A stretch of DNA of 57,911 nucleotides from Acidobacteriota bacterium (lineage in GTDB: Bacteria; Acidobacteriota; Vicinamibacteria; Vicinamibacterales; UBA2999). Made by a program: the position numbers and the translations under genes. Numbering within the stretch: position 1 is the first letter of the stretch; every line of letters begins with the position of its first letter. A model generated the notes under the pieces. That model saw nothing but the letters and a program-made list of their open reading frames with translations, ran no database searches and was not told the DNA's origin. This document shows, piece by piece, positions 1 through 57,911 of this stretch. The stretch is from NCBI GenBank assembly GCA_016184455.1, contig JACPCS010000055.1, positions 1 to 57,911 of the forward strand, given 5' to 3'.

Positions 1-79
1 TGCTGTCCCTCGATCGATTCAGGGCGGCTCCGGCACCTGAGGCCCCGGTGCAGCCGACCGCGGCGACTGGAGGAAACCG

Positions 80-935
80 ATGAACGTCAGATACATCATT
101 ATTTCGATCGGTGTGCTGCTGGCCGCGTTCGTCGTCGCGTTCGGCGCGACGTACCGGGTGGGCGAAAGCGAGCAGGTGATCATCACGCAGTTCGGCGATC
201 CGGTGGGCGCTCCCGTGACCGAGCCGGGACTGCATTTCAAGGTGCCCTTCGTGCAGAGAGTCAACACCTTCGAGAAGCGCTTCCTCGAGTGGGACGGCAA
301 TCCCAACCAGGTCCCGACCCGCGACAAGCGGTTCATCTGGGTTGAGACCTATGCCCGCTGGCGGATCGTCGATCCACTACTGTTCTTCCAGCGGCTGCGC
401 GACGAGCGCGGGGCGCAGTCGAGGCTCGACGACATCCTGGACGGCGAGATGAGAAATGCCGTGGCGCGCTACGATCTCATCGAGCTGGTGCGCAGCACCA
501 ACCGCGAGGCCGACGACGTACTGGTGGAGGGGGAGGAGGAAGAGGCGATCTTCAACGTCATCGAGAAGGGACGCGAACAGATCTCGGGCGAGATCCTCGC
601 GCGGGCGTCCACCCGCACGGCCGACCTGGGGATCGAGCTCCTCGACCTGCGCATCAAACGCATCATCTATGTGGACGAGGTCCAGCAAGACGTCTTCGCG
701 CGGATGATTGCCGAGCGCCGGCGGATTGCCGCGCTGTTTCGCTCGGAAGGCGAGGGAGAGGCCGCACGCATCCAGGGTGAACGGGAGCGAGAGCTCGGGT
801 GCCTACGGCCGCGACGCGGACTTTTACGCGTTCACCCGGTCGCTCGAGAGCTACGAGAAGGTGATGGACGCCGAGACGATGTTCATCCTCGGCACCGACA
901 GCGAGTTCCTGAAATACTTGGAGAGAGTGCGGTGA
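80..935 (+). CDS. hflC: SPFH/band-7 membrane protease-modulator, HflC-like. The reading frame shifts near 796-800, so this is a pseudogene or a sequencing indel.
   Basis: N-terminal TM helix then 'ESEQVIITQFGDP...'. The 80-frame ORF continues as 'IQGERERELG' and then nonsense. The 708-frame ORF carries the canonical HflC C-terminus 'AYGRDADFYAFTRSLESYEKVMDAETMFILGTDSEFLKYLE'. Removing one G from the GGG at 796-798 joins the two frames. A GGAGG RBS sits 6 nt before ATG 80. Confidence 0.65.
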
Positions 936-1493
936 GGGCAGGGGGATGCGTGAGCGTCCCCCCGGCTCCCGGTACGGATCAGCACGCGTGACGTATCGCA
1001 ATCGGTACAAGAACGCGTTCGCGCAGATCGAGGTGCAGCTTCACGCGGCGCCACAATCTCATTCCCAACCGATCTTCGTCACGGAAACGGCGTATGAGGC
1101 GAGTTGTTGGTTCTCACGCTAATCCGCCGAGGGTTATTCACGCGATTCCGATAAGCCAATCAGCCTGATTCTCAGATTGGCTCGTCAGCTGCGGTCGGGC
1201 ATCGAGAGGAGCGGCGCGCCGGTCGGCTGGCGCCGACGCGGTCGCGCGTGAGGTCCGGCACGAACGGGCTGACGATGGTCAGCCCCTTCGACGTGGTGCA
1301 ACGAGACGGCGTGGGTCAGGCTACTTCCGGTAAGGCCGCTTGGACATGGTCAGCCGTTGCGAGCTTGGCCCGCGCAAGCGCCGCAGCGATCAAGGTGTGA
1401 TGCGCGAAGAGATTGATTTTGCGCGGCAGACCGGAGGTCGCTTGGAAGAGCGCTTCTTCGGCGGCGGGCTCAAAGAGCGCGTGTTCGGCGCGC

Positions 1494-1660
1494 GGCGATG
1501 TGGTCGCCGTGGGATTCGAGCATCGCGCGGAAGCCGAACGCTTCCTTGTCGAACTGCGCGACCGCTTCGCGCGGTTCGGGCTGGCGCTGCATCCCGACAA
1601 GACGCGCCTCATCGAGTTTGGCCGCGCTGGAGGGGGTGGTCAGCGATGGTCATCCCTACT
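1494..1660 (+). pseudogene. Degraded reverse-transcriptase fragment (group II intron / retron-type RT, region after YADD)
   Basis: Translation 'GDVVAVGFEHRAEAERFLVELRDRFARFGLALHPDKTRLIEFGR' matches the conserved RT segment '(Y)ADDFVvGF...A..f...L..rL..fgL.Lh.eKTrli.F'. It has no proper start, its upstream part is frame-broken, and it lies in a 720-bp non-coding gap. Confidence 0.45.
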
Positions 1661-1709
1661 CCGACTCGGTTCGGCGCGATCATATAATGCGCGCGCACAC
1701 GAGGTGTCC

Positions 1710-2750
1710 ATGATCCGACGTGCCGCCGGCTCGCTTCTCATCGTCATCGCGTCCGCGGCGCCGCTGGCCGCGCAGACGACGATCTTCACCACGAAGGATT
1801 ACCGCCAGGACCGCGACCGCTGGACCGATCCGGCGTATTACCTCTTCAACACGGCGCGCGAGCTGACCGACATGCAGGTCGAGAACCGCTTCGGGCAGAA
1901 AGGGTCCGGCGCCGACACGTACGACATCCGCAGCCCGTATCCGTTCAAGACGTCATCGGAGCACTACCAGGCGTGGCTGAAAAAGGCGAACGGCGGAACG
2001 AAGCACACCTTCGCGACGCTGCCCGACTGGGACGGCATCTGGAACGCCGGCCGCACGTGGCTCGACAGCAACGACATCCAGGCGAGCACCGTGGCGGCCG
2101 CGCTCACGCCGCCGTACCGCGAGTACTACGTGCAGCAGGTGAAGGCGGAGGCGGAGGGGCGGCACTGGTGGGCCGCGGCGTTCTGCCTGCCGGACGGGTT
2201 CATCCGCGCCATCTCGCGCGGCCCGCAGCAGTTCGTCATCCGGCCGCGCCAGGTACTGATGATCACGGACCAACTCGTCGCGACGCAGGTGCGGTGGATC
2301 GATACCGACGGCCGGGGCCACCGGCCGGAGCGCGAGCAGTTTGCGCAGTGGATGGGCGAGTCGATCGGGTTCTGGGACGGCCACGCGCTCGTCATCCACA
2401 CCAACCAGATCCGCCAGTGGAACGCGACGCACTCACTCTTCGAGTGGAGCGATCAGCTGACGGCGGTGGAGCGCTACGAGCGCGTGGGCGGCGAGATCGT
2501 CGGCGAGCTCACGCTGTACGATCCCGTCGCCTTCCTGTATCCGCTCCACGCGAAGCTGCGGTTCACGCGTGAGAAGGTGCTCGACCGGATGGTCTACAGC
2601 ACCTGCTCGGACACGAACGGACCCTCGCCGAAGGTGTTCGCGGGTCCGGACGGCCGCATCAACGAGCGGCTGCCCGGCGACCCGCTGTACTGGGATCCCA
2701 CGGATCCGCGCCCGTGGGCGAAGCACTACGCGATCGGCGAGCAGCGCTGA
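1710..2750 (+). CDS. Secreted hypothetical protein, a divergent member of the paralog family at 3034-4913
   Basis: Signal peptide 'MIRRAAGSLLIVIASAAPLAAQ'. The C-terminal half aligns by eye with the tandem paralogs ('CLPDG...QFVIRPRQVLMITDQ...WMGESIGFWDGHALVIHTNQ...VERYERV...LTLYDPVAF' versus 'CMPDT...FQVVQTADRVVIIGEQ...MGDSRGRWEGNTLVVDVTN...VERWTMF...VTITDPTVF'). Confidence 0.6.
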   Translation: MIRRAAGSLLIVIASAAPLAAQTTIFTTKDYRQDRDRWTDPAYYLFNTARELTDMQVENRFGQKGSGADTYDIRSPYPFKTSSEHYQAWLKKANGGTKHTFATLPDWDGIWNAGRTWLDSNDIQASTVAAALTPPYREYYVQQVKAEAEGRHWWAAAFCLPDGFIRAISRGPQQFVIRPRQVLMITDQLVATQVRWIDTDGRGHRPEREQFAQWMGESIGFWDGHALVIHTNQIRQWNATHSLFEWSDQLTAVERYERVGGEIVGELTLYDPVAFLYPLHAKLRFTREKVLDRMVYSTCSDTNGPSPKVFAGPDGRINERLPGDPLYWDPTDPRPWAKHYAIGEQR

Positions 2751-2993
2751 TCAGAACATCCAGCGCAGCCCGATCTGCATCTGCCGCGCCGGCGTGCGCG
2801 TGCGCGTGATGCGGCCCGCGTTCGGGTTCGGCTGCCCGTCGATGAAGGCGACCATGTCGGGCGTGCCGAAATTGGCGCGGTCGAACCCGCTGATCGTGCC
2901 GGTCGTCAGCTGGGCGAAGGCCGCTGGATGCACCAGCAGCAGGGCCAGGAGGACGAACCCGAAAGCGCGTGTGGGTCTCATCGGTCCTCTCAT
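2751..2993 (-). CDS. Small hypothetical secreted protein (80 aa); may be spurious
   Basis: Signal-peptide-like N-terminus 'AFGFVLLALLLVHPAAFAQ'. It ends in an alternating-hydrophobic, F-terminal motif 'QIGLRWMF'. It sits in a 284-bp gap between plus-strand genes. Confidence 0.3.
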   Translation of the reverse strand: MRGPMRPTRAFGFVLLALLLVHPAAFAQLTTGTISGFDRANFGTPDMVAFIDGQPNPNAGRITRTRTPARQMQIGLRWMF

Positions 2994-3033
2994 GTGATGA
3001 ATCGGCGTAGAATCAGCACACGCGGAGGGAGGC

Positions 3034-3981
3034 GTGATCGTGACGCATCAGGTGGCGCGCTGGCTGGTACTGCCGCTGCCGTTCGTGGCGCTGCTGCTGG
3101 TGATCGGGCTCGAGACGCCCGCCTTCGGCCAGCGCCCGTACTATGCGACACCGCCGCCGGGCTCCGGCCCGACGCCGATGCAGCCGTACGGCGAGTCGGG
3201 CGGCTGCTCGGAAGAGCCGGCGGTCCTGCACCGCTGCGCGCTGGAGAAGGCGAAGACGTTCACGCCGCCGCGGACGCCGGACGGCGCGCCGGACTTGCAG
3301 GGCTACTGGGTGCGCATCGGCGCGCGCGACGCCGACAATATCGAAGAGCACCCCGAAGGGTTCGACGGCCCCGGTGGCAGGAGTCTGATCATCGACCCGC
3401 CGGACGGCAGGATTCCGTACCAGCCGTGGGCCAGGGCGAAGGTGGAGACCCACTGGGCCACGTACTGGAATCCGGGGCAGCAGTGCATGCCCGACACCCC
3501 GCCGCGGCAGGCGTACACGGCCGGCACCTTCCAGGTCGTGCAGACCGCCGACCGTGTCGTCATCATCGGGGAGCAGTACGGCACCTACCGTGTGATCCCG
3601 GCCGGCTCGCGGCCCCACGTCGGACGCAACATCCGCCTCCACATGGGCGACTCGCGCGGGCGTTGGGAGGGCAACACGCTCGTGGTCGACGTCACGAATC
3701 TGAAAGACCGCGTGTGGCTCGATCACGTCGGCAACACCTTCAGCGAGTCGGCGCACCTCGTCGAACGCTGGACGATGTTCCACGAGAACGCGATTCATTA
3801 CGAGGTGACGATCACCGATCCCACGGTCTTTACCCGGCCCTGGACGATGGCGTTCGGGTGGCGGCGCAACGCGACGCCTGACTTTCAGTTGATGGAGACC
3901 GGGTGCTGGGAGGGCATTCAGACGTGGCTCCAGCTGCTCGGGCATCAGTTGCGGGTGTACCGCGGGGGCTTCGCGCCATGA
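3034..3981 (+). CDS. Secreted hypothetical protein, tandem paralog 1
   Basis: GGAGGGAGG RBS then a GTG start. Signal peptide followed by 'FGQRPYYATPPPGSGPTPMQPYGESGGCSEEPAVLHRC...'. It is about 75% identical by eye to the next gene. Confidence 0.6.
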   Translation: MIVTHQVARWLVLPLPFVALLLVIGLETPAFGQRPYYATPPPGSGPTPMQPYGESGGCSEEPAVLHRCALEKAKTFTPPRTPDGAPDLQGYWVRIGARDADNIEEHPEGFDGPGGRSLIIDPPDGRIPYQPWARAKVETHWATYWNPGQQCMPDTPPRQAYTAGTFQVVQTADRVVIIGEQYGTYRVIPAGSRPHVGRNIRLHMGDSRGRWEGNTLVVDVTNLKDRVWLDHVGNTFSESAHLVERWTMFHENAIHYEVTITDPTVFTRPWTMAFGWRRNATPDFQLMETGCWEGIQTWLQLLGHQLRVYRGGFAP

Positions 3982-4913
3982 GTCTTCACGCGTTCCGGCG
4001 GGTCCTGCCGCTGATGACCGTGACGCTCACCGTGTTGGCGCTCGAGGCGCCCACCTTCGGCCAGCGTCCCTACTACGCGACGCCGCCGCCAGGATCGGGC
4101 CCGACTCCGATGCGGCCGTACGGTGAATCGGGCGGCTGCTCGGAGGAGCCGGCCGTGCTGCACCGCTGCGGGCTCGAGAAAGCGAAGACGTTCACCCCGC
4201 CGCCCACGCCCGACGGTGTGCCGAACTTCCAGGGCTACTGGTTCCGCATCGGCGCGCGCAACGCCGAAAACGTCGAAGAGCATCCCGAGGGTCATGACGG
4301 ATCGGGCGGCAAGAGCCTGATCGTGGACCCGCCCGACGGCCGGATCCCGTACCAGCCGTGGGCCAAGGCACGCGTCGACACCCACTGGGCGACGTACTGG
4401 AATCCTGTTCAGCAGTGCATCGCCGATACGCCGCCTCGGCAGGCGTACAGCGCCGGCGCCCTGCAGATCGTCCAGACGCCCGGCTACGTGTTCTTCATGA
4501 CCGAGCAGCTCCGCACCTCCCGTGTCATTCCGACCACGCCCCGGCCGCACGTCGGGTCGAACATCCACCTCTTCATGGGCGACTCCCGCGCGCGCTGGGA
4601 AGGGAACACCCTGGTCGTCGATGTCACCAATGTGAAGGACCGCGTCTGGCTCGACCATGTGGGCAACACGTTCAGTGAGTCGGCTCATCTCGTCGAGCGC
4701 TGGACGATGTTCCACTCGGACGTGATTCACTACCAGGTGACGATCACCGATCCGACCGTCTTCGCGCGGCCATGGACGATGGCGTTCGGGTGGCGGCGCA
4801 ACACGGAACCCGGGTTTCAGCTGCTCGAGAGCGCGTGCTGGGAAGGGGTGCAGGACAGCCAGCGCCGGCTCAAGAATGAATTGAAGGTGTACACCGGCGG
4901 GTTCAGGCGGTAA
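3978..4913 (+). CDS. Secreted hypothetical protein, tandem paralog 2
   Basis: ATG 3978 overlaps the upstream TGA 3979-3981 (ATGA coupling). Signal peptide 'MSLHAFRRVLPLMTVTLTVLALEAPTFGQ'. The same conserved blocks follow ('WEGNTLVVDVTNVKDRVWLDHVGNTFSESAHLVERWTMFH'). Confidence 0.6.
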   Translation: MSLHAFRRVLPLMTVTLTVLALEAPTFGQRPYYATPPPGSGPTPMRPYGESGGCSEEPAVLHRCGLEKAKTFTPPPTPDGVPNFQGYWFRIGARNAENVEEHPEGHDGSGGKSLIVDPPDGRIPYQPWAKARVDTHWATYWNPVQQCIADTPPRQAYSAGALQIVQTPGYVFFMTEQLRTSRVIPTTPRPHVGSNIHLFMGDSRARWEGNTLVVDVTNVKDRVWLDHVGNTFSESAHLVERWTMFHSDVIHYQVTITDPTVFARPWTMAFGWRRNTEPGFQLLESACWEGVQDSQRRLKNELKVYTGGFRR

Positions 4914-4946
4914 GGCACCCTGAAGGCACCCTCGTGCGCCAAGTCC

Positions 4947-5008
4947 GCGCGACGCCACCCCACCGCGCAGGCATGCGCGGTGGGGCCCCCGCGCTGGGGA
5001 CCCCGCGT
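4947..5008. repeat. GC-rich ~60-bp palindromic repeat, copy 1 (the second copy is at 43081-43140)
   Basis: 'gcgcgacgccaccccaccgcgcaggcatgcgcggtggggcccccgcgctggggaccccgcg' contains a perfect 10-bp stem CCACCGCGCA/TGCGCGGTGG. It is nearly identical to 43081-43140. Confidence 0.55.
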
Positions 5009-5037
5009 GGAGTTGCCGATATCATAGTTGTCGCGCC

Positions 5038-6576
5038 ATGATGCGGACCGCGGGTTTCCTCACACTCACGCTGGCGGCGCTTCTCGCCCTTCCCGGCAGT
5101 CCGGCAACGGCCCCCGTGCGGGCGCAGTCGACGGGCGGCGCCGACGACCTCATTGCGGCCGAGCTCGCGTCCGCGCACGTGCGGGCGCGCCGCGACGATG
5201 ACATGGTGGCGCTCGCGGGCTCGCGCCCGGGCTCCACCTTCTGGCGGCACATCTTCACCATCCCCGATGGCCACATTGCGTTTGGCAGCGCGCTCGACGG
5301 CCGCCTCCTGGCCGTGTTTCCCACGAAGGGCGACTGGACGCGCGACGCCGAGTGGGCGGATCCCACACTGGCGAAGGTCATGGCGGGACGCCGGCTGCCC
5401 CGGCGTCTCGACGATCGGCGCGACCTGGTCGCCGAGCTGCTCGAAAGGGTGGCCGGGCCGGTGGTCCACAATCCGACGCGCGGCCTGTTCGTGCTGCCCA
5501 ACGCGCGCCGCTACGGACGCTTTCTGCAGGAGTGGGGCGCCATCTACGAGCGATTTGGCGTACCGGCCGAGGTCGGGCTCGCGCAGGCGATCGTCGAATC
5601 GGGCCTGAATCCGACTCGGCGATCCTCGGCGCGCGCCGTCGGCTTCTGCCAGTGGCTGCTCGGCAACTGGCGCCGCCTCGATCGGCTCACGCCCGACGTG
5701 CTCGAGGCCTACAACCAGACGACGCAGGCGGCGTACTGCGCGGCGTATCTCACGATTCTGGCCACGAAGTACGGCTCGTTCATCCCGGCGCTTTCCGAGC
5801 ATCACAGCGGCGGCACCAATATCGGCCGCACGCTCATCAACGGCGAGCGCCTCGGCGGCGAGGACGTGCGCGAGCGCTACTTCCTCGGGTCGCAGCTGGC
5901 GCGCGACCTGCGCCAGATCTCGCTCTACGGGTATCGCGAGCTCTATCGTACCTACGGACCGCGGTCGTACTACTACTCGGAGATGGTGTTCGCGAATACG
6001 GCCACGGTCGAGGCGCTCACGGAATCGACCCCGCAGGCCACGATCTACGCGATGCGGACGCCGCGGGCGATCAGGCTCTCCGAGATCACCCAGCGCACGA
6101 AGCTCTCAGCCGACGAGGTCAAGCGCTACAACCCGGCGCTCCGCACGCGCGTGCCGGCGGCGGCCACGCTGTATCTGCCGATGTACGTCGAGCAGTTCGG
6201 CCGAGACGTCTCCTTCTGGCATCGTCCGCCGAACCCGGCGTTCACGCGCGTCCTTCATGAGTTCCTGCGGCTCGATTCTGAGACCGATCGCTGGGAGGAC
6301 CGCGCCTTCGAGCCGGTGCTGCGGAGATTCGAGAGCCGCTTCCGCGAGACGAACAGCGAAGAGGGTCGCATCATGGCCACGGTGCTGGCCTATGCGAGCG
6401 AGGAAGCCTATCTGAGCCGGCGCGGAGCGATTCTCGCCGAGTTCCGGACGAGCGCCGATATCCAGCGTCTCTTCGACCGCGCCGTCCTCGCCCGCGGCGC
6501 GAGCGAGCCTGCCCGCGCCTCGCTGGGAGACCCGTCGCTGCCCGATTCCGATCCCGACGACACCGCGTCGCGGTGA
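5038..6576 (+). CDS. Secreted protein with a lytic-transglycosylase (SLT)-like domain
   Basis: Signal peptide 'LTLTLAALLALPGSPATAPVRAQ'. 'GLAQAIVESGLNP...SSARAVGFCQWLLGNW' resembles the SLT catalytic E-S / GLMQ motif region. Confidence 0.5.
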   Translation: MMRTAGFLTLTLAALLALPGSPATAPVRAQSTGGADDLIAAELASAHVRARRDDDMVALAGSRPGSTFWRHIFTIPDGHIAFGSALDGRLLAVFPTKGDWTRDAEWADPTLAKVMAGRRLPRRLDDRRDLVAELLERVAGPVVHNPTRGLFVLPNARRYGRFLQEWGAIYERFGVPAEVGLAQAIVESGLNPTRRSSARAVGFCQWLLGNWRRLDRLTPDVLEAYNQTTQAAYCAAYLTILATKYGSFIPALSEHHSGGTNIGRTLINGERLGGEDVRERYFLGSQLARDLRQISLYGYRELYRTYGPRSYYYSEMVFANTATVEALTESTPQATIYAMRTPRAIRLSEITQRTKLSADEVKRYNPALRTRVPAAATLYLPMYVEQFGRDVSFWHRPPNPAFTRVLHEFLRLDSETDRWEDRAFEPVLRRFESRFRETNSEEGRIMATVLAYASEEAYLSRRGAILAEFRTSADIQRLFDRAVLARGASEPARASLGDPSLPDSDPDDTASR

Positions 6577-6606
6577 GCCCGCTGTCGCGGTGCGCACCGA
6601 CTCGGT

Positions 6607-9315
6607 TCAGACCAACTCCCCGAACCACCCCCGCCGCGCCATCCATTTCACCCCTTCGACGACCGGCACGATCGTGAACGCGAGCGCCGCGCTGAGCAGC
6701 CAGTCCGCCGCGGTGAGCGGGAAGGTGCCGAAGGCGCGCTGGAAGAGCGGCGTGTACACGATGACCGCGAGCAGCAGCAGCTCCCACCCGATCGCGGTGT
6801 TCAGCCACCGGTTCGCCAGCGGACGCGAGACGACCGGCAGCCGGTCGGAGCGGCAGTTGTAGGCGTTGAAGAACTGGATGAGCACGAGCGTCACGAACGT
6901 GATCGCCATCACTTCGGCGATCGGCCGCCCTGTCTGGACCAGCCACGTGAAGAGCGACATGTTCACGAGCGCCGACCAGAGCCCGGCGACGAGCAGGATC
7001 GCGACCACCGGCCTCGTAAACACGCCCACGCGCGGGTCGCGCGGCTTGCGCCGCATCAGGTCGCGTTCCGGCGGGTCGACTGCGAGCGCCAGCGCGGGCA
7101 GCCCGTCGGTCGCGAGGTTCACGTAGAGAATCTGCACGGCGGTGAGCGGCAACGGCAGGCCCGCAATCACCGCACCCGCCAGCAGCACGATCTCCCCGAC
7201 GTTGCACGACAGCAGGTACATCAAATACTTCTTGATGTTCCCGAAGACGATGCGCCCTTCCTCGACGGCGGCGACGATGGTCGCGAAGTTGTCGTCGAGC
7301 AGCGTCATGCCGGCCGCTTCCTTGCTCACGTCGGTGCCGGCGATCCCCATCGCAATCCCGACGTCGGCCTTCTTGAGCGCGGGCGCGTCGTTGACACCGT
7401 CGCCCGTCATCGCCACCACCTCGCCCCGGCCCTGCCAGGCATCGACGACCCGCAGCTTGTGCGCGGGCGACACGCGGGCATAGACGCCGATACCGGCGAC
7501 GTTGCGCGCGAGCTCGGCGTCGGTCATCGCGTCGAGATCGCGGCCTGTGACCACCCGGTGGCTGTCGACCAGCCCGAGCTCCCGCGCAACCGTTCGCGCC
7601 GTGAGCGGATGATCCCCCGTGATCATGACGGGACGGATGCCCGCGCCCTCGCACGTCTCGACCGCCGCCTTCGCCTCCGGGCGCGGCGGGTCCATCATGG
7701 CGACCAGGCCGAGGAGCGTCATGTCGCGTTCGGCGTCCTCCAGCGTGGCGCCGTCCTTCCGCGCCACGGCGAGCACACGCAGACCGTCCTCCGCCATCTG
7801 CTGTTCGACTGCGCGGATCGCGTCGCGGTCCCCGTCGGCGATCGGCGAGTCGCCTCCGGCGCGCCGCAGCCGCGTGCACGAGGGGAGCAGCTCGTCGGCC
7901 GCCCCTTTCGAGTAGGCGGCGACGACACCGGTCGATCTCCTGTGCAGCGTCGTCATCCGCCGCCGCTCTGAGGTGAACGGGATTTCCGCCGTACGCGGCT
8001 CCTGTTCGTCGAGCGCTTCAGGGTGGAGCCCCGCCTTGCGTGCGGCGACGACGAGCGCCCCTTCCGTCGGGTCGCCTTCCACCTGCCAGCGGCCGTCGCG
8101 AACGACGAGCCGCGCGTCGGATGCGAGCGCCGCGGCAGCCAGGAGCGCACGCACGTCGTCCGGCGGCTCGGACGCGCGCCCGTCGCGGAGGATCTGCCCC
8201 GCCGGCTCGTAGCCGACGCCGGTCAGCTCGAACAGGCGGCCGCCGGCGAACACCTGCCGGACGGTCATCTCGTTGCGCGTGAGCGTTCCGGTCTTGTCGG
8301 AGCAGATCACAGACGTGCTGCCGAGCGTCTCGACGATCGGCAGCCGCCGGACGAGCGCGTGGCGCCTCACCATGCGGCGCACGCCGATCGCGAGCGAAAT
8401 CGTGACGACCGCCGGCAGCGCCTCCGGCACGACGGCGACCGCCAGCGCGATGCCGAACAGGAACATCTCGACGACCGGCAGCCCGCGCCCGAGACCGATG
8501 GCGACGACGAGCGCCACCACGACGAGCGCCGCTTTGCCGAGCGTCGCGCCGAGCCGATCGAGGTTCTCCTGGAGCGGCGTACGGCTGACCTCGACCGTTT
8601 CGACCATCTGCGCAATGCGGCCGAATTCGGTGGCCATCCCGGTCGCCACCACGACCGCCTGTCCGCGGCCGTGCACGACCATCGTACCGGCGTAGGTGAG
8701 GTTCACCCGGTCTCCTACGGCGAGCTGCTCGTCGTTGAGCGGCGCCGTCGTCTTCTCCACCGCGGCCGACTCGCCTGTGAGCGCCGCCTCGTCGATCGCC
8801 AGATTCACCGCGTGGACCACGCGCGCGTCCGCCGGGACGCGGTCGCCGGCGCGCAGCACGACGAGATCGCCGGGCACCAGCTCGCGCGCCGGCGCCACCA
8901 GCTCCTCCCCATCGCGTATCACGTGGGCGACCGGGGCGGCCATGCGCTTCAGCGCCTCGAGCGCGCGACCCGCGCGATGCTCCTGGATGAAGCCGAGGAG
9001 GACCGCGAACAGCACGATGATGGTGATGACGATCGCTTCGAGCGTATGGCCGAGAAAGCCGGAGACGAACGTGCCGCCGAGCAGGATCAGGATGAGGACG
9101 TTCTCGAACTGCGCGAGGAAGATGCGCCACGGCGACTCGCGCGTGGCGGCCTGCAGCTCGTTCGGGCCATGGGCGAGCAGACGCCGGCCGGCCTCCTCAG
9201 CCGTCAACCCGTGCGGGCCGGTGCCGAGCGCACCGCATGTCTGCTCGACCGACCGCGTGTGCCAGATGTGATCGGCCACACCCAGACCATAGCGGCCGCG
9301 ACGCACCAAGAACAA
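6607..9315 (-). CDS. P-type cation-transporting ATPase (Ca2+/Mg2+-type P2/P3 family)
   Basis: Phosphorylation motif 'CSDKTGTLT', hinge 'GDGVNDAPALKKADVGIAMG', 'TGES', and 10 predicted TM segments over 902 aa. Confidence 0.9.
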   Translation of the reverse strand: MFLVRRGRYGLGVADHIWHTRSVEQTCGALGTGPHGLTAEEAGRRLLAHGPNELQAATRESPWRIFLAQFENVLILILLGGTFVSGFLGHTLEAIVITIIVLFAVLLGFIQEHRAGRALEALKRMAAPVAHVIRDGEELVAPARELVPGDLVVLRAGDRVPADARVVHAVNLAIDEAALTGESAAVEKTTAPLNDEQLAVGDRVNLTYAGTMVVHGRGQAVVVATGMATEFGRIAQMVETVEVSRTPLQENLDRLGATLGKAALVVVALVVAIGLGRGLPVVEMFLFGIALAVAVVPEALPAVVTISLAIGVRRMVRRHALVRRLPIVETLGSTSVICSDKTGTLTRNEMTVRQVFAGGRLFELTGVGYEPAGQILRDGRASEPPDDVRALLAAAALASDARLVVRDGRWQVEGDPTEGALVVAARKAGLHPEALDEQEPRTAEIPFTSERRRMTTLHRRSTGVVAAYSKGAADELLPSCTRLRRAGGDSPIADGDRDAIRAVEQQMAEDGLRVLAVARKDGATLEDAERDMTLLGLVAMMDPPRPEAKAAVETCEGAGIRPVMITGDHPLTARTVARELGLVDSHRVVTGRDLDAMTDAELARNVAGIGVYARVSPAHKLRVVDAWQGRGEVVAMTGDGVNDAPALKKADVGIAMGIAGTDVSKEAAGMTLLDDNFATIVAAVEEGRIVFGNIKKYLMYLLSCNVGEIVLLAGAVIAGLPLPLTAVQILYVNLATDGLPALALAVDPPERDLMRRKPRDPRVGVFTRPVVAILLVAGLWSALVNMSLFTWLVQTGRPIAEVMAITFVTLVLIQFFNAYNCRSDRLPVVSRPLANRWLNTAIGWELLLLAVIVYTPLFQRAFGTFPLTAADWLLSAALAFTIVPVVEGVKWMARRGWFGELV

Positions 9316-9350
9316 TTAGATAGTTGTAAGCTCACCGTTAGGTTTTCTTT

Positions 9351-10262
9351 ATGTTTGCACTCAACTACCACCACCTGCTCTATTTCTGGACGGTCGCCCG
9401 CGAAGGCGGGATCTCCCGGGCGGCCGAGAAGCTCCGGCTGTCGCAGCCGGCGGTCAGTGCGCAGATCAAGGCGCTCGAGGCGTCGCTCGGTGAGCGGCTC
9501 TTCCAGCGGCAGGGCCGGACGATCGTGCTCACCGAGGTCGGCCGCGTCGTCGAGCGCTACGCGACCGAGATCTTCACCACGGCCAACGAGATGCTCGAGA
9601 CGCTGAAGGGGCGGCCGACGGGCGGTGCGCTCCGGCTCGCCGTCGGCGTCGCCAACGCGGTGCCGAAGCTCGTCGTCTACCGGCTGCTGCGGCCGGCGAT
9701 CGAAGGCGCGGCCGCGGTGCAGATCACCTGCAGCGAAGGAGACCCGGAGCAGCTCCTGGCGCAGCTGGCGACGCATTCGCTCGATGTGGTGATCAGCGAC
9801 ACGCCGGCGGCGCCGCGCGTGCGGGTGAAGGTGTTCAACCACCTGCTCGGCGAATCGGGGACGACCTTCTTCGCGGGCCCCGCGCTCGCGCGGCGGCTGC
9901 GGCCGCGCTTTCCCCGGTCGCTCGATGGCGCGCCGATACTGCTGCCGACGAGCAACACGTCGGTTCGCCGAGCCCTCGAGCAGTGGTTCGAGGACGAGGG
10001 CGTCCATCCGCGCGTGGCGGGCGAGTTCGAGGATCCGGCGCTGCTGATGACGTTCGGGGAGGGGAGCCGGGCGCTGTTTGCGGCACCGACCGCGATCGAG
10101 CGCGAGGTGCTCCGCAGCCACCGCGTCGTGGCGGTCGGCCGCACGGGCGCGGTGCGCGAGCGCTATTACGCGATCTCGGTGGAGCGGCGGCTCACGCACG
10201 CGGCCGTCGCGGCCATCACGAGCGCCGCGCGCACCGAGGTGTTCGCCGACCGCCGCGGCTGA
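9351..10262 (+). CDS. LysR-family transcriptional regulator
   Basis: N-terminal wHTH 'LNYHHLLYFWTVAREGGISRAAEKLRLSQPAVSAQIKALE'. It is divergent from the ATPase across a 35-bp AT-rich gap. Confidence 0.85.
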   Translation: MFALNYHHLLYFWTVAREGGISRAAEKLRLSQPAVSAQIKALEASLGERLFQRQGRTIVLTEVGRVVERYATEIFTTANEMLETLKGRPTGGALRLAVGVANAVPKLVVYRLLRPAIEGAAAVQITCSEGDPEQLLAQLATHSLDVVISDTPAAPRVRVKVFNHLLGESGTTFFAGPALARRLRPRFPRSLDGAPILLPTSNTSVRRALEQWFEDEGVHPRVAGEFEDPALLMTFGEGSRALFAAPTAIEREVLRSHRVVAVGRTGAVRERYYAISVERRLTHAAVAAITSAARTEVFADRRG

Positions 10263-10273
10263 CTCGTGCGGAA

Positions 10274-11461
10274 CTACTGAATTCGGCCGCCCACTGGCAG
10301 GCCGCTCGGTACGCGAGGCGGCACCGTGCGGTCGAAGCCGGGATCGCTGAGCGCCTCCTCGAGAAAGGCGATCAGATCCTCGTCGTCTTCGTCGACGCCG
10401 CGGAGCTGCCGGAGCAGCGGATCGAGCTCGTCGCGGCTCACGTTGGGGTTGCGATCGTTCCCGCGCCGCGAGTCGACGTCGTCATAGAACTCGAGGACCT
10501 CCTGGAGCGTCTGGAAGATCCCGCTGTGCATGTACGGCGCCGTGAACGCGAGGTTGCGGAGCGACGCGGTGCGAAACGCATATCGCTCGCCGGTGCCTCG
10601 ATCGCCCGCACCGGCGTCGGAGGCGGGCAGCGCGCGGTTGTCGGGAACACCGAGCACGTGGAGCTTGTAGTCGGAGAACATCGGGCCGTTGTGGCACCTG
10701 ATGCAGCCGATGCGCTCGAACCGCCGCATGCCACGGAGCTCAGAGGGCGACATCGCATCGCCGTCGCCCCGCATGTAACGATCGAACGGCGCATTCGCGG
10801 CGGTGAGCGTCCGCTGGAACGCCGCGAGCGCCCGTGCGAGATTGACCGCGGTGACCGCCCGCTCGCCGCCGAACGCCGCGCTGAAGAGCCGGCGGTACTC
10901 GGCAATCGCGTCGAGCCGCGCCACGACCATGTCCACGGCCTTCTCCTCGGCGTAGGTCTGGCCGCGCATCTCTTCGAAGGCCTTCAGCGGCTCGAGCGAC
11001 TGGGCCTCGAGCCCGCGCGCGCGGGTGTCCCAGAACATGGGCGCCGCCGCCGGGTCATATTCGCCGGCCGGATCGCTCCCGTTGAAGGCGACGTTCAGGA
11101 TGGTCTGACTGTTCCGCTTGACGAGCGGAATCGAGCCGTTTCCGGCAAAGCGGCGCCGGTGACCGAGCCCCAGGCCCGTCACGCCAATCGAGAGGTCGCG
11201 GTTCTCCGCATAGCCGAACTGCGGGTGATGGCACGTCGCGCACGCGACGTCGCGCGGCCCCGAGAGCACCGGATCCCAGAAGAGCAGCCGGCCGAGCGCC
11301 ACCTTTGGCGGGGTTGTCGGATTGTCGGCTGGCGTGCGGACCGCTCGCGGCAGCGCCCCCGCGATCTCCTGGCTTCCGGCGTCAGCGGAGAAGTAGAGCA
11401 CCGCGACGCCCGTCGCGCCGGCCAGCAGAAGGCCGGTCATGGTGTTCCGCATGGCTGTCAC
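10274..11461 (-). CDS. Di-haem cytochrome c peroxidase (CCP/MauG family)
   Basis: Signal peptide and two CxxCH haem motifs ('CATCHH', 'CIRCHNGPMFSD'). Conserved 'WDTRA...LE.Q' block. Confidence 0.85.
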   Translation of the reverse strand: MTAMRNTMTGLLLAGATGVAVLYFSADAGSQEIAGALPRAVRTPADNPTTPPKVALGRLLFWDPVLSGPRDVACATCHHPQFGYAENRDLSIGVTGLGLGHRRRFAGNGSIPLVKRNSQTILNVAFNGSDPAGEYDPAAAPMFWDTRARGLEAQSLEPLKAFEEMRGQTYAEEKAVDMVVARLDAIAEYRRLFSAAFGGERAVTAVNLARALAAFQRTLTAANAPFDRYMRGDGDAMSPSELRGMRRFERIGCIRCHNGPMFSDYKLHVLGVPDNRALPASDAGAGDRGTGERYAFRTASLRNLAFTAPYMHSGIFQTLQEVLEFYDDVDSRRGNDRNPNVSRDELDPLLRQLRGVDEDDEDLIAFLEEALSDPGFDRTVPPRVPSGLPVGGRIQ

Positions 11462-11520
11462 ACCTTACGACAGAAACCATGAAGAGACCATGAAGTGTGG
11501 CAGCGAAAGGTCGGCGCAAG

Positions 11521-12177
11521 TCAGAGGTGCCGCTCGAACCAGTCGCCCGCGAGCCGCTGCACCTCGTCGAGCGTGCCGGGCTCTTCGAACAGGTGCGTCG
11601 CACGGGGGACGATCGTCAGCTCCACCCGGGCGCTCCGCATCTGCCGCTTCGCCTCCTCGTTCAGCTCGATGACCGGCTCGTCGCGCTCGCCGACGATGAG
11701 CAGCGTCGGGACGGTCACGCGCGGGAGCGCCGCGCCCGCCAGGTCGGGGCGGCCGCCGCGCGATACGACGGCCCGCACGAGCGAGGGCCGCTCGGCGGCC
11801 GCCATGAGCGCCGCCGCCGCGCCCGTACTCGCCCCGAAGTAGCCGATCGGCAGCTTCTGCAGATTGCTGCGCTGCTGAAGCCAGTCAGTGGCCATCACCA
11901 CGCGCATGGCGAGCCGGTCGATGTCGAAGCGGTACTCCCGCGTGTACTCGTCGACCGACTCCTCTTCGCGCGTCAGCAGATCGAGGAGGAGCGTCCCGAG
12001 CCCGCGTTGCTGCAGTGACCGAGCGACGGCCCGGTTGCGGGAGCTGAACCGGCTGCTGCCGCTGCCGTGGGCGAACACCACCAGTCCCGATGCTGTGTCG
12101 GGCACCTCCAGGTCGGCCTCGATCTGCCGGCCGCCTCCGATCGGGATGGCCACGGATTCTGCAGCGATGACGGACAT
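11521..12177 (-). CDS. Dienelactone hydrolase family alpha/beta hydrolase
   Basis: 'VVFAHGSGSSRFSSRN', nucleophile elbow 'GASTGAAAA', and C-terminal 'TIVPRATHLFEE'. Confidence 0.8.
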   Translation of the reverse strand: MSVIAAESVAIPIGGGRQIEADLEVPDTASGLVVFAHGSGSSRFSSRNRAVARSLQQRGLGTLLLDLLTREEESVDEYTREYRFDIDRLAMRVVMATDWLQQRSNLQKLPIGYFGASTGAAAALMAAAERPSLVRAVVSRGGRPDLAGAALPRVTVPTLLIVGERDEPVIELNEEAKRQMRSARVELTIVPRATHLFEEPGTLDEVQRLAGDWFERHL

Positions 12178-12242
12178 TGTAGTTGTCAGTTGCCAGAAAC
12201 CAGTATGGCAACCTCGGTGCCAGCCAGTACGATGAGCACCTG

Positions 12243-13220
12243 ATGCTGCGAACCGTCCTGCTGCTGGCCGGCGCCGCGCTGCTCGGCGTTCTGCTGTGGC
12301 GGCTCGGACCGGCGGACATTTTCGCGCTCGTCGGCCGCGTCGGCTGGGCTTTTGTGCCGGCCGTCGGGCTGTACACGCTGCATCACGTCGTCCGCGCGCT
12401 CGCGCTGCAGGCCTGCGTGCCGCGCCAGGGCCTGCTCGGCTATGGCGACGCCCTGGCGGTTCGCCTGTCCGGCGAGGCGATCCAGTCGCTCACCTTCAGC
12501 GGTCCGGTCCTGGCCGAGCCTGCCCGTGCGTGGATGCTCACGCGCCGCGGCCTGACGCTGCAGGAGGGGCTCGCGGCCACGGTGACCGAATACCTGATCA
12601 GCGCGTTCGTCACGGCAGCGCTCTCGATCGGCGGCCTTCTCTACATCGTTCGAGCGTACAACCCGCCGCCGTCGCTCGCGGGCGCGTCGATCGTCGTGGC
12701 CGCGCTGTTCGCCGCGTTCCTCGCGGCGGCCGCGGTGGCCGTCGCGCGCCGCTTGTATCTGATCGGGACGATCGTCGGCGGGCTGAGCCGTCTCGGCGTG
12801 CTGCGCGGCCGTCTGCGGCCCGACATGGCGTGGGTCAACCGAACGGAGGACCTGCTGCTGGCCGTCCTCCGCGATCGCCCGGCACTGCTCGGTCGCGTGT
12901 TGCTCATCGAGGTAGCCGCTCAGGTCCCGCTCGTGATGGAACTGTTCGTTCTGCTCCGTGCGCTCGACGTTGGGGCCACGCCGCTCTCGCCGATTCTGAT
13001 CGAGGCGTCGGCCAAGACGATCGGCATCGTGTTCATGTTCGTGCCCCAGCAGATGGGCGTGGCGGAAGGGACCTACGCGCTGATCTTCGACGTGCTGGCG
13101 CTTCCCGCCGCGGCCGGCTTCGCGGTCGCGCTGCTGCGGCGAATTCGCGCGCTGGTGGTGACCGCAATCGGACTGATGCTCCTCGCGCGGCTGACGAGAC
13201 GTCCGCTCGTCCCGAGCTGA
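12243..13220 (+). CDS. Polytopic membrane protein, flippase-like (UPF0104 / LPG-synthase-TM-like) family
   Basis: About 8 TM helices. The start is set at ATG 12243, because the upstream TTG ORF start at 12183 would lie 5 bp from the divergent gene start. Confidence 0.5.
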   Translation: MLRTVLLLAGAALLGVLLWRLGPADIFALVGRVGWAFVPAVGLYTLHHVVRALALQACVPRQGLLGYGDALAVRLSGEAIQSLTFSGPVLAEPARAWMLTRRGLTLQEGLAATVTEYLISAFVTAALSIGGLLYIVRAYNPPPSLAGASIVVAALFAAFLAAAAVAVARRLYLIGTIVGGLSRLGVLRGRLRPDMAWVNRTEDLLLAVLRDRPALLGRVLLIEVAAQVPLVMELFVLLRALDVGATPLSPILIEASAKTIGIVFMFVPQQMGVAEGTYALIFDVLALPAAAGFAVALLRRIRALVVTAIGLMLLARLTRRPLVPS

Positions 13221-13271
13221 GCGGCCTCTCGGCGGCCACGTTGCATCTCCTCAGAACGGAGGAGATGTGCG

Positions 13272-13844
13272 ATGGCTCATCTGAAAGCGTTCGTTGTACT
13301 CGCGCTCGTGTGGCTGGCGGCGCCGTCCGCCTTGGCGCACCATCCGTTTTCCGACGAGTTCGATCGGTCGCAGACCGTGACCTTGAACGGCACGCTCACG
13401 CGCATCGACTGGCAGAATCCGCACGTGTATGCGTCTGTCGACGTCAAGGATCCCGAGGGGAACGTCGTGAACTGGAAAGTGGAGATGGGGAGCACCGCCG
13501 CGCTCACGAAGGAAGGGTGGACGCGGACCTCGCTGAAGCCGGGCGATCCGGTCACGATCCAGGCGTGGCGTGCGAAGAACAACCCGACGCTCGCCAACGC
13601 CGAATCGTTCACGCTGCCGAACGGGAACAAGATGGCCGCGGCGTCGTCGGCCTTCATGGCGCCCGAGAGCCAGCTCGCGCGCGGCGAGCCGCAGCCGGCG
13701 GACCAGCTGCCGGCCAGCGAGCAGGGCGTCGGCACGACGGGTACAGAAGCGCTGCCGTCGACCGCGAGCCCGCTGGCCCTGTACGGGCTGCTCGGCGCGC
13801 TGGCGCTTGGCGGCGCGCTCGGACTGCGCCGGATTCGCAGCTAG
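13272..13844 (+). CDS. Secreted hypothetical protein with a C-terminal hydrophobic and basic (PEP-CTERM-like) tail
   Basis: Signal peptide ending 'ALAHHPFSDEFD'. C-terminus 'PSTASPLALYGLLGALALGGALGLRRIRS' is P-rich, then a TM helix, then RR. Confidence 0.55.
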   Translation: MAHLKAFVVLALVWLAAPSALAHHPFSDEFDRSQTVTLNGTLTRIDWQNPHVYASVDVKDPEGNVVNWKVEMGSTAALTKEGWTRTSLKPGDPVTIQAWRAKNNPTLANAESFTLPNGNKMAAASSAFMAPESQLARGEPQPADQLPASEQGVGTTGTEALPSTASPLALYGLLGALALGGALGLRRIRS

Positions 13845-13846
13845 AC

Positions 13847-13928
13847 CGGTTCTCAGGTTCTTGGGTGCACAGGTGCTCAGGTTCTGGTTCGCAGAACCCG
13901 AGCACCAGGCACCGAAGCACCGAAGAAC
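13847..13928. promoter_or_regulatory. Nested, imperfect inverted repeat in a lower-GC intergenic gap. It could be a terminator, a 5'-UTR structure or a regulator site.
   Basis: Inner arms 'gtgctcaggttctg' / 'cagaacccgagcac'. Outer arms 'gttcttgggtgc' / 'gcaccgaagaac'. Additional direct repeats 'caggttct' and 'gcaccgaag'. Confidence 0.4.
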
Positions 13929-13950
13929 TCAGCCATGGAGGACCAGGACG

Positions 13951-14202
13951 ATGAAGGTACGGGACATCATGACGCCTGACCCTGAGGTCGTCACGCCGGA
14001 AGAGCCGATCAGCCGTGCCGCGCGGATCATGCGCGACTACGACGTCGGCATCGTGCCGGTCGTCGGCGACAGCGAGAGCCGCAATCTGGTCGGTGTGATC
14101 ACCGATCGCGACATCGCGTGCCGCCACGTCGCCGACGTGGTCGAGAAGGTGTCGGAGCCGGGACACACCCGGCGCGCTGACGATCGTGCCTGGAGTGCCT
14201 AG
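13951..14202 (+). CDS. CBS-domain protein (single CBS pair fragment)
   Basis: 'MKVRDIMTPDPEVVTPEEPISRAARIMRDYDVGIVPVV...LVGVITDRDI'. GGAGG RBS 8 nt upstream. Confidence 0.6.
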   Translation: MKVRDIMTPDPEVVTPEEPISRAARIMRDYDVGIVPVVGDSESRNLVGVITDRDIACRHVADVVEKVSEPGHTRRADDRAWSA

Positions 14203-14257
14203 GCACTCGTCTTCCCGCGCGAGCCAATCAGGTAAACTGCCAGCCTGCCCTCGTCCC

Positions 14258-15676
14258 ATGCGTAACGTGGACGCGGTGGTCGTCGGCGCCGGCCCCAACG
14301 GGCTCGCCGCCGCCATCGCCATCGCCCAGACCGGCCGCCGGGTGGTCGTCTTCGAGGCGGCACCGCAGGTCGGCGGCGGGTGCCGATCCGCTGAGCTCAC
14401 ACTCCCCGGCTTTCTTCACGACGTCTGCTCAGCCGTGCATCCTTTCGCGGTTGCGTCCCCGTTCTTCCGCTCGCTGCCGCTCGCCCAGCACGGTCTCGAA
14501 TGGATCGAGTCGCCGGCGATGGTTGCGCACCCCTTTGGCGACGGAGATGTCGCGTGCGTCTATCGTTCTGTCGATCGCACGGCAGATGCCCTGGGGACCG
14601 ACGGCGCCGCGTACCGCCGGCTGTTCGCGCCGCTGATGGATGACTGGCCGCGGATCGAGCACGCCGTGCTCGGGCCGCTGCGCTGGCCGCGGCATCCGCT
14701 TGCGCTCGCGCGGTTCGGCCTCTCGGCGCTGCAGCCGGCCGAACGGCTGGCCCGGCGCGTGTTCCGCGGGGAGCCGGCGCGTGCGCTGTTTGGCGGGATT
14801 TGCGCGCACGGCATGCTGCCGCTCGACATGCGGCCGACGTCGGGCATCGGACTGGCGCTGACCCTCATGGCGCACGTCGCCGGCTGGCCGATCCCGCGCG
14901 GTGGGGCGCAGTCGCTCGCGAACGCGCTCGCCGCGCACCTGCGTTCGCTTGGCGGCGAGATCGTCACCGGCACGCCCGTTTCCTCCATCGACGAGTTACC
15001 GGCAGCAAAGGCTGTGCTGTGCGATCTGTCCCCGGCGCCGCTGCTGCGGATCGCAGGTCATCGGTTCCCGCCGCGGTTCCGTTGCGCGCTCGAGCGCTAC
15101 CGCTACGGCATGGGCGTATTCAAGGTCGACTGGGCGCTCGCCGCCCCGATCCCCTGGCGGAACCCGGCGTGTGCGCAGTCGGCCACCGTGCACCTCGGCG
15201 GCACGCTGGCCGAGATCGCCGCCTCCGAGCGCGACGCCTGGAGCGGCCGGCATGCGGAGCGTCCGTTCGTCCTCCTCGCCCAGCCGACGCTCTTTGACAC
15301 GTCGCGCGCCCCAGCGGGCCGGCACGTCGTCTGGACCTATTGCCATGTGCCACGCGGGTCCGAGCTCGACATGCTGCCGCGGATCGAGCAGCAGATCGAG
15401 CGCTTCGCGCCGGGGTTCCGGGAGCACGTCCTCGAGCGATCGGTGATGGGTCCGGCTGACCTCGAGCGGTACAACGCCAACTACGTGGGTGGCGACATCG
15501 CGGCCGGGGCAGTCGATCTTCGCCAGCTGTTCACACGTCCGACGTGGCGGACCTATGGCACGCCCGTGCGAGGGTTGTATATCTGCTCGGCGGCGACGCC
15601 GCCGGGGGTCGGCGTCCACGGAATGTGCGGCTACTTTGCGGCGCGGCGTGCCCTGGACGAGGTGCTGCGCGACTGA
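14258..15676 (+). CDS. FAD/NAD(P)-binding oxidoreductase, phytoene-desaturase-like (COG1233-type)
   Basis: Rossmann motif 'DAVVVGAGPNGLAAAIAIAQTGRRVVVFEA'. The ATG is internal to a longer ORF. Confidence 0.75.
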   Translation: MRNVDAVVVGAGPNGLAAAIAIAQTGRRVVVFEAAPQVGGGCRSAELTLPGFLHDVCSAVHPFAVASPFFRSLPLAQHGLEWIESPAMVAHPFGDGDVACVYRSVDRTADALGTDGAAYRRLFAPLMDDWPRIEHAVLGPLRWPRHPLALARFGLSALQPAERLARRVFRGEPARALFGGICAHGMLPLDMRPTSGIGLALTLMAHVAGWPIPRGGAQSLANALAAHLRSLGGEIVTGTPVSSIDELPAAKAVLCDLSPAPLLRIAGHRFPPRFRCALERYRYGMGVFKVDWALAAPIPWRNPACAQSATVHLGGTLAEIAASERDAWSGRHAERPFVLLAQPTLFDTSRAPAGRHVVWTYCHVPRGSELDMLPRIEQQIERFAPGFREHVLERSVMGPADLERYNANYVGGDIAAGAVDLRQLFTRPTWRTYGTPVRGLYICSAATPPGVGVHGMCGYFAARRALDEVLRD

Positions 15677-15936
15677 ACGGTTCGAAGCTACTGCCCGTGG
15701 CTTCGTTTGCGCGGTCGGCGTGAGCGTTTTGCGGGATGCGGCGGCGCGTCGTTGATTCTGTCGAGCGGGCGCGCGACGACCCGGCCGTTCCGGCGCCCTC
15801 GACCTTCCACGTGCACCCCTTTCACGACCCGCTCCAGCACATCGATTGAGTCTTGCTCTCGTTTTGGCGACGGCATCGATTCTTGCCGGCCAAACTGCAA
15901 GTTGCGCGCCCGTGGCGCAATCCGGGTGGATCCGGT

Positions 15937-15960
15937 AATATAGGACTAATCAGGTCGGAG
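15937..15960 (+). promoter_or_regulatory. Putative IscR-type operator upstream of the Rrf2 regulator
   Basis: 'aatataggactaatcaggtcggag' approximates the type-1 IscR consensus ATAsyyGACTrwwwyAGTCrrsTAT. It lies about 15 bp upstream of the start of the Rrf2 gene. Confidence 0.3.
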
Positions 15961-15973
15961 TTGAGACGCCGCC

Positions 15974-16417
15974 ATGCTAAGGCTCTCGAAAAAGACGGAT
16001 TACGGCCTCCTGGCGCTGCGGTATCTGGCGGCGGAAGCGCCGGCGGGTGTCGCCAGCGCACGCGCGATCGCGGAGCGCTACGACATCCCGGTCGAGCTGC
16101 TGGCGAAGGTGCTTCAGCAGCTCGCCCGTCTGGGCTACGTCGCGGCGCAGAAGGGGGCGCACGGCGGCTATCACCTGACCCGCCCGGCCTCGGCGATCTC
16201 GCTGGCGGAGATCGTCCAGGCGATCGACGGCCCGCTGGCGATTACCGCGTGCGGCCGTGACGAGGAGCAGTGCGAGCAGTTCGGCACGTGCACCGTGCGG
16301 GATCCGCTCGTGCGGGTCACGGAACGCATCCTCTCGGTGCTGCAGACGATGACGCTCGCCGAGATGGTGCCGGGCGAAGGCGCGATGCCGATGGTGTGGA
16401 GGGGCGCGGCGCGATGA
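15974..16417 (+). CDS. iscR: Rrf2-family Fe-S cluster regulator (IscR-like)
   Basis: 'MLRLSKKTDYGLLALRYLA...'. Cys triad 'CGRDEEQCEQFGTC'. First gene of the suf operon. Confidence 0.8.
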   Translation: MLRLSKKTDYGLLALRYLAAEAPAGVASARAIAERYDIPVELLAKVLQQLARLGYVAAQKGAHGGYHLTRPASAISLAEIVQAIDGPLAITACGRDEEQCEQFGTCTVRDPLVRVTERILSVLQTMTLAEMVPGEGAMPMVWRGAAR

Positions 16418-16740
16418 TCGAGATCACCGAGAACGCCGCACAGCAGATTCGCAAGATGCTGGCGAAGCGGCAGCAGGGGGAGACCGGACTGCGCGTCGGG
16501 ATCAAGGCCGGCGGCTGCTCGGGCTACGAGTACACGTTTGCGTGGGAAGCGGCGCCGAGGCCGAACGACGCGGTGTTCGAGTCGCCGGACGGCGCGAAGG
16601 TCTACGTGGATCCGAGGAGCCTGCGGCTCCTCGACGGCACGGTCCTCGACTACGACACGAGCCTGCTGAGCAAGGGATTTCTGCTGAACAACCCGAACGC
16701 GACGAGCACCTGCGGGTGCGGCGTGTCGTTCAGCGCATAG
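16414..16740 (+). CDS. sufA: A-type Fe-S carrier (SufA/IscA/ErpA family)
   Basis: ATGA overlap with the iscR stop. 'GLRVGIKAGGCSGYEY...' and C-terminal 'CGCGVSFS'. Confidence 0.85.
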   Translation: MIEITENAAQQIRKMLAKRQQGETGLRVGIKAGGCSGYEYTFAWEAAPRPNDAVFESPDGAKVYVDPRSLRLLDGTVLDYDTSLLSKGFLLNNPNATSTCGCGVSFSA

Positions 16741-16743
16741 ATC

Positions 16744-16770
16744 GTACGGAGCGTCCGGCTTCAGCCGGAC
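16744..16770. repeat. REP-like palindromic element, type A
   Basis: 'gtacggagcgtccggcttcagccggac' lies between sufA and sufB. Stem GTCCGGC/GCCGGAC with loop TTCA. Confidence 0.6.
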
Positions 16771-16782
16771 CAGAGCGGAAAC

Positions 16783-18227
16783 ATGAGTACATCCACCGAG
16801 ACGATCGAACAACTGGCGAGCCGCGAGTACAAGCACGGCTTCTACACCGACATCGAGCAGGAGGTGATCCCTCGCGGGCTGAGCGAGGACATCATCCGGA
16901 TGATCTCGGCGAAGAAGCAGGAGCCCGCGTGGCTGCTCGAGTGGCGGCTGCACGCGTACCACACGTGGCTGACGATGACGGAGCCGACCTGGGGCAACAT
17001 CAAGTACGGCCCCATCGACTACCAGAACATCATCTACTACGCGGCGCCGAAGAAGAAGCCCGCGCTGCAGAGCCTCGACGAGGTCGATCCGGAGATCCGC
17101 CGCACGTTCGAGAAGCTCGGCATCCCGCTCGAGGAGCAGAAGCTGCTCTCGGGCGTCGCCGTGGACGCGGTGTTCGACAGCGTCTCGGTGGCGACCACGT
17201 TCAAGGAGAAGCTGGCGACGCTCGGCATCATCTTCTGCTCGTTCTCCGAGGCGGTGCAGCACCATCCGGAGCTGGTGCGCAGGTACCTCGGCACCGTCGT
17301 GCCGTACTCCGACAACTTCTTCGCGACGCTGAACTCGGCGGTGTTCAGCGACGGCTCGTTCGCCTACATCCCGAAGGGCGTGCGCTGTCCGATGGAGCTG
17401 TCGACCTACTTCCGGATCAACGCGAAGGAAACCGGGCAGTTCGAGCGGACGCTCATCATCGCGGAGGAGGGGTCGTACGTCAGCTACCTGGAAGGCTGCA
17501 CCGCCCCCATGCGCGACGAGAACCAGCTGCACGCCGCGGTCGTCGAGCTCGTGGCGCTCGACAACGCCACGATCAAGTACTCGACCGTGCAGAACTGGTA
17601 TCCGGGCGACAAGGACGGGAAGGGCGGCATCTACAACTTCGTCACCAAGCGCGGCATGTGCGCCGGCGTGAGCTCGAAGATCACCTGGACGCAGGTCGAG
17701 ACGGGTTCCGCGATCACGTGGAAGTATCCGGGCTGCATCCTCAAGGGCGACCACTCGATCGGCGAGTTCTACTCGGTGGCGACGACCAACAACTGGCAGC
17801 AGGCCGACACCGGGACGAAGATGATCCACCTCGGGAAGAACACCAAGAGCACGATCGTCTCGAAGGGGATCTCGGCCGGCCACGGCCAGAACACGTATCG
17901 GGGGCTCGTGCGGATCGCGAAGAACGCCGCGGGCGCGCACAACTACTCGCAGTGCGACTCGCTGCTCATCGGCGACACGTGCGGCGCGCACACGTTCCCG
18001 TACCTGGAGATCAGGAACAGCACGGCGAAGGTCGAGCACGAAGCGTCGACGTCGAAGATCGGCGAGGACCAGATCTTCTACTGCCGCCAGCGCGGGCTGT
18101 CGACCGAGGACGCCGTCAACATGATCGTCAGCGGCTTCTGCAAGGACGTGTTCCGGCAGCTGCCGATGGAGTTCGCCGTCGAGGCGCAGAAGCTGCTCAG
18201 CGTCAGTCTGGAAGGAAGCGTCGGCTA

Positions 18228-18228
<1 letters not shown>
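16783..18228 (+). CDS. sufB: Fe-S cluster assembly scaffold SufB
   Basis: Full-length match to the SufB pattern ('[13 protein letters not shown]...', '[22 protein letters not shown]'). Confidence 0.95.
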
Positions 18229-18979
<751 letters not shown>

Positions 18980-18983
<4 letters not shown>

Positions 18984-20317
18984 ATCTCGATCTGTACCGC
19001 ACCGAGTACACGAAGGCGCGCGCGCGCCGGCCGAAAGGCGAGCCGCCGGCGCTGGCCGAGCGCCGCGACGAGGCGTTGAGCCGGTTCCTCGAGCTCGGGT
19101 TTCCGACCACGCGGCACGAGGAGTGGCGGTTCACGAGCGTGGCGCCTATTGCGGATCAGCCGTTTGCGCCGGCTCCGCCGCTCGTCGGCGACGTCTGTCC
19201 CGTCGATGTCACCCCGTTCCGGTTCCACGGCGTCTGCGCGGCGGAGCTGGTCTTCGTCGACGGCCACTACGTGCCGTCGCTCTCGACGCGCGCGGCCCTG
19301 CTCGGCGGCGCCCGTGCGGGCAGCCTGGCGGCCGCGATCGCCGGACACGCGCCGGAGATCGATCCGTTCCTGGCGCGCGTCGCCGCCTTCGAGCGCGCGC
19401 CGTTCGTGGCGCTGAACACGGCGCTCTTTGCCGACGGCGCCTACGTGCACGTGCCGGCGCACACGGTGCTCGAGCACCCGGTGCACCTGCTGTTCGTGTC
19501 CACGGGCGGAGGGGCGGCGCACGGGTCGCCCCTGCTCATGTCGCATCCGCGCGTCCTGGCCGTCCTCGGTGACAACAGCCAGGCGTCGATCGTCGAGACG
19601 TACGCCGGGCCCGACGGCATGCGGTATTTCACCAATCCGGTCACGGAAATCGTGCTCGGCCAGAACGCGGTCGTCGTCCACTACAAGCTGCAGCGCGAAA
19701 GCTCCGAGGCGTATCACGTCGGGACGATGTCCGTGCGGGCGTCGCGGAGCGCGAACTGCGCCTCGCATTCGGTCAGTGCGGGCGGCGCGCTCGTCCGCAA
19801 CGACGTCGTGGCGGTGCTCGCGGGCGAGGGGGGCGAGTGCGCGCTGAACGGCCTGTATCTGGCCGACCGGCAGCGGCTCGTGGACAACCACACGACGATC
19901 GATCACGCGACGGCCCACTGCGGCAGCCGCGAGATCTACAAGGGCATTCTGGCGGACCGCGCCCGCGGCGTCTTCAACGGCAAGATCATCGTCCGGCCCG
20001 ATGCGCAGAAGACCGATGCCAAGCAGACGAATCGTGCGCTGCTGCTGTCGGAGGACGCGCAGGTCAACTCGAAGCCCGAGCTCGAGATCTTCGCCAACGA
20101 CGTGAAGTGCACGCACGGCGCCGCCGTCGGGCAGCTCGACGAGGACGCGGTGTTCTACCTGCGGTCGCGCGGCCTGGGGCTCGCCGAGGCGCGCCATATG
20201 CTCATTCATGCCTTCCTCGGCGACGTGCTGCAGCGCATGCCGCTGGCGCCGGTCCGGGAGGGCATCGAGCGCGTGGTCGCGCGACAGCTCGCGCGCGCGC
20301 TCGACGCGGCCGCGTAG
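18980..20317 (+). CDS. sufD: Fe-S cluster assembly protein SufD
   Basis: ATGA overlap with sufC. SufB/D-fold C-terminal region. Confidence 0.9.
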
Positions 20318-20330
20318 GAGGCGGGTGTCT

Positions 20331-21575
20331 ATGGCTTCCATCGTTTCAGCGCCGAAAACCCTCGACGTCGCCGCCATCCGGGAGGACTTCCCGATCCTGC
20401 GGCAGCGCGTCCACGGGAAGCCGCTCGTCTACCTCGACAACGCCGCGACGACGCAGAAGCCGCGCGCGGTGCTCGACGCGCTGCAGCGCTACTACGCGGA
20501 GGAGAACGCGAACGTGCACCGCGGGGTCCACTCGCTGAGCGGACGCGCCACCGACGCCTACGACGCGGCGCGCGAGGACATGCGCCGGTTCCTGAACGCC
20601 GCCGATGCGAAGGAGATCGTGTTCGTCCGCGGCACGACCGAGGGGATCAACCTGGTCGCCGAGACCTGGGGCCGCGTCAACGTCCGCGCGGGCGACGAGA
20701 TCGTGCTCACCGAGATGGAGCACCACTCGAACATCGTGCCGTGGCAGATTCTGTGCGAGGCGACGGGGGCGACGCTCCGTGTCGTGCCGATCACCGACGC
20801 GGGCGAGCTGCGGCTCGACCAGTTCGAGCGGCTGCTGACGGACCGCACCCGGCTCGTCGCGCTCGCGCACGTGTCGAACGTGCTCGGCACCATCAACCCC
20901 GTGGCCGACGTCGTGCGGATCGCGAAGGCCCGCGGCATCACCGTCCTCGTGGACGGCGCGCAGGCGGTCGCGCACATGCCGGTCGACGTGCGGGCGCTCG
21001 GCTGCGACTTCTACGTCTTCTCGGGGCACAAGGTGTTCGGGCCCACCGGGGTCGGCATTCTCTACGGGCGGCGGGCGCTGCTCGAGGCGATGCCGGTCTA
21101 TCAGGCGGGCGGCGGGATGATCGGCCGCGTCAGCTGGGAGCGGACGACGTACGCGGACCTGCCGTACAAGTACGAGGCGGGCACGCCGAACATTGCGGGC
21201 GTGATCGGCCTCGCGGCGGCGCTCGACTACGTGACGGGGATCGGCCTCGACCGGATCGCCGCATACGAGCACGACCTGTGCGCGTACGCCACCGCGGCGC
21301 TCACCGCCGTGCCCGGCCTTCGGTTGACCGGCACGGCGCGCGAGAAGGCCTCCGTGCTGTCGCTCGTGCTCGGCGACATCCACCCGCACGACATCGGCAC
21401 CATTCTCGACCGCGACGGCATCGCGATCCGCGCCGGGCACCACTGCTGTCAGCCGCTGATGGCGCGGCTCGGCGTGCCGGCCACGGCCCGCGCCTCGCTC
21501 GCCTTCTACAACACGCGCGAGGAGATCGACGCGCTCGCGGCGTCGCTCGAGCGTGCGCGGGAGGTGTTCGAGTGA
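20331..21575 (+). CDS. sufS: Cysteine desulfurase SufS (class II aminotransferase)
   Basis: 'YLDNAATTQKP', PLP lysine region 'FSGHKVFGPTGVG', active-site 'AGHHCCQP'. Confidence 0.95.
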   Translation: MASIVSAPKTLDVAAIREDFPILRQRVHGKPLVYLDNAATTQKPRAVLDALQRYYAEENANVHRGVHSLSGRATDAYDAAREDMRRFLNAADAKEIVFVRGTTEGINLVAETWGRVNVRAGDEIVLTEMEHHSNIVPWQILCEATGATLRVVPITDAGELRLDQFERLLTDRTRLVALAHVSNVLGTINPVADVVRIAKARGITVLVDGAQAVAHMPVDVRALGCDFYVFSGHKVFGPTGVGILYGRRALLEAMPVYQAGGGMIGRVSWERTTYADLPYKYEAGTPNIAGVIGLAAALDYVTGIGLDRIAAYEHDLCAYATAALTAVPGLRLTGTAREKASVLSLVLGDIHPHDIGTILDRDGIAIRAGHHCCQPLMARLGVPATARASLAFYNTREEIDALAASLERAREVFE

Positions 21576-22018
21576 GCGCCGAGCTCGAGGATCTCTACCA
21601 GGAGGTGATCCTCGACCACAATCGGCGGCCGAGGAACTTCCGGGCGCTCGAGGCCGGACAGAAGGCCGAGGGCTTCAACCCGCTCTGCGGCGATCGCATC
21701 ACCGTCTATCTCACCGTGGACAACGGCGTCATCAACGACGTCGCCTTTCAGGGATCGGGGTGCGCGATCTCCAAGGCGTCGGCGTCGCTCATGACCGAGA
21801 GCGTCAAGGGGAAGACCGTCGCCGAAGCCCAGGCGCTCTTCGAGCGGTTTCAGCAGATGATCACGGCGCCCTCCGACGCGCCGGTCGACAACCTCGGCAA
21901 GTTGATGGTGCTCGCCGGCGTTCGCCAGTTTCCCGTGCGCGTCAAGTGCGCCAGCCTGGCGTGGCACACGCTGCGTGCCGCCGTCGAGGCGAGCGGCGAG
22001 GTCGTGTCCACGGAATGA
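21572..22018 (+). CDS. sufU: Sulfur-acceptor scaffold SufU (IscU/NifU-like)
   Basis: GTGA overlap with sufS. 'NPLCGDRITVY', 'GSGCAISKAS', 'KCASLAWHTL'. Confidence 0.85.
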   Translation: MSAELEDLYQEVILDHNRRPRNFRALEAGQKAEGFNPLCGDRITVYLTVDNGVINDVAFQGSGCAISKASASLMTESVKGKTVAEAQALFERFQQMITAPSDAPVDNLGKLMVLAGVRQFPVRVKCASLAWHTLRAAVEASGEVVSTE

Positions 22019-22416
22019 AAGAGCTGTCTGTGGTTCAGCAGACGCCGGCGCCGGCCGCGCCGAAGCCGGGCGCGCTCCAGACTGACGCGATGGTACGGGA
22101 CCCGGAGCGCACCGCGGCGCTCACGCCCGAGATCGTCAAGGCGCTGTCGACGGTCTACGATCCGGAGATTCCGGTCAACATCTACGAGCTCGGGCTCATC
22201 TACGACATCGTCGTGGACGCCTCGAGCGCGGTGGGCATCCGGATGACGCTGACGGCGCCCGCCTGCCCGGCCGCGCAGGTCCTGCCCGAGCAGGTCCGCG
22301 CCGCAGTTGCCGCAGTGCCCGGCGTGGCCAGCGCCGTGGTCGAAGTCGTCTGGGATCCGGCGTGGGATCGCGACCGCATGTCGGACGCGGCCAAGCTGCA
22401 GCTCGGGATGTTCTGA
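22015..22416 (+). CDS. sufT: DUF59/MIP18-family Fe-S assembly factor (SufT-like)
   Basis: ATGA overlap with sufU. 'DPEIPVNIYELGLIYDI...RMTLTAPACPAA'. Confidence 0.8.
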   Translation: MKELSVVQQTPAPAAPKPGALQTDAMVRDPERTAALTPEIVKALSTVYDPEIPVNIYELGLIYDIVVDASSAVGIRMTLTAPACPAAQVLPEQVRAAVAAVPGVASAVVEVVWDPAWDRDRMSDAAKLQLGMF

Positions 22417-22439
22417 GGCGTTTCGCCAGACGAAACACC
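22417..22439 (+). terminator. Weak hairpin after sufT with no U-tract
   Basis: 'ggcgtttcg-ccaga-cgaaacacc' has a 9-bp stem with one mismatch. Confidence 0.2.
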
Positions 22440-22595
22440 GAGGCACCGCGACACGGAGCCGGGGTCGGTCAACCCTTGGCGACGTATCAGGAGTTTCCTT
22501 CGCCTCGATACCGTGAGCGACACGAATCCCAGTCGACGTTAGCCCGATGGCAGTTTGGCCGTCAGCTTTGAGATGTCATCCTCAAGCTGAGCGAT

Positions 22596-22955
22596 TTGTT
22601 TTTGAATACCTGCGGCGGTGACCTCCGCGGAGGACCACAGTATGATGAAACAACATGTCACAGCGGTGCCCTGAAGGCGCACTTCCGCGAGCGTTGGCCC
22701 GAGTTCTTTGTCGGCACCGATAAGCAGTGGGTACTCTTCGAGAAACTGCATTTTTCGGCGGGTCCGTACAACACCTCACTCCAGCGAGGGTTACTGAGCT
22801 GCGACGTTCGCCCTCGCGTTTCGGCTGCCATAGTCCCGACAATTCTGGTCGTAGGCAGCGGGGACTGGTATGTGCCTGATATGGAATGGCTGGCACGTAA
22901 CCTGCCTTCGGCATCGCTATGCGTCATCCCGGACGCTGGGCACTTTGTGTCGTGA
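22596..22955 (+). pseudogene. C-terminal fragment of an alpha/beta-fold hydrolase (truncated remnant)
   Basis: 'PTILVVGSGDWYVPDMEWLARNLPSASLCVIPDAGHFVS*' is a typical C-terminal catalytic-His segment. No N-terminal nucleophile region is present. It lies in visibly lower-GC DNA. Confidence 0.45.
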
Positions 22956-23131
22956 ATGAGGTCACGAGGCGCCTCGTCCCAGGGAAACGCGTCTCGCAGC
23001 TGTTGGACGGTCCAAGCTGCCGTGGGATCGGGATCCAGTGTCTTTAGGGACACCTTGATTGTGCTCCCATGGTTCGCAAGGCGCAGACGGCATTTTCGGT
23101 AGGGACAGTCGACGACGCCAACTCATTGAAA

Positions 23132-23170
23132 GAATTGGCTCTGGCTCCTCGGGCTGGACTCGAACCAGCA
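23132..23170 (-). other. tRNA 3'-end fragment (T-arm, acceptor 3' strand and CCA); putative att-site remnant
   Basis: The minus strand reads '...GCTGG-TTCGAGT-CCAGC-CCGAGGA-G-CCA'. The upstream sequence does not fold into D or anticodon arms with a matching acceptor 5' strand. Confidence 0.4.
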
Positions 23171-23289
23171 ACCCTCCGGTTGACAGGCGGAACAAACGAC
23201 GTTAGCTGCGCTTGCGGCGGTGTGCTAAACGCTGGAGGATTGTGCAGGATCATCAGACAGGGCAACAGCGAATCGCTGTACGTGCGAAT

Positions 23290-25935
23290 CTACGTGGTCG
23301 CTGGTTCGGCGTTGCCGGAAGCCGGTGCGGGTTCTGGTGCAGGCGTCGGCGCAGGTACCGCTGGCGCCGGCGCGGCGACGGGCGCGGGCGGGAGCGGAAA
23401 GCACGTCCCCGGAGCGACGTTCAGCAGCCTGCAGGTTTCGGAGTAGATGTCAGCCACGCGCAGATAGTTGCGCGTCTTGCGGTCGTCGTCGTCGAAGAGC
23501 TTGTCGTACGCACACAGCTCCCGGCGTGCCCGTTCGATCGCACGCCGGTTCGGCTTCGGGTCGGTGACATTGTTCGTGTCGGTGGCAATTCTGACCAGCT
23601 CGAGCAGAGAGTCCGCGTACAACCGGACACGGAATAGCGGCCCCTTTTCCTGCAACGCGATTGCACGCTCGAGCACACCCAGCGATTCTGCGTAGCTCCC
23701 GCGGTTGTTCAGCACCTGGGCAAGCATGAAGAGCGACGCCGGGTCGAACGGCGCGGCGGTCAGGTAGGGTTCGGCCTTCGTGTAGTCACGAGTTTCTTCG
23801 GCGAAGTAGAAGCGAGCATAGACGAACTTCGCTTTCGCATTCGCCGGGTCCAATGCGAGCGCCCGATCGAGGAGCGTGGTGACACGCTGAGGCCAGCTGG
23901 TCTTGTCCTTCCGCTCGAGATGCGCCTTCGCGAGGTCCACGTGCACGTCGGCGTAGGTCGGCATGAGATCGACGGCCTCGCTGAGGCTCTCGATCGCTCC
24001 GTTGCGGTCGCCGCTCGAGAACTGCATGCGGCCGTAGGCATGCAGCACGATGCCGCGGGCGAGCGGATGCCCGGAAGGCGCGGCCCGCTGCAGCTCATCG
24101 GCGTGCTGGTTGAACCAGTTCACATGCGCGCGCAGCCGCTCTCGTGCCTGCCGCGTGCGTTCCTTGTCCGGCGAGTCGTCCCGAACCAGCGAGATCTTCA
24201 CCGCCTCTCTGGTGCTCTGGCCACTACGGGCCAGCATGACCAGGCGCAGCCGCTTCGCCGCATTCAGCTTCTGACCCTCGGCGTTTGTCTCAAGTGCGAC
24301 GAGCGCGTCGAGGATTCGCCCGACTTCCGAGTCCTCCCGGTCATCGCTGGCCAGTGACAACGTGGACGCCAGCTGGTACTGCACGACGTGAGGGAAATCC
24401 GGATGCTCTGCGATGTGGCCTTGAAGGGACTTGCTGGCAGCGGCTTCCTGCCCCGTGAACCAGGTCAAATGACGGAGTGCGGTGCGTGTGTCCTTCGTGC
24501 CGCGTGCGCACAGGGCGAGCTGAAAGCGCGCGAGCCAATTTCCGCTGTCTCGGTCGAGCGCGTTCTGAAAGTGCACCGTCGCGGTTTTGAAGGCGTCTGC
24601 CGTGTTCGCGGCGAAGGCATAGAGGCCGAGGATGTATTCCTTCAAGCTGTCGCAGTTGCTCGTGACCGTGTTCGTCGTCTCGCCGTCGAGAATCATCCGG
24701 GAGGCGATGTCCACTAAGCAGGTGATGCGTGCCTCCGCCGACGCGGATGGCGCAGACGCTCGCCACTCGCTCTTCCTGCCGAACAGCCGGTCCTCATGCA
24801 TCAGCCGCAGGGCCAGCGTGTTGTCGTACGCGGTCAGCGTTCCGGTGAATGCGTGTCGTGGCCGAGGCGTCATCACGCGCTTGATGAACGTCCACAGCTG
24901 CTGCGGGTTGAGGCCGATCCCTCCCACCGCAATCGTCGGCGTCGACGAGACGAAGGCATCGAGTTCTTTCGCAAGTTCCGGCGCATCGACCGGCGGCGTG
25001 ACGAAGACGAGGTCAGGCGGCGGCAGCTCGCCCCCGTCCTCGTTCAGTGAATCGCCGGCGCCGGTGGCGTCGAGCTTTGCCGAGCCTGGCCCAGCCTCGC
25101 GGATGCGATCGATGACGTCCTGAAGCTCCTGCGCCAGCTCGCGGTTTGCCGCGGGTGATGCGACCGCCAGGCTCAGATCGACGAGCTCGAGACTCCTCTT
25201 CCTCGTCAGCCAGATTCGACGCAGGACGAAGATGATGGCGAGGACGACAAGGAATGTCAGCACCCATTGCCAGATGGTCCGGGCGGCGTCGCTGAAAGAG
25301 CGATACAGGGTGGGGATGACTCCGTACGGCTCGTCGTCGAACAGCTTCTGTGTCGCGTTCTCGACGCCGAGTGTCGCCCGGACCTTGGTGTCCTCGGAAA
25401 TCGGATCCGTCTGCTTCGCGACCGCATCGTACGCGTCCTTCGCTTTCTGATAGAGACGGCGATTGAGGTACGTGTCCGCGCGGGTCAACGCGGCGCGAGC
25501 GGCCTGCTCGATGGCATCTTGTCGTTTCACGACGGCGGGACTGCGCTTCTGCAGCTCCGCGAGACGACGCTGCACGACGATCGCGAGTCCGGCGTCACGG
25601 GCGTGCGATACACTCGGCAGAAATTCCGTCAACGCGTCGATCGCCTGCTTGGTGAGCCCATGCTTCGCATACGCATCGATGACGCCCAGCAGATTCGTCG
25701 TCTTGTCGATGAGCTCGAGGTGCGCTTTGAGATCCTCGGCGCCGAGTGGAGGCTTCAGCGTGTTGAGTTGCTGCCGCGCCTCCGCCAGCTTGCCATCCGC
25801 TTCGAGGGTTCTGATGGCGTCCGGAAGCGGATCGGACGGGAGCGCCGAAACGGCAACCCCATTCAACACGCACAGTGCGAGGGCGATCTGGCCGAAGAGA
25901 CGGCACCGCATCGGACGCACATCTACATAACGCAC
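23290..25935 (-). CDS. Large TPR-repeat protein with a signal peptide, one internal TM helix and a Pro/Ala-rich C-terminal tail
   Basis: 881 aa. Signal peptide 'LFGQIALALCVLNGVAVSA', TM 'IWQWVLTFLVVLAIIFVL', multiple TPR-like helix pairs, and tail 'PAPVAAPAPAVPAPTPAPEPAPA'. Confidence 0.7.
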   Translation of the reverse strand: MRYVDVRPMRCRLFGQIALALCVLNGVAVSALPSDPLPDAIRTLEADGKLAEARQQLNTLKPPLGAEDLKAHLELIDKTTNLLGVIDAYAKHGLTKQAIDALTEFLPSVSHARDAGLAIVVQRRLAELQKRSPAVVKRQDAIEQAARAALTRADTYLNRRLYQKAKDAYDAVAKQTDPISEDTKVRATLGVENATQKLFDDEPYGVIPTLYRSFSDAARTIWQWVLTFLVVLAIIFVLRRIWLTRKRSLELVDLSLAVASPAANRELAQELQDVIDRIREAGPGSAKLDATGAGDSLNEDGGELPPPDLVFVTPPVDAPELAKELDAFVSSTPTIAVGGIGLNPQQLWTFIKRVMTPRPRHAFTGTLTAYDNTLALRLMHEDRLFGRKSEWRASAPSASAEARITCLVDIASRMILDGETTNTVTSNCDSLKEYILGLYAFAANTADAFKTATVHFQNALDRDSGNWLARFQLALCARGTKDTRTALRHLTWFTGQEAAASKSLQGHIAEHPDFPHVVQYQLASTLSLASDDREDSEVGRILDALVALETNAEGQKLNAAKRLRLVMLARSGQSTREAVKISLVRDDSPDKERTRQARERLRAHVNWFNQHADELQRAAPSGHPLARGIVLHAYGRMQFSSGDRNGAIESLSEAVDLMPTYADVHVDLAKAHLERKDKTSWPQRVTTLLDRALALDPANAKAKFVYARFYFAEETRDYTKAEPYLTAAPFDPASLFMLAQVLNNRGSYAESLGVLERAIALQEKGPLFRVRLYADSLLELVRIATDTNNVTDPKPNRRAIERARRELCAYDKLFDDDDRKTRNYLRVADIYSETCRLLNVAPGTCFPLPPAPVAAPAPAVPAPTPAPEPAPASGNAEPATT

Positions 25936-26119
25936 GAGGTCCGTGAGTCTAACACGTCAGTGCGCGACGACTCGTGTTGCATTTTCACGGTTTCGACGTT
26001 ATCACCTACGGTGGCGCACGGGTCTCTGGAGAGCCACCCGGGCGTCTTCGACCCCCAACGAGACAAATTGGTAACTCCTTCAGAGCCGCTGAAGAACCAC
26101 CGGCTCGAGAGGCAGATGT

Positions 26120-26443
26120 ATGAGGATCAACAACAACAACTCACTGGATTTGGCGGCGAAGAAGGGAGAGTCGTTGACCCTGTCGCTGCAGGACGGCGAC
26201 GCGCTCGTGTCGTTTTCCGGGCTCGCGAACGGGAATCTCACGAAAGCCAACCCTCACCAATTCACGGTGCCCACGACTGGCACCGATTTGCCGCTCCTTG
26301 TCCGGGCGACCTTCAAAGCCACGTCCGGCGGCTTCGCCTCGGTGCGTGTCTCGGATAACAACGGCACCGTCGCACCGTTCACGTTCACGCAGTTCCCTGG
26401 CACTGTCACCAATGCCGTCGTGTTCCTGATCGACATCGAGTGA
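26120..26443 (+). CDS. Small hypothetical protein (107 aa)
   Basis: Beta-rich composition. Its stop lies 8 bp before the next gene. Confidence 0.4.
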   Translation: MRINNNNSLDLAAKKGESLTLSLQDGDALVSFSGLANGNLTKANPHQFTVPTTGTDLPLLVRATFKATSGGFASVRVSDNNGTVAPFTFTQFPGTVTNAVVFLIDIE

Positions 26444-26450
26444 GGACTCA

Positions 26451-27911
26451 ATGAAACCGAGCACTCGAGTTCTGCTGACTCTTGCGGTGCTGCTGAGCAT
26501 CGCGGTTCCAACTGGCGCACAGGCACCCGTTCCAGATCCGGCGAAGCATCTGGCCGGCCAGATTGCCGGACGGGCTGGCGAGATCAGCAGACTGCAGGCC
26601 CAGGTGAGGAAGAGTCCGAAGTCTTTGACTCCGGAACAGACGCCGCTGTCGACGGTCAACCTGGCCGTCGATTTCGAGCCGATCTATCTGTCGTTGATTG
26701 GCAGCATCTCGAAGCAAGCGATGCGGGCGCTCGAGGAGCGGCGAATGGACAAACAGGTCGGGGACGCCTCCGGTTCGACGGCTGGGTCCACGTCGCTTGT
26801 CTCGAAAGGCGGCACTCCGGCCGTTTTGGCCGTCGCTGTTGAAAATGGCGCCCTGACCCAGGACACCAGCGGGACGACCGTCACGTTCCGCGGATCTCCG
26901 GTGAGCATCGTCCAGGCGATCCGAAGGACGCCTTACTTCGAGATGCTCGAGACCGATGACCCTGCTATCGAGGTCCTGCAGAAATTCTCGTTCTCCTTCT
27001 CTTTCGACACATCCCGCGGATTGGCCGACGGTGCTGAACGAACGTTCACTGCCGATCGACAACAGTTCTCCGCGGCAACGCTTCGCTATAGCGCGGTGGA
27101 TAACAAGGATCCGCGTGCAGCGGCAAACGACCCGCGCTGGAATGCGCTTTCGCCGGCAACCGACGTCCTCAACCGGGCCGCGCTCGCGGCTCTCAAGTCT
27201 CTCCAGGCAGATCCGGCAATCGTCGCGTGGGTCGATGCCACGAACGAGGCGATCAGCGCCGCATCGCTCGACGAGATCGAAGACGTCGTTGTGGCTCGGT
27301 TCCAGTCGCTTCCAACAGTCGAGATCGTGCCTGCGACGAGAGTGGCGGTCAACAATGCGGCCGACCAGTTCAAGCGGATGGTCAGCCTGCGTGCGGAGAT
27401 CCTTCGGGAGATCGCCGGCGGTGGACAGTTGGTCTTTGATTTCGCCTATCAGAAGCCGGCGACTGGTCCGACGTCTGGCAACGTCACAGTGGTTGGCTCG
27501 GTCGGTCGGTCGTTCCTGCTGACGGGCAACGTCGCTGCGACGTTCTACATCGGCGACGTGCCGGCCAACACCGAATCGCTGCGTGACGTCCAGGGCTCGG
27601 TGCAGGTCGATATCCCGTTCGGCGATCCTGAGGGAATCGGCCGATATGTGTTCACGCTCGCAACCAAGATCCAGCACATGCCGGACGACCTCGTCGCCGG
27701 TGAAGGCACGCTGTTCCCAGGCACCAAGGGCACGATTGCGCTTGGGCAGGCAAAGCTGACGATTCCCGTCAGGGGATCCGCAGCGAAGATTCCGCTGTCT
27801 GTGACGCTTGCGAACAGGACGGAACTGATCGCGGAGAAGAAAGTGTTCGCGCGCGCCCAGGTCGGCTTCAGCTACGACCTCGACGCCGTGCTCTCGCGGT
27901 TCACACCATAA
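26451..27911 (+). CDS. Secreted hypothetical protein (486 aa)
   Basis: Signal peptide 'MKPSTRVLLTLAVLLSIAVPTGAQA'. No recognisable catalytic motifs. Confidence 0.55.
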   Translation: MKPSTRVLLTLAVLLSIAVPTGAQAPVPDPAKHLAGQIAGRAGEISRLQAQVRKSPKSLTPEQTPLSTVNLAVDFEPIYLSLIGSISKQAMRALEERRMDKQVGDASGSTAGSTSLVSKGGTPAVLAVAVENGALTQDTSGTTVTFRGSPVSIVQAIRRTPYFEMLETDDPAIEVLQKFSFSFSFDTSRGLADGAERTFTADRQQFSAATLRYSAVDNKDPRAAANDPRWNALSPATDVLNRAALAALKSLQADPAIVAWVDATNEAISAASLDEIEDVVVARFQSLPTVEIVPATRVAVNNAADQFKRMVSLRAEILREIAGGGQLVFDFAYQKPATGPTSGNVTVVGSVGRSFLLTGNVAATFYIGDVPANTESLRDVQGSVQVDIPFGDPEGIGRYVFTLATKIQHMPDDLVAGEGTLFPGTKGTIALGQAKLTIPVRGSAAKIPLSVTLANRTELIAEKKVFARAQVGFSYDLDAVLSRFTP

Positions 27912-28274
27912 CGGCAGGCCGAGGAAGCGTGCAGCGCTCAGGGCGTATGAAACCTGTCGCTGTGCGCGTCGTGTCTTCTTGCGGATGGAAACGCGAGAAT
28001 GCGCGCCGCCAGCGCACGCGTCGACGACAGCGCGAATACCGTCAAGCGTGGACTGCGGAACCGGCGTCTTCGCCTGTTCCCCACGCGCGTTCGGGGCCGG
28101 ATCGCTCATGGAGATTCACCATGATACCTGCAGTATCCATCAACTTCAGCAGGGGGACGCGCGGCTGCGCTGAGCCTCGACTCCCCAAGCAGAGTCGGCT
28201 TCAACCCGCCGGCGGAGGACGTGGAGACCGATCAGGTATTCCCGACTTCGTTTCCAACTCGCGAAGGTCAAGCC

Positions 28275-28739
28275 TCACCAACATCCGCCCACACGACGCC
28301 TCACGCCAAGCTGCGGAGGCCACGAGGCTCGGTCACTGGTCGGGCACGCTGCGAAGTGTCGATTCGCCGGAGACCCACAATCGTAAAAGTAAGACCCTCG
28401 CCACGGCCAGCCGGGTTTGTGATACGACGTGCTGAACACCGTGACCAAAGCGCCGCCCAAGAGAAGTAATGCCCACTGGCTGAGAGATGCACTCAACGCG
28501 ACAACTTCCTTGAGACCCGCTGAAATCCTCTCGAACTCAGGGTCGCGGCTCGGAGACTGAGGTGCTGGAATTGTCGGTGCAGCACCCTTTGATTCAGTGA
28601 CCGTTCCTTGGGGAGTGCTTTCCTCTTGGAGTTGGCTAGATGACACCGCACAATGTGGGGAAGCCAGCGTAGCCATCACGGTCACAACTCCGATGGTCTG
28701 AGCTATTTTCGCTGCGACCTTCTTGCGGCTGATCGCCAT
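28275..28739 (-). CDS. Hypothetical membrane protein
   Basis: The internal ATG 'MAISRKKVAAKIAQTIGVVTVMATLA' is taken as the start. A second TM 'WALLLLGGALVTVF'. Confidence 0.35.
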   Translation of the reverse strand: MAISRKKVAAKIAQTIGVVTVMATLASPHCAVSSSQLQEESTPQGTVTESKGAAPTIPAPQSPSRDPEFERISAGLKEVVALSASLSQWALLLLGGALVTVFSTSYHKPGWPWRGSYFYDCGSPANRHFAACPTSDRASWPPQLGVRRRVGGCW

Positions 28740-28758
28740 CCGTTCACCAACACGCGTC

Positions 28759-29067
28759 TCAATGCTCTCGGAACACGCTGATGCTGTTTGCTGCCCTCGC
28801 AACCACCCTCACCGTCCCGTCCCACCCGGTCGCATATATCGCCCTCCGCACCGTCAGCGGATTGAACTCTTCGGCCCGAGTCGCAACCATCACTGTTTTG
28901 GGCTGGCTCCGATTTCGGGTGATGTTGCTTGCGAGGAGTTCAACGGTGTAGCGCCGAGGATGCGCTTGGCCCACGTTGATGAAGTGGGCGGTCATCGACG
29001 GGGCGGGCTGCGACAGCGCGGGCAGAGCCGCGAGGAGCAGCACGAGGACAGCCGAGGTACGCTTCAT
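28759..29067 (-). CDS. Small secreted hypothetical protein (102 aa)
   Basis: Signal peptide 'MKRTSAVLVLLLAALPALSQPAPS'. Confidence 0.4.
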   Translation of the reverse strand: MKRTSAVLVLLLAALPALSQPAPSMTAHFINVGQAHPRRYTVELLASNITRNRSQPKTVMVATRAEEFNPLTVRRAIYATGWDGTVRVVARAANSISVFREH

Positions 29068-29158
29068 CTCGGGTTGAACTGTCAGTTGGCTGGTGGCATC
29101 CTACCGGAACTCAAATCCCCGCATTCATAGCACTTTGGCTGACAGAAAGGTGCGTGCG

Positions 29159-30277
29159 ATGACCCGACGCCGCCTCGTCATCCCCATTCTCGACTTGCAC
29201 CTTCACTTCCCGATGCAGTTCCCGTTGGTTGCTCGGCCCTGCGAGGTTGAAGTTCCGGCCTGGACCGCATTCAACCAGGCGCTCATGGGAGCCGCGAATC
29301 TGTTCTTCAATTTCGGGAGGCGTCCCCGCGTCACATTGCCCGATGCCGAAGAGGCGAGCGTCAGTTTTGCTTCGGTGTTGCACATCCCCGCCGATGAAGT
29401 GTGGGGACCGTGTGGCCCGTTCGAGAACATCCAGAATCAGATGGCGCAAGTTGAATCGGCCGTAAGGCGACGGCCGGGGTGGACGGTCGCTCGAACTCCT
29501 GCGGAACTGCTCGCCGCGATGGAGGCAAATGGGCGCTGTCTGTTCCACTGCATCGAGGGCGGCTACAGCGTCGGAGGCCCCGACAACATCCCCGCGCTTG
29601 CGAGAGCGGGAGTCGCCTACATCACCCTCGCGCACCTTCGCTTCAGGGGCATCTCGGCCTGTGTGAACGGGCTGCCGTTTCTGAACGATGGGATCTTCTC
29701 GGCACTGAACCCGATGCCAGTTCGCGGGCTGACGGAAACTGGCGTCAGGGTCGCAGAGGCAATGATGGATCACGGCATCATCGTTGATCTCACACACATG
29801 ACGGAGACGGCGATGGATGAAGTGATCGCGATGGCGCGCATCAAGAGCCGACCTGTGATGGCATCACACACAGTGCCCCGCGGAACTTCCTCCCCAACGT
29901 ATCTGCTGAACCTCTCGGATGAAATGATGTTGAAGATTCGGGAGACGGGAGGCGTTATTGGCGTGATCGCCTTCAAGCACTGGTTGCATGACCCAACGAA
30001 ACCGCGCGAAAAGCAGGATCTCCGAATCATGTTGCGGGCTATTGAGCATGTGCGCAGGGTCGCTGGCGATGATCACGTTGCGATAGGCTCTGACCTCGAT
30101 GGGTTCATCCATCCCGTTGACGGGCTGAAGAGACTGCGGAACTTCACTGCGCTTCGCAGGGCAATTCTCGACAGCTATCCGGGACTTGCGGAGAAGATTC
30201 TCTGGAGAAATACCTACCGAACGCTGGAGGCTGGCTGGACGGTGATGCGTGAGCCGAAGGGAGTCGCTTACGTTTAG
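29159..30277 (+). CDS. Membrane dipeptidase, peptidase family M19 (renal-dipeptidase-like)
   Basis: Conserved blocks 'HCIEGG', 'GVAYITLAH', 'GIIVDLTH', 'ASHT', 'GGVIGV', 'DHVAIGSDLDG'. Confidence 0.75.
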   Translation: MTRRRLVIPILDLHLHFPMQFPLVARPCEVEVPAWTAFNQALMGAANLFFNFGRRPRVTLPDAEEASVSFASVLHIPADEVWGPCGPFENIQNQMAQVESAVRRRPGWTVARTPAELLAAMEANGRCLFHCIEGGYSVGGPDNIPALARAGVAYITLAHLRFRGISACVNGLPFLNDGIFSALNPMPVRGLTETGVRVAEAMMDHGIIVDLTHMTETAMDEVIAMARIKSRPVMASHTVPRGTSSPTYLLNLSDEMMLKIRETGGVIGVIAFKHWLHDPTKPREKQDLRIMLRAIEHVRRVAGDDHVAIGSDLDGFIHPVDGLKRLRNFTALRRAILDSYPGLAEKILWRNTYRTLEAGWTVMREPKGVAYV

Positions 30278-30643
30278 CCCGCACCGAGGCCTTGCCATTC
30301 GATCCGTCGCGAACCGCGCGATGGACCTCTTGGGTTGATGGAAGGGTCGCCTCCTCCGAACTGGGCTCGTGCCGAAACGGCACCGAGGTGCGGAACCTGA
30401 GGCACGGCGCGCTGCTGATGTCGCGGATCTTCACTTCTGGAGAGGAAGCGCTGGAGTGGGCGGAGGAGGAGCAGGAACGGTTGGTTGAGTCCGGCTCGAC
30501 GCCAGCAGCATCGGTAGGCGTGCAGTCTCGAAAGCGTATTGAGTAATGCAGATACTCGCGTCTGTCCTTTCGCTCTTTGGAGCCCTAATCGCAGCCGGCG
30601 GAACAATCGATCAGCGCGAAAAGGAATCCCGTGTCGAGGAAGG

Positions 30644-30871
30644 TCACGCCTTCGGCGCGCCGTAGAGGTACTGGTCGTGATGGTCGGCCATATCCACAGG
30701 CGCGTCATCGATGAAGCCGATCAGCGCCTCCGCCGCCTTCCATCCGGTCGGATCATCGGCGTCGCTGGGGGCGGCCGCCGGGATCACGACTTCGACCTCG
30801 GTATGCTCTTCGAGGTGAATCGGCTCACGAGGCTTGAACACGCCGTTTTCGTAGATCGCCTTCACGGTCAT
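30644..30871 (-). CDS. Type II antitoxin-like small protein (DUF104 / 'MTVKAVYENGV' family); no cognate PIN toxin downstream
   Basis: 'MTVKAIYENGVFKPREPIHLEEHTEVEV' is the hallmark N-terminus of this antitoxin family. No PIN-like ORF follows it. Confidence 0.65.
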   Translation of the reverse strand: MTVKAIYENGVFKPREPIHLEEHTEVEVVIPAAAPSDADDPTGWKAAEALIGFIDDAPVDMADHHDQYLYGAPKA

Positions 30872-30910
30872 CAGCGGGCCTCAACGACATTGTAGCGCGG
30901 GGGACTCCCG

Positions 30911-31336
30911 CTATTCTTTGGGCCGATTCGCGCGTTCCCACGCTTCTCTCTGTGCCCGACCTTCCCACAAGAGTTCCCGCGGAAAGCCATCGATTCGAAT
31001 CCACTCGAGCGCCGGGTCTTGTTTGCCGAACTGCAGGAAGTGATTCAAGGCCTGAGTCGCACGTTCCGCAGATACGAATAGTTCGCGAGGCCAGCGCTCC
31101 AAGGCCTGTCCGCCCAGTTCCATTTCGATTGAAGGCGACGAGAAATGCCGACTCGTTGCCAAAAAATCGCTCCAGGACTCTTCGTGCCAGTCGAGGTGCA
31201 CGCGAGGATACTCAGCGTCTGCGGGTGAGATCGACGCGCCGTCCCAAACGGGACGCGATTGAACGTCCGCCAGAAGCTCTGAAGCCGAAGCAATCGGCAT
31301 TGGGTGATCGCCGATCTTGTAGGAAAAGGCGGTCAC
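30911..31336 (-). CDS. Hypothetical protein (141 aa; immunity-protein-like composition is speculative)
   Basis: Acidic, Trp-rich. Its 5' end overlaps the integrase-fragment ORF. An alternative start at 'MPIASA' is about 31300. Confidence 0.4.
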   Translation of the reverse strand: MTAFSYKIGDHPMPIASASELLADVQSRPVWDGASISPADAEYPRVHLDWHEESWSDFLATSRHFSSPSIEMELGGQALERWPRELFVSAERATQALNHFLQFGKQDPALEWIRIDGFPRELLWEGRAQREAWERANRPKE

Positions 31337-31795
31337 GTCCGAACCGTCCCCATCCCGTCGTGGGTCAAGGCCGCGGTCGATACGTGGACGACGGCAGCCG
31401 GTATCTCAGAGGGCCGCGTCTTTCGGGCGATCAACAAGGCGGGGCGGATCTGGGGCGACGGGATGTCGCCGAAGGCGCTGTGGGATGTCGTCCGGGCGGC
31501 GGCGGCACGCGCCGGCATCGAAAAACTGGCTCCACACGATCTGCGCCGCACGTGCGCGAGGCTGTGCCGCTTGGCGGGCGGCGAACTCGACCAGATCCAG
31601 TTCCTCCTGGGGCATGTCTCTGTCCAGACGACGGAGCGGTATCTCGGGTGCAAGCAGAAGCTTCGATGCGCCGTGAACGACCGGCTCGGCGCGGAAGGCC
31701 GACCCCCGTCCGCCCTTGGCGACCTATGTGCGGTAACCTCTCCACCAGCATTTGATCGCTGTTCGTTCGCGTCGTGTCCAATGCTAGGAACTTAG
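31304..31795 (+). pseudogene. 5'-truncated tyrosine recombinase/phage integrase (C-terminal catalytic half only)
   Basis: 'GKGGHVRTVPIP', 'HDLRRTCA' (H-x-x-R box) and 'LLGHVSVQTTERYL' (catalytic Tyr box). No N-terminal SAM/core-binding domain or Arg-I region precedes it. Confidence 0.6.
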
Positions 31796-31826
31796 GCTCG
31801 TACACCCGCCGCAAGTAGGAGGACCG

Positions 31827-34800
31827 ATGCCTATGTTTACCCTCACCAGCTACCAGGACGAGGTGGCGCGCCTCCAAGATGAGCTCCGGGACGCACTGAG
31901 GTCGCGCGATAGGGACGCGGAGATCGGCGCGCTGCTCGCCATCGGCAACGCGGCTCTGGACGAAGCGCCGGAGCTGGCGTTCGGGCACTTCAAGCTCGCG
32001 GAAAAAGCGGTCAGGCGCGCGCGCCGGCCGCAGCGCCTGCATGAAGCGCTTGGCGGCCAGGCCATGGCGCTTCGCCTGACCGGCGACGTGCAGGCCGCGA
32101 TCGATCGGTTCCTGAATGCGGAGCGCGCCGCCGGCGAAGCCGGCAACACGGCTGGCCAGGTGCGCTGGATGCTGAATCGCGCCTCGCTGCTGCGCACGAT
32201 GCGTGACCTCGACCGGGCGAGCGGCCTGATAGACGAAGCCGAACGCCTCTTGCGGCCGCCGGGGTCGAACGCGGTCGCACGCATGCTCGGGCCGGTCAAC
32301 CTGTTCGACAAGGAGCAGGTCGTCGTCCTCGCGGAGCTCGAGGGCCAGCATGGCGTCACGTGCAACCGGGCTCGCGATGAGCAGGGCGCCGAGGATCATT
32401 ACCGTAGCGCGGCCTTCTTCGCGGAGATGGCCGGCGACTCGAAAGGCATCGCCACGTGGTCCGGCAACGTCGGCAACACATGCGTGCGGCGGCAGGCTTT
32501 CAGCGATGCGATCGAGTGGTACGAGAAAGCCGTTGACGCCGCGATCCGGACGGGACAAACGCAGACGATCCTCAGCGCCGCAACCGGACTGATGAACGGC
32601 TTCGCGCGCGCGTGCCGGCATGAAGAGGGCGGCGATCGCCTACGGGCACTGGCGGACCAGGCCCCTGACTCCTCGCTGAAGATGGCGCTGCTGGATCGCG
32701 CGCTCGAGATGTACGACCAGGGGATATACGTAGACAAGGGACTCCAGACCGCGCGTGAAATAGAAACGCTCGCGAACGGCGCCGCCGATCGCCCCGACTT
32801 CCTCAACAGCGTGATCTCCATTCGCGAAAAGATGGAGCGCAGCACCGCGGAGCCGGCGGAGGCGCCGCCGCCCGATGCACCAACAGCGCTCGACCTGTAT
32901 CTCTCGGACCGCATGAGCCGCGCCGAGCGGTCGCGCGGCAACCTCGACATGGCGGTCCAGGCGGCGCATCGCGTCTGTGACGTGCGCCTGGCGCTGGCGC
33001 TGGCCGGCGGCAAAGCCTGGAAGCGCATCGTTGACGGCGACATGCTGCGCCTGCCCGGCTATGACCTGCAGGTGGTCTTCGACACGCTGCGCATGCTGTT
33101 CGACGCAGACAGATTTGACGCGGCCATCGATCTGCTGCAGCGCTACAAGGCACCCGGATTCTGCGTGCCCACACTGTCGCGACTGAAGGCCGAGGGCGCA
33201 CCGACCGCGGAGAGCGCTGCCTATTTGCAGGCGGTGGACGACCTCTGCCGCGAAGTGGAAGCGTTGGCCGGCCCTGCCACACCCGATTTCTTCCGCGTCG
33301 TGAATGCCGTTGGCCGCGCGTCCGCGCGCATGTACGAAGCCGGTGAAGCGCTGAGAGCCGGCGATCCGATCCTCGCGGCGCGGCTCGGCGCCCCAGTCCA
33401 AAAGGACGATCTGATCGACGCGCTTCCCTACGCAGGCGGCGTCGCGATTGTCGATTTCCTCGTCGGCTCGAACGCGACGATCCTCATGATGATCGGGCGT
33501 GGCAACGCAGGCGTCGTCGCGTTTCCGATCATGACGCCGTCGTTCACAGCGGAGCACGCACAACAGCTGTTGGATCTCTACCGCGAGGGCAACCTGCCGA
33601 AGCAGCTGGGCGGTGCGCAGGCGAAAGCGTTGATGGAGATCGCGCAGCTGCTCCACGACAACCTGTTCTGCGGGCTGGCTCGCGAGCTGGCCGCACGCGG
33701 CGTCAATCAGCTCATCCTCGTTCCCGACGTGTTGACGCGGAACCTGCCCCTCCACCTATCGCTCGCGTGCGGAGAGGAGATCAACGTGCCGGGCGTGGAC
33801 ACGCAGGGCGCCAACTTCCTATGCGAGGTCATGCCAATCGAGTACGCGCCGTGCGTTCAGGCAGTGGCCACGAGCCAGGTGTATCAACGTCCCAAGCGCA
33901 TCGAGCGCATCGCGGCCTTTGCGGATCCCGCAGGCGACCTGACCGTGGCGCGCGTGGCCATGGAAGAATTCGGCGCCCATTCCGGCGACCCCGGGAGGTT
34001 CTTTCTGAGGAGCGGTGCCGACGTGACCAAGGCCGCGGTGACCGAGGAAGTCCGCACCTCCGACGTCGTCATGTTCGCGACGCATGGCGTCTTCTCGCCA
34101 GGCCAGGTCGAAGAGAGTCGACTCCTGCTGCACGACGAGCCATGGCGCATGACCGACATGGCGCGGATCGGAGAGCTCGACAAACGCGCGCTGATGGTGC
34201 TGATGGCGTGCGAGGTCGGCGCCATTGCGCCGACTCCAGACGACTGCTCGGCGTGGGGCATTCCCGGCGCGCTCATCTCCACCGGCGCCAGCGCCGTGGT
34301 CGCCAATCTGTGGCCGGTGGAGGACGTCACCTCCAACGTGCTGGCCGAAGCGTTCCTCAAGCACCTGGGACATCGCGGCTATCGTCCCGCCGCGGCAATG
34401 TTTCGCGCCGTGCGCGACCTGCGACGGATGACGCGCGACGAGGCGCTCGCGCGCTGCCGCGACCACATCGCGGTGCTGAAGGCCGCGAATGCGCCGGGGC
34501 GTGCGTTACTTGGAGCCCGCTCGCTGCTCGAATGGATCGAAGACGAAGGCATGGAGCACCCGTTCGAGCATCCCTATTTCTGGGGCGCGACGGTCGTCTT
34601 CGGCAGCGGATGGCACCTGCCGGCTGGTGCGTCAGTGGGCCCGGCGATGAACATCATCGAGAACCGCCTCAAGCAGGAATCCATGGACGCGCTGCTCGCG
34701 GAGTCGAAGGCGGCCGAGGCGCTCGCGGCGGCGAAAGCGGTTGCGGACTCGTCCGACGGGCTGCCGCGCGGCCGGGCGTACACGACGATGGCGGTGGCGA

Positions 34801-34961
34801 TGCTGCGGTTGGCGGATCCGAGCACGGAGGCGCGCCTGCGGCGGCAGGCGTCACGGCTGCTTGCACACGCATCGCGCATTGCCGCGCGCGAAGACGACGA
34901 AGAGCTGCGCGCCCGTGTAGCGTGGGCCAGCGCACAGATGGAGGACGGCCATGTGGTCTAG
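31827..34961 (+). CDS. TPR-repeat protein with a C-terminal CHAT (caspase-like) protease domain
   Basis: 1044 aa. The N-terminal 600 aa carry TPR-like repeats. CHAT His block 'DVVMFATHGVFSPG', Cys block 'ALMVLMACEVGA', and terminal 'HPYFWGATVVFG'. Confidence 0.8.
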   Translation: MPMFTLTSYQDEVARLQDELRDALRSRDRDAEIGALLAIGNAALDEAPELAFGHFKLAEKAVRRARRPQRLHEALGGQAMALRLTGDVQAAIDRFLNAERAAGEAGNTAGQVRWMLNRASLLRTMRDLDRASGLIDEAERLLRPPGSNAVARMLGPVNLFDKEQVVVLAELEGQHGVTCNRARDEQGAEDHYRSAAFFAEMAGDSKGIATWSGNVGNTCVRRQAFSDAIEWYEKAVDAAIRTGQTQTILSAATGLMNGFARACRHEEGGDRLRALADQAPDSSLKMALLDRALEMYDQGIYVDKGLQTAREIETLANGAADRPDFLNSVISIREKMERSTAEPAEAPPPDAPTALDLYLSDRMSRAERSRGNLDMAVQAAHRVCDVRLALALAGGKAWKRIVDGDMLRLPGYDLQVVFDTLRMLFDADRFDAAIDLLQRYKAPGFCVPTLSRLKAEGAPTAESAAYLQAVDDLCREVEALAGPATPDFFRVVNAVGRASARMYEAGEALRAGDPILAARLGAPVQKDDLIDALPYAGGVAIVDFLVGSNATILMMIGRGNAGVVAFPIMTPSFTAEHAQQLLDLYREGNLPKQLGGAQAKALMEIAQLLHDNLFCGLARELAARGVNQLILVPDVLTRNLPLHLSLACGEEINVPGVDTQGANFLCEVMPIEYAPCVQAVATSQVYQRPKRIERIAAFADPAGDLTVARVAMEEFGAHSGDPGRFFLRSGADVTKAAVTEEVRTSDVVMFATHGVFSPGQVEESRLLLHDEPWRMTDMARIGELDKRALMVLMACEVGAIAPTPDDCSAWGIPGALISTGASAVVANLWPVEDVTSNVLAEAFLKHLGHRGYRPAAAMFRAVRDLRRMTRDEALARCRDHIAVLKAANAPGRALLGARSLLEWIEDEGMEHPFEHPYFWGATVVFGSGWHLPAGASVGPAMNIIENRLKQESMDALLAESKAAEALAAAKAVADSSDGLPRGRAYTTMAVAMLRLADPSTEARLRRQASRLLAHASRIAAREDDEELRARVAWASAQMEDGHVV

Positions 34962-35751
34962 AAAGACGACCGATCCGCTCGCGAAGCTCCTGTTCGAGAA
35001 ATACGGTGTGCACGTGCTCAGCCGCCCACGCGAGAATGTCTCCGTGTGCGACCTGTTCGCGGTGAGCGACGACAAGATTGTCCAGGCGGGCAGCCTGGCG
35101 GCGTTCCTGAAGGCGCCGTTCGGCATGCCGGGCGTGACCAAAGACGAAGCGCTCATCGACATCGAGTCCACCGTCTCGAACGCCGTGTCGGGCAGCGTGG
35201 GCGTCAATTTTCTGCAGGGTTTCCTGACGCTGATCGGCGCCGCCGCGCTGACCGCCGTCAAGCCGGCGCTTGAAAGATCGAAGGACCGCGCGCTGCGGTT
35301 TCGTTTCGGCGGATGCACGCGAAACTACGTCACGGACGGCTACGACCTCTCGTACCGGCTCGGCGACGTCGCGTTCGACAAGGACGCGTCGGCGATGAAG
35401 GATGACTGGCGGTACTATCTCGCCACCGCCGTACACCACTGCAAGGAGCTCGTGTTCGGGCTCGAGGAGAAGAACAAGACGAAGGTCGACCTGTCGGCGG
35501 ATATCGCAGCGACGGCGGGAGCGAACGTGGCGTTGTCGGTGGATGGTAACCAGCAGGTCACTGCCCACAGCGATCGCAAGCTGGCGTACGGGGTCGAGCT
35601 GAACGAGCTGGTCTACAACACGGAGCGCCGACGCCTCGAACTGGCGGAGGCCGCGCACTACGTGCACGTGCGGGCTGTTGGTGTGGCGGACCTTCCGCGA
35701 GCGGTGGTTGGCAGCCCCGACGGGCCGATGACACTCACGCTCGCGGACTAA
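34951..35751 (+). CDS. Gasdermin-like protein (putative bacterial gasdermin), translationally coupled to the CHAT protease
   Basis: Its start overlaps the CHAT gene by 11 nt, with RBS GAGGACGG. 266 aa. N-terminal 'PLAKLLFEKYGVHVLSRPRENVSVCDLFAVSD' mirrors the gasdermin N-terminus pattern (F..v.r.lv.eL..gg.L.PV.sL..s..F.P..LV.k). The later 'YYLATAVHHCKE...VTAHSDRKLAYGVELNEL' parallels GSDMA3 'LYVVMEAVEAKQ...VTIPKGCVLAYRVRLL'. Confidence 0.5.
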   Translation: MWSRKTTDPLAKLLFEKYGVHVLSRPRENVSVCDLFAVSDDKIVQAGSLAAFLKAPFGMPGVTKDEALIDIESTVSNAVSGSVGVNFLQGFLTLIGAAALTAVKPALERSKDRALRFRFGGCTRNYVTDGYDLSYRLGDVAFDKDASAMKDDWRYYLATAVHHCKELVFGLEEKNKTKVDLSADIAATAGANVALSVDGNQQVTAHSDRKLAYGVELNELVYNTERRRLELAEAAHYVHVRAVGVADLPRAVVGSPDGPMTLTLAD

Positions 35752-35764
35752 TTGCTGGCGGCGG

Positions 35765-35880
35765 TTAGACTTCACGGCCCGGCAGCCGGAGGGGCTGGAC
35801 GGGCTTCGGTCGTGCGGCCGGTTTATCGACGATGTGTTTCAGCCGGCGATCTTCGTCGTCGAGTTGCTTCAGGCGCTGCA
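35765..35880 (-). mobile_element. Remnant of an IS3-family transposase OrfA (C-terminal leucine-zipper segment)
   Basis: 'CGVIVANDDEMQRLKQLDDEDRRLKHIVDK' resembles the IS3 OrfA segment 'GM.VS.akRLKaLEdENarLKklla'. There is no full ORF and no IRs. Confidence 0.3.
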
Positions 35881-35981
35881 TTTCATCGTCGTTGGCCACG
35901 ATAACGCCGCAGTGTCTACAACGGACGCGTCGCTTCGGAAGGCATCTCCCATGTCTTCGTGGATCGGAAACGCACGGACGT

Positions 35982-37853
35982 TCAGAAGCTGTGGCCGACG
36001 CCGAAGTGCATCCGCCAGCGTCGGGTCCGCGCCTCACCGTCGATCTGCAGTCCTTCGACGGTCGTGAACTGGTGCGCGAAGTCGAGCCGTAGCAGCGCCC
36101 ACGGCGAACGGTAGCGCAGGCCGATGCCCCCGTCGGAGTGGAGATTGCGCGCGAGCGTCCAGGCGTCCTCCCAGACCTTCCCGGCGTCCATGAACAAGAC
36201 GGCGCCGAGCGGACCGGCCACGGGAAGGCGAATCTCACCCGTCGTTGCGAAGAGCGACTGTCCTCCAATCGGCAGGCCGGCGGCGGAGAGCGGGCTCACC
36301 TCGAGGCGGCCCCACCCGCGCAGCGTGTCCGCGCCGCCAAGGAAGTAGCGCTTCGACAACGGAACGTCCGATCGCCGCGTCTTCGGGACGATCGACCCGT
36401 ACTGCACCCGGCCGGCGAGCGTCACGCGCGCAATGGGGTGATAGTACCGGCCGTCACCGAGCACGCTGACGTAGTTGAACGAGCCGGGGAGCCACCCGCC
36501 GGCCTGTTCCAGGCGGGCCGCTACCAGATACCCTCTCGTCGGTTCTGCCGGCCGATCGGTGGTGTCCCGCTCCGCGCTGAACTGCAGCGCCGACAGCAGG
36601 CCCTCCTGCTTCCCGCTGCTCGAATCGAGCCCGAGCACCGTGAACTGCGCGCGCGATGCGGGGTCCTGTTGCGCGTCGGTCGGGATCTGCACACGCTGGA
36701 ACTCGTGGACGTAGGTGCCGGTCACGGTATGGCGGCCCGCCTCGTAACGCACTCCAGCGCGGCCTCCGCGTGAGAGCGCGTCGTACGGGGCCTCGTCGAA
36801 CTGCCAGACGTACCCGCTCCCAGTGAGCGCCAGACCAGATCTGAAAAGGTGCGGTTGGACGAAGGCTCCCTCGGCCCCGCGATCGAGCCACGACCATTTG
36901 CCACGCGTCGAGACGGTGCGCGCACCTCCGAGGAAGTTCAGGTGCCGCCATCCGATCTCGCCATAGGCCCGCTCTTCGGACCCGTACCCGAACGAATATG
37001 TGAACTGCGTGTGATCGCGCTCCTTGACGGTGACGCGTGTCGCGACCTCCGGCGCGCTGTCGCCATCGACGACCGCGATCTCGACGGATTCGAAGAGCCC
37101 AAGCTGGTACACACGGCGTTGGCTCTCCTGGAGCGCAGCCACCTGGAAGCGTTCACCCGGCAGGTACGTGAGCTGCCGCCGGATCACCGGGTCCTGGACA
37201 CTGATGTTTCCGACGATGTCGATCGGCCCGAACACCGCCTGCAGGGCCGGCTCGGCCCTGATTTCGAGACGAACCTGGCCGGGCGCAATGACGGTCTCCA
37301 GCGCCTCCACACGTGCCCGCGCGTAGCCCGCATTCCCCAGAGCGGTCACCGCCTGGCGAACGGTCTCCTCCACGTCCGCTGTGGCGACCGGCTCTCCGGG
37401 CTGCAGCGCTGCTGCACCCGTCATTGCCTCCACCTCGTCGGCCGAGAGGACGTCAAAGCCGCTGAAGACGACCTGTGCGGCGCGCACAGGCGATCCCTCG
37501 TGGACGACGATTCGCAGCCGCACCTCGTCGTTCGCGTGCCGGCTCACGACGCCTTCCGCGCGGGTGCCCGGGTAGCCGCGGTCGGCGTAGAACGCTTCGA
37601 TGCGTCGCAGGTCCGCCTCGAAGATCGCGGAATCGAAAGACGCCCTGTCGCGCCAGGGCAGTCTTGGGCTCGTACGGGTCTCGAGAAGGGCGCGCACGTC
37701 TGACTCGCGTACGGCGCGTGCGCCCTCGATGTCGAGCTCGACGACTTCGAGACGCTCGCTCGGCTCCTCCGCCGGACGCTGCTCCAGCCGCGCCTCCGCA
37801 CGGTGGGAAGCCAGCACCAGCGCCGCGAGCACGACGCCTCGATACGGAGACAC
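35982..37853 (-). CDS. Omp85-family outer-membrane protein (BamA/TamA-like; POTRA domains plus C-terminal beta-barrel)
   Basis: Signal peptide, POTRA-like repeats, bacterial-surface-antigen-like C-terminal half ending in 'HFGVGHSF'. Confidence 0.8.
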   Translation of the reverse strand: MSPYRGVVLAALVLASHRAEARLEQRPAEEPSERLEVVELDIEGARAVRESDVRALLETRTSPRLPWRDRASFDSAIFEADLRRIEAFYADRGYPGTRAEGVVSRHANDEVRLRIVVHEGSPVRAAQVVFSGFDVLSADEVEAMTGAAALQPGEPVATADVEETVRQAVTALGNAGYARARVEALETVIAPGQVRLEIRAEPALQAVFGPIDIVGNISVQDPVIRRQLTYLPGERFQVAALQESQRRVYQLGLFESVEIAVVDGDSAPEVATRVTVKERDHTQFTYSFGYGSEERAYGEIGWRHLNFLGGARTVSTRGKWSWLDRGAEGAFVQPHLFRSGLALTGSGYVWQFDEAPYDALSRGGRAGVRYEAGRHTVTGTYVHEFQRVQIPTDAQQDPASRAQFTVLGLDSSSGKQEGLLSALQFSAERDTTDRPAEPTRGYLVAARLEQAGGWLPGSFNYVSVLGDGRYYHPIARVTLAGRVQYGSIVPKTRRSDVPLSKRYFLGGADTLRGWGRLEVSPLSAAGLPIGGQSLFATTGEIRLPVAGPLGAVLFMDAGKVWEDAWTLARNLHSDGGIGLRYRSPWALLRLDFAHQFTTVEGLQIDGEARTRRWRMHFGVGHSF

Positions 37854-37854
37854 G

Positions 37855-38427
37855 TCAGGGCTTCACGACCGCCCCCGCCGCACGCATCTCGTCGATCGCG
37901 CGCGCCGAATCACCCGGCTGCACGTCCACGCCGGCAATCGCATCGCCGAGCACCGTCACATCGAACCCCGCCCGCCGGGCGTCGAGCACGGAGTGTTTCA
38001 CGCAGTAGTCCGTGGCAATCCCCCCCACGTAGAGGTGGTCGACGCCGCGCGCCCGCAGATCGTCGACGAGCGTCCGTCCGTCGGACGTTGTCCCCTCGAA
38101 GGCGGAGTATCCCGGCTTCTCGGCGCTCTGACCCTTGCTGATCACGATCGCTCGGGACGGCAGCCGCAGTCCGGGGTGGAACTCGGCGCCCGCGGTGTGC
38201 TCGACACAGTGCACCGGCCATTCGCCCCCGTACTGCCGGAAATGGCGCGTCACCGGCGGGTGCCAGTCGCGCGACGCGTACACCGGCCATCCCTGTGCGG
38301 CCGCCTCATCGACGTACCGGTTGAGCGGCTCGACGACGCGGTCGCCCGCAGGCGCGGCGAGCGCCCCGCCGGGGCAGAAGTCCCGCTGGACGTCCACGAT
38401 CAACAGGGCCGATCGCGTGTTGTCCAT
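37855..38427 (-). CDS. pncA: Nicotinamidase/pyrazinamidase (isochorismatase family)
   Basis: 'ALLIVDVQRDFCPGGAL', 'DWHP', 'VGGIATDYCVKHSVLDA' (catalytic Cys). Confidence 0.85.
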   Translation of the reverse strand: MDNTRSALLIVDVQRDFCPGGALAAPAGDRVVEPLNRYVDEAAAQGWPVYASRDWHPPVTRHFRQYGGEWPVHCVEHTAGAEFHPGLRLPSRAIVISKGQSAEKPGYSAFEGTTSDGRTLVDDLRARGVDHLYVGGIATDYCVKHSVLDARRAGFDVTVLGDAIAGVDVQPGDSARAIDEMRAAGAVVKP

Positions 38428-38439
38428 ACCAACGCTTCT

Positions 38440-38488
38440 TCAAGTACAAAGTGTAAAGTGCAAAGTTCAAAGTACATGCAAAGTCTCG
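38440..38488. promoter_or_regulatory. Tandem heptamer array (N-AAAGT-N) x5-6 in the divergent pncA/pncB promoter, extending into pncB codons 2-4
   Basis: 'tcaagta caaagtg taaagtg caaagtt caaagta catgcaaagtc' has strict 7-bp periodicity. It is AT-rich in a GC-rich genome. Confidence 0.5.
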
Positions 38489-39813
38489 CGCTCACCACCG
38501 ATCTCTACGAGCTGACGATGATGGCCGGCTATTACACGGCCGGCCTGGTCGCGCCGGCGACCTTCGAGCTGTACGTGCGGGAGCTGCCGCCCAACCGCTC
38601 GTTTCTCGTCGCGGCGGGCCTCGAGCAGGCGCTCGACTACCTGGAGCACCTGCGGTTCACGAGTGACGACATCGCGCATCTCCGCGAGCTGCCGGCGCTG
38701 CAGGGAGTCCGGCGCGACTTCTTCGACGACTATCTTCCCCGGTTCCGGTTCACCGGTGAAGTCTGGGCCGTGCCCGAAGGCGTGCCGCTGTTTCCGCCCG
38801 CGCCGCTGCTGCGCGTGACGGCCCCGATGCCGGAGGCCCAGCTTGTCGAGACGGCGCTGCTCGCGCTCGTCGCATTTCAGACCTCCGTCGCCAGCCGCGC
38901 CGCGCGGATGGTCGAGGCCGCCGCCGGCCGGAGTGTCGTCGAGTTCGGCGCGCGCCGCGCGCACGGCCTCGAGGCAGCGGTGCTCGCTGCGCGCGCGGCG
39001 TACATTGCCGGCTGTGAGTCGACCTCCAACGTCGAAGCCGGCCGACGATTCGGGATTCCGGTGTCGGGGACAATGGCCCACTCGTGGGTCACGGCATTCC
39101 CGACGGAGGAAGAAGCGTTCCATCAGTTCGCGGAGGTCTTCGGCGAGCGCACGGTCGTTCTGCTCGACACGTACGACACGGTGGCGGCGGCGCGTTCCGT
39201 CGCCGCGAGCGGCATGAAGCCCGCCGCGGTCCGGCTCGACAGCGGCGACGTCGTGGCGCTGAGCCGCGAGGTGCGCGCCATTCTCGATGGCGCCGGGCTG
39301 CAGGCGACCCGGATCTTCGCGAGCGGTGATCTCGACGAGTGGCGCATCGCCGCGATCCTCGCCGCCGGTGCGCCGATCGACGGTTTCGGCGTCGGCGCGG
39401 CGCTGAGCACGGCGAGCGACGCGCCGTCGCTCGGGGCGGTGTACAAGCTCGTCGAGATCGAGCGGGGCGGCGCGTCCGTGCCGGTGATGAAGCGCAGCCC
39501 GGGCAAGGCGACGCACCCGGGCCGCAAGCAGGTGTGGCGGCGCTTCGGACGCGACATCGCCGCCGAAGACGTGATCGAGCTGGCCGACGCGTCCGTGCCG
39601 GACGCGCCTCCGGGGCGGCACGAGCCGCTGCTCGTGCCGGTGATGCGGGCCGGCCGGCGCGACCAACAGGTGCGTCCGACCGCGGAGCTGCGCGCGCGCA
39701 GCCTGACCGAGGTCGCGCGGCTGCCGCGCGACGTGCGTCGTCTCGCCGAGGCCGCGCCCTATCCGGTGCGAATTGGACCAGCGCTGCAGCGCGCGATCGA
39801 TGCGCTCCGCTGA
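38476..39813 (+). CDS. pncB: Nicotinate phosphoribosyltransferase
   Basis: 'LTTDLYELTMMAGY' and 'GTMAHSWV' are classic NAPRTase blocks. It starts at an internal ATG of a long ORF. Confidence 0.9.
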   Translation: MQSLALTTDLYELTMMAGYYTAGLVAPATFELYVRELPPNRSFLVAAGLEQALDYLEHLRFTSDDIAHLRELPALQGVRRDFFDDYLPRFRFTGEVWAVPEGVPLFPPAPLLRVTAPMPEAQLVETALLALVAFQTSVASRAARMVEAAAGRSVVEFGARRAHGLEAAVLAARAAYIAGCESTSNVEAGRRFGIPVSGTMAHSWVTAFPTEEEAFHQFAEVFGERTVVLLDTYDTVAAARSVAASGMKPAAVRLDSGDVVALSREVRAILDGAGLQATRIFASGDLDEWRIAAILAAGAPIDGFGVGAALSTASDAPSLGAVYKLVEIERGGASVPVMKRSPGKATHPGRKQVWRRFGRDIAAEDVIELADASVPDAPPGRHEPLLVPVMRAGRRDQQVRPTAELRARSLTEVARLPRDVRRLAEAAPYPVRIGPALQRAIDALR

Positions 39814-39817
39814 TGGA

Positions 39818-40231
39818 CTACGAGGACGCGCCGAGGGCCGTGGCAGCCTTCTTCACGTCCCGGGGGGCGACCCAGACGATCGCACCGTAGCGTCCGTCGA
39901 CGGTGAGCGCGTCGATCGCGGTGACGTTGATCTTCGCCGTCGCGAGCCGCTCCATCAGCTCGGCCACGGCTCCAATCCGGTTGTCGCCCTGGACCAGGAA
40001 TCCGCGCTTCGGTCCGACGACGCGCCATTTGGCGCGTTTGGCCGCCTGTTTGAACGCCGCCGGATCGACGGGGATGAAATCGAGCTGCGATTTGCGCCCT
40101 TCGGGAAAGCCCGAAAAGGCAAGCAGGTCGATGCCGCTCTCCTGCAGCGTCCTCAGGGCGCGCGCCCCCTCGCCCGGCTTGTCGGGTGCGGTGACGTAGA
40201 AATATTCAACGAGTCGAATCGTGTCTGGCAT
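39818..40231 (-). CDS. ACT-domain-like small protein
   Basis: Two beta-alpha-beta-beta-alpha-beta-like halves. GGAGAGG RBS 7 nt before ATG 40231. Confidence 0.5.
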   Translation of the reverse strand: MPDTIRLVEYFYVTAPDKPGEGARALRTLQESGIDLLAFSGFPEGRKSQLDFIPVDPAAFKQAAKRAKWRVVGPKRGFLVQGDNRIGAVAELMERLATAKINVTAIDALTVDGRYGAIVWVAPRDVKKAATALGASS

Positions 40232-40250
40232 GGGATGGCCTCTCCCCATT

Positions 40251-40330
40251 TGCGATTTGTGATTTGTGATTTGTGATTGGCGATTGTGCGGCTACATCAC
40301 ATCACAAATCACCAATCACACATCACAAAT
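40251..40330. repeat. AT-rich imperfect palindrome built from heptad repeats (TGATTTG x n, then complementary CACAAAT-like repeats)
   Basis: 'cgatttgtgatttgtgatttgtgattggcgattgtgcg-gcta-catcacatcacaaatcaccaatcacacatcacaaatg' has arms of about 36 bp. The right arm encodes the last 5 codons of the 40316-42220 gene. The left arm abuts the start of the ACT gene. Confidence 0.6.
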
Positions 40331-42220
40331 GATCTGGAGCTCGCCGGTGCGCCGCAGCACCGTGACGCCGACGTCGTGGGCATGCCGTGTCAGCAGCAGA
40401 TCGACGTCGGATCCGGCGATCGACAGGTTGTCGATGCGCAGCCACTCGAGTCGGTCGGGGAGCACGGCGCGGGAGAACGACAGCCGCCGTTCGGAGGCGT
40501 CGATGCGGAGGCCGAGGCAGGCCGAGACCAGCAGATACACGGCGCCGGCGGCCCAGGCCTGCGGCGCGCAGGCGACCGGGTAGAGCGTCGGGCCGTCACG
40601 GCCGCGCCGGTGAAAGCCGCACATCAGCTCGGGCAGCCGGTGCAGATCGACCGTCTCGCTCAGGTCGAACATGGCCGTCAGCACGCGTGCGGCCGCGCCT
40701 GTCAGGCCGTAGCGCGCGAAGCCGGCGGCGATGAGCGCGTTGTCGTGCGGCCAGATCGATCCGTTGTGGTACGACATCGGGTTGTAGCGCCACTCGCCCG
40801 CCGCGACCGTCCGGATGCCCCAGCCCGCGAACGACGCATCCGAGAGCAGCGTGTCCGCCACGCGCCGCGCGCGGTCGGGCCCCACGAGGCCGGTGAGCAG
40901 ACAGTGTCCGGGATTCGAGGTGCGGACGCGGCACGGACGCTTCCCTCCGTCGAGGGCCAGCGCGTAGGTGCCCAGGTCCTCGCACCAGAACGCCTCTTCG
41001 AAGCGCGCCTGGAGCGCCGCGGCGCGGGCGCGCCACCCCTCCGCCTGGCCCGGGCTGCCGGCGACGACCGCGAGCCGCGCGGCGCCCATCCACGCCCCAT
41101 AGGCGTATCCCTGCACCTCGCAGATTGCGATCGGCGGCTCGGCCAGAGAGCCATCCGCATGGAAAACGGAATCGGCGGAATCCTTCCAGCCCTGCTGGAC
41201 GAGGCCGGTCTCGCTGCGGCGCGCGTACTCGATGAAGCCGTCGCCGTCGATGTCGCCGAACTGGTCCATCCAGTCGAGGGCCGCCAGGACGTGCGGCCAC
41301 AGCCGCGCGATGAACGCCGCATCGCCCGTCCGCTCGAAGTAGGCGTCGGCGAGCATCACGAAGAGCGGCGTTGCGTCCGCCGAGCCGTAGTAGCGGCCGA
41401 ACGGGATCTCGCCGAGCGCCGCCATTTCGCCGCCGCGCATCTCGTGCAGGATTTTGCCCGGCTGTCCGTCTCGGGCATCGTCGATGGAGGTGGCCTGGGT
41501 TTCGGCAAGAAACGTCAGCACCCCGCGCGCGACGTCGGGCGCGGCCCAGAGCAGTTCGAGCGCCGTGATGAGGCCGTCGCGTCCGAACGGCGTGCTGAAC
41601 CACGGGATGCCGGCGTAGGGATAGGGCCCGTGCGCCGTGTCGGTGATCATCATCCCGAGATCGGCCGACGAGCGCCGGAACCAGCGGTTGAACGATTCGT
41701 TCGAGGTGACGAGACGGCAGTCGCGGGCGCGGCGGAGGGCGACGCGCTCTCTGAGCCGGCCGAACAGCTCGTCGAACGGTGCCGTCTCCCGCCGATCGTC
41801 GTCGATCTCGCACGACACGGCGATCTCGATGTCCTCGACCGCGTGCGGCTCGAGCAGCAGGCGGAACACGAACGTACCGTCGTCGATCCGCTCGGGCCCG
41901 GGCGCCGACTCGACCCGCGTCCGCCGCTCGATCCCGTCGAGGCCGAGGTATCGGAGCACCATGCGTGGACCGCCGACGGCAGGGAGGCACCCTCCGCGCA
42001 CGTGCGGGCTCAGGAAGTCGCGGCAGTGGCTCAGGCGCAGCGCTTCGGGCCAGACGCCGACCAGCGTCGCCCGCGTCTCGGAGTCGGCCGTCGCAAACAG
42101 CGTCACGTCGTGTCCGAGATGGACGAGCTCGTCGGTCAGAAATGCGACGACGCGCTCCGTGCCGCCGTACAAACGCGGCGGCACACGTTCACACAGTGGA
42201 GCAACCTGCGCAATTCTCAT
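40316..42220 (-). CDS. Amylo-alpha-1,6-glucosidase / glycogen-debranching-enzyme-type (GDE_C) glycoside hydrolase. The first ~60 aa look like a glycosyltransferase-family-4 N-terminus.
   Basis: 'GPYPYAGIPWFSTPFGRDGLITALE', 'GKILHEMRGGEMA', 'QGWKDS' are GDE/GH133-like blocks. N-terminal 'MRIAQVAPLCERVPPRLYGGTERVVAFLTDELVHLGHDVTLFA' is a GT4-type motif. Confidence 0.8.
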   Translation of the reverse strand: MRIAQVAPLCERVPPRLYGGTERVVAFLTDELVHLGHDVTLFATADSETRATLVGVWPEALRLSHCRDFLSPHVRGGCLPAVGGPRMVLRYLGLDGIERRTRVESAPGPERIDDGTFVFRLLLEPHAVEDIEIAVSCEIDDDRRETAPFDELFGRLRERVALRRARDCRLVTSNESFNRWFRRSSADLGMMITDTAHGPYPYAGIPWFSTPFGRDGLITALELLWAAPDVARGVLTFLAETQATSIDDARDGQPGKILHEMRGGEMAALGEIPFGRYYGSADATPLFVMLADAYFERTGDAAFIARLWPHVLAALDWMDQFGDIDGDGFIEYARRSETGLVQQGWKDSADSVFHADGSLAEPPIAICEVQGYAYGAWMGAARLAVVAGSPGQAEGWRARAAALQARFEEAFWCEDLGTYALALDGGKRPCRVRTSNPGHCLLTGLVGPDRARRVADTLLSDASFAGWGIRTVAAGEWRYNPMSYHNGSIWPHDNALIAAGFARYGLTGAAARVLTAMFDLSETVDLHRLPELMCGFHRRGRDGPTLYPVACAPQAWAAGAVYLLVSACLGLRIDASERRLSFSRAVLPDRLEWLRIDNLSIAGSDVDLLLTRHAHDVGVTVLRRTGELQIICDV

Positions 42221-42261
42221 TGGTCGGGCTTGCCGACTGCAATCCGCGTACTCGGGTTTTC

Positions 42262-42320
42262 ACGGCCGTGGTGGCCGGCTTCAGCCGGCCCTCAGGTCCG
42301 CCTGAAGGCGGACGCTACGG
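42262..42320. repeat. REP-like pair (type A variant plus type B)
   Basis: 'gccgtggtggccggcttcagccggcc' and 'gtccgcctgaaggcggacgctacgg'. Type B overlaps the stop of the 42315-42701 gene. Confidence 0.55.
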
Positions 42321-42701
42321 CCCGCGGCGCCGCGCCGTTGGTCGCTGGAGCAGTGCCGCCGCCACGTTGGCGATCTGCCCGATCGTGGCCGGCCGGGCGA
42401 CGACGTGGAAGCCGCGCCGCCGCACCTCGTCGGGTGAGAGCGCGCCGAGCGCCGTGATCACGAGGACGCGGTTCGGCGGGAAGAGCGCGCGGACGTCGTC
42501 GAGCACGGCGCCGGGGTCGTCGAGTCCGTGCAGGTCGATGAGCAGCAGCCGCGGCTGCTGCGGCCGGCGGAGGAACTGCCGCGGAATCGGCCACGCGTTG
42601 GTCGCAACCACTTCGTAGCCGTCCTCGGTGAGCTGCGCGCGAAGGAGCGCGCGCGCCGGCCACTCGGGCCCCAGGAGCACGATGTCGGGTGCGCTCTTCA
42701 T
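42315..42701 (-). CDS. Stand-alone receiver-like (pseudo-receiver) domain protein
   Basis: CheY-like alternating pattern 'DIVLLG...LLLIDLHGLDD...VLVITA'. It lacks the N-terminal acidic pair and the conserved Lys. Confidence 0.35.
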   Translation of the reverse strand: MKSAPDIVLLGPEWPARALLRAQLTEDGYEVVATNAWPIPRQFLRRPQQPRLLLIDLHGLDDPGAVLDDVRALFPPNRVLVITALGALSPDEVRRRGFHVVARPATIGQIANVAAALLQRPTARRRGP

Positions 42702-43080
42702 GGCCGAGCTTGCGATGGCGCGCCGCCGAGCCGCACGATCGTGCTGTGACTCACGCCGTTGCCTCCGGGTTCCGATCGATCATCGGCCACCGGCTCGAAG
42801 CCGCGCATCGGCTGCTCGCGTCGCGGTGGCTCGAACAGCTGACCTCGCTCGTCGCGGTCGAGCCCAACGAGCGGATGCGCCCGTTACACCCCGAACTGCG
42901 TCAGATGATGGTTCACATGCTTCGCGTGGAGCCGGCTGACCTCTGATCCCGGCATTGGGCCCAGCATCGGGTGGGCCGGCCATTCGGTCTCGAGATCCAT
43001 CGACGCGACGCGCGCGCGGCAGGACGCGTCGTGGAGATTGCGCATGGACACCCCCTTAAGCACCCCACCGCGCACACACC

Positions 43081-43140
43081 GCGCGACGCCACCCCACCGC
43101 GCAGGCGTGCGCGGTGGGGACCCCGCGTTGGGGGCCCCGC
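43081..43140. repeat. GC-rich ~60-bp palindromic repeat, copy 2
   Basis: 'gcgcgacgccaccccaccgcgcaggcgtgcgcggtggggaccccgcgttgggggccccgc' differs from copy 1 at only a few positions. It is preceded by a partial duplication of 'caccccaccgcgca'. Confidence 0.55.
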
Positions 43141-43301
43141 TGTGATGAGGCGCGATTCTAACAGGCCCCAGGCCTCAGGTGGGTGGCAGGGTTGCCGCGG
43201 AGTTCCCGCCGCGGACCCTTAAGTGGCGATCCGGTTCCATCGGCGGCCCGTTTTCGCGCGTTTGGAGCCGGTTCGCATCTTGCGTTGCGGCGCAGTGCCG
43301 T

Positions 43302-44024
43302 ATGCGGACTGCCTCTGCTCGAATCGTGCTGTTGGTTGTTGCGCTGCTCGTCGCGTCCTGCAACACCGAACGGCAATCATCGCCCACTGCACCGAGCGCA
43401 CTGCCGTCGCTGGCTGATGTGACACCCCCAGTACAGGAGTACTGGGTGACGCTGGCCGACGAGACGCCGCCGCCCGAAGAACCGGGGCCCGAGCCGGAGC
43501 CGGCCCCTGCGCCCGCGCCAGCCCCGGCGCCCGCTCCGACGCCAGCGCCTGCGCCGGCACCAGCACCCGCGCCGACGCCCGCGCCGGCACCCGGAAGCGG
43601 GCCATGGAACCCCGGACCTCCGCCGTCGGCTCAACCGGGCGTGCCGGTGCCCACGCCGCCGTCCACGCACTTCCGGGTCATGCTGAAGGTCGATCCCGAG
43701 CCGGTCGCGCACAGCGGCAAGCCAATCACCGACGTCGCGGCCTGCCGCAACCTGAAGTACACCTGGTACTACGACCAGATCGTGCACGCCGAGACCGGGA
43801 TCGGCATCACGATCCAGTGGCGGGAGAACTTCTTCGACGGCCGCTTCACGAGCAAGAACAGCGAGAAGATCTGGATCAAGGGCAACGGCACGGTCGTGCT
43901 GAAGACGCGCTGGTGCAGCGCCTTCGGTCGGTTTCACTACACGCAGGCGCGGTTCAGGTTTACCGACGACGAGGGAGGCCAGTTCGAGGTCAGCGGGCCC
44001 TGGGTACGCCTGAATGCCCCGTAG
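43302..44024 (+). CDS. Lipoprotein with an (AP)n linker and a C-terminal beta-rich domain
   Basis: Lipobox 'LLVASC'. Linker 'PEPEPAPAPAPAPAPAPTPAPAPAPAPAPTPAPAP'. The start is set at an internal ATG with a signal peptide. Confidence 0.55.
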   Translation: MRTASARIVLLVVALLVASCNTERQSSPTAPSALPSLADVTPPVQEYWVTLADETPPPEEPGPEPEPAPAPAPAPAPAPTPAPAPAPAPAPTPAPAPGSGPWNPGPPPSAQPGVPVPTPPSTHFRVMLKVDPEPVAHSGKPITDVAACRNLKYTWYYDQIVHAETGIGITIQWRENFFDGRFTSKNSEKIWIKGNGTVVLKTRWCSAFGRFHYTQARFRFTDDEGGQFEVSGPWVRLNAP

Positions 44025-44854
44025 TCACCGTTCGAATTCGATGATGTAGTCGGATCGGCCGGTCAGCAGAAAGCGCGCGCGCTGGCCGGCCTCCCGGTCC
44101 GTGCCGCGGGCCGGCTCGAGCCCCGCCACCTGCGGATACCAGCCGCCGCCGTTCAGGATCTTCCGCGGCGCGCTCCACGCACGCGGATCGTCGAGCCGGT
44201 CGGCGTACGACACGTAGATCCCTTCGTTGTCGAACCGCTCGTTCGCTGCCCGATTCATCAGCATGACGTAGCGGTTCACATAATGATTCCAGTGGATGGA
44301 AGGCCCCCAGAAGATGCGCCGTTGCGCCAGATGGTCACGCGTCCCACCGGCGCATCACGATCGGCCCACGCGAGCCGCGCCACGGCGATCCCCTGATCGG
44401 AGGGCGTCTTCGAGTACTGACTGAAATAGAGGAAGAGACTCGTCTTCGTGTGATCGAGCACGGCGCTGACGTCGCCGATGCCGCCAAGGACGAACCGGTT
44501 CGACGAGTCGCAGGCGAGGCTGTCGGCCGGCGCTTCCAGGATGAACCCCAGGTGCTCCCACGTGCTGCCGTAATCGGTCGACCGGACGGCGCCGAGCCGC
44601 GGGATGAACCGGTCGCCGCGGCCGCACGCCTCGGCGGGGCGTTCGTGATGGTAGTAGCCGTACCACGCGCCGCTCTCGTCGGGAACGATGCTTTCGATCC
44701 AGATGCCGTGCCCCGGGTGCGGCACGACGGTCGCGGGGCCGGCCTGCTGTATCTGGTCGAGCGACGCACCCGAGTGGCGCGCCGGAATGCCGCCGAACGA
44801 GGTCAGCGCGAACAGGCGCCAGCGGCCATCCACCAATTCCCACGCGAGCGGCAC
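44025..44854 (-). pseudogene. Degraded tandem duplicate of the 44903-45982 gene. It lacks the signal peptide and N-terminal ~50 aa, and it has a frameshift and an internal deletion.
   Basis: Two ORFs (44276-44854 and 44025-44279) together align with the upstream paralog: 'WELVDGRWRLFAL...WYGYYHHERPAEACGR...ARLAWADRDAPVGRV' and 'NRYVMLMNRA...SAPRKIL...YPQVAGLEP'. Confidence 0.55.
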
Positions 44855-44902
44855 GTTGGAGTCGACCCAGACGTGGGGCGGCAGGCATCTGGCGGAGATG
44901 GC

Positions 44903-45982
44903 TCAGCGCAGGAAGTCGATGTAGTAGTCGGAGCGGCCCTGGACGAAGAACCGGGAGCGCCGGCCCGCGTCGCGGTCGGTGCCTGTCTTCGGATCGAGGC
45001 CCGCGACCTGGGGGTACCACGCCGGCCGATCGAGAATCTTCCGCGGCGCGCTCCATTGCCGCGGGTCTCGCAGCGTGCGCGCGTACGAGATGTAGATCCC
45101 GCTGCTGTTGAAGTCCTCGTCGCGCGCGCGGCTGAGCAGCATGACGTAGCGTTCGAGATACCGATTCCAATGCACGGAGGGTCCCCAGAAGGCGTCGGCC
45201 TCGGGCGCCCCGTCGTGCCACGGCCTGGTGACGGGCGCGAGCGGCGTGCCGGCCGGCGACAGCCACACGCCTTCGCTCGTGCGCCGCGGCGGCAGCCAGG
45301 CGCCGTTCACCCACACGAGGACGCGCCCGACCGGGGCGTCGCGATCGGCCCACGCGAGCCGCGCCACCGCGACGCCCTGCTCCGCCGGGATTCTGGAGTA
45401 CTGCGAGAAGAACAGGAACAGATCCGTGCGATCGGGCGCGAGCATGGCGCTCACGTCGCCGACGCCGCCGGCGACGTAGAGATTCGGCGTGGCGCATGCC
45501 AGCGTCTCGGGTGCCGCCTCGAGGATGATGCCGAGATCGCGCCACGTGCGGCCCTGGTCGGTTGATCGCGCCGCCCCGAGCCGGAGGATGAAGCGGTCGA
45601 GCCTGCCGCACCCGTCCGCGGGCCGCTCGTGATGGTAGTAGCCGTACCACGTGCCGTTCTCGTCCGGCACGATACTCTGGATCCACACGCCGTCGCCTGG
45701 GTCGGGCACGAGTGCCACAGGACCGCCGTGCTGCATGCGATCGACCGCGGGGCCCATGAGCCGGGACGGTGCGCCGTTGATCGACGCGAAGGCGAACAGG
45801 CGCCAGACGCCGCCGACCAGCTCCCACACCATCGGGACATTGGAGTCGACGTCGGCCGGCAGCGTGAGCGGCGGCGCCGGCACGAGCCGCACGGATGGCA
45901 ACGGATCGAACTGCGCGCGGGGTGTGGCGAGAAAGGACGTGAGGGATGCGCCGACGAGAAGGAACCCCGCAAGGAACCGCAC
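44903..45982 (-). CDS. Secreted hypothetical protein (359 aa)
   Basis: Signal peptide 'MRFLAGFLLVGASLTSFLATPRAQ'. Conserved blocks are shared with the pseudogene copy. Confidence 0.65.
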   Translation of the reverse strand: MRFLAGFLLVGASLTSFLATPRAQFDPLPSVRLVPAPPLTLPADVDSNVPMVWELVGGVWRLFAFASINGAPSRLMGPAVDRMQHGGPVALVPDPGDGVWIQSIVPDENGTWYGYYHHERPADGCGRLDRFILRLGAARSTDQGRTWRDLGIILEAAPETLACATPNLYVAGGVGDVSAMLAPDRTDLFLFFSQYSRIPAEQGVAVARLAWADRDAPVGRVLVWVNGAWLPPRRTSEGVWLSPAGTPLAPVTRPWHDGAPEADAFWGPSVHWNRYLERYVMLLSRARDEDFNSSGIYISYARTLRDPRQWSAPRKILDRPAWYPQVAGLDPKTGTDRDAGRRSRFFVQGRSDYYIDFLR

Positions 45983-45997
45983 GCGCCGAAGAATATA

Positions 45998-46366
45998 TCA
46001 GCGCGTGCGGGCGTGGGTGGCTGCGCGGGGCGCTACGCTCGCCATGGCCGTCTGGCGCCGCAGCTCCGTGTCGCGCATCCCCTGCTCGAGCGGCGACTCA
46101 CCCTCGGGATACCGGCCCATAGCCTGATTGATCGGGCAGTAGCGCGTCAGGCTGGTGCCGAGGCCCATCGCCGCCAGCGTGCCGCGGGTGTCGCGGCGGA
46201 CGGCGCCGGCCACCGCGAGCGCCATGCCCGCGCCGCCGACGAGGACGCGCGTGGCGGGCGCCCAGTTCGTCTGCAGCACGTCGAGCCGCTGGCCCACGGG
46301 CGCCCGGCCGCCCTGGAGCGCGGGAATGTGCTCGGGCTGCTCGTGTGTTCTCGCGCGAGAGCTCAT
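45998..46366 (-). CDS. Small membrane protein, DUF2892(YgaP-like)-type
   Basis: 'RVLVGGAGMALAVAGA...GTLAAMGLGTSLTRYCPINQAMG' matches the G-rich TM hairpin plus 'CP.Y' signature. Confidence 0.35.
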   Translation of the reverse strand: MSSRARTHEQPEHIPALQGGRAPVGQRLDVLQTNWAPATRVLVGGAGMALAVAGAVRRDTRGTLAAMGLGTSLTRYCPINQAMGRYPEGESPLEQGMRDTELRRQTAMASVAPRAATHARTR

Positions 46367-46454
46367 GCGCAAGCGCGGCAACATCCGTCCCGCGTTGCGG
46401 CTGTGTATTCGCAGGCATGTCTGCCTGCGATTCAATTCCCGCGCCGGGAATACA

Positions 46455-46490
46455 CGTACGTGGCGTCCGGCTTCAGTCCGGCACGTAGGC
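46455..46490. repeat. REP-like element, degenerate type A
   Basis: 'cacgtacgtggcgtccggcttcagtccggcacgtagg'. Confidence 0.45.
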
Positions 46491-46534
46491 CGGGGCCCGC
46501 GAGCTGGAGCAGCGATGCGAGCGGCCCCGGCGTT

Positions 46535-47554
46535 CTACAGCGACGCGAGGTACGCCGCGATCGCGATCATCTCGTCAGGGCTCAGCTTCGCGACGACCGG
46601 ACCCATGAGCTGGCTGTGTCGGGTTCCCTGCTGATAGTTGTATAGCTGCCGTACGGTGTAGCTGACGGTGCGGTCGGCAATCGCGGGCATGTCCCCGACA
46701 CCCTGCAGCGTGGGACCGTGGCAGCCGGCGCACGCCGAGGTCTTCCCGCCACCGGTGGTGACGAGCGACCTGCCTTTCTCGATCGCGCCGAACGGCACGT
46801 AGGCGATGAACCCGGCGTGCGGATCGCGAAGCCGCTCCGTGCGGTCGGGGAACTCGGGCACCTCGATGAACCCCTGGCCGAGCGGTTCATGGCCCGTCTC
46901 GAGCGGGATGAAGAGCCCGGCGGGCGACTGGCGCGTCTTCGGCGCCGTGTCGCTCTCGACCACCTTCACCCAGGGCCGCCACCGGACGGCCGAGTAGTGC
47001 GCCGCGGCGGCCTTCATCTCGGCGTCGGTCAGCAGGCGCGCAATCTGCGTCATCTCGGCGTGATTGGCCTTGCGCGGATCCGCGCTCGTGCGCCCGCCGC
47101 TTCTGAAGAGCGCGAGCTGCTGCAGGAAGTAGTTCACCGGCAGGCCGGTCAGGTGGCCGTTCTCCGGCTTGCCCTGGCCGTTGTGATAGTGGCAGTGCGC
47201 GCACGCGCGCAGCCGGTCGCGCTCATGTCCGTTCTGCACGATCGCGGGGACCGGCTGCGGATGATCCTCGGGGTGCCAGTCGGCCGGGTCGTAGTGCGCC
47301 TGGATCTGTCCGATGGTGAACTTCCGGCTGCTGCCCGGCAGCTCGAGCAAAATGCCGTCGTCGACCCACGGCTTGCCCGGCCGCGAGCACGTGTACGGCT
47401 TCGCGTCGACCGGGCACGGCGGCGGCACCGGATCGGGCCCCGGTGTCACGAACCCGTACGCCCAGGGCAACGGGTTGGGCGCTGCCGTCTGGCCGACGAG
47501 GGCCGCCGTCGTCACGAACAGCAAGAGTGCGAACGCCCCAGCCAGTTTCATCAT
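46535..47554 (-). CDS. Di-haem c-type cytochrome (secreted)
   Basis: Signal peptide and two CxxCH motifs ('CAHCHYHNG', 'CAGCHGPTLQG'). Confidence 0.8.
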   Translation of the reverse strand: MMKLAGAFALLLFVTTAALVGQTAAPNPLPWAYGFVTPGPDPVPPPCPVDAKPYTCSRPGKPWVDDGILLELPGSSRKFTIGQIQAHYDPADWHPEDHPQPVPAIVQNGHERDRLRACAHCHYHNGQGKPENGHLTGLPVNYFLQQLALFRSGGRTSADPRKANHAEMTQIARLLTDAEMKAAAAHYSAVRWRPWVKVVESDTAPKTRQSPAGLFIPLETGHEPLGQGFIEVPEFPDRTERLRDPHAGFIAYVPFGAIEKGRSLVTTGGGKTSACAGCHGPTLQGVGDMPAIADRTVSYTVRQLYNYQQGTRHSQLMGPVVAKLSPDEMIAIAAYLASL

Positions 47555-47582
47555 CGGAAGCGTATTCTATCGGAGGTGGCGA

Positions 47583-47604
47583 GGCGGAGGCCTTCAAGCC
47601 TCCG
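47583..47604. repeat. GC hairpin related to the REP loops (GCGGAGGC-CTTCAAG-GCCTCCGC)
   Basis: Perfect 8-bp stem in a convergent intergenic gap. Confidence 0.4.
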
Positions 47605-47622
47605 CTCGTGGTGCTGTCGCGG

Positions 47623-48183
47623 TCACGTTGAAGGGATTGATCGGCGGATCTCTTCGAGCAAGGCCGCAGTGCTGTGCTCAGCCGCCCAGCGGTCGACGTA
47701 CGCCCAATCGAGCTCGGCTCCCCGCACCGCGATAATGTTCCGGACATCCTCGATGTCCTTCGACCGATGGGCTGCGTCGGCCCACCGCAGCTTCGTCACG
47801 ATCATGTCTTCGGCGGTTGCCACGAAGGCCACGCGTCCCAGGAGGCGGACGCGCTGCCGGCGGCTGAATCGCTCCCGATCGTGCGCATCATCGCTGCGGC
47901 CGAACAGCTCGCACACGAACGGATTGCTCGCCAACTCAATCACGTATCGTGTGGTGCCGGTCGCCGCCTCGAAGGATCCCTGACGTTGCAGGGTCAGGCC
48001 GGGCGGAAGGGCGCCAGCAAGGCTTGCAAGGCGTCCGGGCGTCGCTTCGATGACGAAGTCGGCGTCACGCGTCGATCGCGGAATTCCATGAAAGTTCGAG
48101 GCGAGGGACCCGACGAGCATGTACGGTACCGCCGCAGTCTCGAGCGCGTCGAGGACCGCGACCACCGCTTCGTCCGCGGTCAC
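47623..48183 (-). CDS. Minimal nucleotidyltransferase-fold protein (pol-beta superfamily; possible TA/Abi-type NTase)
   Basis: 'VGSLASNFHGIPRSTRDADFVIE' fits hG[GS]-x(9-13)-DxD. Confidence 0.5.
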   Translation of the reverse strand: MTADEAVVAVLDALETAAVPYMLVGSLASNFHGIPRSTRDADFVIEATPGRLASLAGALPPGLTLQRQGSFEAATGTTRYVIELASNPFVCELFGRSDDAHDRERFSRRQRVRLLGRVAFVATAEDMIVTKLRWADAAHRSKDIEDVRNIIAVRGAELDWAYVDRWAAEHSTAALLEEIRRSIPST

Positions 48184-48407
48184 CTGGACTCGATGGCCTT
48201 GAGCCGAGCCATTCGATCATCGAGGAGCGCGCGGACACCAGCCTCGTCGAGCTCCGGATGGGCATGTCGGATGCCCTCGGTCATCAGCCGCCAGGCTCGT
48301 TCGAAGAGGCGCGGACCCTCGAGAAGCTTGTCCTCCGGTTCCAGGGCACGAGCCCGCGCGATTTCCTCTCGATAGAGCTCGTCCGTCAGAGCGACGATCG
48401 ACGCCAT
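48180..48407 (-). CDS. Small helical protein (75 aa) overlapping the NTase start by 4 nt
   Basis: ATGA-type overlap. Charged helical sequence. Confidence 0.4.
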   Translation of the reverse strand: MASIVALTDELYREEIARARALEPEDKLLEGPRLFERAWRLMTEGIRHAHPELDEAGVRALLDDRMARLKAIESR

Positions 48408-48499
48408 TCGAAGAGGATTCTATCAGAGCTACTCGCACGCACCCGCAGGCCCGTAACGAAATGCTGAGCGGCAGGGCCGCACGCATCGAGATCGACGAC

Positions 48500-49852
48500 T
48501 CAGGCCTGCGCGAACCCCGGCCAGTACACCGCGCAGAGATAGCCGATCGTCAGCAGCGTCAGCAGCGACAGCGCCGCGAGCCCGAGCCCCTTCCACAGCA
48601 TCGTCCGCAGGTTGATGCCGTAGCCGGCGGCCACGGCGGGGCCGCCCGCAGAGGACGGCAGCGCGTAGCCGCAGTTGCCGAGCGCCGTCACGATGTAGAC
48701 GAACGGAATCGGGTTGAGGCCGAGCCCCTGAAACGTGCTGATCACGATCGGCACGACGATCGCGATCGCCGCCGTGTTGTTCGTGATCTGCGTCACCGTG
48801 ATCGCGAGCACCGCGAACAGCGCCACCGCCCCGAACCCACCGCCGCTCGCATAGGGCGCGAGCGCATCCGCGATGAAGCGCGCGGCACCCGATTCGCTGA
48901 GCACCTCACCCAGCGCGGTGCCGCCCGCAAACAGGTAGATCAGCCCCCACATCATGTTCGCCTGGGCGTACTTCCAGGTGATGAGCGGCTCGCCGTTCTT
49001 GCGGATGGCGAAGCAGAGCAGACCGCACACGAGGAACGCGTATGCCGGCGCGAGCGCCCAGGTCTCCTGCGCGGACATCCGGCCGAGCGCGCGAATGCGC
49101 TCGAGGAAAAACGTACGGGAGCCCTCGACCTCGGCCATCTCCGGCCTGAACGCCAGCCGCATGTAGACGATCGAGACGATCACCAGGCCGATCGTCATCG
49201 GCAGAAAGCGCGTCACCCACGTGACGAAGAGGAACTCGCGGTTCGTGACCGAATCCTGAATGAACTGAATCGTGAGGAGGTTCGGCGCCCCGCCCAGCGG
49301 GGTGGCGAAGCCGCCGACGCTCGTGCCCCAGGCGATCGCCACCATCATCGCCGTGCCGAGGACGCTCGTCCTGAGGTCCTCGACGCCGATGAACTTCAGC
49401 ATGGCGAGCACGATGGGGCACAGCGAGGCCGCCACGATCGTATTGGGCAGAAACGCGCTCAGGATCATCGCCAGCACGAACCAGGTCATGATCTGCCGCT
49501 GGGTGTTCGTGCCCATGACGACGAGCGAGGCGAGCGCGATCCGCTTGTCGATCCCCCAGCGCGCCCACGCCGTCGTCAGCAGGTTCGCGCCGAGGAGCAG
49601 GATGATGAGGTCCTGCGCGTAGGCCGAGAGCACGCGCGGCATCGGCACGAAATTGAAGAGCGCGGCGACGCCGAGCGGGAGGAAGCCGGTGACCGCCAGA
49701 TCGACCGGCTCGGTGACCCACCACCACGCCATCCAGAGCAGCAGGCCGAGCGCGCAGCGGACGGGATACGCCATCGCGCCGGCGCCAAGGAGCACGACCG
49801 CGGCAAAGAGCGCGGGCCCGAGAATCAGATGCAGCGTGGTGCGGGAGGCCAA
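48500..49852 (-). CDS. Anion permease of the ArsB/NhaD-DASS (SLC13-like) superfamily
   Basis: 450 aa with about 12-14 TM segments, and repeated 'G...G.P' hairpin-like motifs typical of DASS transporters. Confidence 0.75.
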   Translation of the reverse strand: MASRTTLHLILGPALFAAVVLLGAGAMAYPVRCALGLLLWMAWWWVTEPVDLAVTGFLPLGVAALFNFVPMPRVLSAYAQDLIILLLGANLLTTAWARWGIDKRIALASLVVMGTNTQRQIMTWFVLAMILSAFLPNTIVAASLCPIVLAMLKFIGVEDLRTSVLGTAMMVAIAWGTSVGGFATPLGGAPNLLTIQFIQDSVTNREFLFVTWVTRFLPMTIGLVIVSIVYMRLAFRPEMAEVEGSRTFFLERIRALGRMSAQETWALAPAYAFLVCGLLCFAIRKNGEPLITWKYAQANMMWGLIYLFAGGTALGEVLSESGAARFIADALAPYASGGGFGAVALFAVLAITVTQITNNTAAIAIVVPIVISTFQGLGLNPIPFVYIVTALGNCGYALPSSAGGPAVAAGYGINLRTMLWKGLGLAALSLLTLLTIGYLCAVYWPGFAQA

Positions 49853-49869
49853 CGCCTGAAGCCCGAAGC

Positions 49870-50808
49870 CTAGAGCCGGAGCACGCCCACCAATTCCCGG
49901 ACCGCGGCCGCTGACGCGTGCAGCGCCGCGTGCTCGTCGGGCGTCAGGTGCAGCTCGATGATCTGGTCGACGCCGCGGGCGCCGAGCTTCACCGGCACGC
50001 CGACGAAGACGCCGCGCACGCCGTACTCACCCTCCAGCAGGACCGAGCAGGGCATGATCTTCTTCTGGTCCTTGAGGATCGCCTCCACCATCTGGACAAC
50101 CGCGGCCGACGGCGCGTAGTAGGCGCCGCCCGTGCGCAGCAGGTTGACGATCTCGATGCCGCCGTCGCGCGTGCGCTGGTTGATCGCCTCGATCCGCTCG
50201 CGCGGGAGGAGCTCGGGCAGCGGAATGCTCGCCACGGTCGTGTACCGCGGCAGCGGCACCATCGTGTCGCCATGCCCGCCGAGCACGAGCGCGTGCACGT
50301 TGTCGATCGACACGCCCAGCTCCTGCGCGACGAAGGTGCTCATACGGCCCGAATCGAGAATGCCGGCCATGCCGATCACGCGCTCTTTCGGGAAGCCGCT
50401 GATGCGGTACGCAGCCTGCGCCATCGCGTCGAGCGGATTGGTCACCATGATCAGGATCGCGCCGGGCGAGTGCGGTACGATCGCCTCGACGACGGCCTTG
50501 ATCACGTCGTAGTTCGCCTGCAGCAGATCGTTGCGGCTCATGCCGGGCTTGCGCGGGAACCCGGCGGCGATCACGACGATGTCGCTGCCCGCCGTCTCGC
50601 GGTAGTCGCCGGAGGCGGTGGAGATGCCCCGGGCGTGCACGTCGGAGCCGACGATCGGCGTCGACTCGAGCAGATCGAGCGCCTTGCCCGCCGGCACGCC
50701 CTCGATCACGTCCGTCAGGACGACGTCGGCCAGCTCGCGATCGACGATGCGCTGGGCCGTCGTCGAGCCGACGAATCCGGCGCCGACGACGGTGACCTTC
50801 TTGCGCAT
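49870..50808 (-). CDS. mdh: Malate dehydrogenase (LDH-like MDH)
   Basis: '[12 protein letters not shown]', '[16 protein letters not shown]', 'GGHGDTMVP', '[10 protein letters not shown]'. Confidence 0.95.
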
Positions 50809-51974
50809 TACGCCGTCTGATACAGCCGGGTCAGCACGAACTCGCGGTGCCCCATCACCTCGGCGCACGTGAGGCGCCCGTTGCACGTGCGGATCACCAG
50901 ATCGATCAGCAGGTCGCCCGCCTGGTCGAGCGTCAGCTCGCGGCGCAGGATGCCCGAGACGTCGAGATCGATGTGCTCCACCATCGTCCGCGCCGTCTTC
51001 GGGTTGGCGGTGAGCTTGATGACCGGCTCGATCGGGTTGCCGATCACGTTCCCCTGGCCGGTGGGGAACAGGTGCACGACGAACCCGGCTGCCGCCTGCA
51101 ACGTCACGCACTCGGCCGCGGCGGATGACGTGTCCATGTAGTAGAGGCCGGGCCCTTTGGCGGGTGCTTCGGCCGGCTTCAGCACGTCGATGTACGTGGT
51201 CTTCCTGCCGATCTTCTGGAGGTTGCCAAACGCCTTTTCCTCGATCGTCGTCAGGCCGCCGGCGAGGTTGCCCTTCGTCGGCTGCGAGTCGGAGAGGTCG
51301 CTCGTCTTGTGCCGGTTGATGACGTCCTGATAGGCGTTGAACACCTGCAGGAAGCGGTCGCCCACCTCCTTGCTGGCCGCCCGGCTGGCGCACACCATTT
51401 CGGCGCCCGTGATCTCGGACGTTTCGCCGAAACACGTGGTGACGCCCAACGGATCGAGCGTGTCGATGAGGTTGCCCACCGTGGGGCACGACGCGAGGCC
51501 GGAGGTCGTGTCGCTCTCGCCGCACTTCGTCGAGACGAACAGCTCCTCGATCGAGCAGCGCTCGCGCTGCCGCTCGGAGGCCCACTGCATGAACTCACGC
51601 GCCTGACGAGACGCGTTGGCGATCGTCGCGATGTCACCGTGTTCCTCGATCGAGAAGCCGGCGACCGGTTTGCCCGTCTTCTCGATCCCGTCGACGATGT
51701 GCCCCGTCCAGGCAGGCTCGATGCCGATGACGACGCACGCCGCGACGTTCGGGTTCGAGCCGATGCCGATGAGCGTGCGGAAGAACAGCTCCAGGTCCTC
51801 GCCGAACTGCAGCCGCCCGTAGGCGTGGGGCAGCGCCAGCGTCCCTTTGATGTTGTGCGCCACCGCCTCGGAGGCGGCGTTCGACAGATCGTCGAGCGGG
51901 AGGATGACGACGTGATTGCGAATGCCGACCCGGCCGTTTTCGCGCCGATATCCGGAGAACTCGTAGCGTGCCAC
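50808..51974 (-). CDS. UxaA-family sugar-acid dehydratase, large C-terminal subunit (altronate/galactarate dehydratase-like)
   Basis: Cys-rich metal-site blocks '[13 protein letters not shown]', 'CFGETSE'. The GTG start follows the SAF subunit stop by 2 nt, preceded by a GAGGTGG RBS. Confidence 0.8.
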
Positions 51975-51976
51975 CG

Positions 51977-52264
51977 TTACCACCTCTTCGTCTTCAGGTT
52001 GTGGACGTGCACGTGACGTCCCTTGCCGATATGGGACGCGGCCCGTCCGATGTCGTGGCCGTACTTCAGCACCGTGTCGCCCTGCGTGATGTCGGCGAGC
52101 GCGATCTTGTGGCCGAGCGGAATCGCGTCGAGCGCCGTGATCGTAATCGTTTCGTCGGTTTCCATGATCCAGCCGGTGACCGTCGTGTTCGGCTGGATGT
52201 TCTCGACAACGGCGACTCCGACCGTGTCTGCCTTGTCGTGCACGATGAAATCGGTAGTGGGCAT
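51977..52264 (-). CDS. UxaA-family dehydratase, small SAF-domain subunit
   Basis: '[15 protein letters not shown]...[30 protein letters not shown]'. Confidence 0.8.
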
Positions 52265-52287
52265 TGACCTGACGTCTTCCTCCTGTC

Positions 52288-52788
52288 TCAGTACATGAAC
52301 ACATACACTGCGCCGGAATCATCCACGGCGTTGCCGGTGCCGTCCTCGTTGTGCGCGCCGACCGCGAGCGTCCGGCCGTCGCCGCCGAGCGCGACCGCGC
52401 TGCCGAACTCGTCGCCCGCTTCGGTGTTCGAGCCCTTGACGCAGGCACGCGCGGTCCAGGTGGCGCCGTTCCGCGTATACACGTAGACGGCGCCCGATTC
52501 CTCGGCCTGATTCCGGTGATCCCGCCACGGGTTCAGCTGATCGACGATGAGAAACGGCTGGAGCGCCGCGGGACGAACGCCCTGGCCGGCGTTGTCTTCG
52601 AGATAGGCAACTTCCCTGAGCGGCAGCGTCGGCGCCGGCTGGCGTGCGAGTACAGGCGTCAGGGTGGCGGCCAGTACGACGGCCGGGATGCCGGTCCGCC
52701 TGAAGGCGGACGCTACGTACGAAAGAGGTGCCCCCCGGCGTACGTGGTGTCCGGCTTCAGCCGGACCACGAGCGATCTTGCGGTTCAT
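52288..52788 (-). CDS. Short FG-GAP-repeat protein, an internal-deletion paralog of the upstream gene. Its 5' end overlaps a REP pair.
   Basis: C-terminal two FG-GAP repeats ('[23 protein letters not shown]...SGAVYVF'). A signal-like '[17 protein letters not shown]' follows immediately after the REP-encoded residues. Confidence 0.45.
52694..52767. repeat. Inverted REP pair (type B ... type A; BIME-like)
   Basis: 'gtccgcctgaaggcggacgctacgtac' then a 19-nt spacer, then 'cgtacgtggtgtccggcttcagccggac'. Confidence 0.6.
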
Positions 52789-52793
52789 TCCGC

Positions 52794-54458
52794 TCAATAG
52801 ACGAACACGTACGCTGCGCCGGAATCCTGCGCCGAGTTGTCCGCCTGATTCCCATTGATGCCCGTGGCCGCGCCGTCCTCCTGGTGCGCGCCGACGACCA
52901 TCATCCGGCCGTCGACGGTGAGCGCCACGGAGCTGCCGAACTCGTCGCCGGCGTCAGTGTTCGCGCCCTTCACGTACGCGCCGGCAGTCCACGTGGTCCC
53001 CTTGCGCGTGTAGAGATACACGGCGCCCGATTCCTCGGCTTCGTTCCGGTGCTCCCGCCAGGCATTCAGCATGTCCTGCACGAGGAGCTGCTGCACCATC
53101 GGCGGCCGAACGCCGCGGCCGCCGTTGTCCTCGAGATACGAGGAGACGACCAGCGTATTGCCGTCTCCGCTCAGCGCGAGTCTCACGCCGAACGAGTTGT
53201 ACGGGCGGGCGTTCGGCGCCTTGATGAAGGTCTGCTCCGTCCAGGCGTTGCCAGTCTTCGCAAAGACGTACGCCGCGCCCACCCAGATGTTCGCGCCCCG
53301 GCGGGGCGGCGCGTCGTCGGTGCACCCGGGCGGATCGATGCCGGGCGTCAGGCACGCCTCGTCTCCCGCGCCCACCGCGACCGTGTTGCCGTCGTCGCTC
53401 AGGCCGACCGAAAAGCCGAAGCCGTCGCTCGTCTCGTTCTTCGAGCCCTTGATGTAGGCCTGCTGGCTCCAGCTGCCGTTCTGGCGCGTGAAGATGTAGA
53501 GCGCTCCGGAATTGATCGAGCTGTTGTCGTGCGGCGGGTTGAATCCCTTGCCCGAGCCGTCTTCGTCGAACGCGGTGGCCGCCAGCGTATTGCCGTCGTA
53601 ACTGAGCGCGACGGCAAATCCCAGGAGATCCCCGGCGCCCATGTGTGACGTCTTGACGTAGGCCTGTTGCGCCCACGTGGTCCCCGTCCGCGTGAACACG
53701 TACACCGCGCCCGCGGAGGTCGCCGAGTCGTCATTCTGGTTGCCGTTGATCTGCTGCGCTCCGCCGTCTTCGGTGATGGCGCCGACGGCGAGCGTGTTGC
53801 CGTCGCCGCTCAACGCGAGCGAGAAGCCGAACTGATCGCCGTCGCCGACGTCGTCACCTCCCTTGCCGGGCCTTCCGGTGTTCGACGCCTTGATGTAGGT
53901 CTGCTGCGTCCACGTCGTCCCGGTGCGGGTAAGGATGTAGACCGCGCCTGCCTGCGGGACCGAGTCGTCATTCTGGTTGCCGTTGACCCCGGTGGCCGCG
54001 CTCGCTTCCCAGTGGGCGGCGACCGCCATGGTGTTGCCGTCGCGGCTCAGCGCGACGGAGGACCCGAAGTGATCGCTCTGGCCGGGGTTCGACGCCTTCA
54101 CGTATGCCTGCTGCGTCCAGCCGTCGCCCTGCCGGACGTAGACGTAGACGGCGCCCGACGCATAGAGCGAGTTGTCGCGCTGGTTGCCGTTGATGCCTTT
54201 CGCGTTGCTGCTCTCGAACGGCGCGCCAACCGCCATCGTCGTGCCGTCGCCGCTCAGCGCGACCGAGTTTCCGGTATGCCCCTGGTTGCCGCCGCCGCAG
54301 GCGAAGTGGTCGTACGCCTCCGCGTTCGACGCCTTGATGTAGGCGACCTGCTCGAGCGGCAGCATCGGCGGCACCTCCTTGTTCAGCGTGGGCGGCTGCG
54401 CGTGGAGGGAGCCGGGGACGAACAGGAAGACCGCGAAGGCGAGCATGATCCGTGGCAT
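52794..54458 (-). CDS. Secreted FG-GAP repeat (integrin-alpha-like beta-propeller) protein
   Basis: AAGGAG RBS, then 'MPRIMLAFAVFLFVPGSLHAQ'. About 8 repeats of 'D.FG.S(V/L)ALS.DGNT.AVGA..E....G.NGNQ.D.S...GAVY(V/I)(F/Y)'. Confidence 0.75.
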   Translation of the reverse strand: MPRIMLAFAVFLFVPGSLHAQPPTLNKEVPPMLPLEQVAYIKASNAEAYDHFACGGGNQGHTGNSVALSGDGTTMAVGAPFESSNAKGINGNQRDNSLYASGAVYVYVRQGDGWTQQAYVKASNPGQSDHFGSSVALSRDGNTMAVAAHWEASAATGVNGNQNDDSVPQAGAVYILTRTGTTWTQQTYIKASNTGRPGKGGDDVGDGDQFGFSLALSGDGNTLAVGAITEDGGAQQINGNQNDDSATSAGAVYVFTRTGTTWAQQAYVKTSHMGAGDLLGFAVALSYDGNTLAATAFDEDGSGKGFNPPHDNSSINSGALYIFTRQNGSWSQQAYIKGSKNETSDGFGFSVGLSDDGNTVAVGAGDEACLTPGIDPPGCTDDAPPRRGANIWVGAAYVFAKTGNAWTEQTFIKAPNARPYNSFGVRLALSGDGNTLVVSSYLEDNGGRGVRPPMVQQLLVQDMLNAWREHRNEAEESGAVYLYTRKGTTWTAGAYVKGANTDAGDEFGSSVALTVDGRMMVVGAHQEDGAATGINGNQADNSAQDSGAAYVFVY

Positions 54459-54469
54459 ACGCAAACTCC

Positions 54470-56371
54470 TTACTTGTCCGCCGCAGCGATCGGCGCGGAG
54501 GCGGAGTCGCGGAATCTCACGATGAGGTGCGCCTTGTTGGATGTACCGTTGCCCCACTGCTGCCCGATTTCCGGGTGCAGCGGCCATGGATTGCGGACGA
54601 CGAGCTCGTGCCAGCCAGGCTCGCGCAGCAGGCTCGTATCGAGGGTCACCTGGAGCTCGGAGCCGCTCACCGCCGTGAACGGGACCGGGACGCCCCTGAA
54701 GAGCACCTGCGACCGCCGCACGAAGTTGAAGCCGCGCAGCGTGATCGTGGTGGTCGGGCTCCCCTCGGTGACCATGATCGGGGTGATCGATTCAATGGCG
54801 GGCTGCGGCGACTCCGAGGGATTCGGCAGCGGCTGGCCGGGCCCGACCGGGCGCTGCCCGTTGAAGCGTCCGCCGCTGCCGGTGAACGCCACCGTCTGGA
54901 AGGCGTTGACCCAGAGGAGCGCCTCGACGGGCGGGTTCATCTCCGAGTCGCGCTTGAACACCGGGTTGTAGCCGGCGCTGTAGCCGCGCTCGACGCGCGT
55001 CCCGTTGAAGATCACCGTGTCGACCTGCCGGAGGTTGTCGATGTTCTGCAGCGGGTCGGCGTTCACGATGAGAATGTCGGCGAGCTTGCCGGGCTCGATC
55101 GTGCCGAGATCCTTGCCGCGCGCGATCATCTCGGCCGACCATTTCGTGGCGCCCTGGATGATCTGCATTGGAGGGATGCCCGCCTCGACGAAGATCCGCA
55201 TCTCGTGGATCAGGCTGTTGCCGGGCACGCGCGTCGGGTTGGTGTTGGCGCCGGGCACGACGCGGCCGCCGGCGTCGGCAAACATCTTGTGGAACCGCAG
55301 CGCATTCAGGTAGCCCCGCAGCCGGCGCTCGCGGACGGCGCCGGTGCCGCCGGGCCGGCCGCGATAGATGGCGAGGGCGGTCTCGATCCGCTCCGGCGGG
55401 TAGTAGGCGACGAGCGCCGGATCGGCCGTGTCGAAGAAGCGCCGATCCTCCTGCGCAAACGTGTCCCAGTCGCGCTGGAAGCCTGGGTACGTCGCGCGAA
55501 ACGTGGGCGTCAGCGCGACGTTGTGCTTCACCAGGAGCTGAATGAGATCCCTCGCCTTGGCCTCATCCATCTCCGAGTACAGATCCGCTTCGTTGCGCGG
55601 GTCGTCTTCGCTCGTGACGGGCGTCCGGGCGACGGTGCGGCCGATGCCGGCCGAGTGCGGCATGTTCGTCGTGCCGAGGAGCGCCGCCTCCCTCGGTCCG
55701 AGCACCGGTCCGTAGGCGCGCATGAACGTCGGCTTGCCGACCCGCTTCGCTTCGTCCGCGACGGCGCGGTTGATCTCCATCGGCAGGCCGCCCTCGGCAA
55801 TCTGAATCATGTCGGCGCCGAGCTCCGCCCAGGTGCGCACGTACGCGCGCGCCTCCTCGGCCGTCTTCGGCGTGCGTCCCGGCGTGCCGGGCGTCTCGAG
55901 GCCGGTGCCGCCCACCGGCTCGTCGGTGAACCGTGAGATCCCCGTGAACGGCCGCGGACCACGGATGAGTCCCTTGTGCACGGCGTCGCGGTGCGGCGCG
56001 CCGATCTCACCGGCGATGCCGACGTCGATCGTCGACGTGATGCCGTAGTTGAGCATCACCTCGCCGTAGTACCACTGGTAGCTGACCTGCGAGTCCCAGA
56101 GCCCCGGCAGGATGAATTTGCCGTCGGCGCGAATCACCTGCGCGTTGGCCGGAATGGCCGCCTGGCCGCGGCGCGACACCGCGGCAATCCGATCGCCCTG
56201 GATGATCACGACCGCGTCGGGAACGGGCGCGCCGCCGTTGCCGTCGATGAGCGTGCCGCCGTCGATGACGAGCGGCGCGGGCACCTGGGCGGCGGCCGAT
56301 GTCGAGAGCCAGCCTGCCGCGACCGCTGCGATGACTCCGCAGGTCACTGCGGACACGAATCGATACAGCAT
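54470..56371 (-). CDS. Secreted amidohydrolase-family metal hydrolase with a C-terminal IPT/TIG-like domain
   Basis: Signal peptide 'MLYRFVSAVTCGVIAAVAAGWLSTSAAAQ'. Amidohydrolase N-terminal beta-sandwich 'LVIDGGTLIDGNG...IIQGDRIAAV', 'GKFILPGLWDSQVSY', 'GKLADILIV' tail. The start is at the internal ATG 56371. Confidence 0.75.
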   Translation of the reverse strand: MLYRFVSAVTCGVIAAVAAGWLSTSAAAQVPAPLVIDGGTLIDGNGGAPVPDAVVIIQGDRIAAVSRRGQAAIPANAQVIRADGKFILPGLWDSQVSYQWYYGEVMLNYGITSTIDVGIAGEIGAPHRDAVHKGLIRGPRPFTGISRFTDEPVGGTGLETPGTPGRTPKTAEEARAYVRTWAELGADMIQIAEGGLPMEINRAVADEAKRVGKPTFMRAYGPVLGPREAALLGTTNMPHSAGIGRTVARTPVTSEDDPRNEADLYSEMDEAKARDLIQLLVKHNVALTPTFRATYPGFQRDWDTFAQEDRRFFDTADPALVAYYPPERIETALAIYRGRPGGTGAVRERRLRGYLNALRFHKMFADAGGRVVPGANTNPTRVPGNSLIHEMRIFVEAGIPPMQIIQGATKWSAEMIARGKDLGTIEPGKLADILIVNADPLQNIDNLRQVDTVIFNGTRVERGYSAGYNPVFKRDSEMNPPVEALLWVNAFQTVAFTGSGGRFNGQRPVGPGQPLPNPSESPQPAIESITPIMVTEGSPTTTITLRGFNFVRRSQVLFRGVPVPFTAVSGSELQVTLDTSLLREPGWHELVVRNPWPLHPEIGQQWGNGTSNKAHLIVRFRDSASAPIAAADK

Positions 56372-56410
56372 CGGGAAAAGGAATCGCCATTCTACAATCG
56401 AACGCACCGG

Positions 56411-57911
56411 GTGAGGACCAGCGCCTTTCGTGTGGATCTGCTCGCGGGGGCGACAGTCGCCCTCGTGGGGCTGCCGCAATGCCTCGCCTACGCCACGATG
56501 TCGGGACTGCCACCGGCGTACGGGTTGGCGACGGCAGTCGTGCCCGGCCTGGTCTCGGCGCTCGCGGGCCGCAGCCGCAACGTCATCACCGGCCCGACCA
56601 ACACGACCGGTCTGCTCGTGCTCGGCGCGCTCGTCCCGTTTCTTGGCGCCAACGGGCTCCTGCGGCCTGACGGTCTCGCGTGGCTCGCCACGCTGACGCT
56701 CCTGTGCGGCCTGCTGCGATTCGCCTTCGCGTTCGCCGGCGGAGTCGTCCTCGTCCGGTTCATTCCCGAGTCGGTGCTCGCGGGCTTTACCGTCGGTGTC
56801 GGCGTGCTCATCGCCACCATGCAGCTGGATGAAGCGTTCGGCCTGCCGGCCGTCAACGCCGCCGGCCTCTGGGGCGAGTACCGCGGGATTGCCGATCTGA
56901 TGAGCGCCGGTGCACAGCCATCAGCGCTCTCGGTGGCCGTGACGCTCGCGTGCGTGGGCGGCGTGGCCGTGAGCCACTTCCGCTCGCGTCGGGTGCCCGC
57001 TGCGCTGCTCGTCGTCGTGGGTGCCGCGCTCGCCGCGTGGCTGCTGGGCCTCGACGCCGCGGCGGGCCTGCCGCTCGTGCACGACCGCACGGACGTACCG
57101 GCCGGGTGGCCGCCGGGTGCGCTCCCGGATCTACGGCAGTCGGCCGTGGCGACCCTGCTGCCGCCAGCGGCCGCCATCGTGCTGCTCGGAACGCTCGAGC
57201 TGCTGGTCAGCGTGCGCGCCGACGCGTCGCGGCCGGCCATGCGCCGCGAGATCGTCGCGCAGGGAGCCGCCAACGTCGCCGGCGCGTTCGCCGCGGCGTT
57301 CCCCGCCTCCGCGAGCCTCACGCGATCGGCGCTGCTGCGCTTCAGCCGGCCGCAGAGCCGCGCCGGGGCCGCGCTGGCGGCGCTCCTCACGCTGCCGATC
57401 CTGCTGTTCGGGTCGCGGCTCATCGCCTATATTCCGCAGGCGGCGCTCGCCGGCGTCCTGTTCATCACCGCCTTCTCGATGGTGCGCCAGCCGGCGCTCG
57501 GCCGCATGTGGCGCGCCTCCTCAGCCAGCCGGCTGCTGCTCGTCGTCACGACCGTCAGCACGCTCGTGATGCCGCTGCACTGGGCGGTGTTCGTCGGCGC
57601 CGGCCTTGGGTTGCTCATTCATCTCAAGCGGACGAGCGCGCCGCGCGTGCGTCCGCTCACGTTCCGCGACGACCGGCTCGTGCCGGTCGAGGCCGGAGAC
57701 AATCCGGAGGCCGTCGTCCTCGAAGTGTCGGGCGCGGTGCACTACGCGGCCGTGGAGCCGCTGCTGGAGGAAGTCGAGCGGCATCTGCCGCCGGCGTCGC
57801 GGCTCGTCATCATCGACCTCTCACATGCGCACGAGCTGCGGTTCACCGGCCTGCGCGCGCTGGAGTGGTGGGCGGCCGATCTCGAGCGGCGCGGGATCCG
57901 CCTGCGCCTCG
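56411..57911 (+). CDS. SulP/SLC26-family anion permease with a STAS domain; partial, 3' end beyond the window
   Basis: It is not in the ORF track because no stop falls inside the window. Frame-2 translation from GTG 56411 gives 'VDLLAGATVALVGLPQCLAYATMSGLPPAYGLATAVVPGLVSALAGRSRNVITGPTNTTGLLVL' (SulP motif), then TM helices. The C-terminus 'AVVLEVSGAVHYAAVEPLLEEVERHL...LVIIDLSHAHELRFTGLRALE' is a STAS domain. Confidence 0.7.
   Translation, partial: MRTSAFRVDLLAGATVALVGLPQCLAYATMSGLPPAYGLATAVVPGLVSALAGRSRNVITGPTNTTGLLVLGALVPFLGANGLLRPDGLAWLATLTLLCGLLRFAFAFAGGVVLVRFIPESVLAGFTVGVGVLIATMQLDEAFGLPAVNAAGLWGEYRGIADLMSAGAQPSALSVAVTLACVGGVAVSHFRSRRVPAALLVVVGAALAAWLLGLDAAAGLPLVHDRTDVPAGWPPGALPDLRQSAVATLLPPAAAIVLLGTLELLVSVRADASRPAMRREIVAQGAANVAGAFAAAFPASASLTRSALLRFSRPQSRAGAALAALLTLPILLFGSRLIAYIPQAALAGVLFITAFSMVRQPALGRMWRASSASRLLLVVTTVSTLVMPLHWAVFVGAGLGLLIHLKRTSAPRVRPLTFRDDRLVPVEAGDNPEAVVLEVSGAVHYAAVEPLLEEVERHLPPASRLVIIDLSHAHELRFTGLRALEWWAADLERRGIRLRL

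Follow-up and report, generated by a model that had tools for sequence, protein, structure and literature searches.

The window analysed here is a stretch of 57,911 nucleotides, and the host of the module that it contains is a soil Acidobacteriota genome. On the forward strand lie two overlapping genes, one for a TPR-CHAT protease and one for a bacterial gasdermin, each with its own ribosome-binding site.

31818 to 31823, + strand: GGAGGA ribosome-binding site of the protease gene, 3 nt 5' of ATG 31827 and 9 nt 5' of ATG 31833 (sequence)
31827 to 34961, + strand: TPR-CHAT protease gene, 1044 aa (ORF call, Pfam, family alignment A2, AlphaFold, Foldseek)
34940 to 34945, + strand: GGAGGA ribosome-binding site serving the gasdermin gene, 5 nt 5' of ATG 34951 and within the final part of the protease gene (sequence)
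34951 to 35751, + strand: bacterial gasdermin gene, 266 aa (ORF call, HMMs, phmmer, AlphaFold and Foldseek)

The ORFs overlap by 11 nt, read from the sequence as ATGTGGTCTAG, and the last codons of the protease gene contain the gasdermin start codon. A preliminary description of this DNA had reported both ORFs, the 11-nt overlap and a separate ribosome-binding site for the gasdermin gene, all of which were borne out exactly by the coordinates, including GGAGGA at 34940-34945. ATG 31833 is an equally plausible start of the protease and would give a product of 1042 aa. The same description had read the pair as a candidate TPR-CHAT and gasdermin module. This reading is supported by HMMs, fold, catalytic dyad and conserved pairing, as the computational tests proposed for it all gave favourable results.

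The protease comprises an N-terminal solenoid, a catalytic domain and a C-terminal bundle.

31851 to 33416, + strand: N-terminal TPR-like alpha-solenoid, aa 9-530, about 27 consecutive helices in the AlphaFold model
33441 to 34604, + strand: beta subdomain and caspase-like CHAT protease domain, aa 539-926 (Pfam match aa 605-926)
34083 to 34085, + strand: codon of catalytic His753 (THG), invariant in 17 homologues and aligned to the verified H585
34209 to 34211, + strand: codon of catalytic Cys795 (ACE), invariant in 17 homologues and aligned to C627 of Sb TPR-CHAT
34644 to 34952, + strand: C-terminal helical bundle, aa 940-1042, five confident helices in the model, no family assigned

The CHAT domain named earlier was recovered in the 1044-aa protein by Pfam PF12770 with E = 6.7e-30 and 105 bits (cut-off 24). 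The TPR assignment held at the level of profile and structure, where the profile of alignment A2 matched consensus TPR proteins (E = 7.6e-19) and LGN/Pins TPR domains were among the Foldseek matches of the protease model, but not at the level of the single protease sequence, in which every Pfam TPR match was under its cut-off. This solenoid is presumed to be a sensor or regulatory domain. The AlphaFold model of the protease (pLDDT 81, pTM 0.83) gave its best Foldseek matches with Csx29/Craspase TPR-CHAT, separase and DdvA. The His block VVMFATHGVFSPG (aa 747-759, with His753) and the Cys block LMVLMACEVGA (aa 789-799, with Cys795) are present as originally quoted. H753, G754, A794 and C795 are invariant in alignment A2, the 17-member protease family, and so are D977 and G978 in the C-terminal bundle. 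His753 falls in the same alignment column as the HG histidine of DdvA, Csx29 and Sb TPR-CHAT (H585 in the last), and H585 and C627 are the verified catalytic dyad of the Craspase TPR-CHAT (PMC9729208).

Type III-E Craspase TPR-CHAT/Csx29 (7x8a, 8d9f, 7y9x) has the same TPR and CHAT architecture, and its dyad aligns with that of the window protease residue for residue, with an identical His-Cys spacing of 42 residues. It also shows, as a precedent, that a TPR-CHAT protease can be activated allosterically when a ligand binds. However, the window protease exceeds the solved Craspase TPR-CHAT chains in length by about 300-370 residues, with a global TM of only 0.26-0.30, and Craspase systems have Cas7-11/gRAMP, Csx30/31 and a CRISPR array, whereas the window locus has none of these and its partner is a gasdermin. 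By profile, the closest solved CHAT core is that of Myxococcus DdvA (8rot, 8rw5; E = 2.6e-7), with HG and ACE aligned, but DdvA is a CHAT-domain transmembrane anti-sigma factor from a different system without a gasdermin partner.

The 266-aa protein is a bacterial gasdermin by family and by fold. It matched the bGSDM HMM in PADLOC with E = 1.5e-27 and NCBIfam prok_gasdermin with E = 1.8e-22 and 80 bits, which is under the curated equivalog cut-off of 100, and a second assembly (L063) has the identical protein on record with PF26164 (Bact_GSDM). In the PDB, phmmer found 8sl0 and 7n51 (about 1.5e-8) and also Bradyrhizobium 7n50. The comparison of the AlphaFold model (pLDDT 77.5) by Foldseek, which had been proposed as a check, placed three bacterial gasdermin crystal structures closest, followed by animal gasdermins: 7n51 ranked first (E = 5.6e-14, TM 0.70), 7n50 and 7n52 were among the best, the top eight matches were all bacterial gasdermins, and Trichoplax, GSDMD, GSDMB and GSDMA3 came next. 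The gasdermin-like strings quoted in the preliminary description were located at aa 9-38, 155-166 and 203-220. The GSDMA3 strings set beside them are exact (6cb8 residues 152-163 and 197-212) and lie at residue numbers very close to those of the window segments, which the model shows as long beta-strands. The closest solved relatives are the gasdermins of Vitiosangium (7n51, 8sl0, 9a84) and Bradyrhizobium tropiciagri (7n50), with E = 1.4e-8 and 0.03, respectively, 1.1e-10 and 3.9e-5 by profile, and TM 0.70 and 0.64 by fold. Both share the length class and the N-terminal motif x-[S/K]-R-x-T-x-D-P/E-L with the window protein, but identity is just 17-22%, and they carry a palmitoylated Cys3 or Cys4 in place of Trp2.

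34954 to 34956, + strand: codon of Trp2, where characterised bacterial gasdermins have the palmitoylated Cys
35662 to 35709, + strand: low-confidence, sequence-variable loop, aa 238-253, pLDDT < 50, predicted protease-accessible region
35707 to 35712, + strand: predicted scissile bond V253-G254 (family motif and analogy to Runella)
35710 to 35748, + strand: predicted inhibitory C-terminal peptide GSPDGPMTLTLAD, aa 254-266, conserved amphipathic tail

W-S-R-K-T of the window was aligned by phmmer to C3-S-R-D-T of Bradyrhizobium 7n50. The Trp2 column holds W in 26 and C in 2 of the 28 clade members, and C in 40, W in 23 and L/F/I in 14 of 86 wider relatives; the Cys-to-Trp swap was seen again in about one in four related clusters. 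Because Trp is clade-wide at the Cys position and recurrent in other clusters, it does not reflect random loss. Judged from its sequence, the window gasdermin cannot be palmitoylated at the N terminus, unlike the characterised bacterial gasdermins, and Trp2 may be a built-in hydrophobic anchor. The C4A mutant of the Vitiosangium gasdermin, the closest solved homologue, is inactive, and we counted the absent N-terminal Cys against our best explanation.

Bacterial gasdermins are autoinhibited by their last 16-21 residues (Johnson et al., Science 2022; 10.1101/2021.06.07.447441). The model of the window gasdermin is of low confidence for the N-terminal 10 and the last 29 residues, so the predicted structure gives no view of autoinhibition by the tail. 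In the Runella zeae gasdermin (7n52), the CHAT protease cleaves after L247 (Leu-Gly, within V246-L247-G248), in a loop that precedes a peptide of 21 residues, and this cleavage leads to liposome leakage and toxicity (Johnson et al.; 10.1101/2021.06.07.447441). The variable loop of the window protein, in which positions 243-247 differ within the clade, is at the same position as the Runella cleavage loop. At the predicted site we found the family-wide motif [F/L]-[I/L/V]-G-[D/G], with I/L/V at position 253 in 80 of 84 sequences and G at position 254 in 68 of 83, equivalent to the cleaved hydrophobic-Gly bond of Runella; the tail architecture is kept throughout the family. By this analogy, we infer that the protease would cut the gasdermin between V253 and G254. 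The predicted release is only 13 residues, compared with 21 in Runella and 16-21 in characterised systems, which is a point against our best explanation. Runella also resembles the window in having a gasdermin of about 267 aa beside a CHAT caspase-like protease fused to a large sensor-type region, and the gasdermin folds match. However, structural alignment gives 14-18% identity, the Runella sensor consists of LRR, Roc and COR instead of a TPR solenoid of about 520 residues and a C-terminal bundle, and its gasdermin has a palmitoylated Cys3 instead of Trp2.

TPR-CHAT followed by Bact_GSDM was adjacent in 7/7 other distinct loci with unrelated flanking genes, namely the P0013 contig (present in two samples), L001, L003, L006, L007, L008 and L066. 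L063, the window's own locus in a different sample, was left out of the seven, and L004 and L005 were left out of the pairing count because their sequence stops at the protease gene. At the junctions, the two genes overlap by up to 29 nt or are separated by up to 2 nt, the identities of the two proteins drop in parallel (58/58, 53/55, 50/50, 48/50 and 46/38%), and the module ranges over Acidobacteriota and Gemmatimonadaceae. The CHAT protein could instead be a stand-alone defence protease, Borvo-like or Craspase-like, with the adjacent gasdermin-like protein not its substrate, as its fold is like that of Craspase TPR-CHAT, whose substrate is Csx30 and not a gasdermin, and as PADLOC gave a local BovA match (E = 4.5e-7) to the CHAT core only. 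This explanation appears very improbable, because the BovA match spans just 123 residues of the catalytic core, no CRISPR array, Rfam match or Cas7-11-sized ORF was found in the neighbourhood, and the gasdermin is 3' of the protease wherever a locus extends beyond the protease gene's end, with parallel divergence of the two.

Both genes are maintained under purifying selection, with dN/dS of 0.20 and 0.16 against L066. An assembly from another sequencing run contains the gasdermin gene with identical DNA and the protease with identical protein sequence, and the protease turns up in two further runs. These findings, together with two intact ORFs, good ribosome-binding sites, a dyad and more than 100 further positions invariant across homologues at 38-59% identity, and the recurrent Trp, make it extremely improbable that the module is a decaying, non-functional remnant in a degraded island, despite the truncated integrase next to it and the missing palmitoylation Cys that the Vitiosangium protein needs.

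22576 to 37854, no strand: accessory island with the module, about 15.3 kb, approximate borders (synteny by tblastn)
31304 to 31795, + strand: 5'-truncated tyrosine recombinase, integrase remnant (Pfam and NCBIfam), ending 32 nt 5' of the protease gene

In L014, L015, L009 and L019, 30-1100 bp separate the flank genes, one at 21.5-22.5 kb and pncA at 37855-38427. A tblastn comparison of all window ORFs with syntenic Acidobacteriota loci gave zero island genes across the 54 loci. GC is 0.64 in the island versus 0.68-0.69 in the flanks. Synteny thus upholds the earlier suggestion of an island-like accessory region, as a 15.3-kb insertion relative to relatives. The suggested integrase remnant is also real: the Phage_integrase match in Pfam is limited to profile positions 60-166 of 172, and XerA, XerC and XerD (NCBIfam) matched in their C-terminal parts only. 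The suggested IS remnant found no support, as 35765-35980 gave only a chance-level 9-residue Pfam match (E 0.059) and, by tblastn against plasmids, only E of about 0.9. The same biochemistry could serve a role other than anti-phage defence, such as keeping the island in place by addiction or stabilisation, discriminating kin, or lysing the cell in a programmed way during development or nutrient stress, considering that the module lies in inserted DNA, with the integrase remnant and also an orphan AF2212-like antitoxin as neighbours, and that PADLOC recognised no further defence genes there. We consider such a role unlikely, since some relatives adjoin defence-type genes (a PLD-helicase DUF3427 protein and HNH in L007, a Schlafen-like helicase and AAA_14 in L003), the founding study places gasdermin operons near restriction-modification and SIR2 according to its Fig. 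S7 legend, and fusion to a TPR sensor is a typical feature of immune sensors.

Among the protease classes that adjoin bacterial gasdermins, CHAT ranks first (n = 23/59; Johnson et al., Science 2022; 10.1101/2021.06.07.447441), and TPR fusions were already noted in this founding paper; the pair is therefore a further instance of the system described in 2022. What is new is this locus as a member, and the system itself is not of a new kind. Homology to characterised systems suggests that the gasdermin is autoinhibited, that its cleavage leads to pores and cell death, and that the module acts in defence. The two genes would be co-transcribed and tightly coupled, and the gasdermin would be made in an autoinhibited form, with its short C-terminal peptide folded back onto the twisted beta-sheet core. 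The protease would stay inactive until it recognises a signal, most likely a protein that stems from a phage or from stress, with the solenoid and possibly the C-terminal bundle as the likely receptor. [quoted passage not shown] Against this reading, only a minority of the gasdermin operons that have been cloned are known to defend against phages. With a probability of about 0.85, we regard the locus as a two-gene bacterial gasdermin module of the protease-plus-gasdermin type, in which cleavage of an autoinhibited precursor would open pores and bring about abortive infection.

The module consists of two overlapping genes on the forward strand:

31827-34961, + strand: TPR-CHAT protease gene (ORF of 1044 aa)
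34951-35751, + strand: bacterial gasdermin gene (ORF of 266 aa)

Both ORFs are real and lie where the preliminary description had placed them, sharing the 11 nt it reported. The ribosome-binding site assigned to the small ORF was also found: its ATG is preceded at 5 nt by GGAGGA, located within the end of the protease gene. A second GGAGGA lies upstream of the protease start, for which the ATG at 31833 is equally plausible. Every peptide motif quoted earlier is present, with His753 within VVMFATHGVFSPG and Cys795 within LMVLMACEVGA. A promoter and terminator scan of positions 31000-36300 produced no signal exceeding the shuffled background.

The 266-aa protein is a bacterial gasdermin with the gasdermin N-terminal-domain fold, a twisted β-sheet core, as had been proposed from its sequence pattern. 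It is matched by the PADLOC bGSDM model (E = 1.5e-27, aa 8-229) and by the NCBIfam prok_gasdermin model (NF051890, E = 1.8e-22; 80 bits, below the equivalog cut-off of 100). The DNA-identical gasdermin gene in L063, the same locus recovered from another sample, is annotated as PF26164 Bact_GSDM. A local Pfam scan gave no match for the 266-aa protein and likewise none for a PF26164-annotated homologue; this null result is uninformative because the PF26164 model is missing from the local copy. Searched against the PDB, the sequence matched the Vitiosangium gasdermin (8sl0 and 7n51, E = 1.4e-8) and the Bradyrhizobium gasdermin (7n50, E = 0.03), and the family profile improved these matches to 1.1e-10 and 3.9e-5, respectively. 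We obtained an AlphaFold model using 29 homologues (pLDDT 77.5, pTM 0.75). The Foldseek comparison that the preliminary description had suggested placed bacterial gasdermin structures at the top (7n51 with E = 5.6e-14 and a TM-score of 0.70, then 7n50 and 7n52), followed by the Trichoplax gasdermin, mouse and human GSDMD, GSDMB, GSDME and GSDMA3; no unrelated fold had E < 0.5. With 266 residues, the protein falls within the range of about 240-300 aa for gasdermins that end in a short C-terminal peptide and have no large eukaryotic C-terminal domain. Homology in the core runs to approximately residue 235; beyond it come a loop and a conserved tail of roughly 13 residues. The GSDMA3 segments previously cited as parallels are exact, corresponding to residues 152-163 and 197-212 of 6cb8, and their counterparts in the window protein (155-166 and 203-220) occupy near-equal positions and form long β-strands in the model.

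The 1044-aa protein is a TPR-CHAT protease, and its peptidase activity on the gasdermin is predicted. The CHAT domain recognized earlier was confirmed by Pfam PF12770, whose match spans aa 605-926 and profile positions 3-288 of 289 and, at 105 bits, exceeds the cut-off of 24. His753, Gly754, Ala794 and Cys795 are invariant in an alignment of 17 homologues with 38-59% identity. In the catalytic-core profile, the THG and ACE motifs align with HG and ACE of the Myxococcus CHAT protein DdvA (E = 2.6e-7), the type III-E CRISPR protein Csx29 and the Sb TPR-CHAT chain. The catalytic dyad of Sb TPR-CHAT, His585 and Cys627, has been verified by experiment (PMC9729208); it aligns with His753 and Cys795 of the window protease, and the 42-residue spacing is the same in both proteins. 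The AlphaFold model of the protease (pLDDT 81, pTM 0.83) comprises an α-solenoid (aa 9-530), a small β subdomain with a caspase-like α/β domain (539-926) and a C-terminal five-helix bundle (aa 940-1042). Structurally, the model comes closest to Craspase TPR-CHAT/Csx29, separase, DdvA and LGN-type (LGN/Pins) TPR domains. The proposed TPR region was weak in single-sequence Pfam searches, in which the matches stayed below the cut-offs (TPR_12: 18 bits versus 30). It was borne out by the family profile, which matched consensus TPR proteins with E = 7.6e-19, by the solenoid in the model and by the several Pfam TPR assignments that the homologues bear.

A type III-E Craspase context, in which TPR-CHAT goes together with Cas7-11/gRAMP, Csx30/31 and a CRISPR array, was excluded. 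Near the module, no ORF other than the protease exceeds 881 aa. PADLOC found no significant Cas match among the island ORFs, only a marginal Csx1/Csm6 hit (E = 0.0092) with no stretch passing, and the whole window contains neither a CRISPR-like repeat array nor an Rfam match.

The pairing of the TPR-CHAT protease with the gasdermin is a conserved unit. In all loci reaching beyond the end of the protease gene, a Bact_GSDM gene directly follows the TPR-CHAT gene, whose product is 1035-1092 aa long in these loci. The adjacent pair was found in seven distinct loci outside the window: the contig of the database homologue P0013, L001, L003, L006, L007, L008 and L066, the last retaining only the final 645 protease residues. 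L063, as the window's own locus, is not counted among the seven, and the contigs of L004 and L005 stop at the protease gene. At the junction, the two genes overlap by up to 29 nt or are separated by up to 2 nt. The protein identities of the two partners to the window proteins drop together (58/58, 53/55, 50/50, 48/50 and 46/38%). Compared with L066 (81% protein identity), the gasdermin gene has a dN/dS of 0.20 and the final 645 protease codons one of 0.16. The flanking genes differ from locus to locus and are unrelated. We therefore rejected a conserved third gene and regard the module as consisting of two genes. Thus, the interpretation as a CHAT protease-gasdermin module is supported by the HMM matches, the fold, the dyad and the conserved pairing.

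This type of system has already been described. Proteases were found adjacent to 43 of 50 bacterial gasdermins, and CHAT was the commonest protease class (23/59), with some members fused to TPR, LRR, WD40 or NACHT (Johnson et al. 2022). The window locus matches that description in all testable respects but the N-terminal Cys, which is not universal. It adds a member, leaving the understanding of the system type unchanged.

More distant copies of the module with 49-50% identity (the homologues P0040 and P0041) occur in MAGs of Gemmatimonadaceae, so that the module is known from two phyla. In a search of 1.84 billion representatives, the profile reached a small family of 289 clusters (50% identity). 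A scan of 185,579 species-representative genomes with two peptide patterns from the gasdermin alignment returned no member of the clade, which does not prove its absence from them. One homologue of 803 aa (P0117) has its gasdermin domain at residues 3-264 and could be a fusion to a large C-terminal region. Two Gemmatimonadaceae-type loci have the module near defence-like genes: a Schlafen-group-3 helicase and an AAA_14/DUF4143 ATPase in L003 (4873-6567 and 1358-2542), and a PLD-DEAD/helicase-DUF3427 protein and an HNH nuclease in L007 (376-4609).

In the window, the module lies within an island with the following gene order:

23290-25935, - strand: 881-aa protein with C-terminal TPR repeats
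26448-28109, - strand: 553-aa protein, no match in Pfam, NCBIfam or PADLOC
third in order, after the 553-aa protein: M19 dipeptidase
30644-30871, - strand: orphan AF2212-like antitoxin (PF01954, E = 7.6e-11)
30911-31336, - strand: 141-aa ORF, overlapped by the 5' end of the recombinase fragment
31304-31795, + strand: 5'-truncated tyrosine recombinase, N-terminal half missing (Pfam profile positions 60-166 of 172 only)
then the gasdermin module
35982-37853, - strand: Omp85/BamA-family protein with three POTRA domains and an Omp85 barrel (TIGR03303, 244 bits, below the cut-off of 297)

The nicotinate phosphoribosyltransferase beside the island shares 73-79% identity with those of Vicinamibacterales-type Acidobacteriota MAGs, with which synteny extends over about 11 kb to the left and 20 kb to the right of the island. 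The distance from the gene matching window positions 21.5-22.5 kb to pncA is 30-1100 bp in L014, L015, L009 and L019, compared with 15.3 kb in the window; in L014 and L015, the island-flanking genes are 30-100 bp apart. None of the genes between the two flanks is present in any of the 54 loci compared. The closeness of the flanks in relatives, together with the absence of the intervening genes, identifies approximately 22576-37854 as an insertion, and the accessory region suspected earlier is therefore a 15.3-kb insertion relative to syntenic Acidobacteriota. Its GC content of 0.64, and of 0.62 in the left part, is lower than the 0.68-0.69 of the flanks.

The integrase remnant mentioned in the preliminary description corresponds to the truncated tyrosine recombinase, whose end is 32 nt upstream of the protease gene. 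The IS remnant proposed at 35765-35980 was rejected: its sole Pfam match, in a search extended to E <= 10, was at chance level (9 residues, E = 0.059), and tblastn against plasmids gave only E ~0.9 on unannotated DNA. At the island borders, att-like repeats were limited to exact matches of 11 nt, and the window contains no tRNA gene. A 20-nt direct repeat with 17/20 identities (85%) has one copy at the left border (22468-22487) and the other at the integrase fragment's 3' end (31708-31727). The two copies might delimit an older integrative element of 9.2 kb without the gasdermin module, but a repeat of this kind is within chance expectation in DNA as GC-rich as this. The antitoxin has no recognizable toxin partner, and the ORF downstream of it (30274-30708, - strand) has no Pfam or PADLOC match; the two are possibly a degraded toxin-antitoxin pair. 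Only 1 nt separates the start of the Omp85/BamA-family gene from the stop codon of pncA, yet no relative has the gene at this site; it resembles an accessory BamA/TamA-like paralogue located at the island's right edge. PADLOC found no other defence systems among the island ORFs.

The mechanism of the module may be considered by homology with the Runella system, in which the CHAT protease cuts after Leu247, at a Leu-Gly dipeptide in a loop of roughly 12 residues, and frees a 21-residue peptide, leading to liposome leakage and toxicity (Johnson et al. 2022). Likewise, the window protease would clip an inhibitory C-terminal peptide off the gasdermin and thereby license pore formation. The putative role of the module is phage defence through abortive infection. 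The model has low confidence over gasdermin residues 238-253, of which 243-247 vary in sequence. Among 86 near-full-length relatives drawn from an exhaustive search, the tail is conserved as Arg241, a variable loop, Pro and then x-[F/L]-[I/L/V]-Gly-[D/G]-Pro with an amphipathic end; position 253 is occupied by Ile, Leu or Val in 80/84 sequences, and Gly occurs at position 254 in 68/83. Because this conserved [I/L/V]-Gly is Runella-like, we predict Val253-Gly254 as the scissile bond, whose cleavage would free Gly254-Asp266. No Runella-like sequence was present among the representatives for direct alignment of the site, and the prediction therefore rests on motif analogy. Since Craspase TPR-CHAT is activated allosterically, the TPR solenoid is by analogy the likely receptor for the trigger.

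Characterized bacterial gasdermins self-palmitoylate at Cys3 or Cys4, and the C4A variant of the Vitiosangium protein is inactive. The window gasdermin begins with MWSRKTTDPL. Its W2-S-R-K-T pairs with C3-S-R-D-T in the alignment to the Bradyrhizobium gasdermin, which places Trp2 in the Cys column, and the first 32 residues contain no Cys. In the close clade, the lipidation column holds Trp in 26/28 sequences and Cys in 2/28. Across the wider family, 86 representatives show Cys at this column in 40 cases, Trp in 23, Leu, Phe or Ile in 14, and another residue or a gap in nine. Cys is not universal in bacterial gasdermins, as exemplified by the Gillisia bGSDM without Cys (Johnson et al. 2022). 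As an N-terminal Cys is frequent but not universal, Trp2 does not exclude membership in the gasdermin family. We observed no association between Cys or Trp at the N terminus and the conserved tail Phe (column 261), and the literature searched did not mention bGSDM, tryptophan and N-terminal cysteine jointly. A tentative explanation, to which we would give roughly one chance in three, is that this clade, together with roughly a quarter of the related gasdermin clusters, forms a palmitoylation-independent class, in which an encoded Trp (or Leu/Phe/Ile) takes over from the self-attached palmitoyl group, both plugging the hydrophobic tunnel and anchoring the protein in the membrane. In the same tentative reading, the TPR-CHAT protease, which has an additional C-terminal helical domain, might sense a new kind of trigger as well.

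With this locus, the range of gasdermin systems activated by a protease in bacteria widens to include soil Acidobacteriota (Vicinamibacterales-like) as well as Gemmatimonadaceae, and its two genes could serve as a compact experimental system for how a TPR sensor activates a CHAT protease. The Trp at the palmitoylation site, recurring in other clusters, makes it testable whether N-terminal lipidation is required for pores. If the palmitoylation-independent class exists, its members would, by design, do without the lipid modification thought necessary for forming pores efficiently, and such gasdermins would be ready-made, Cys-free pore-formers.
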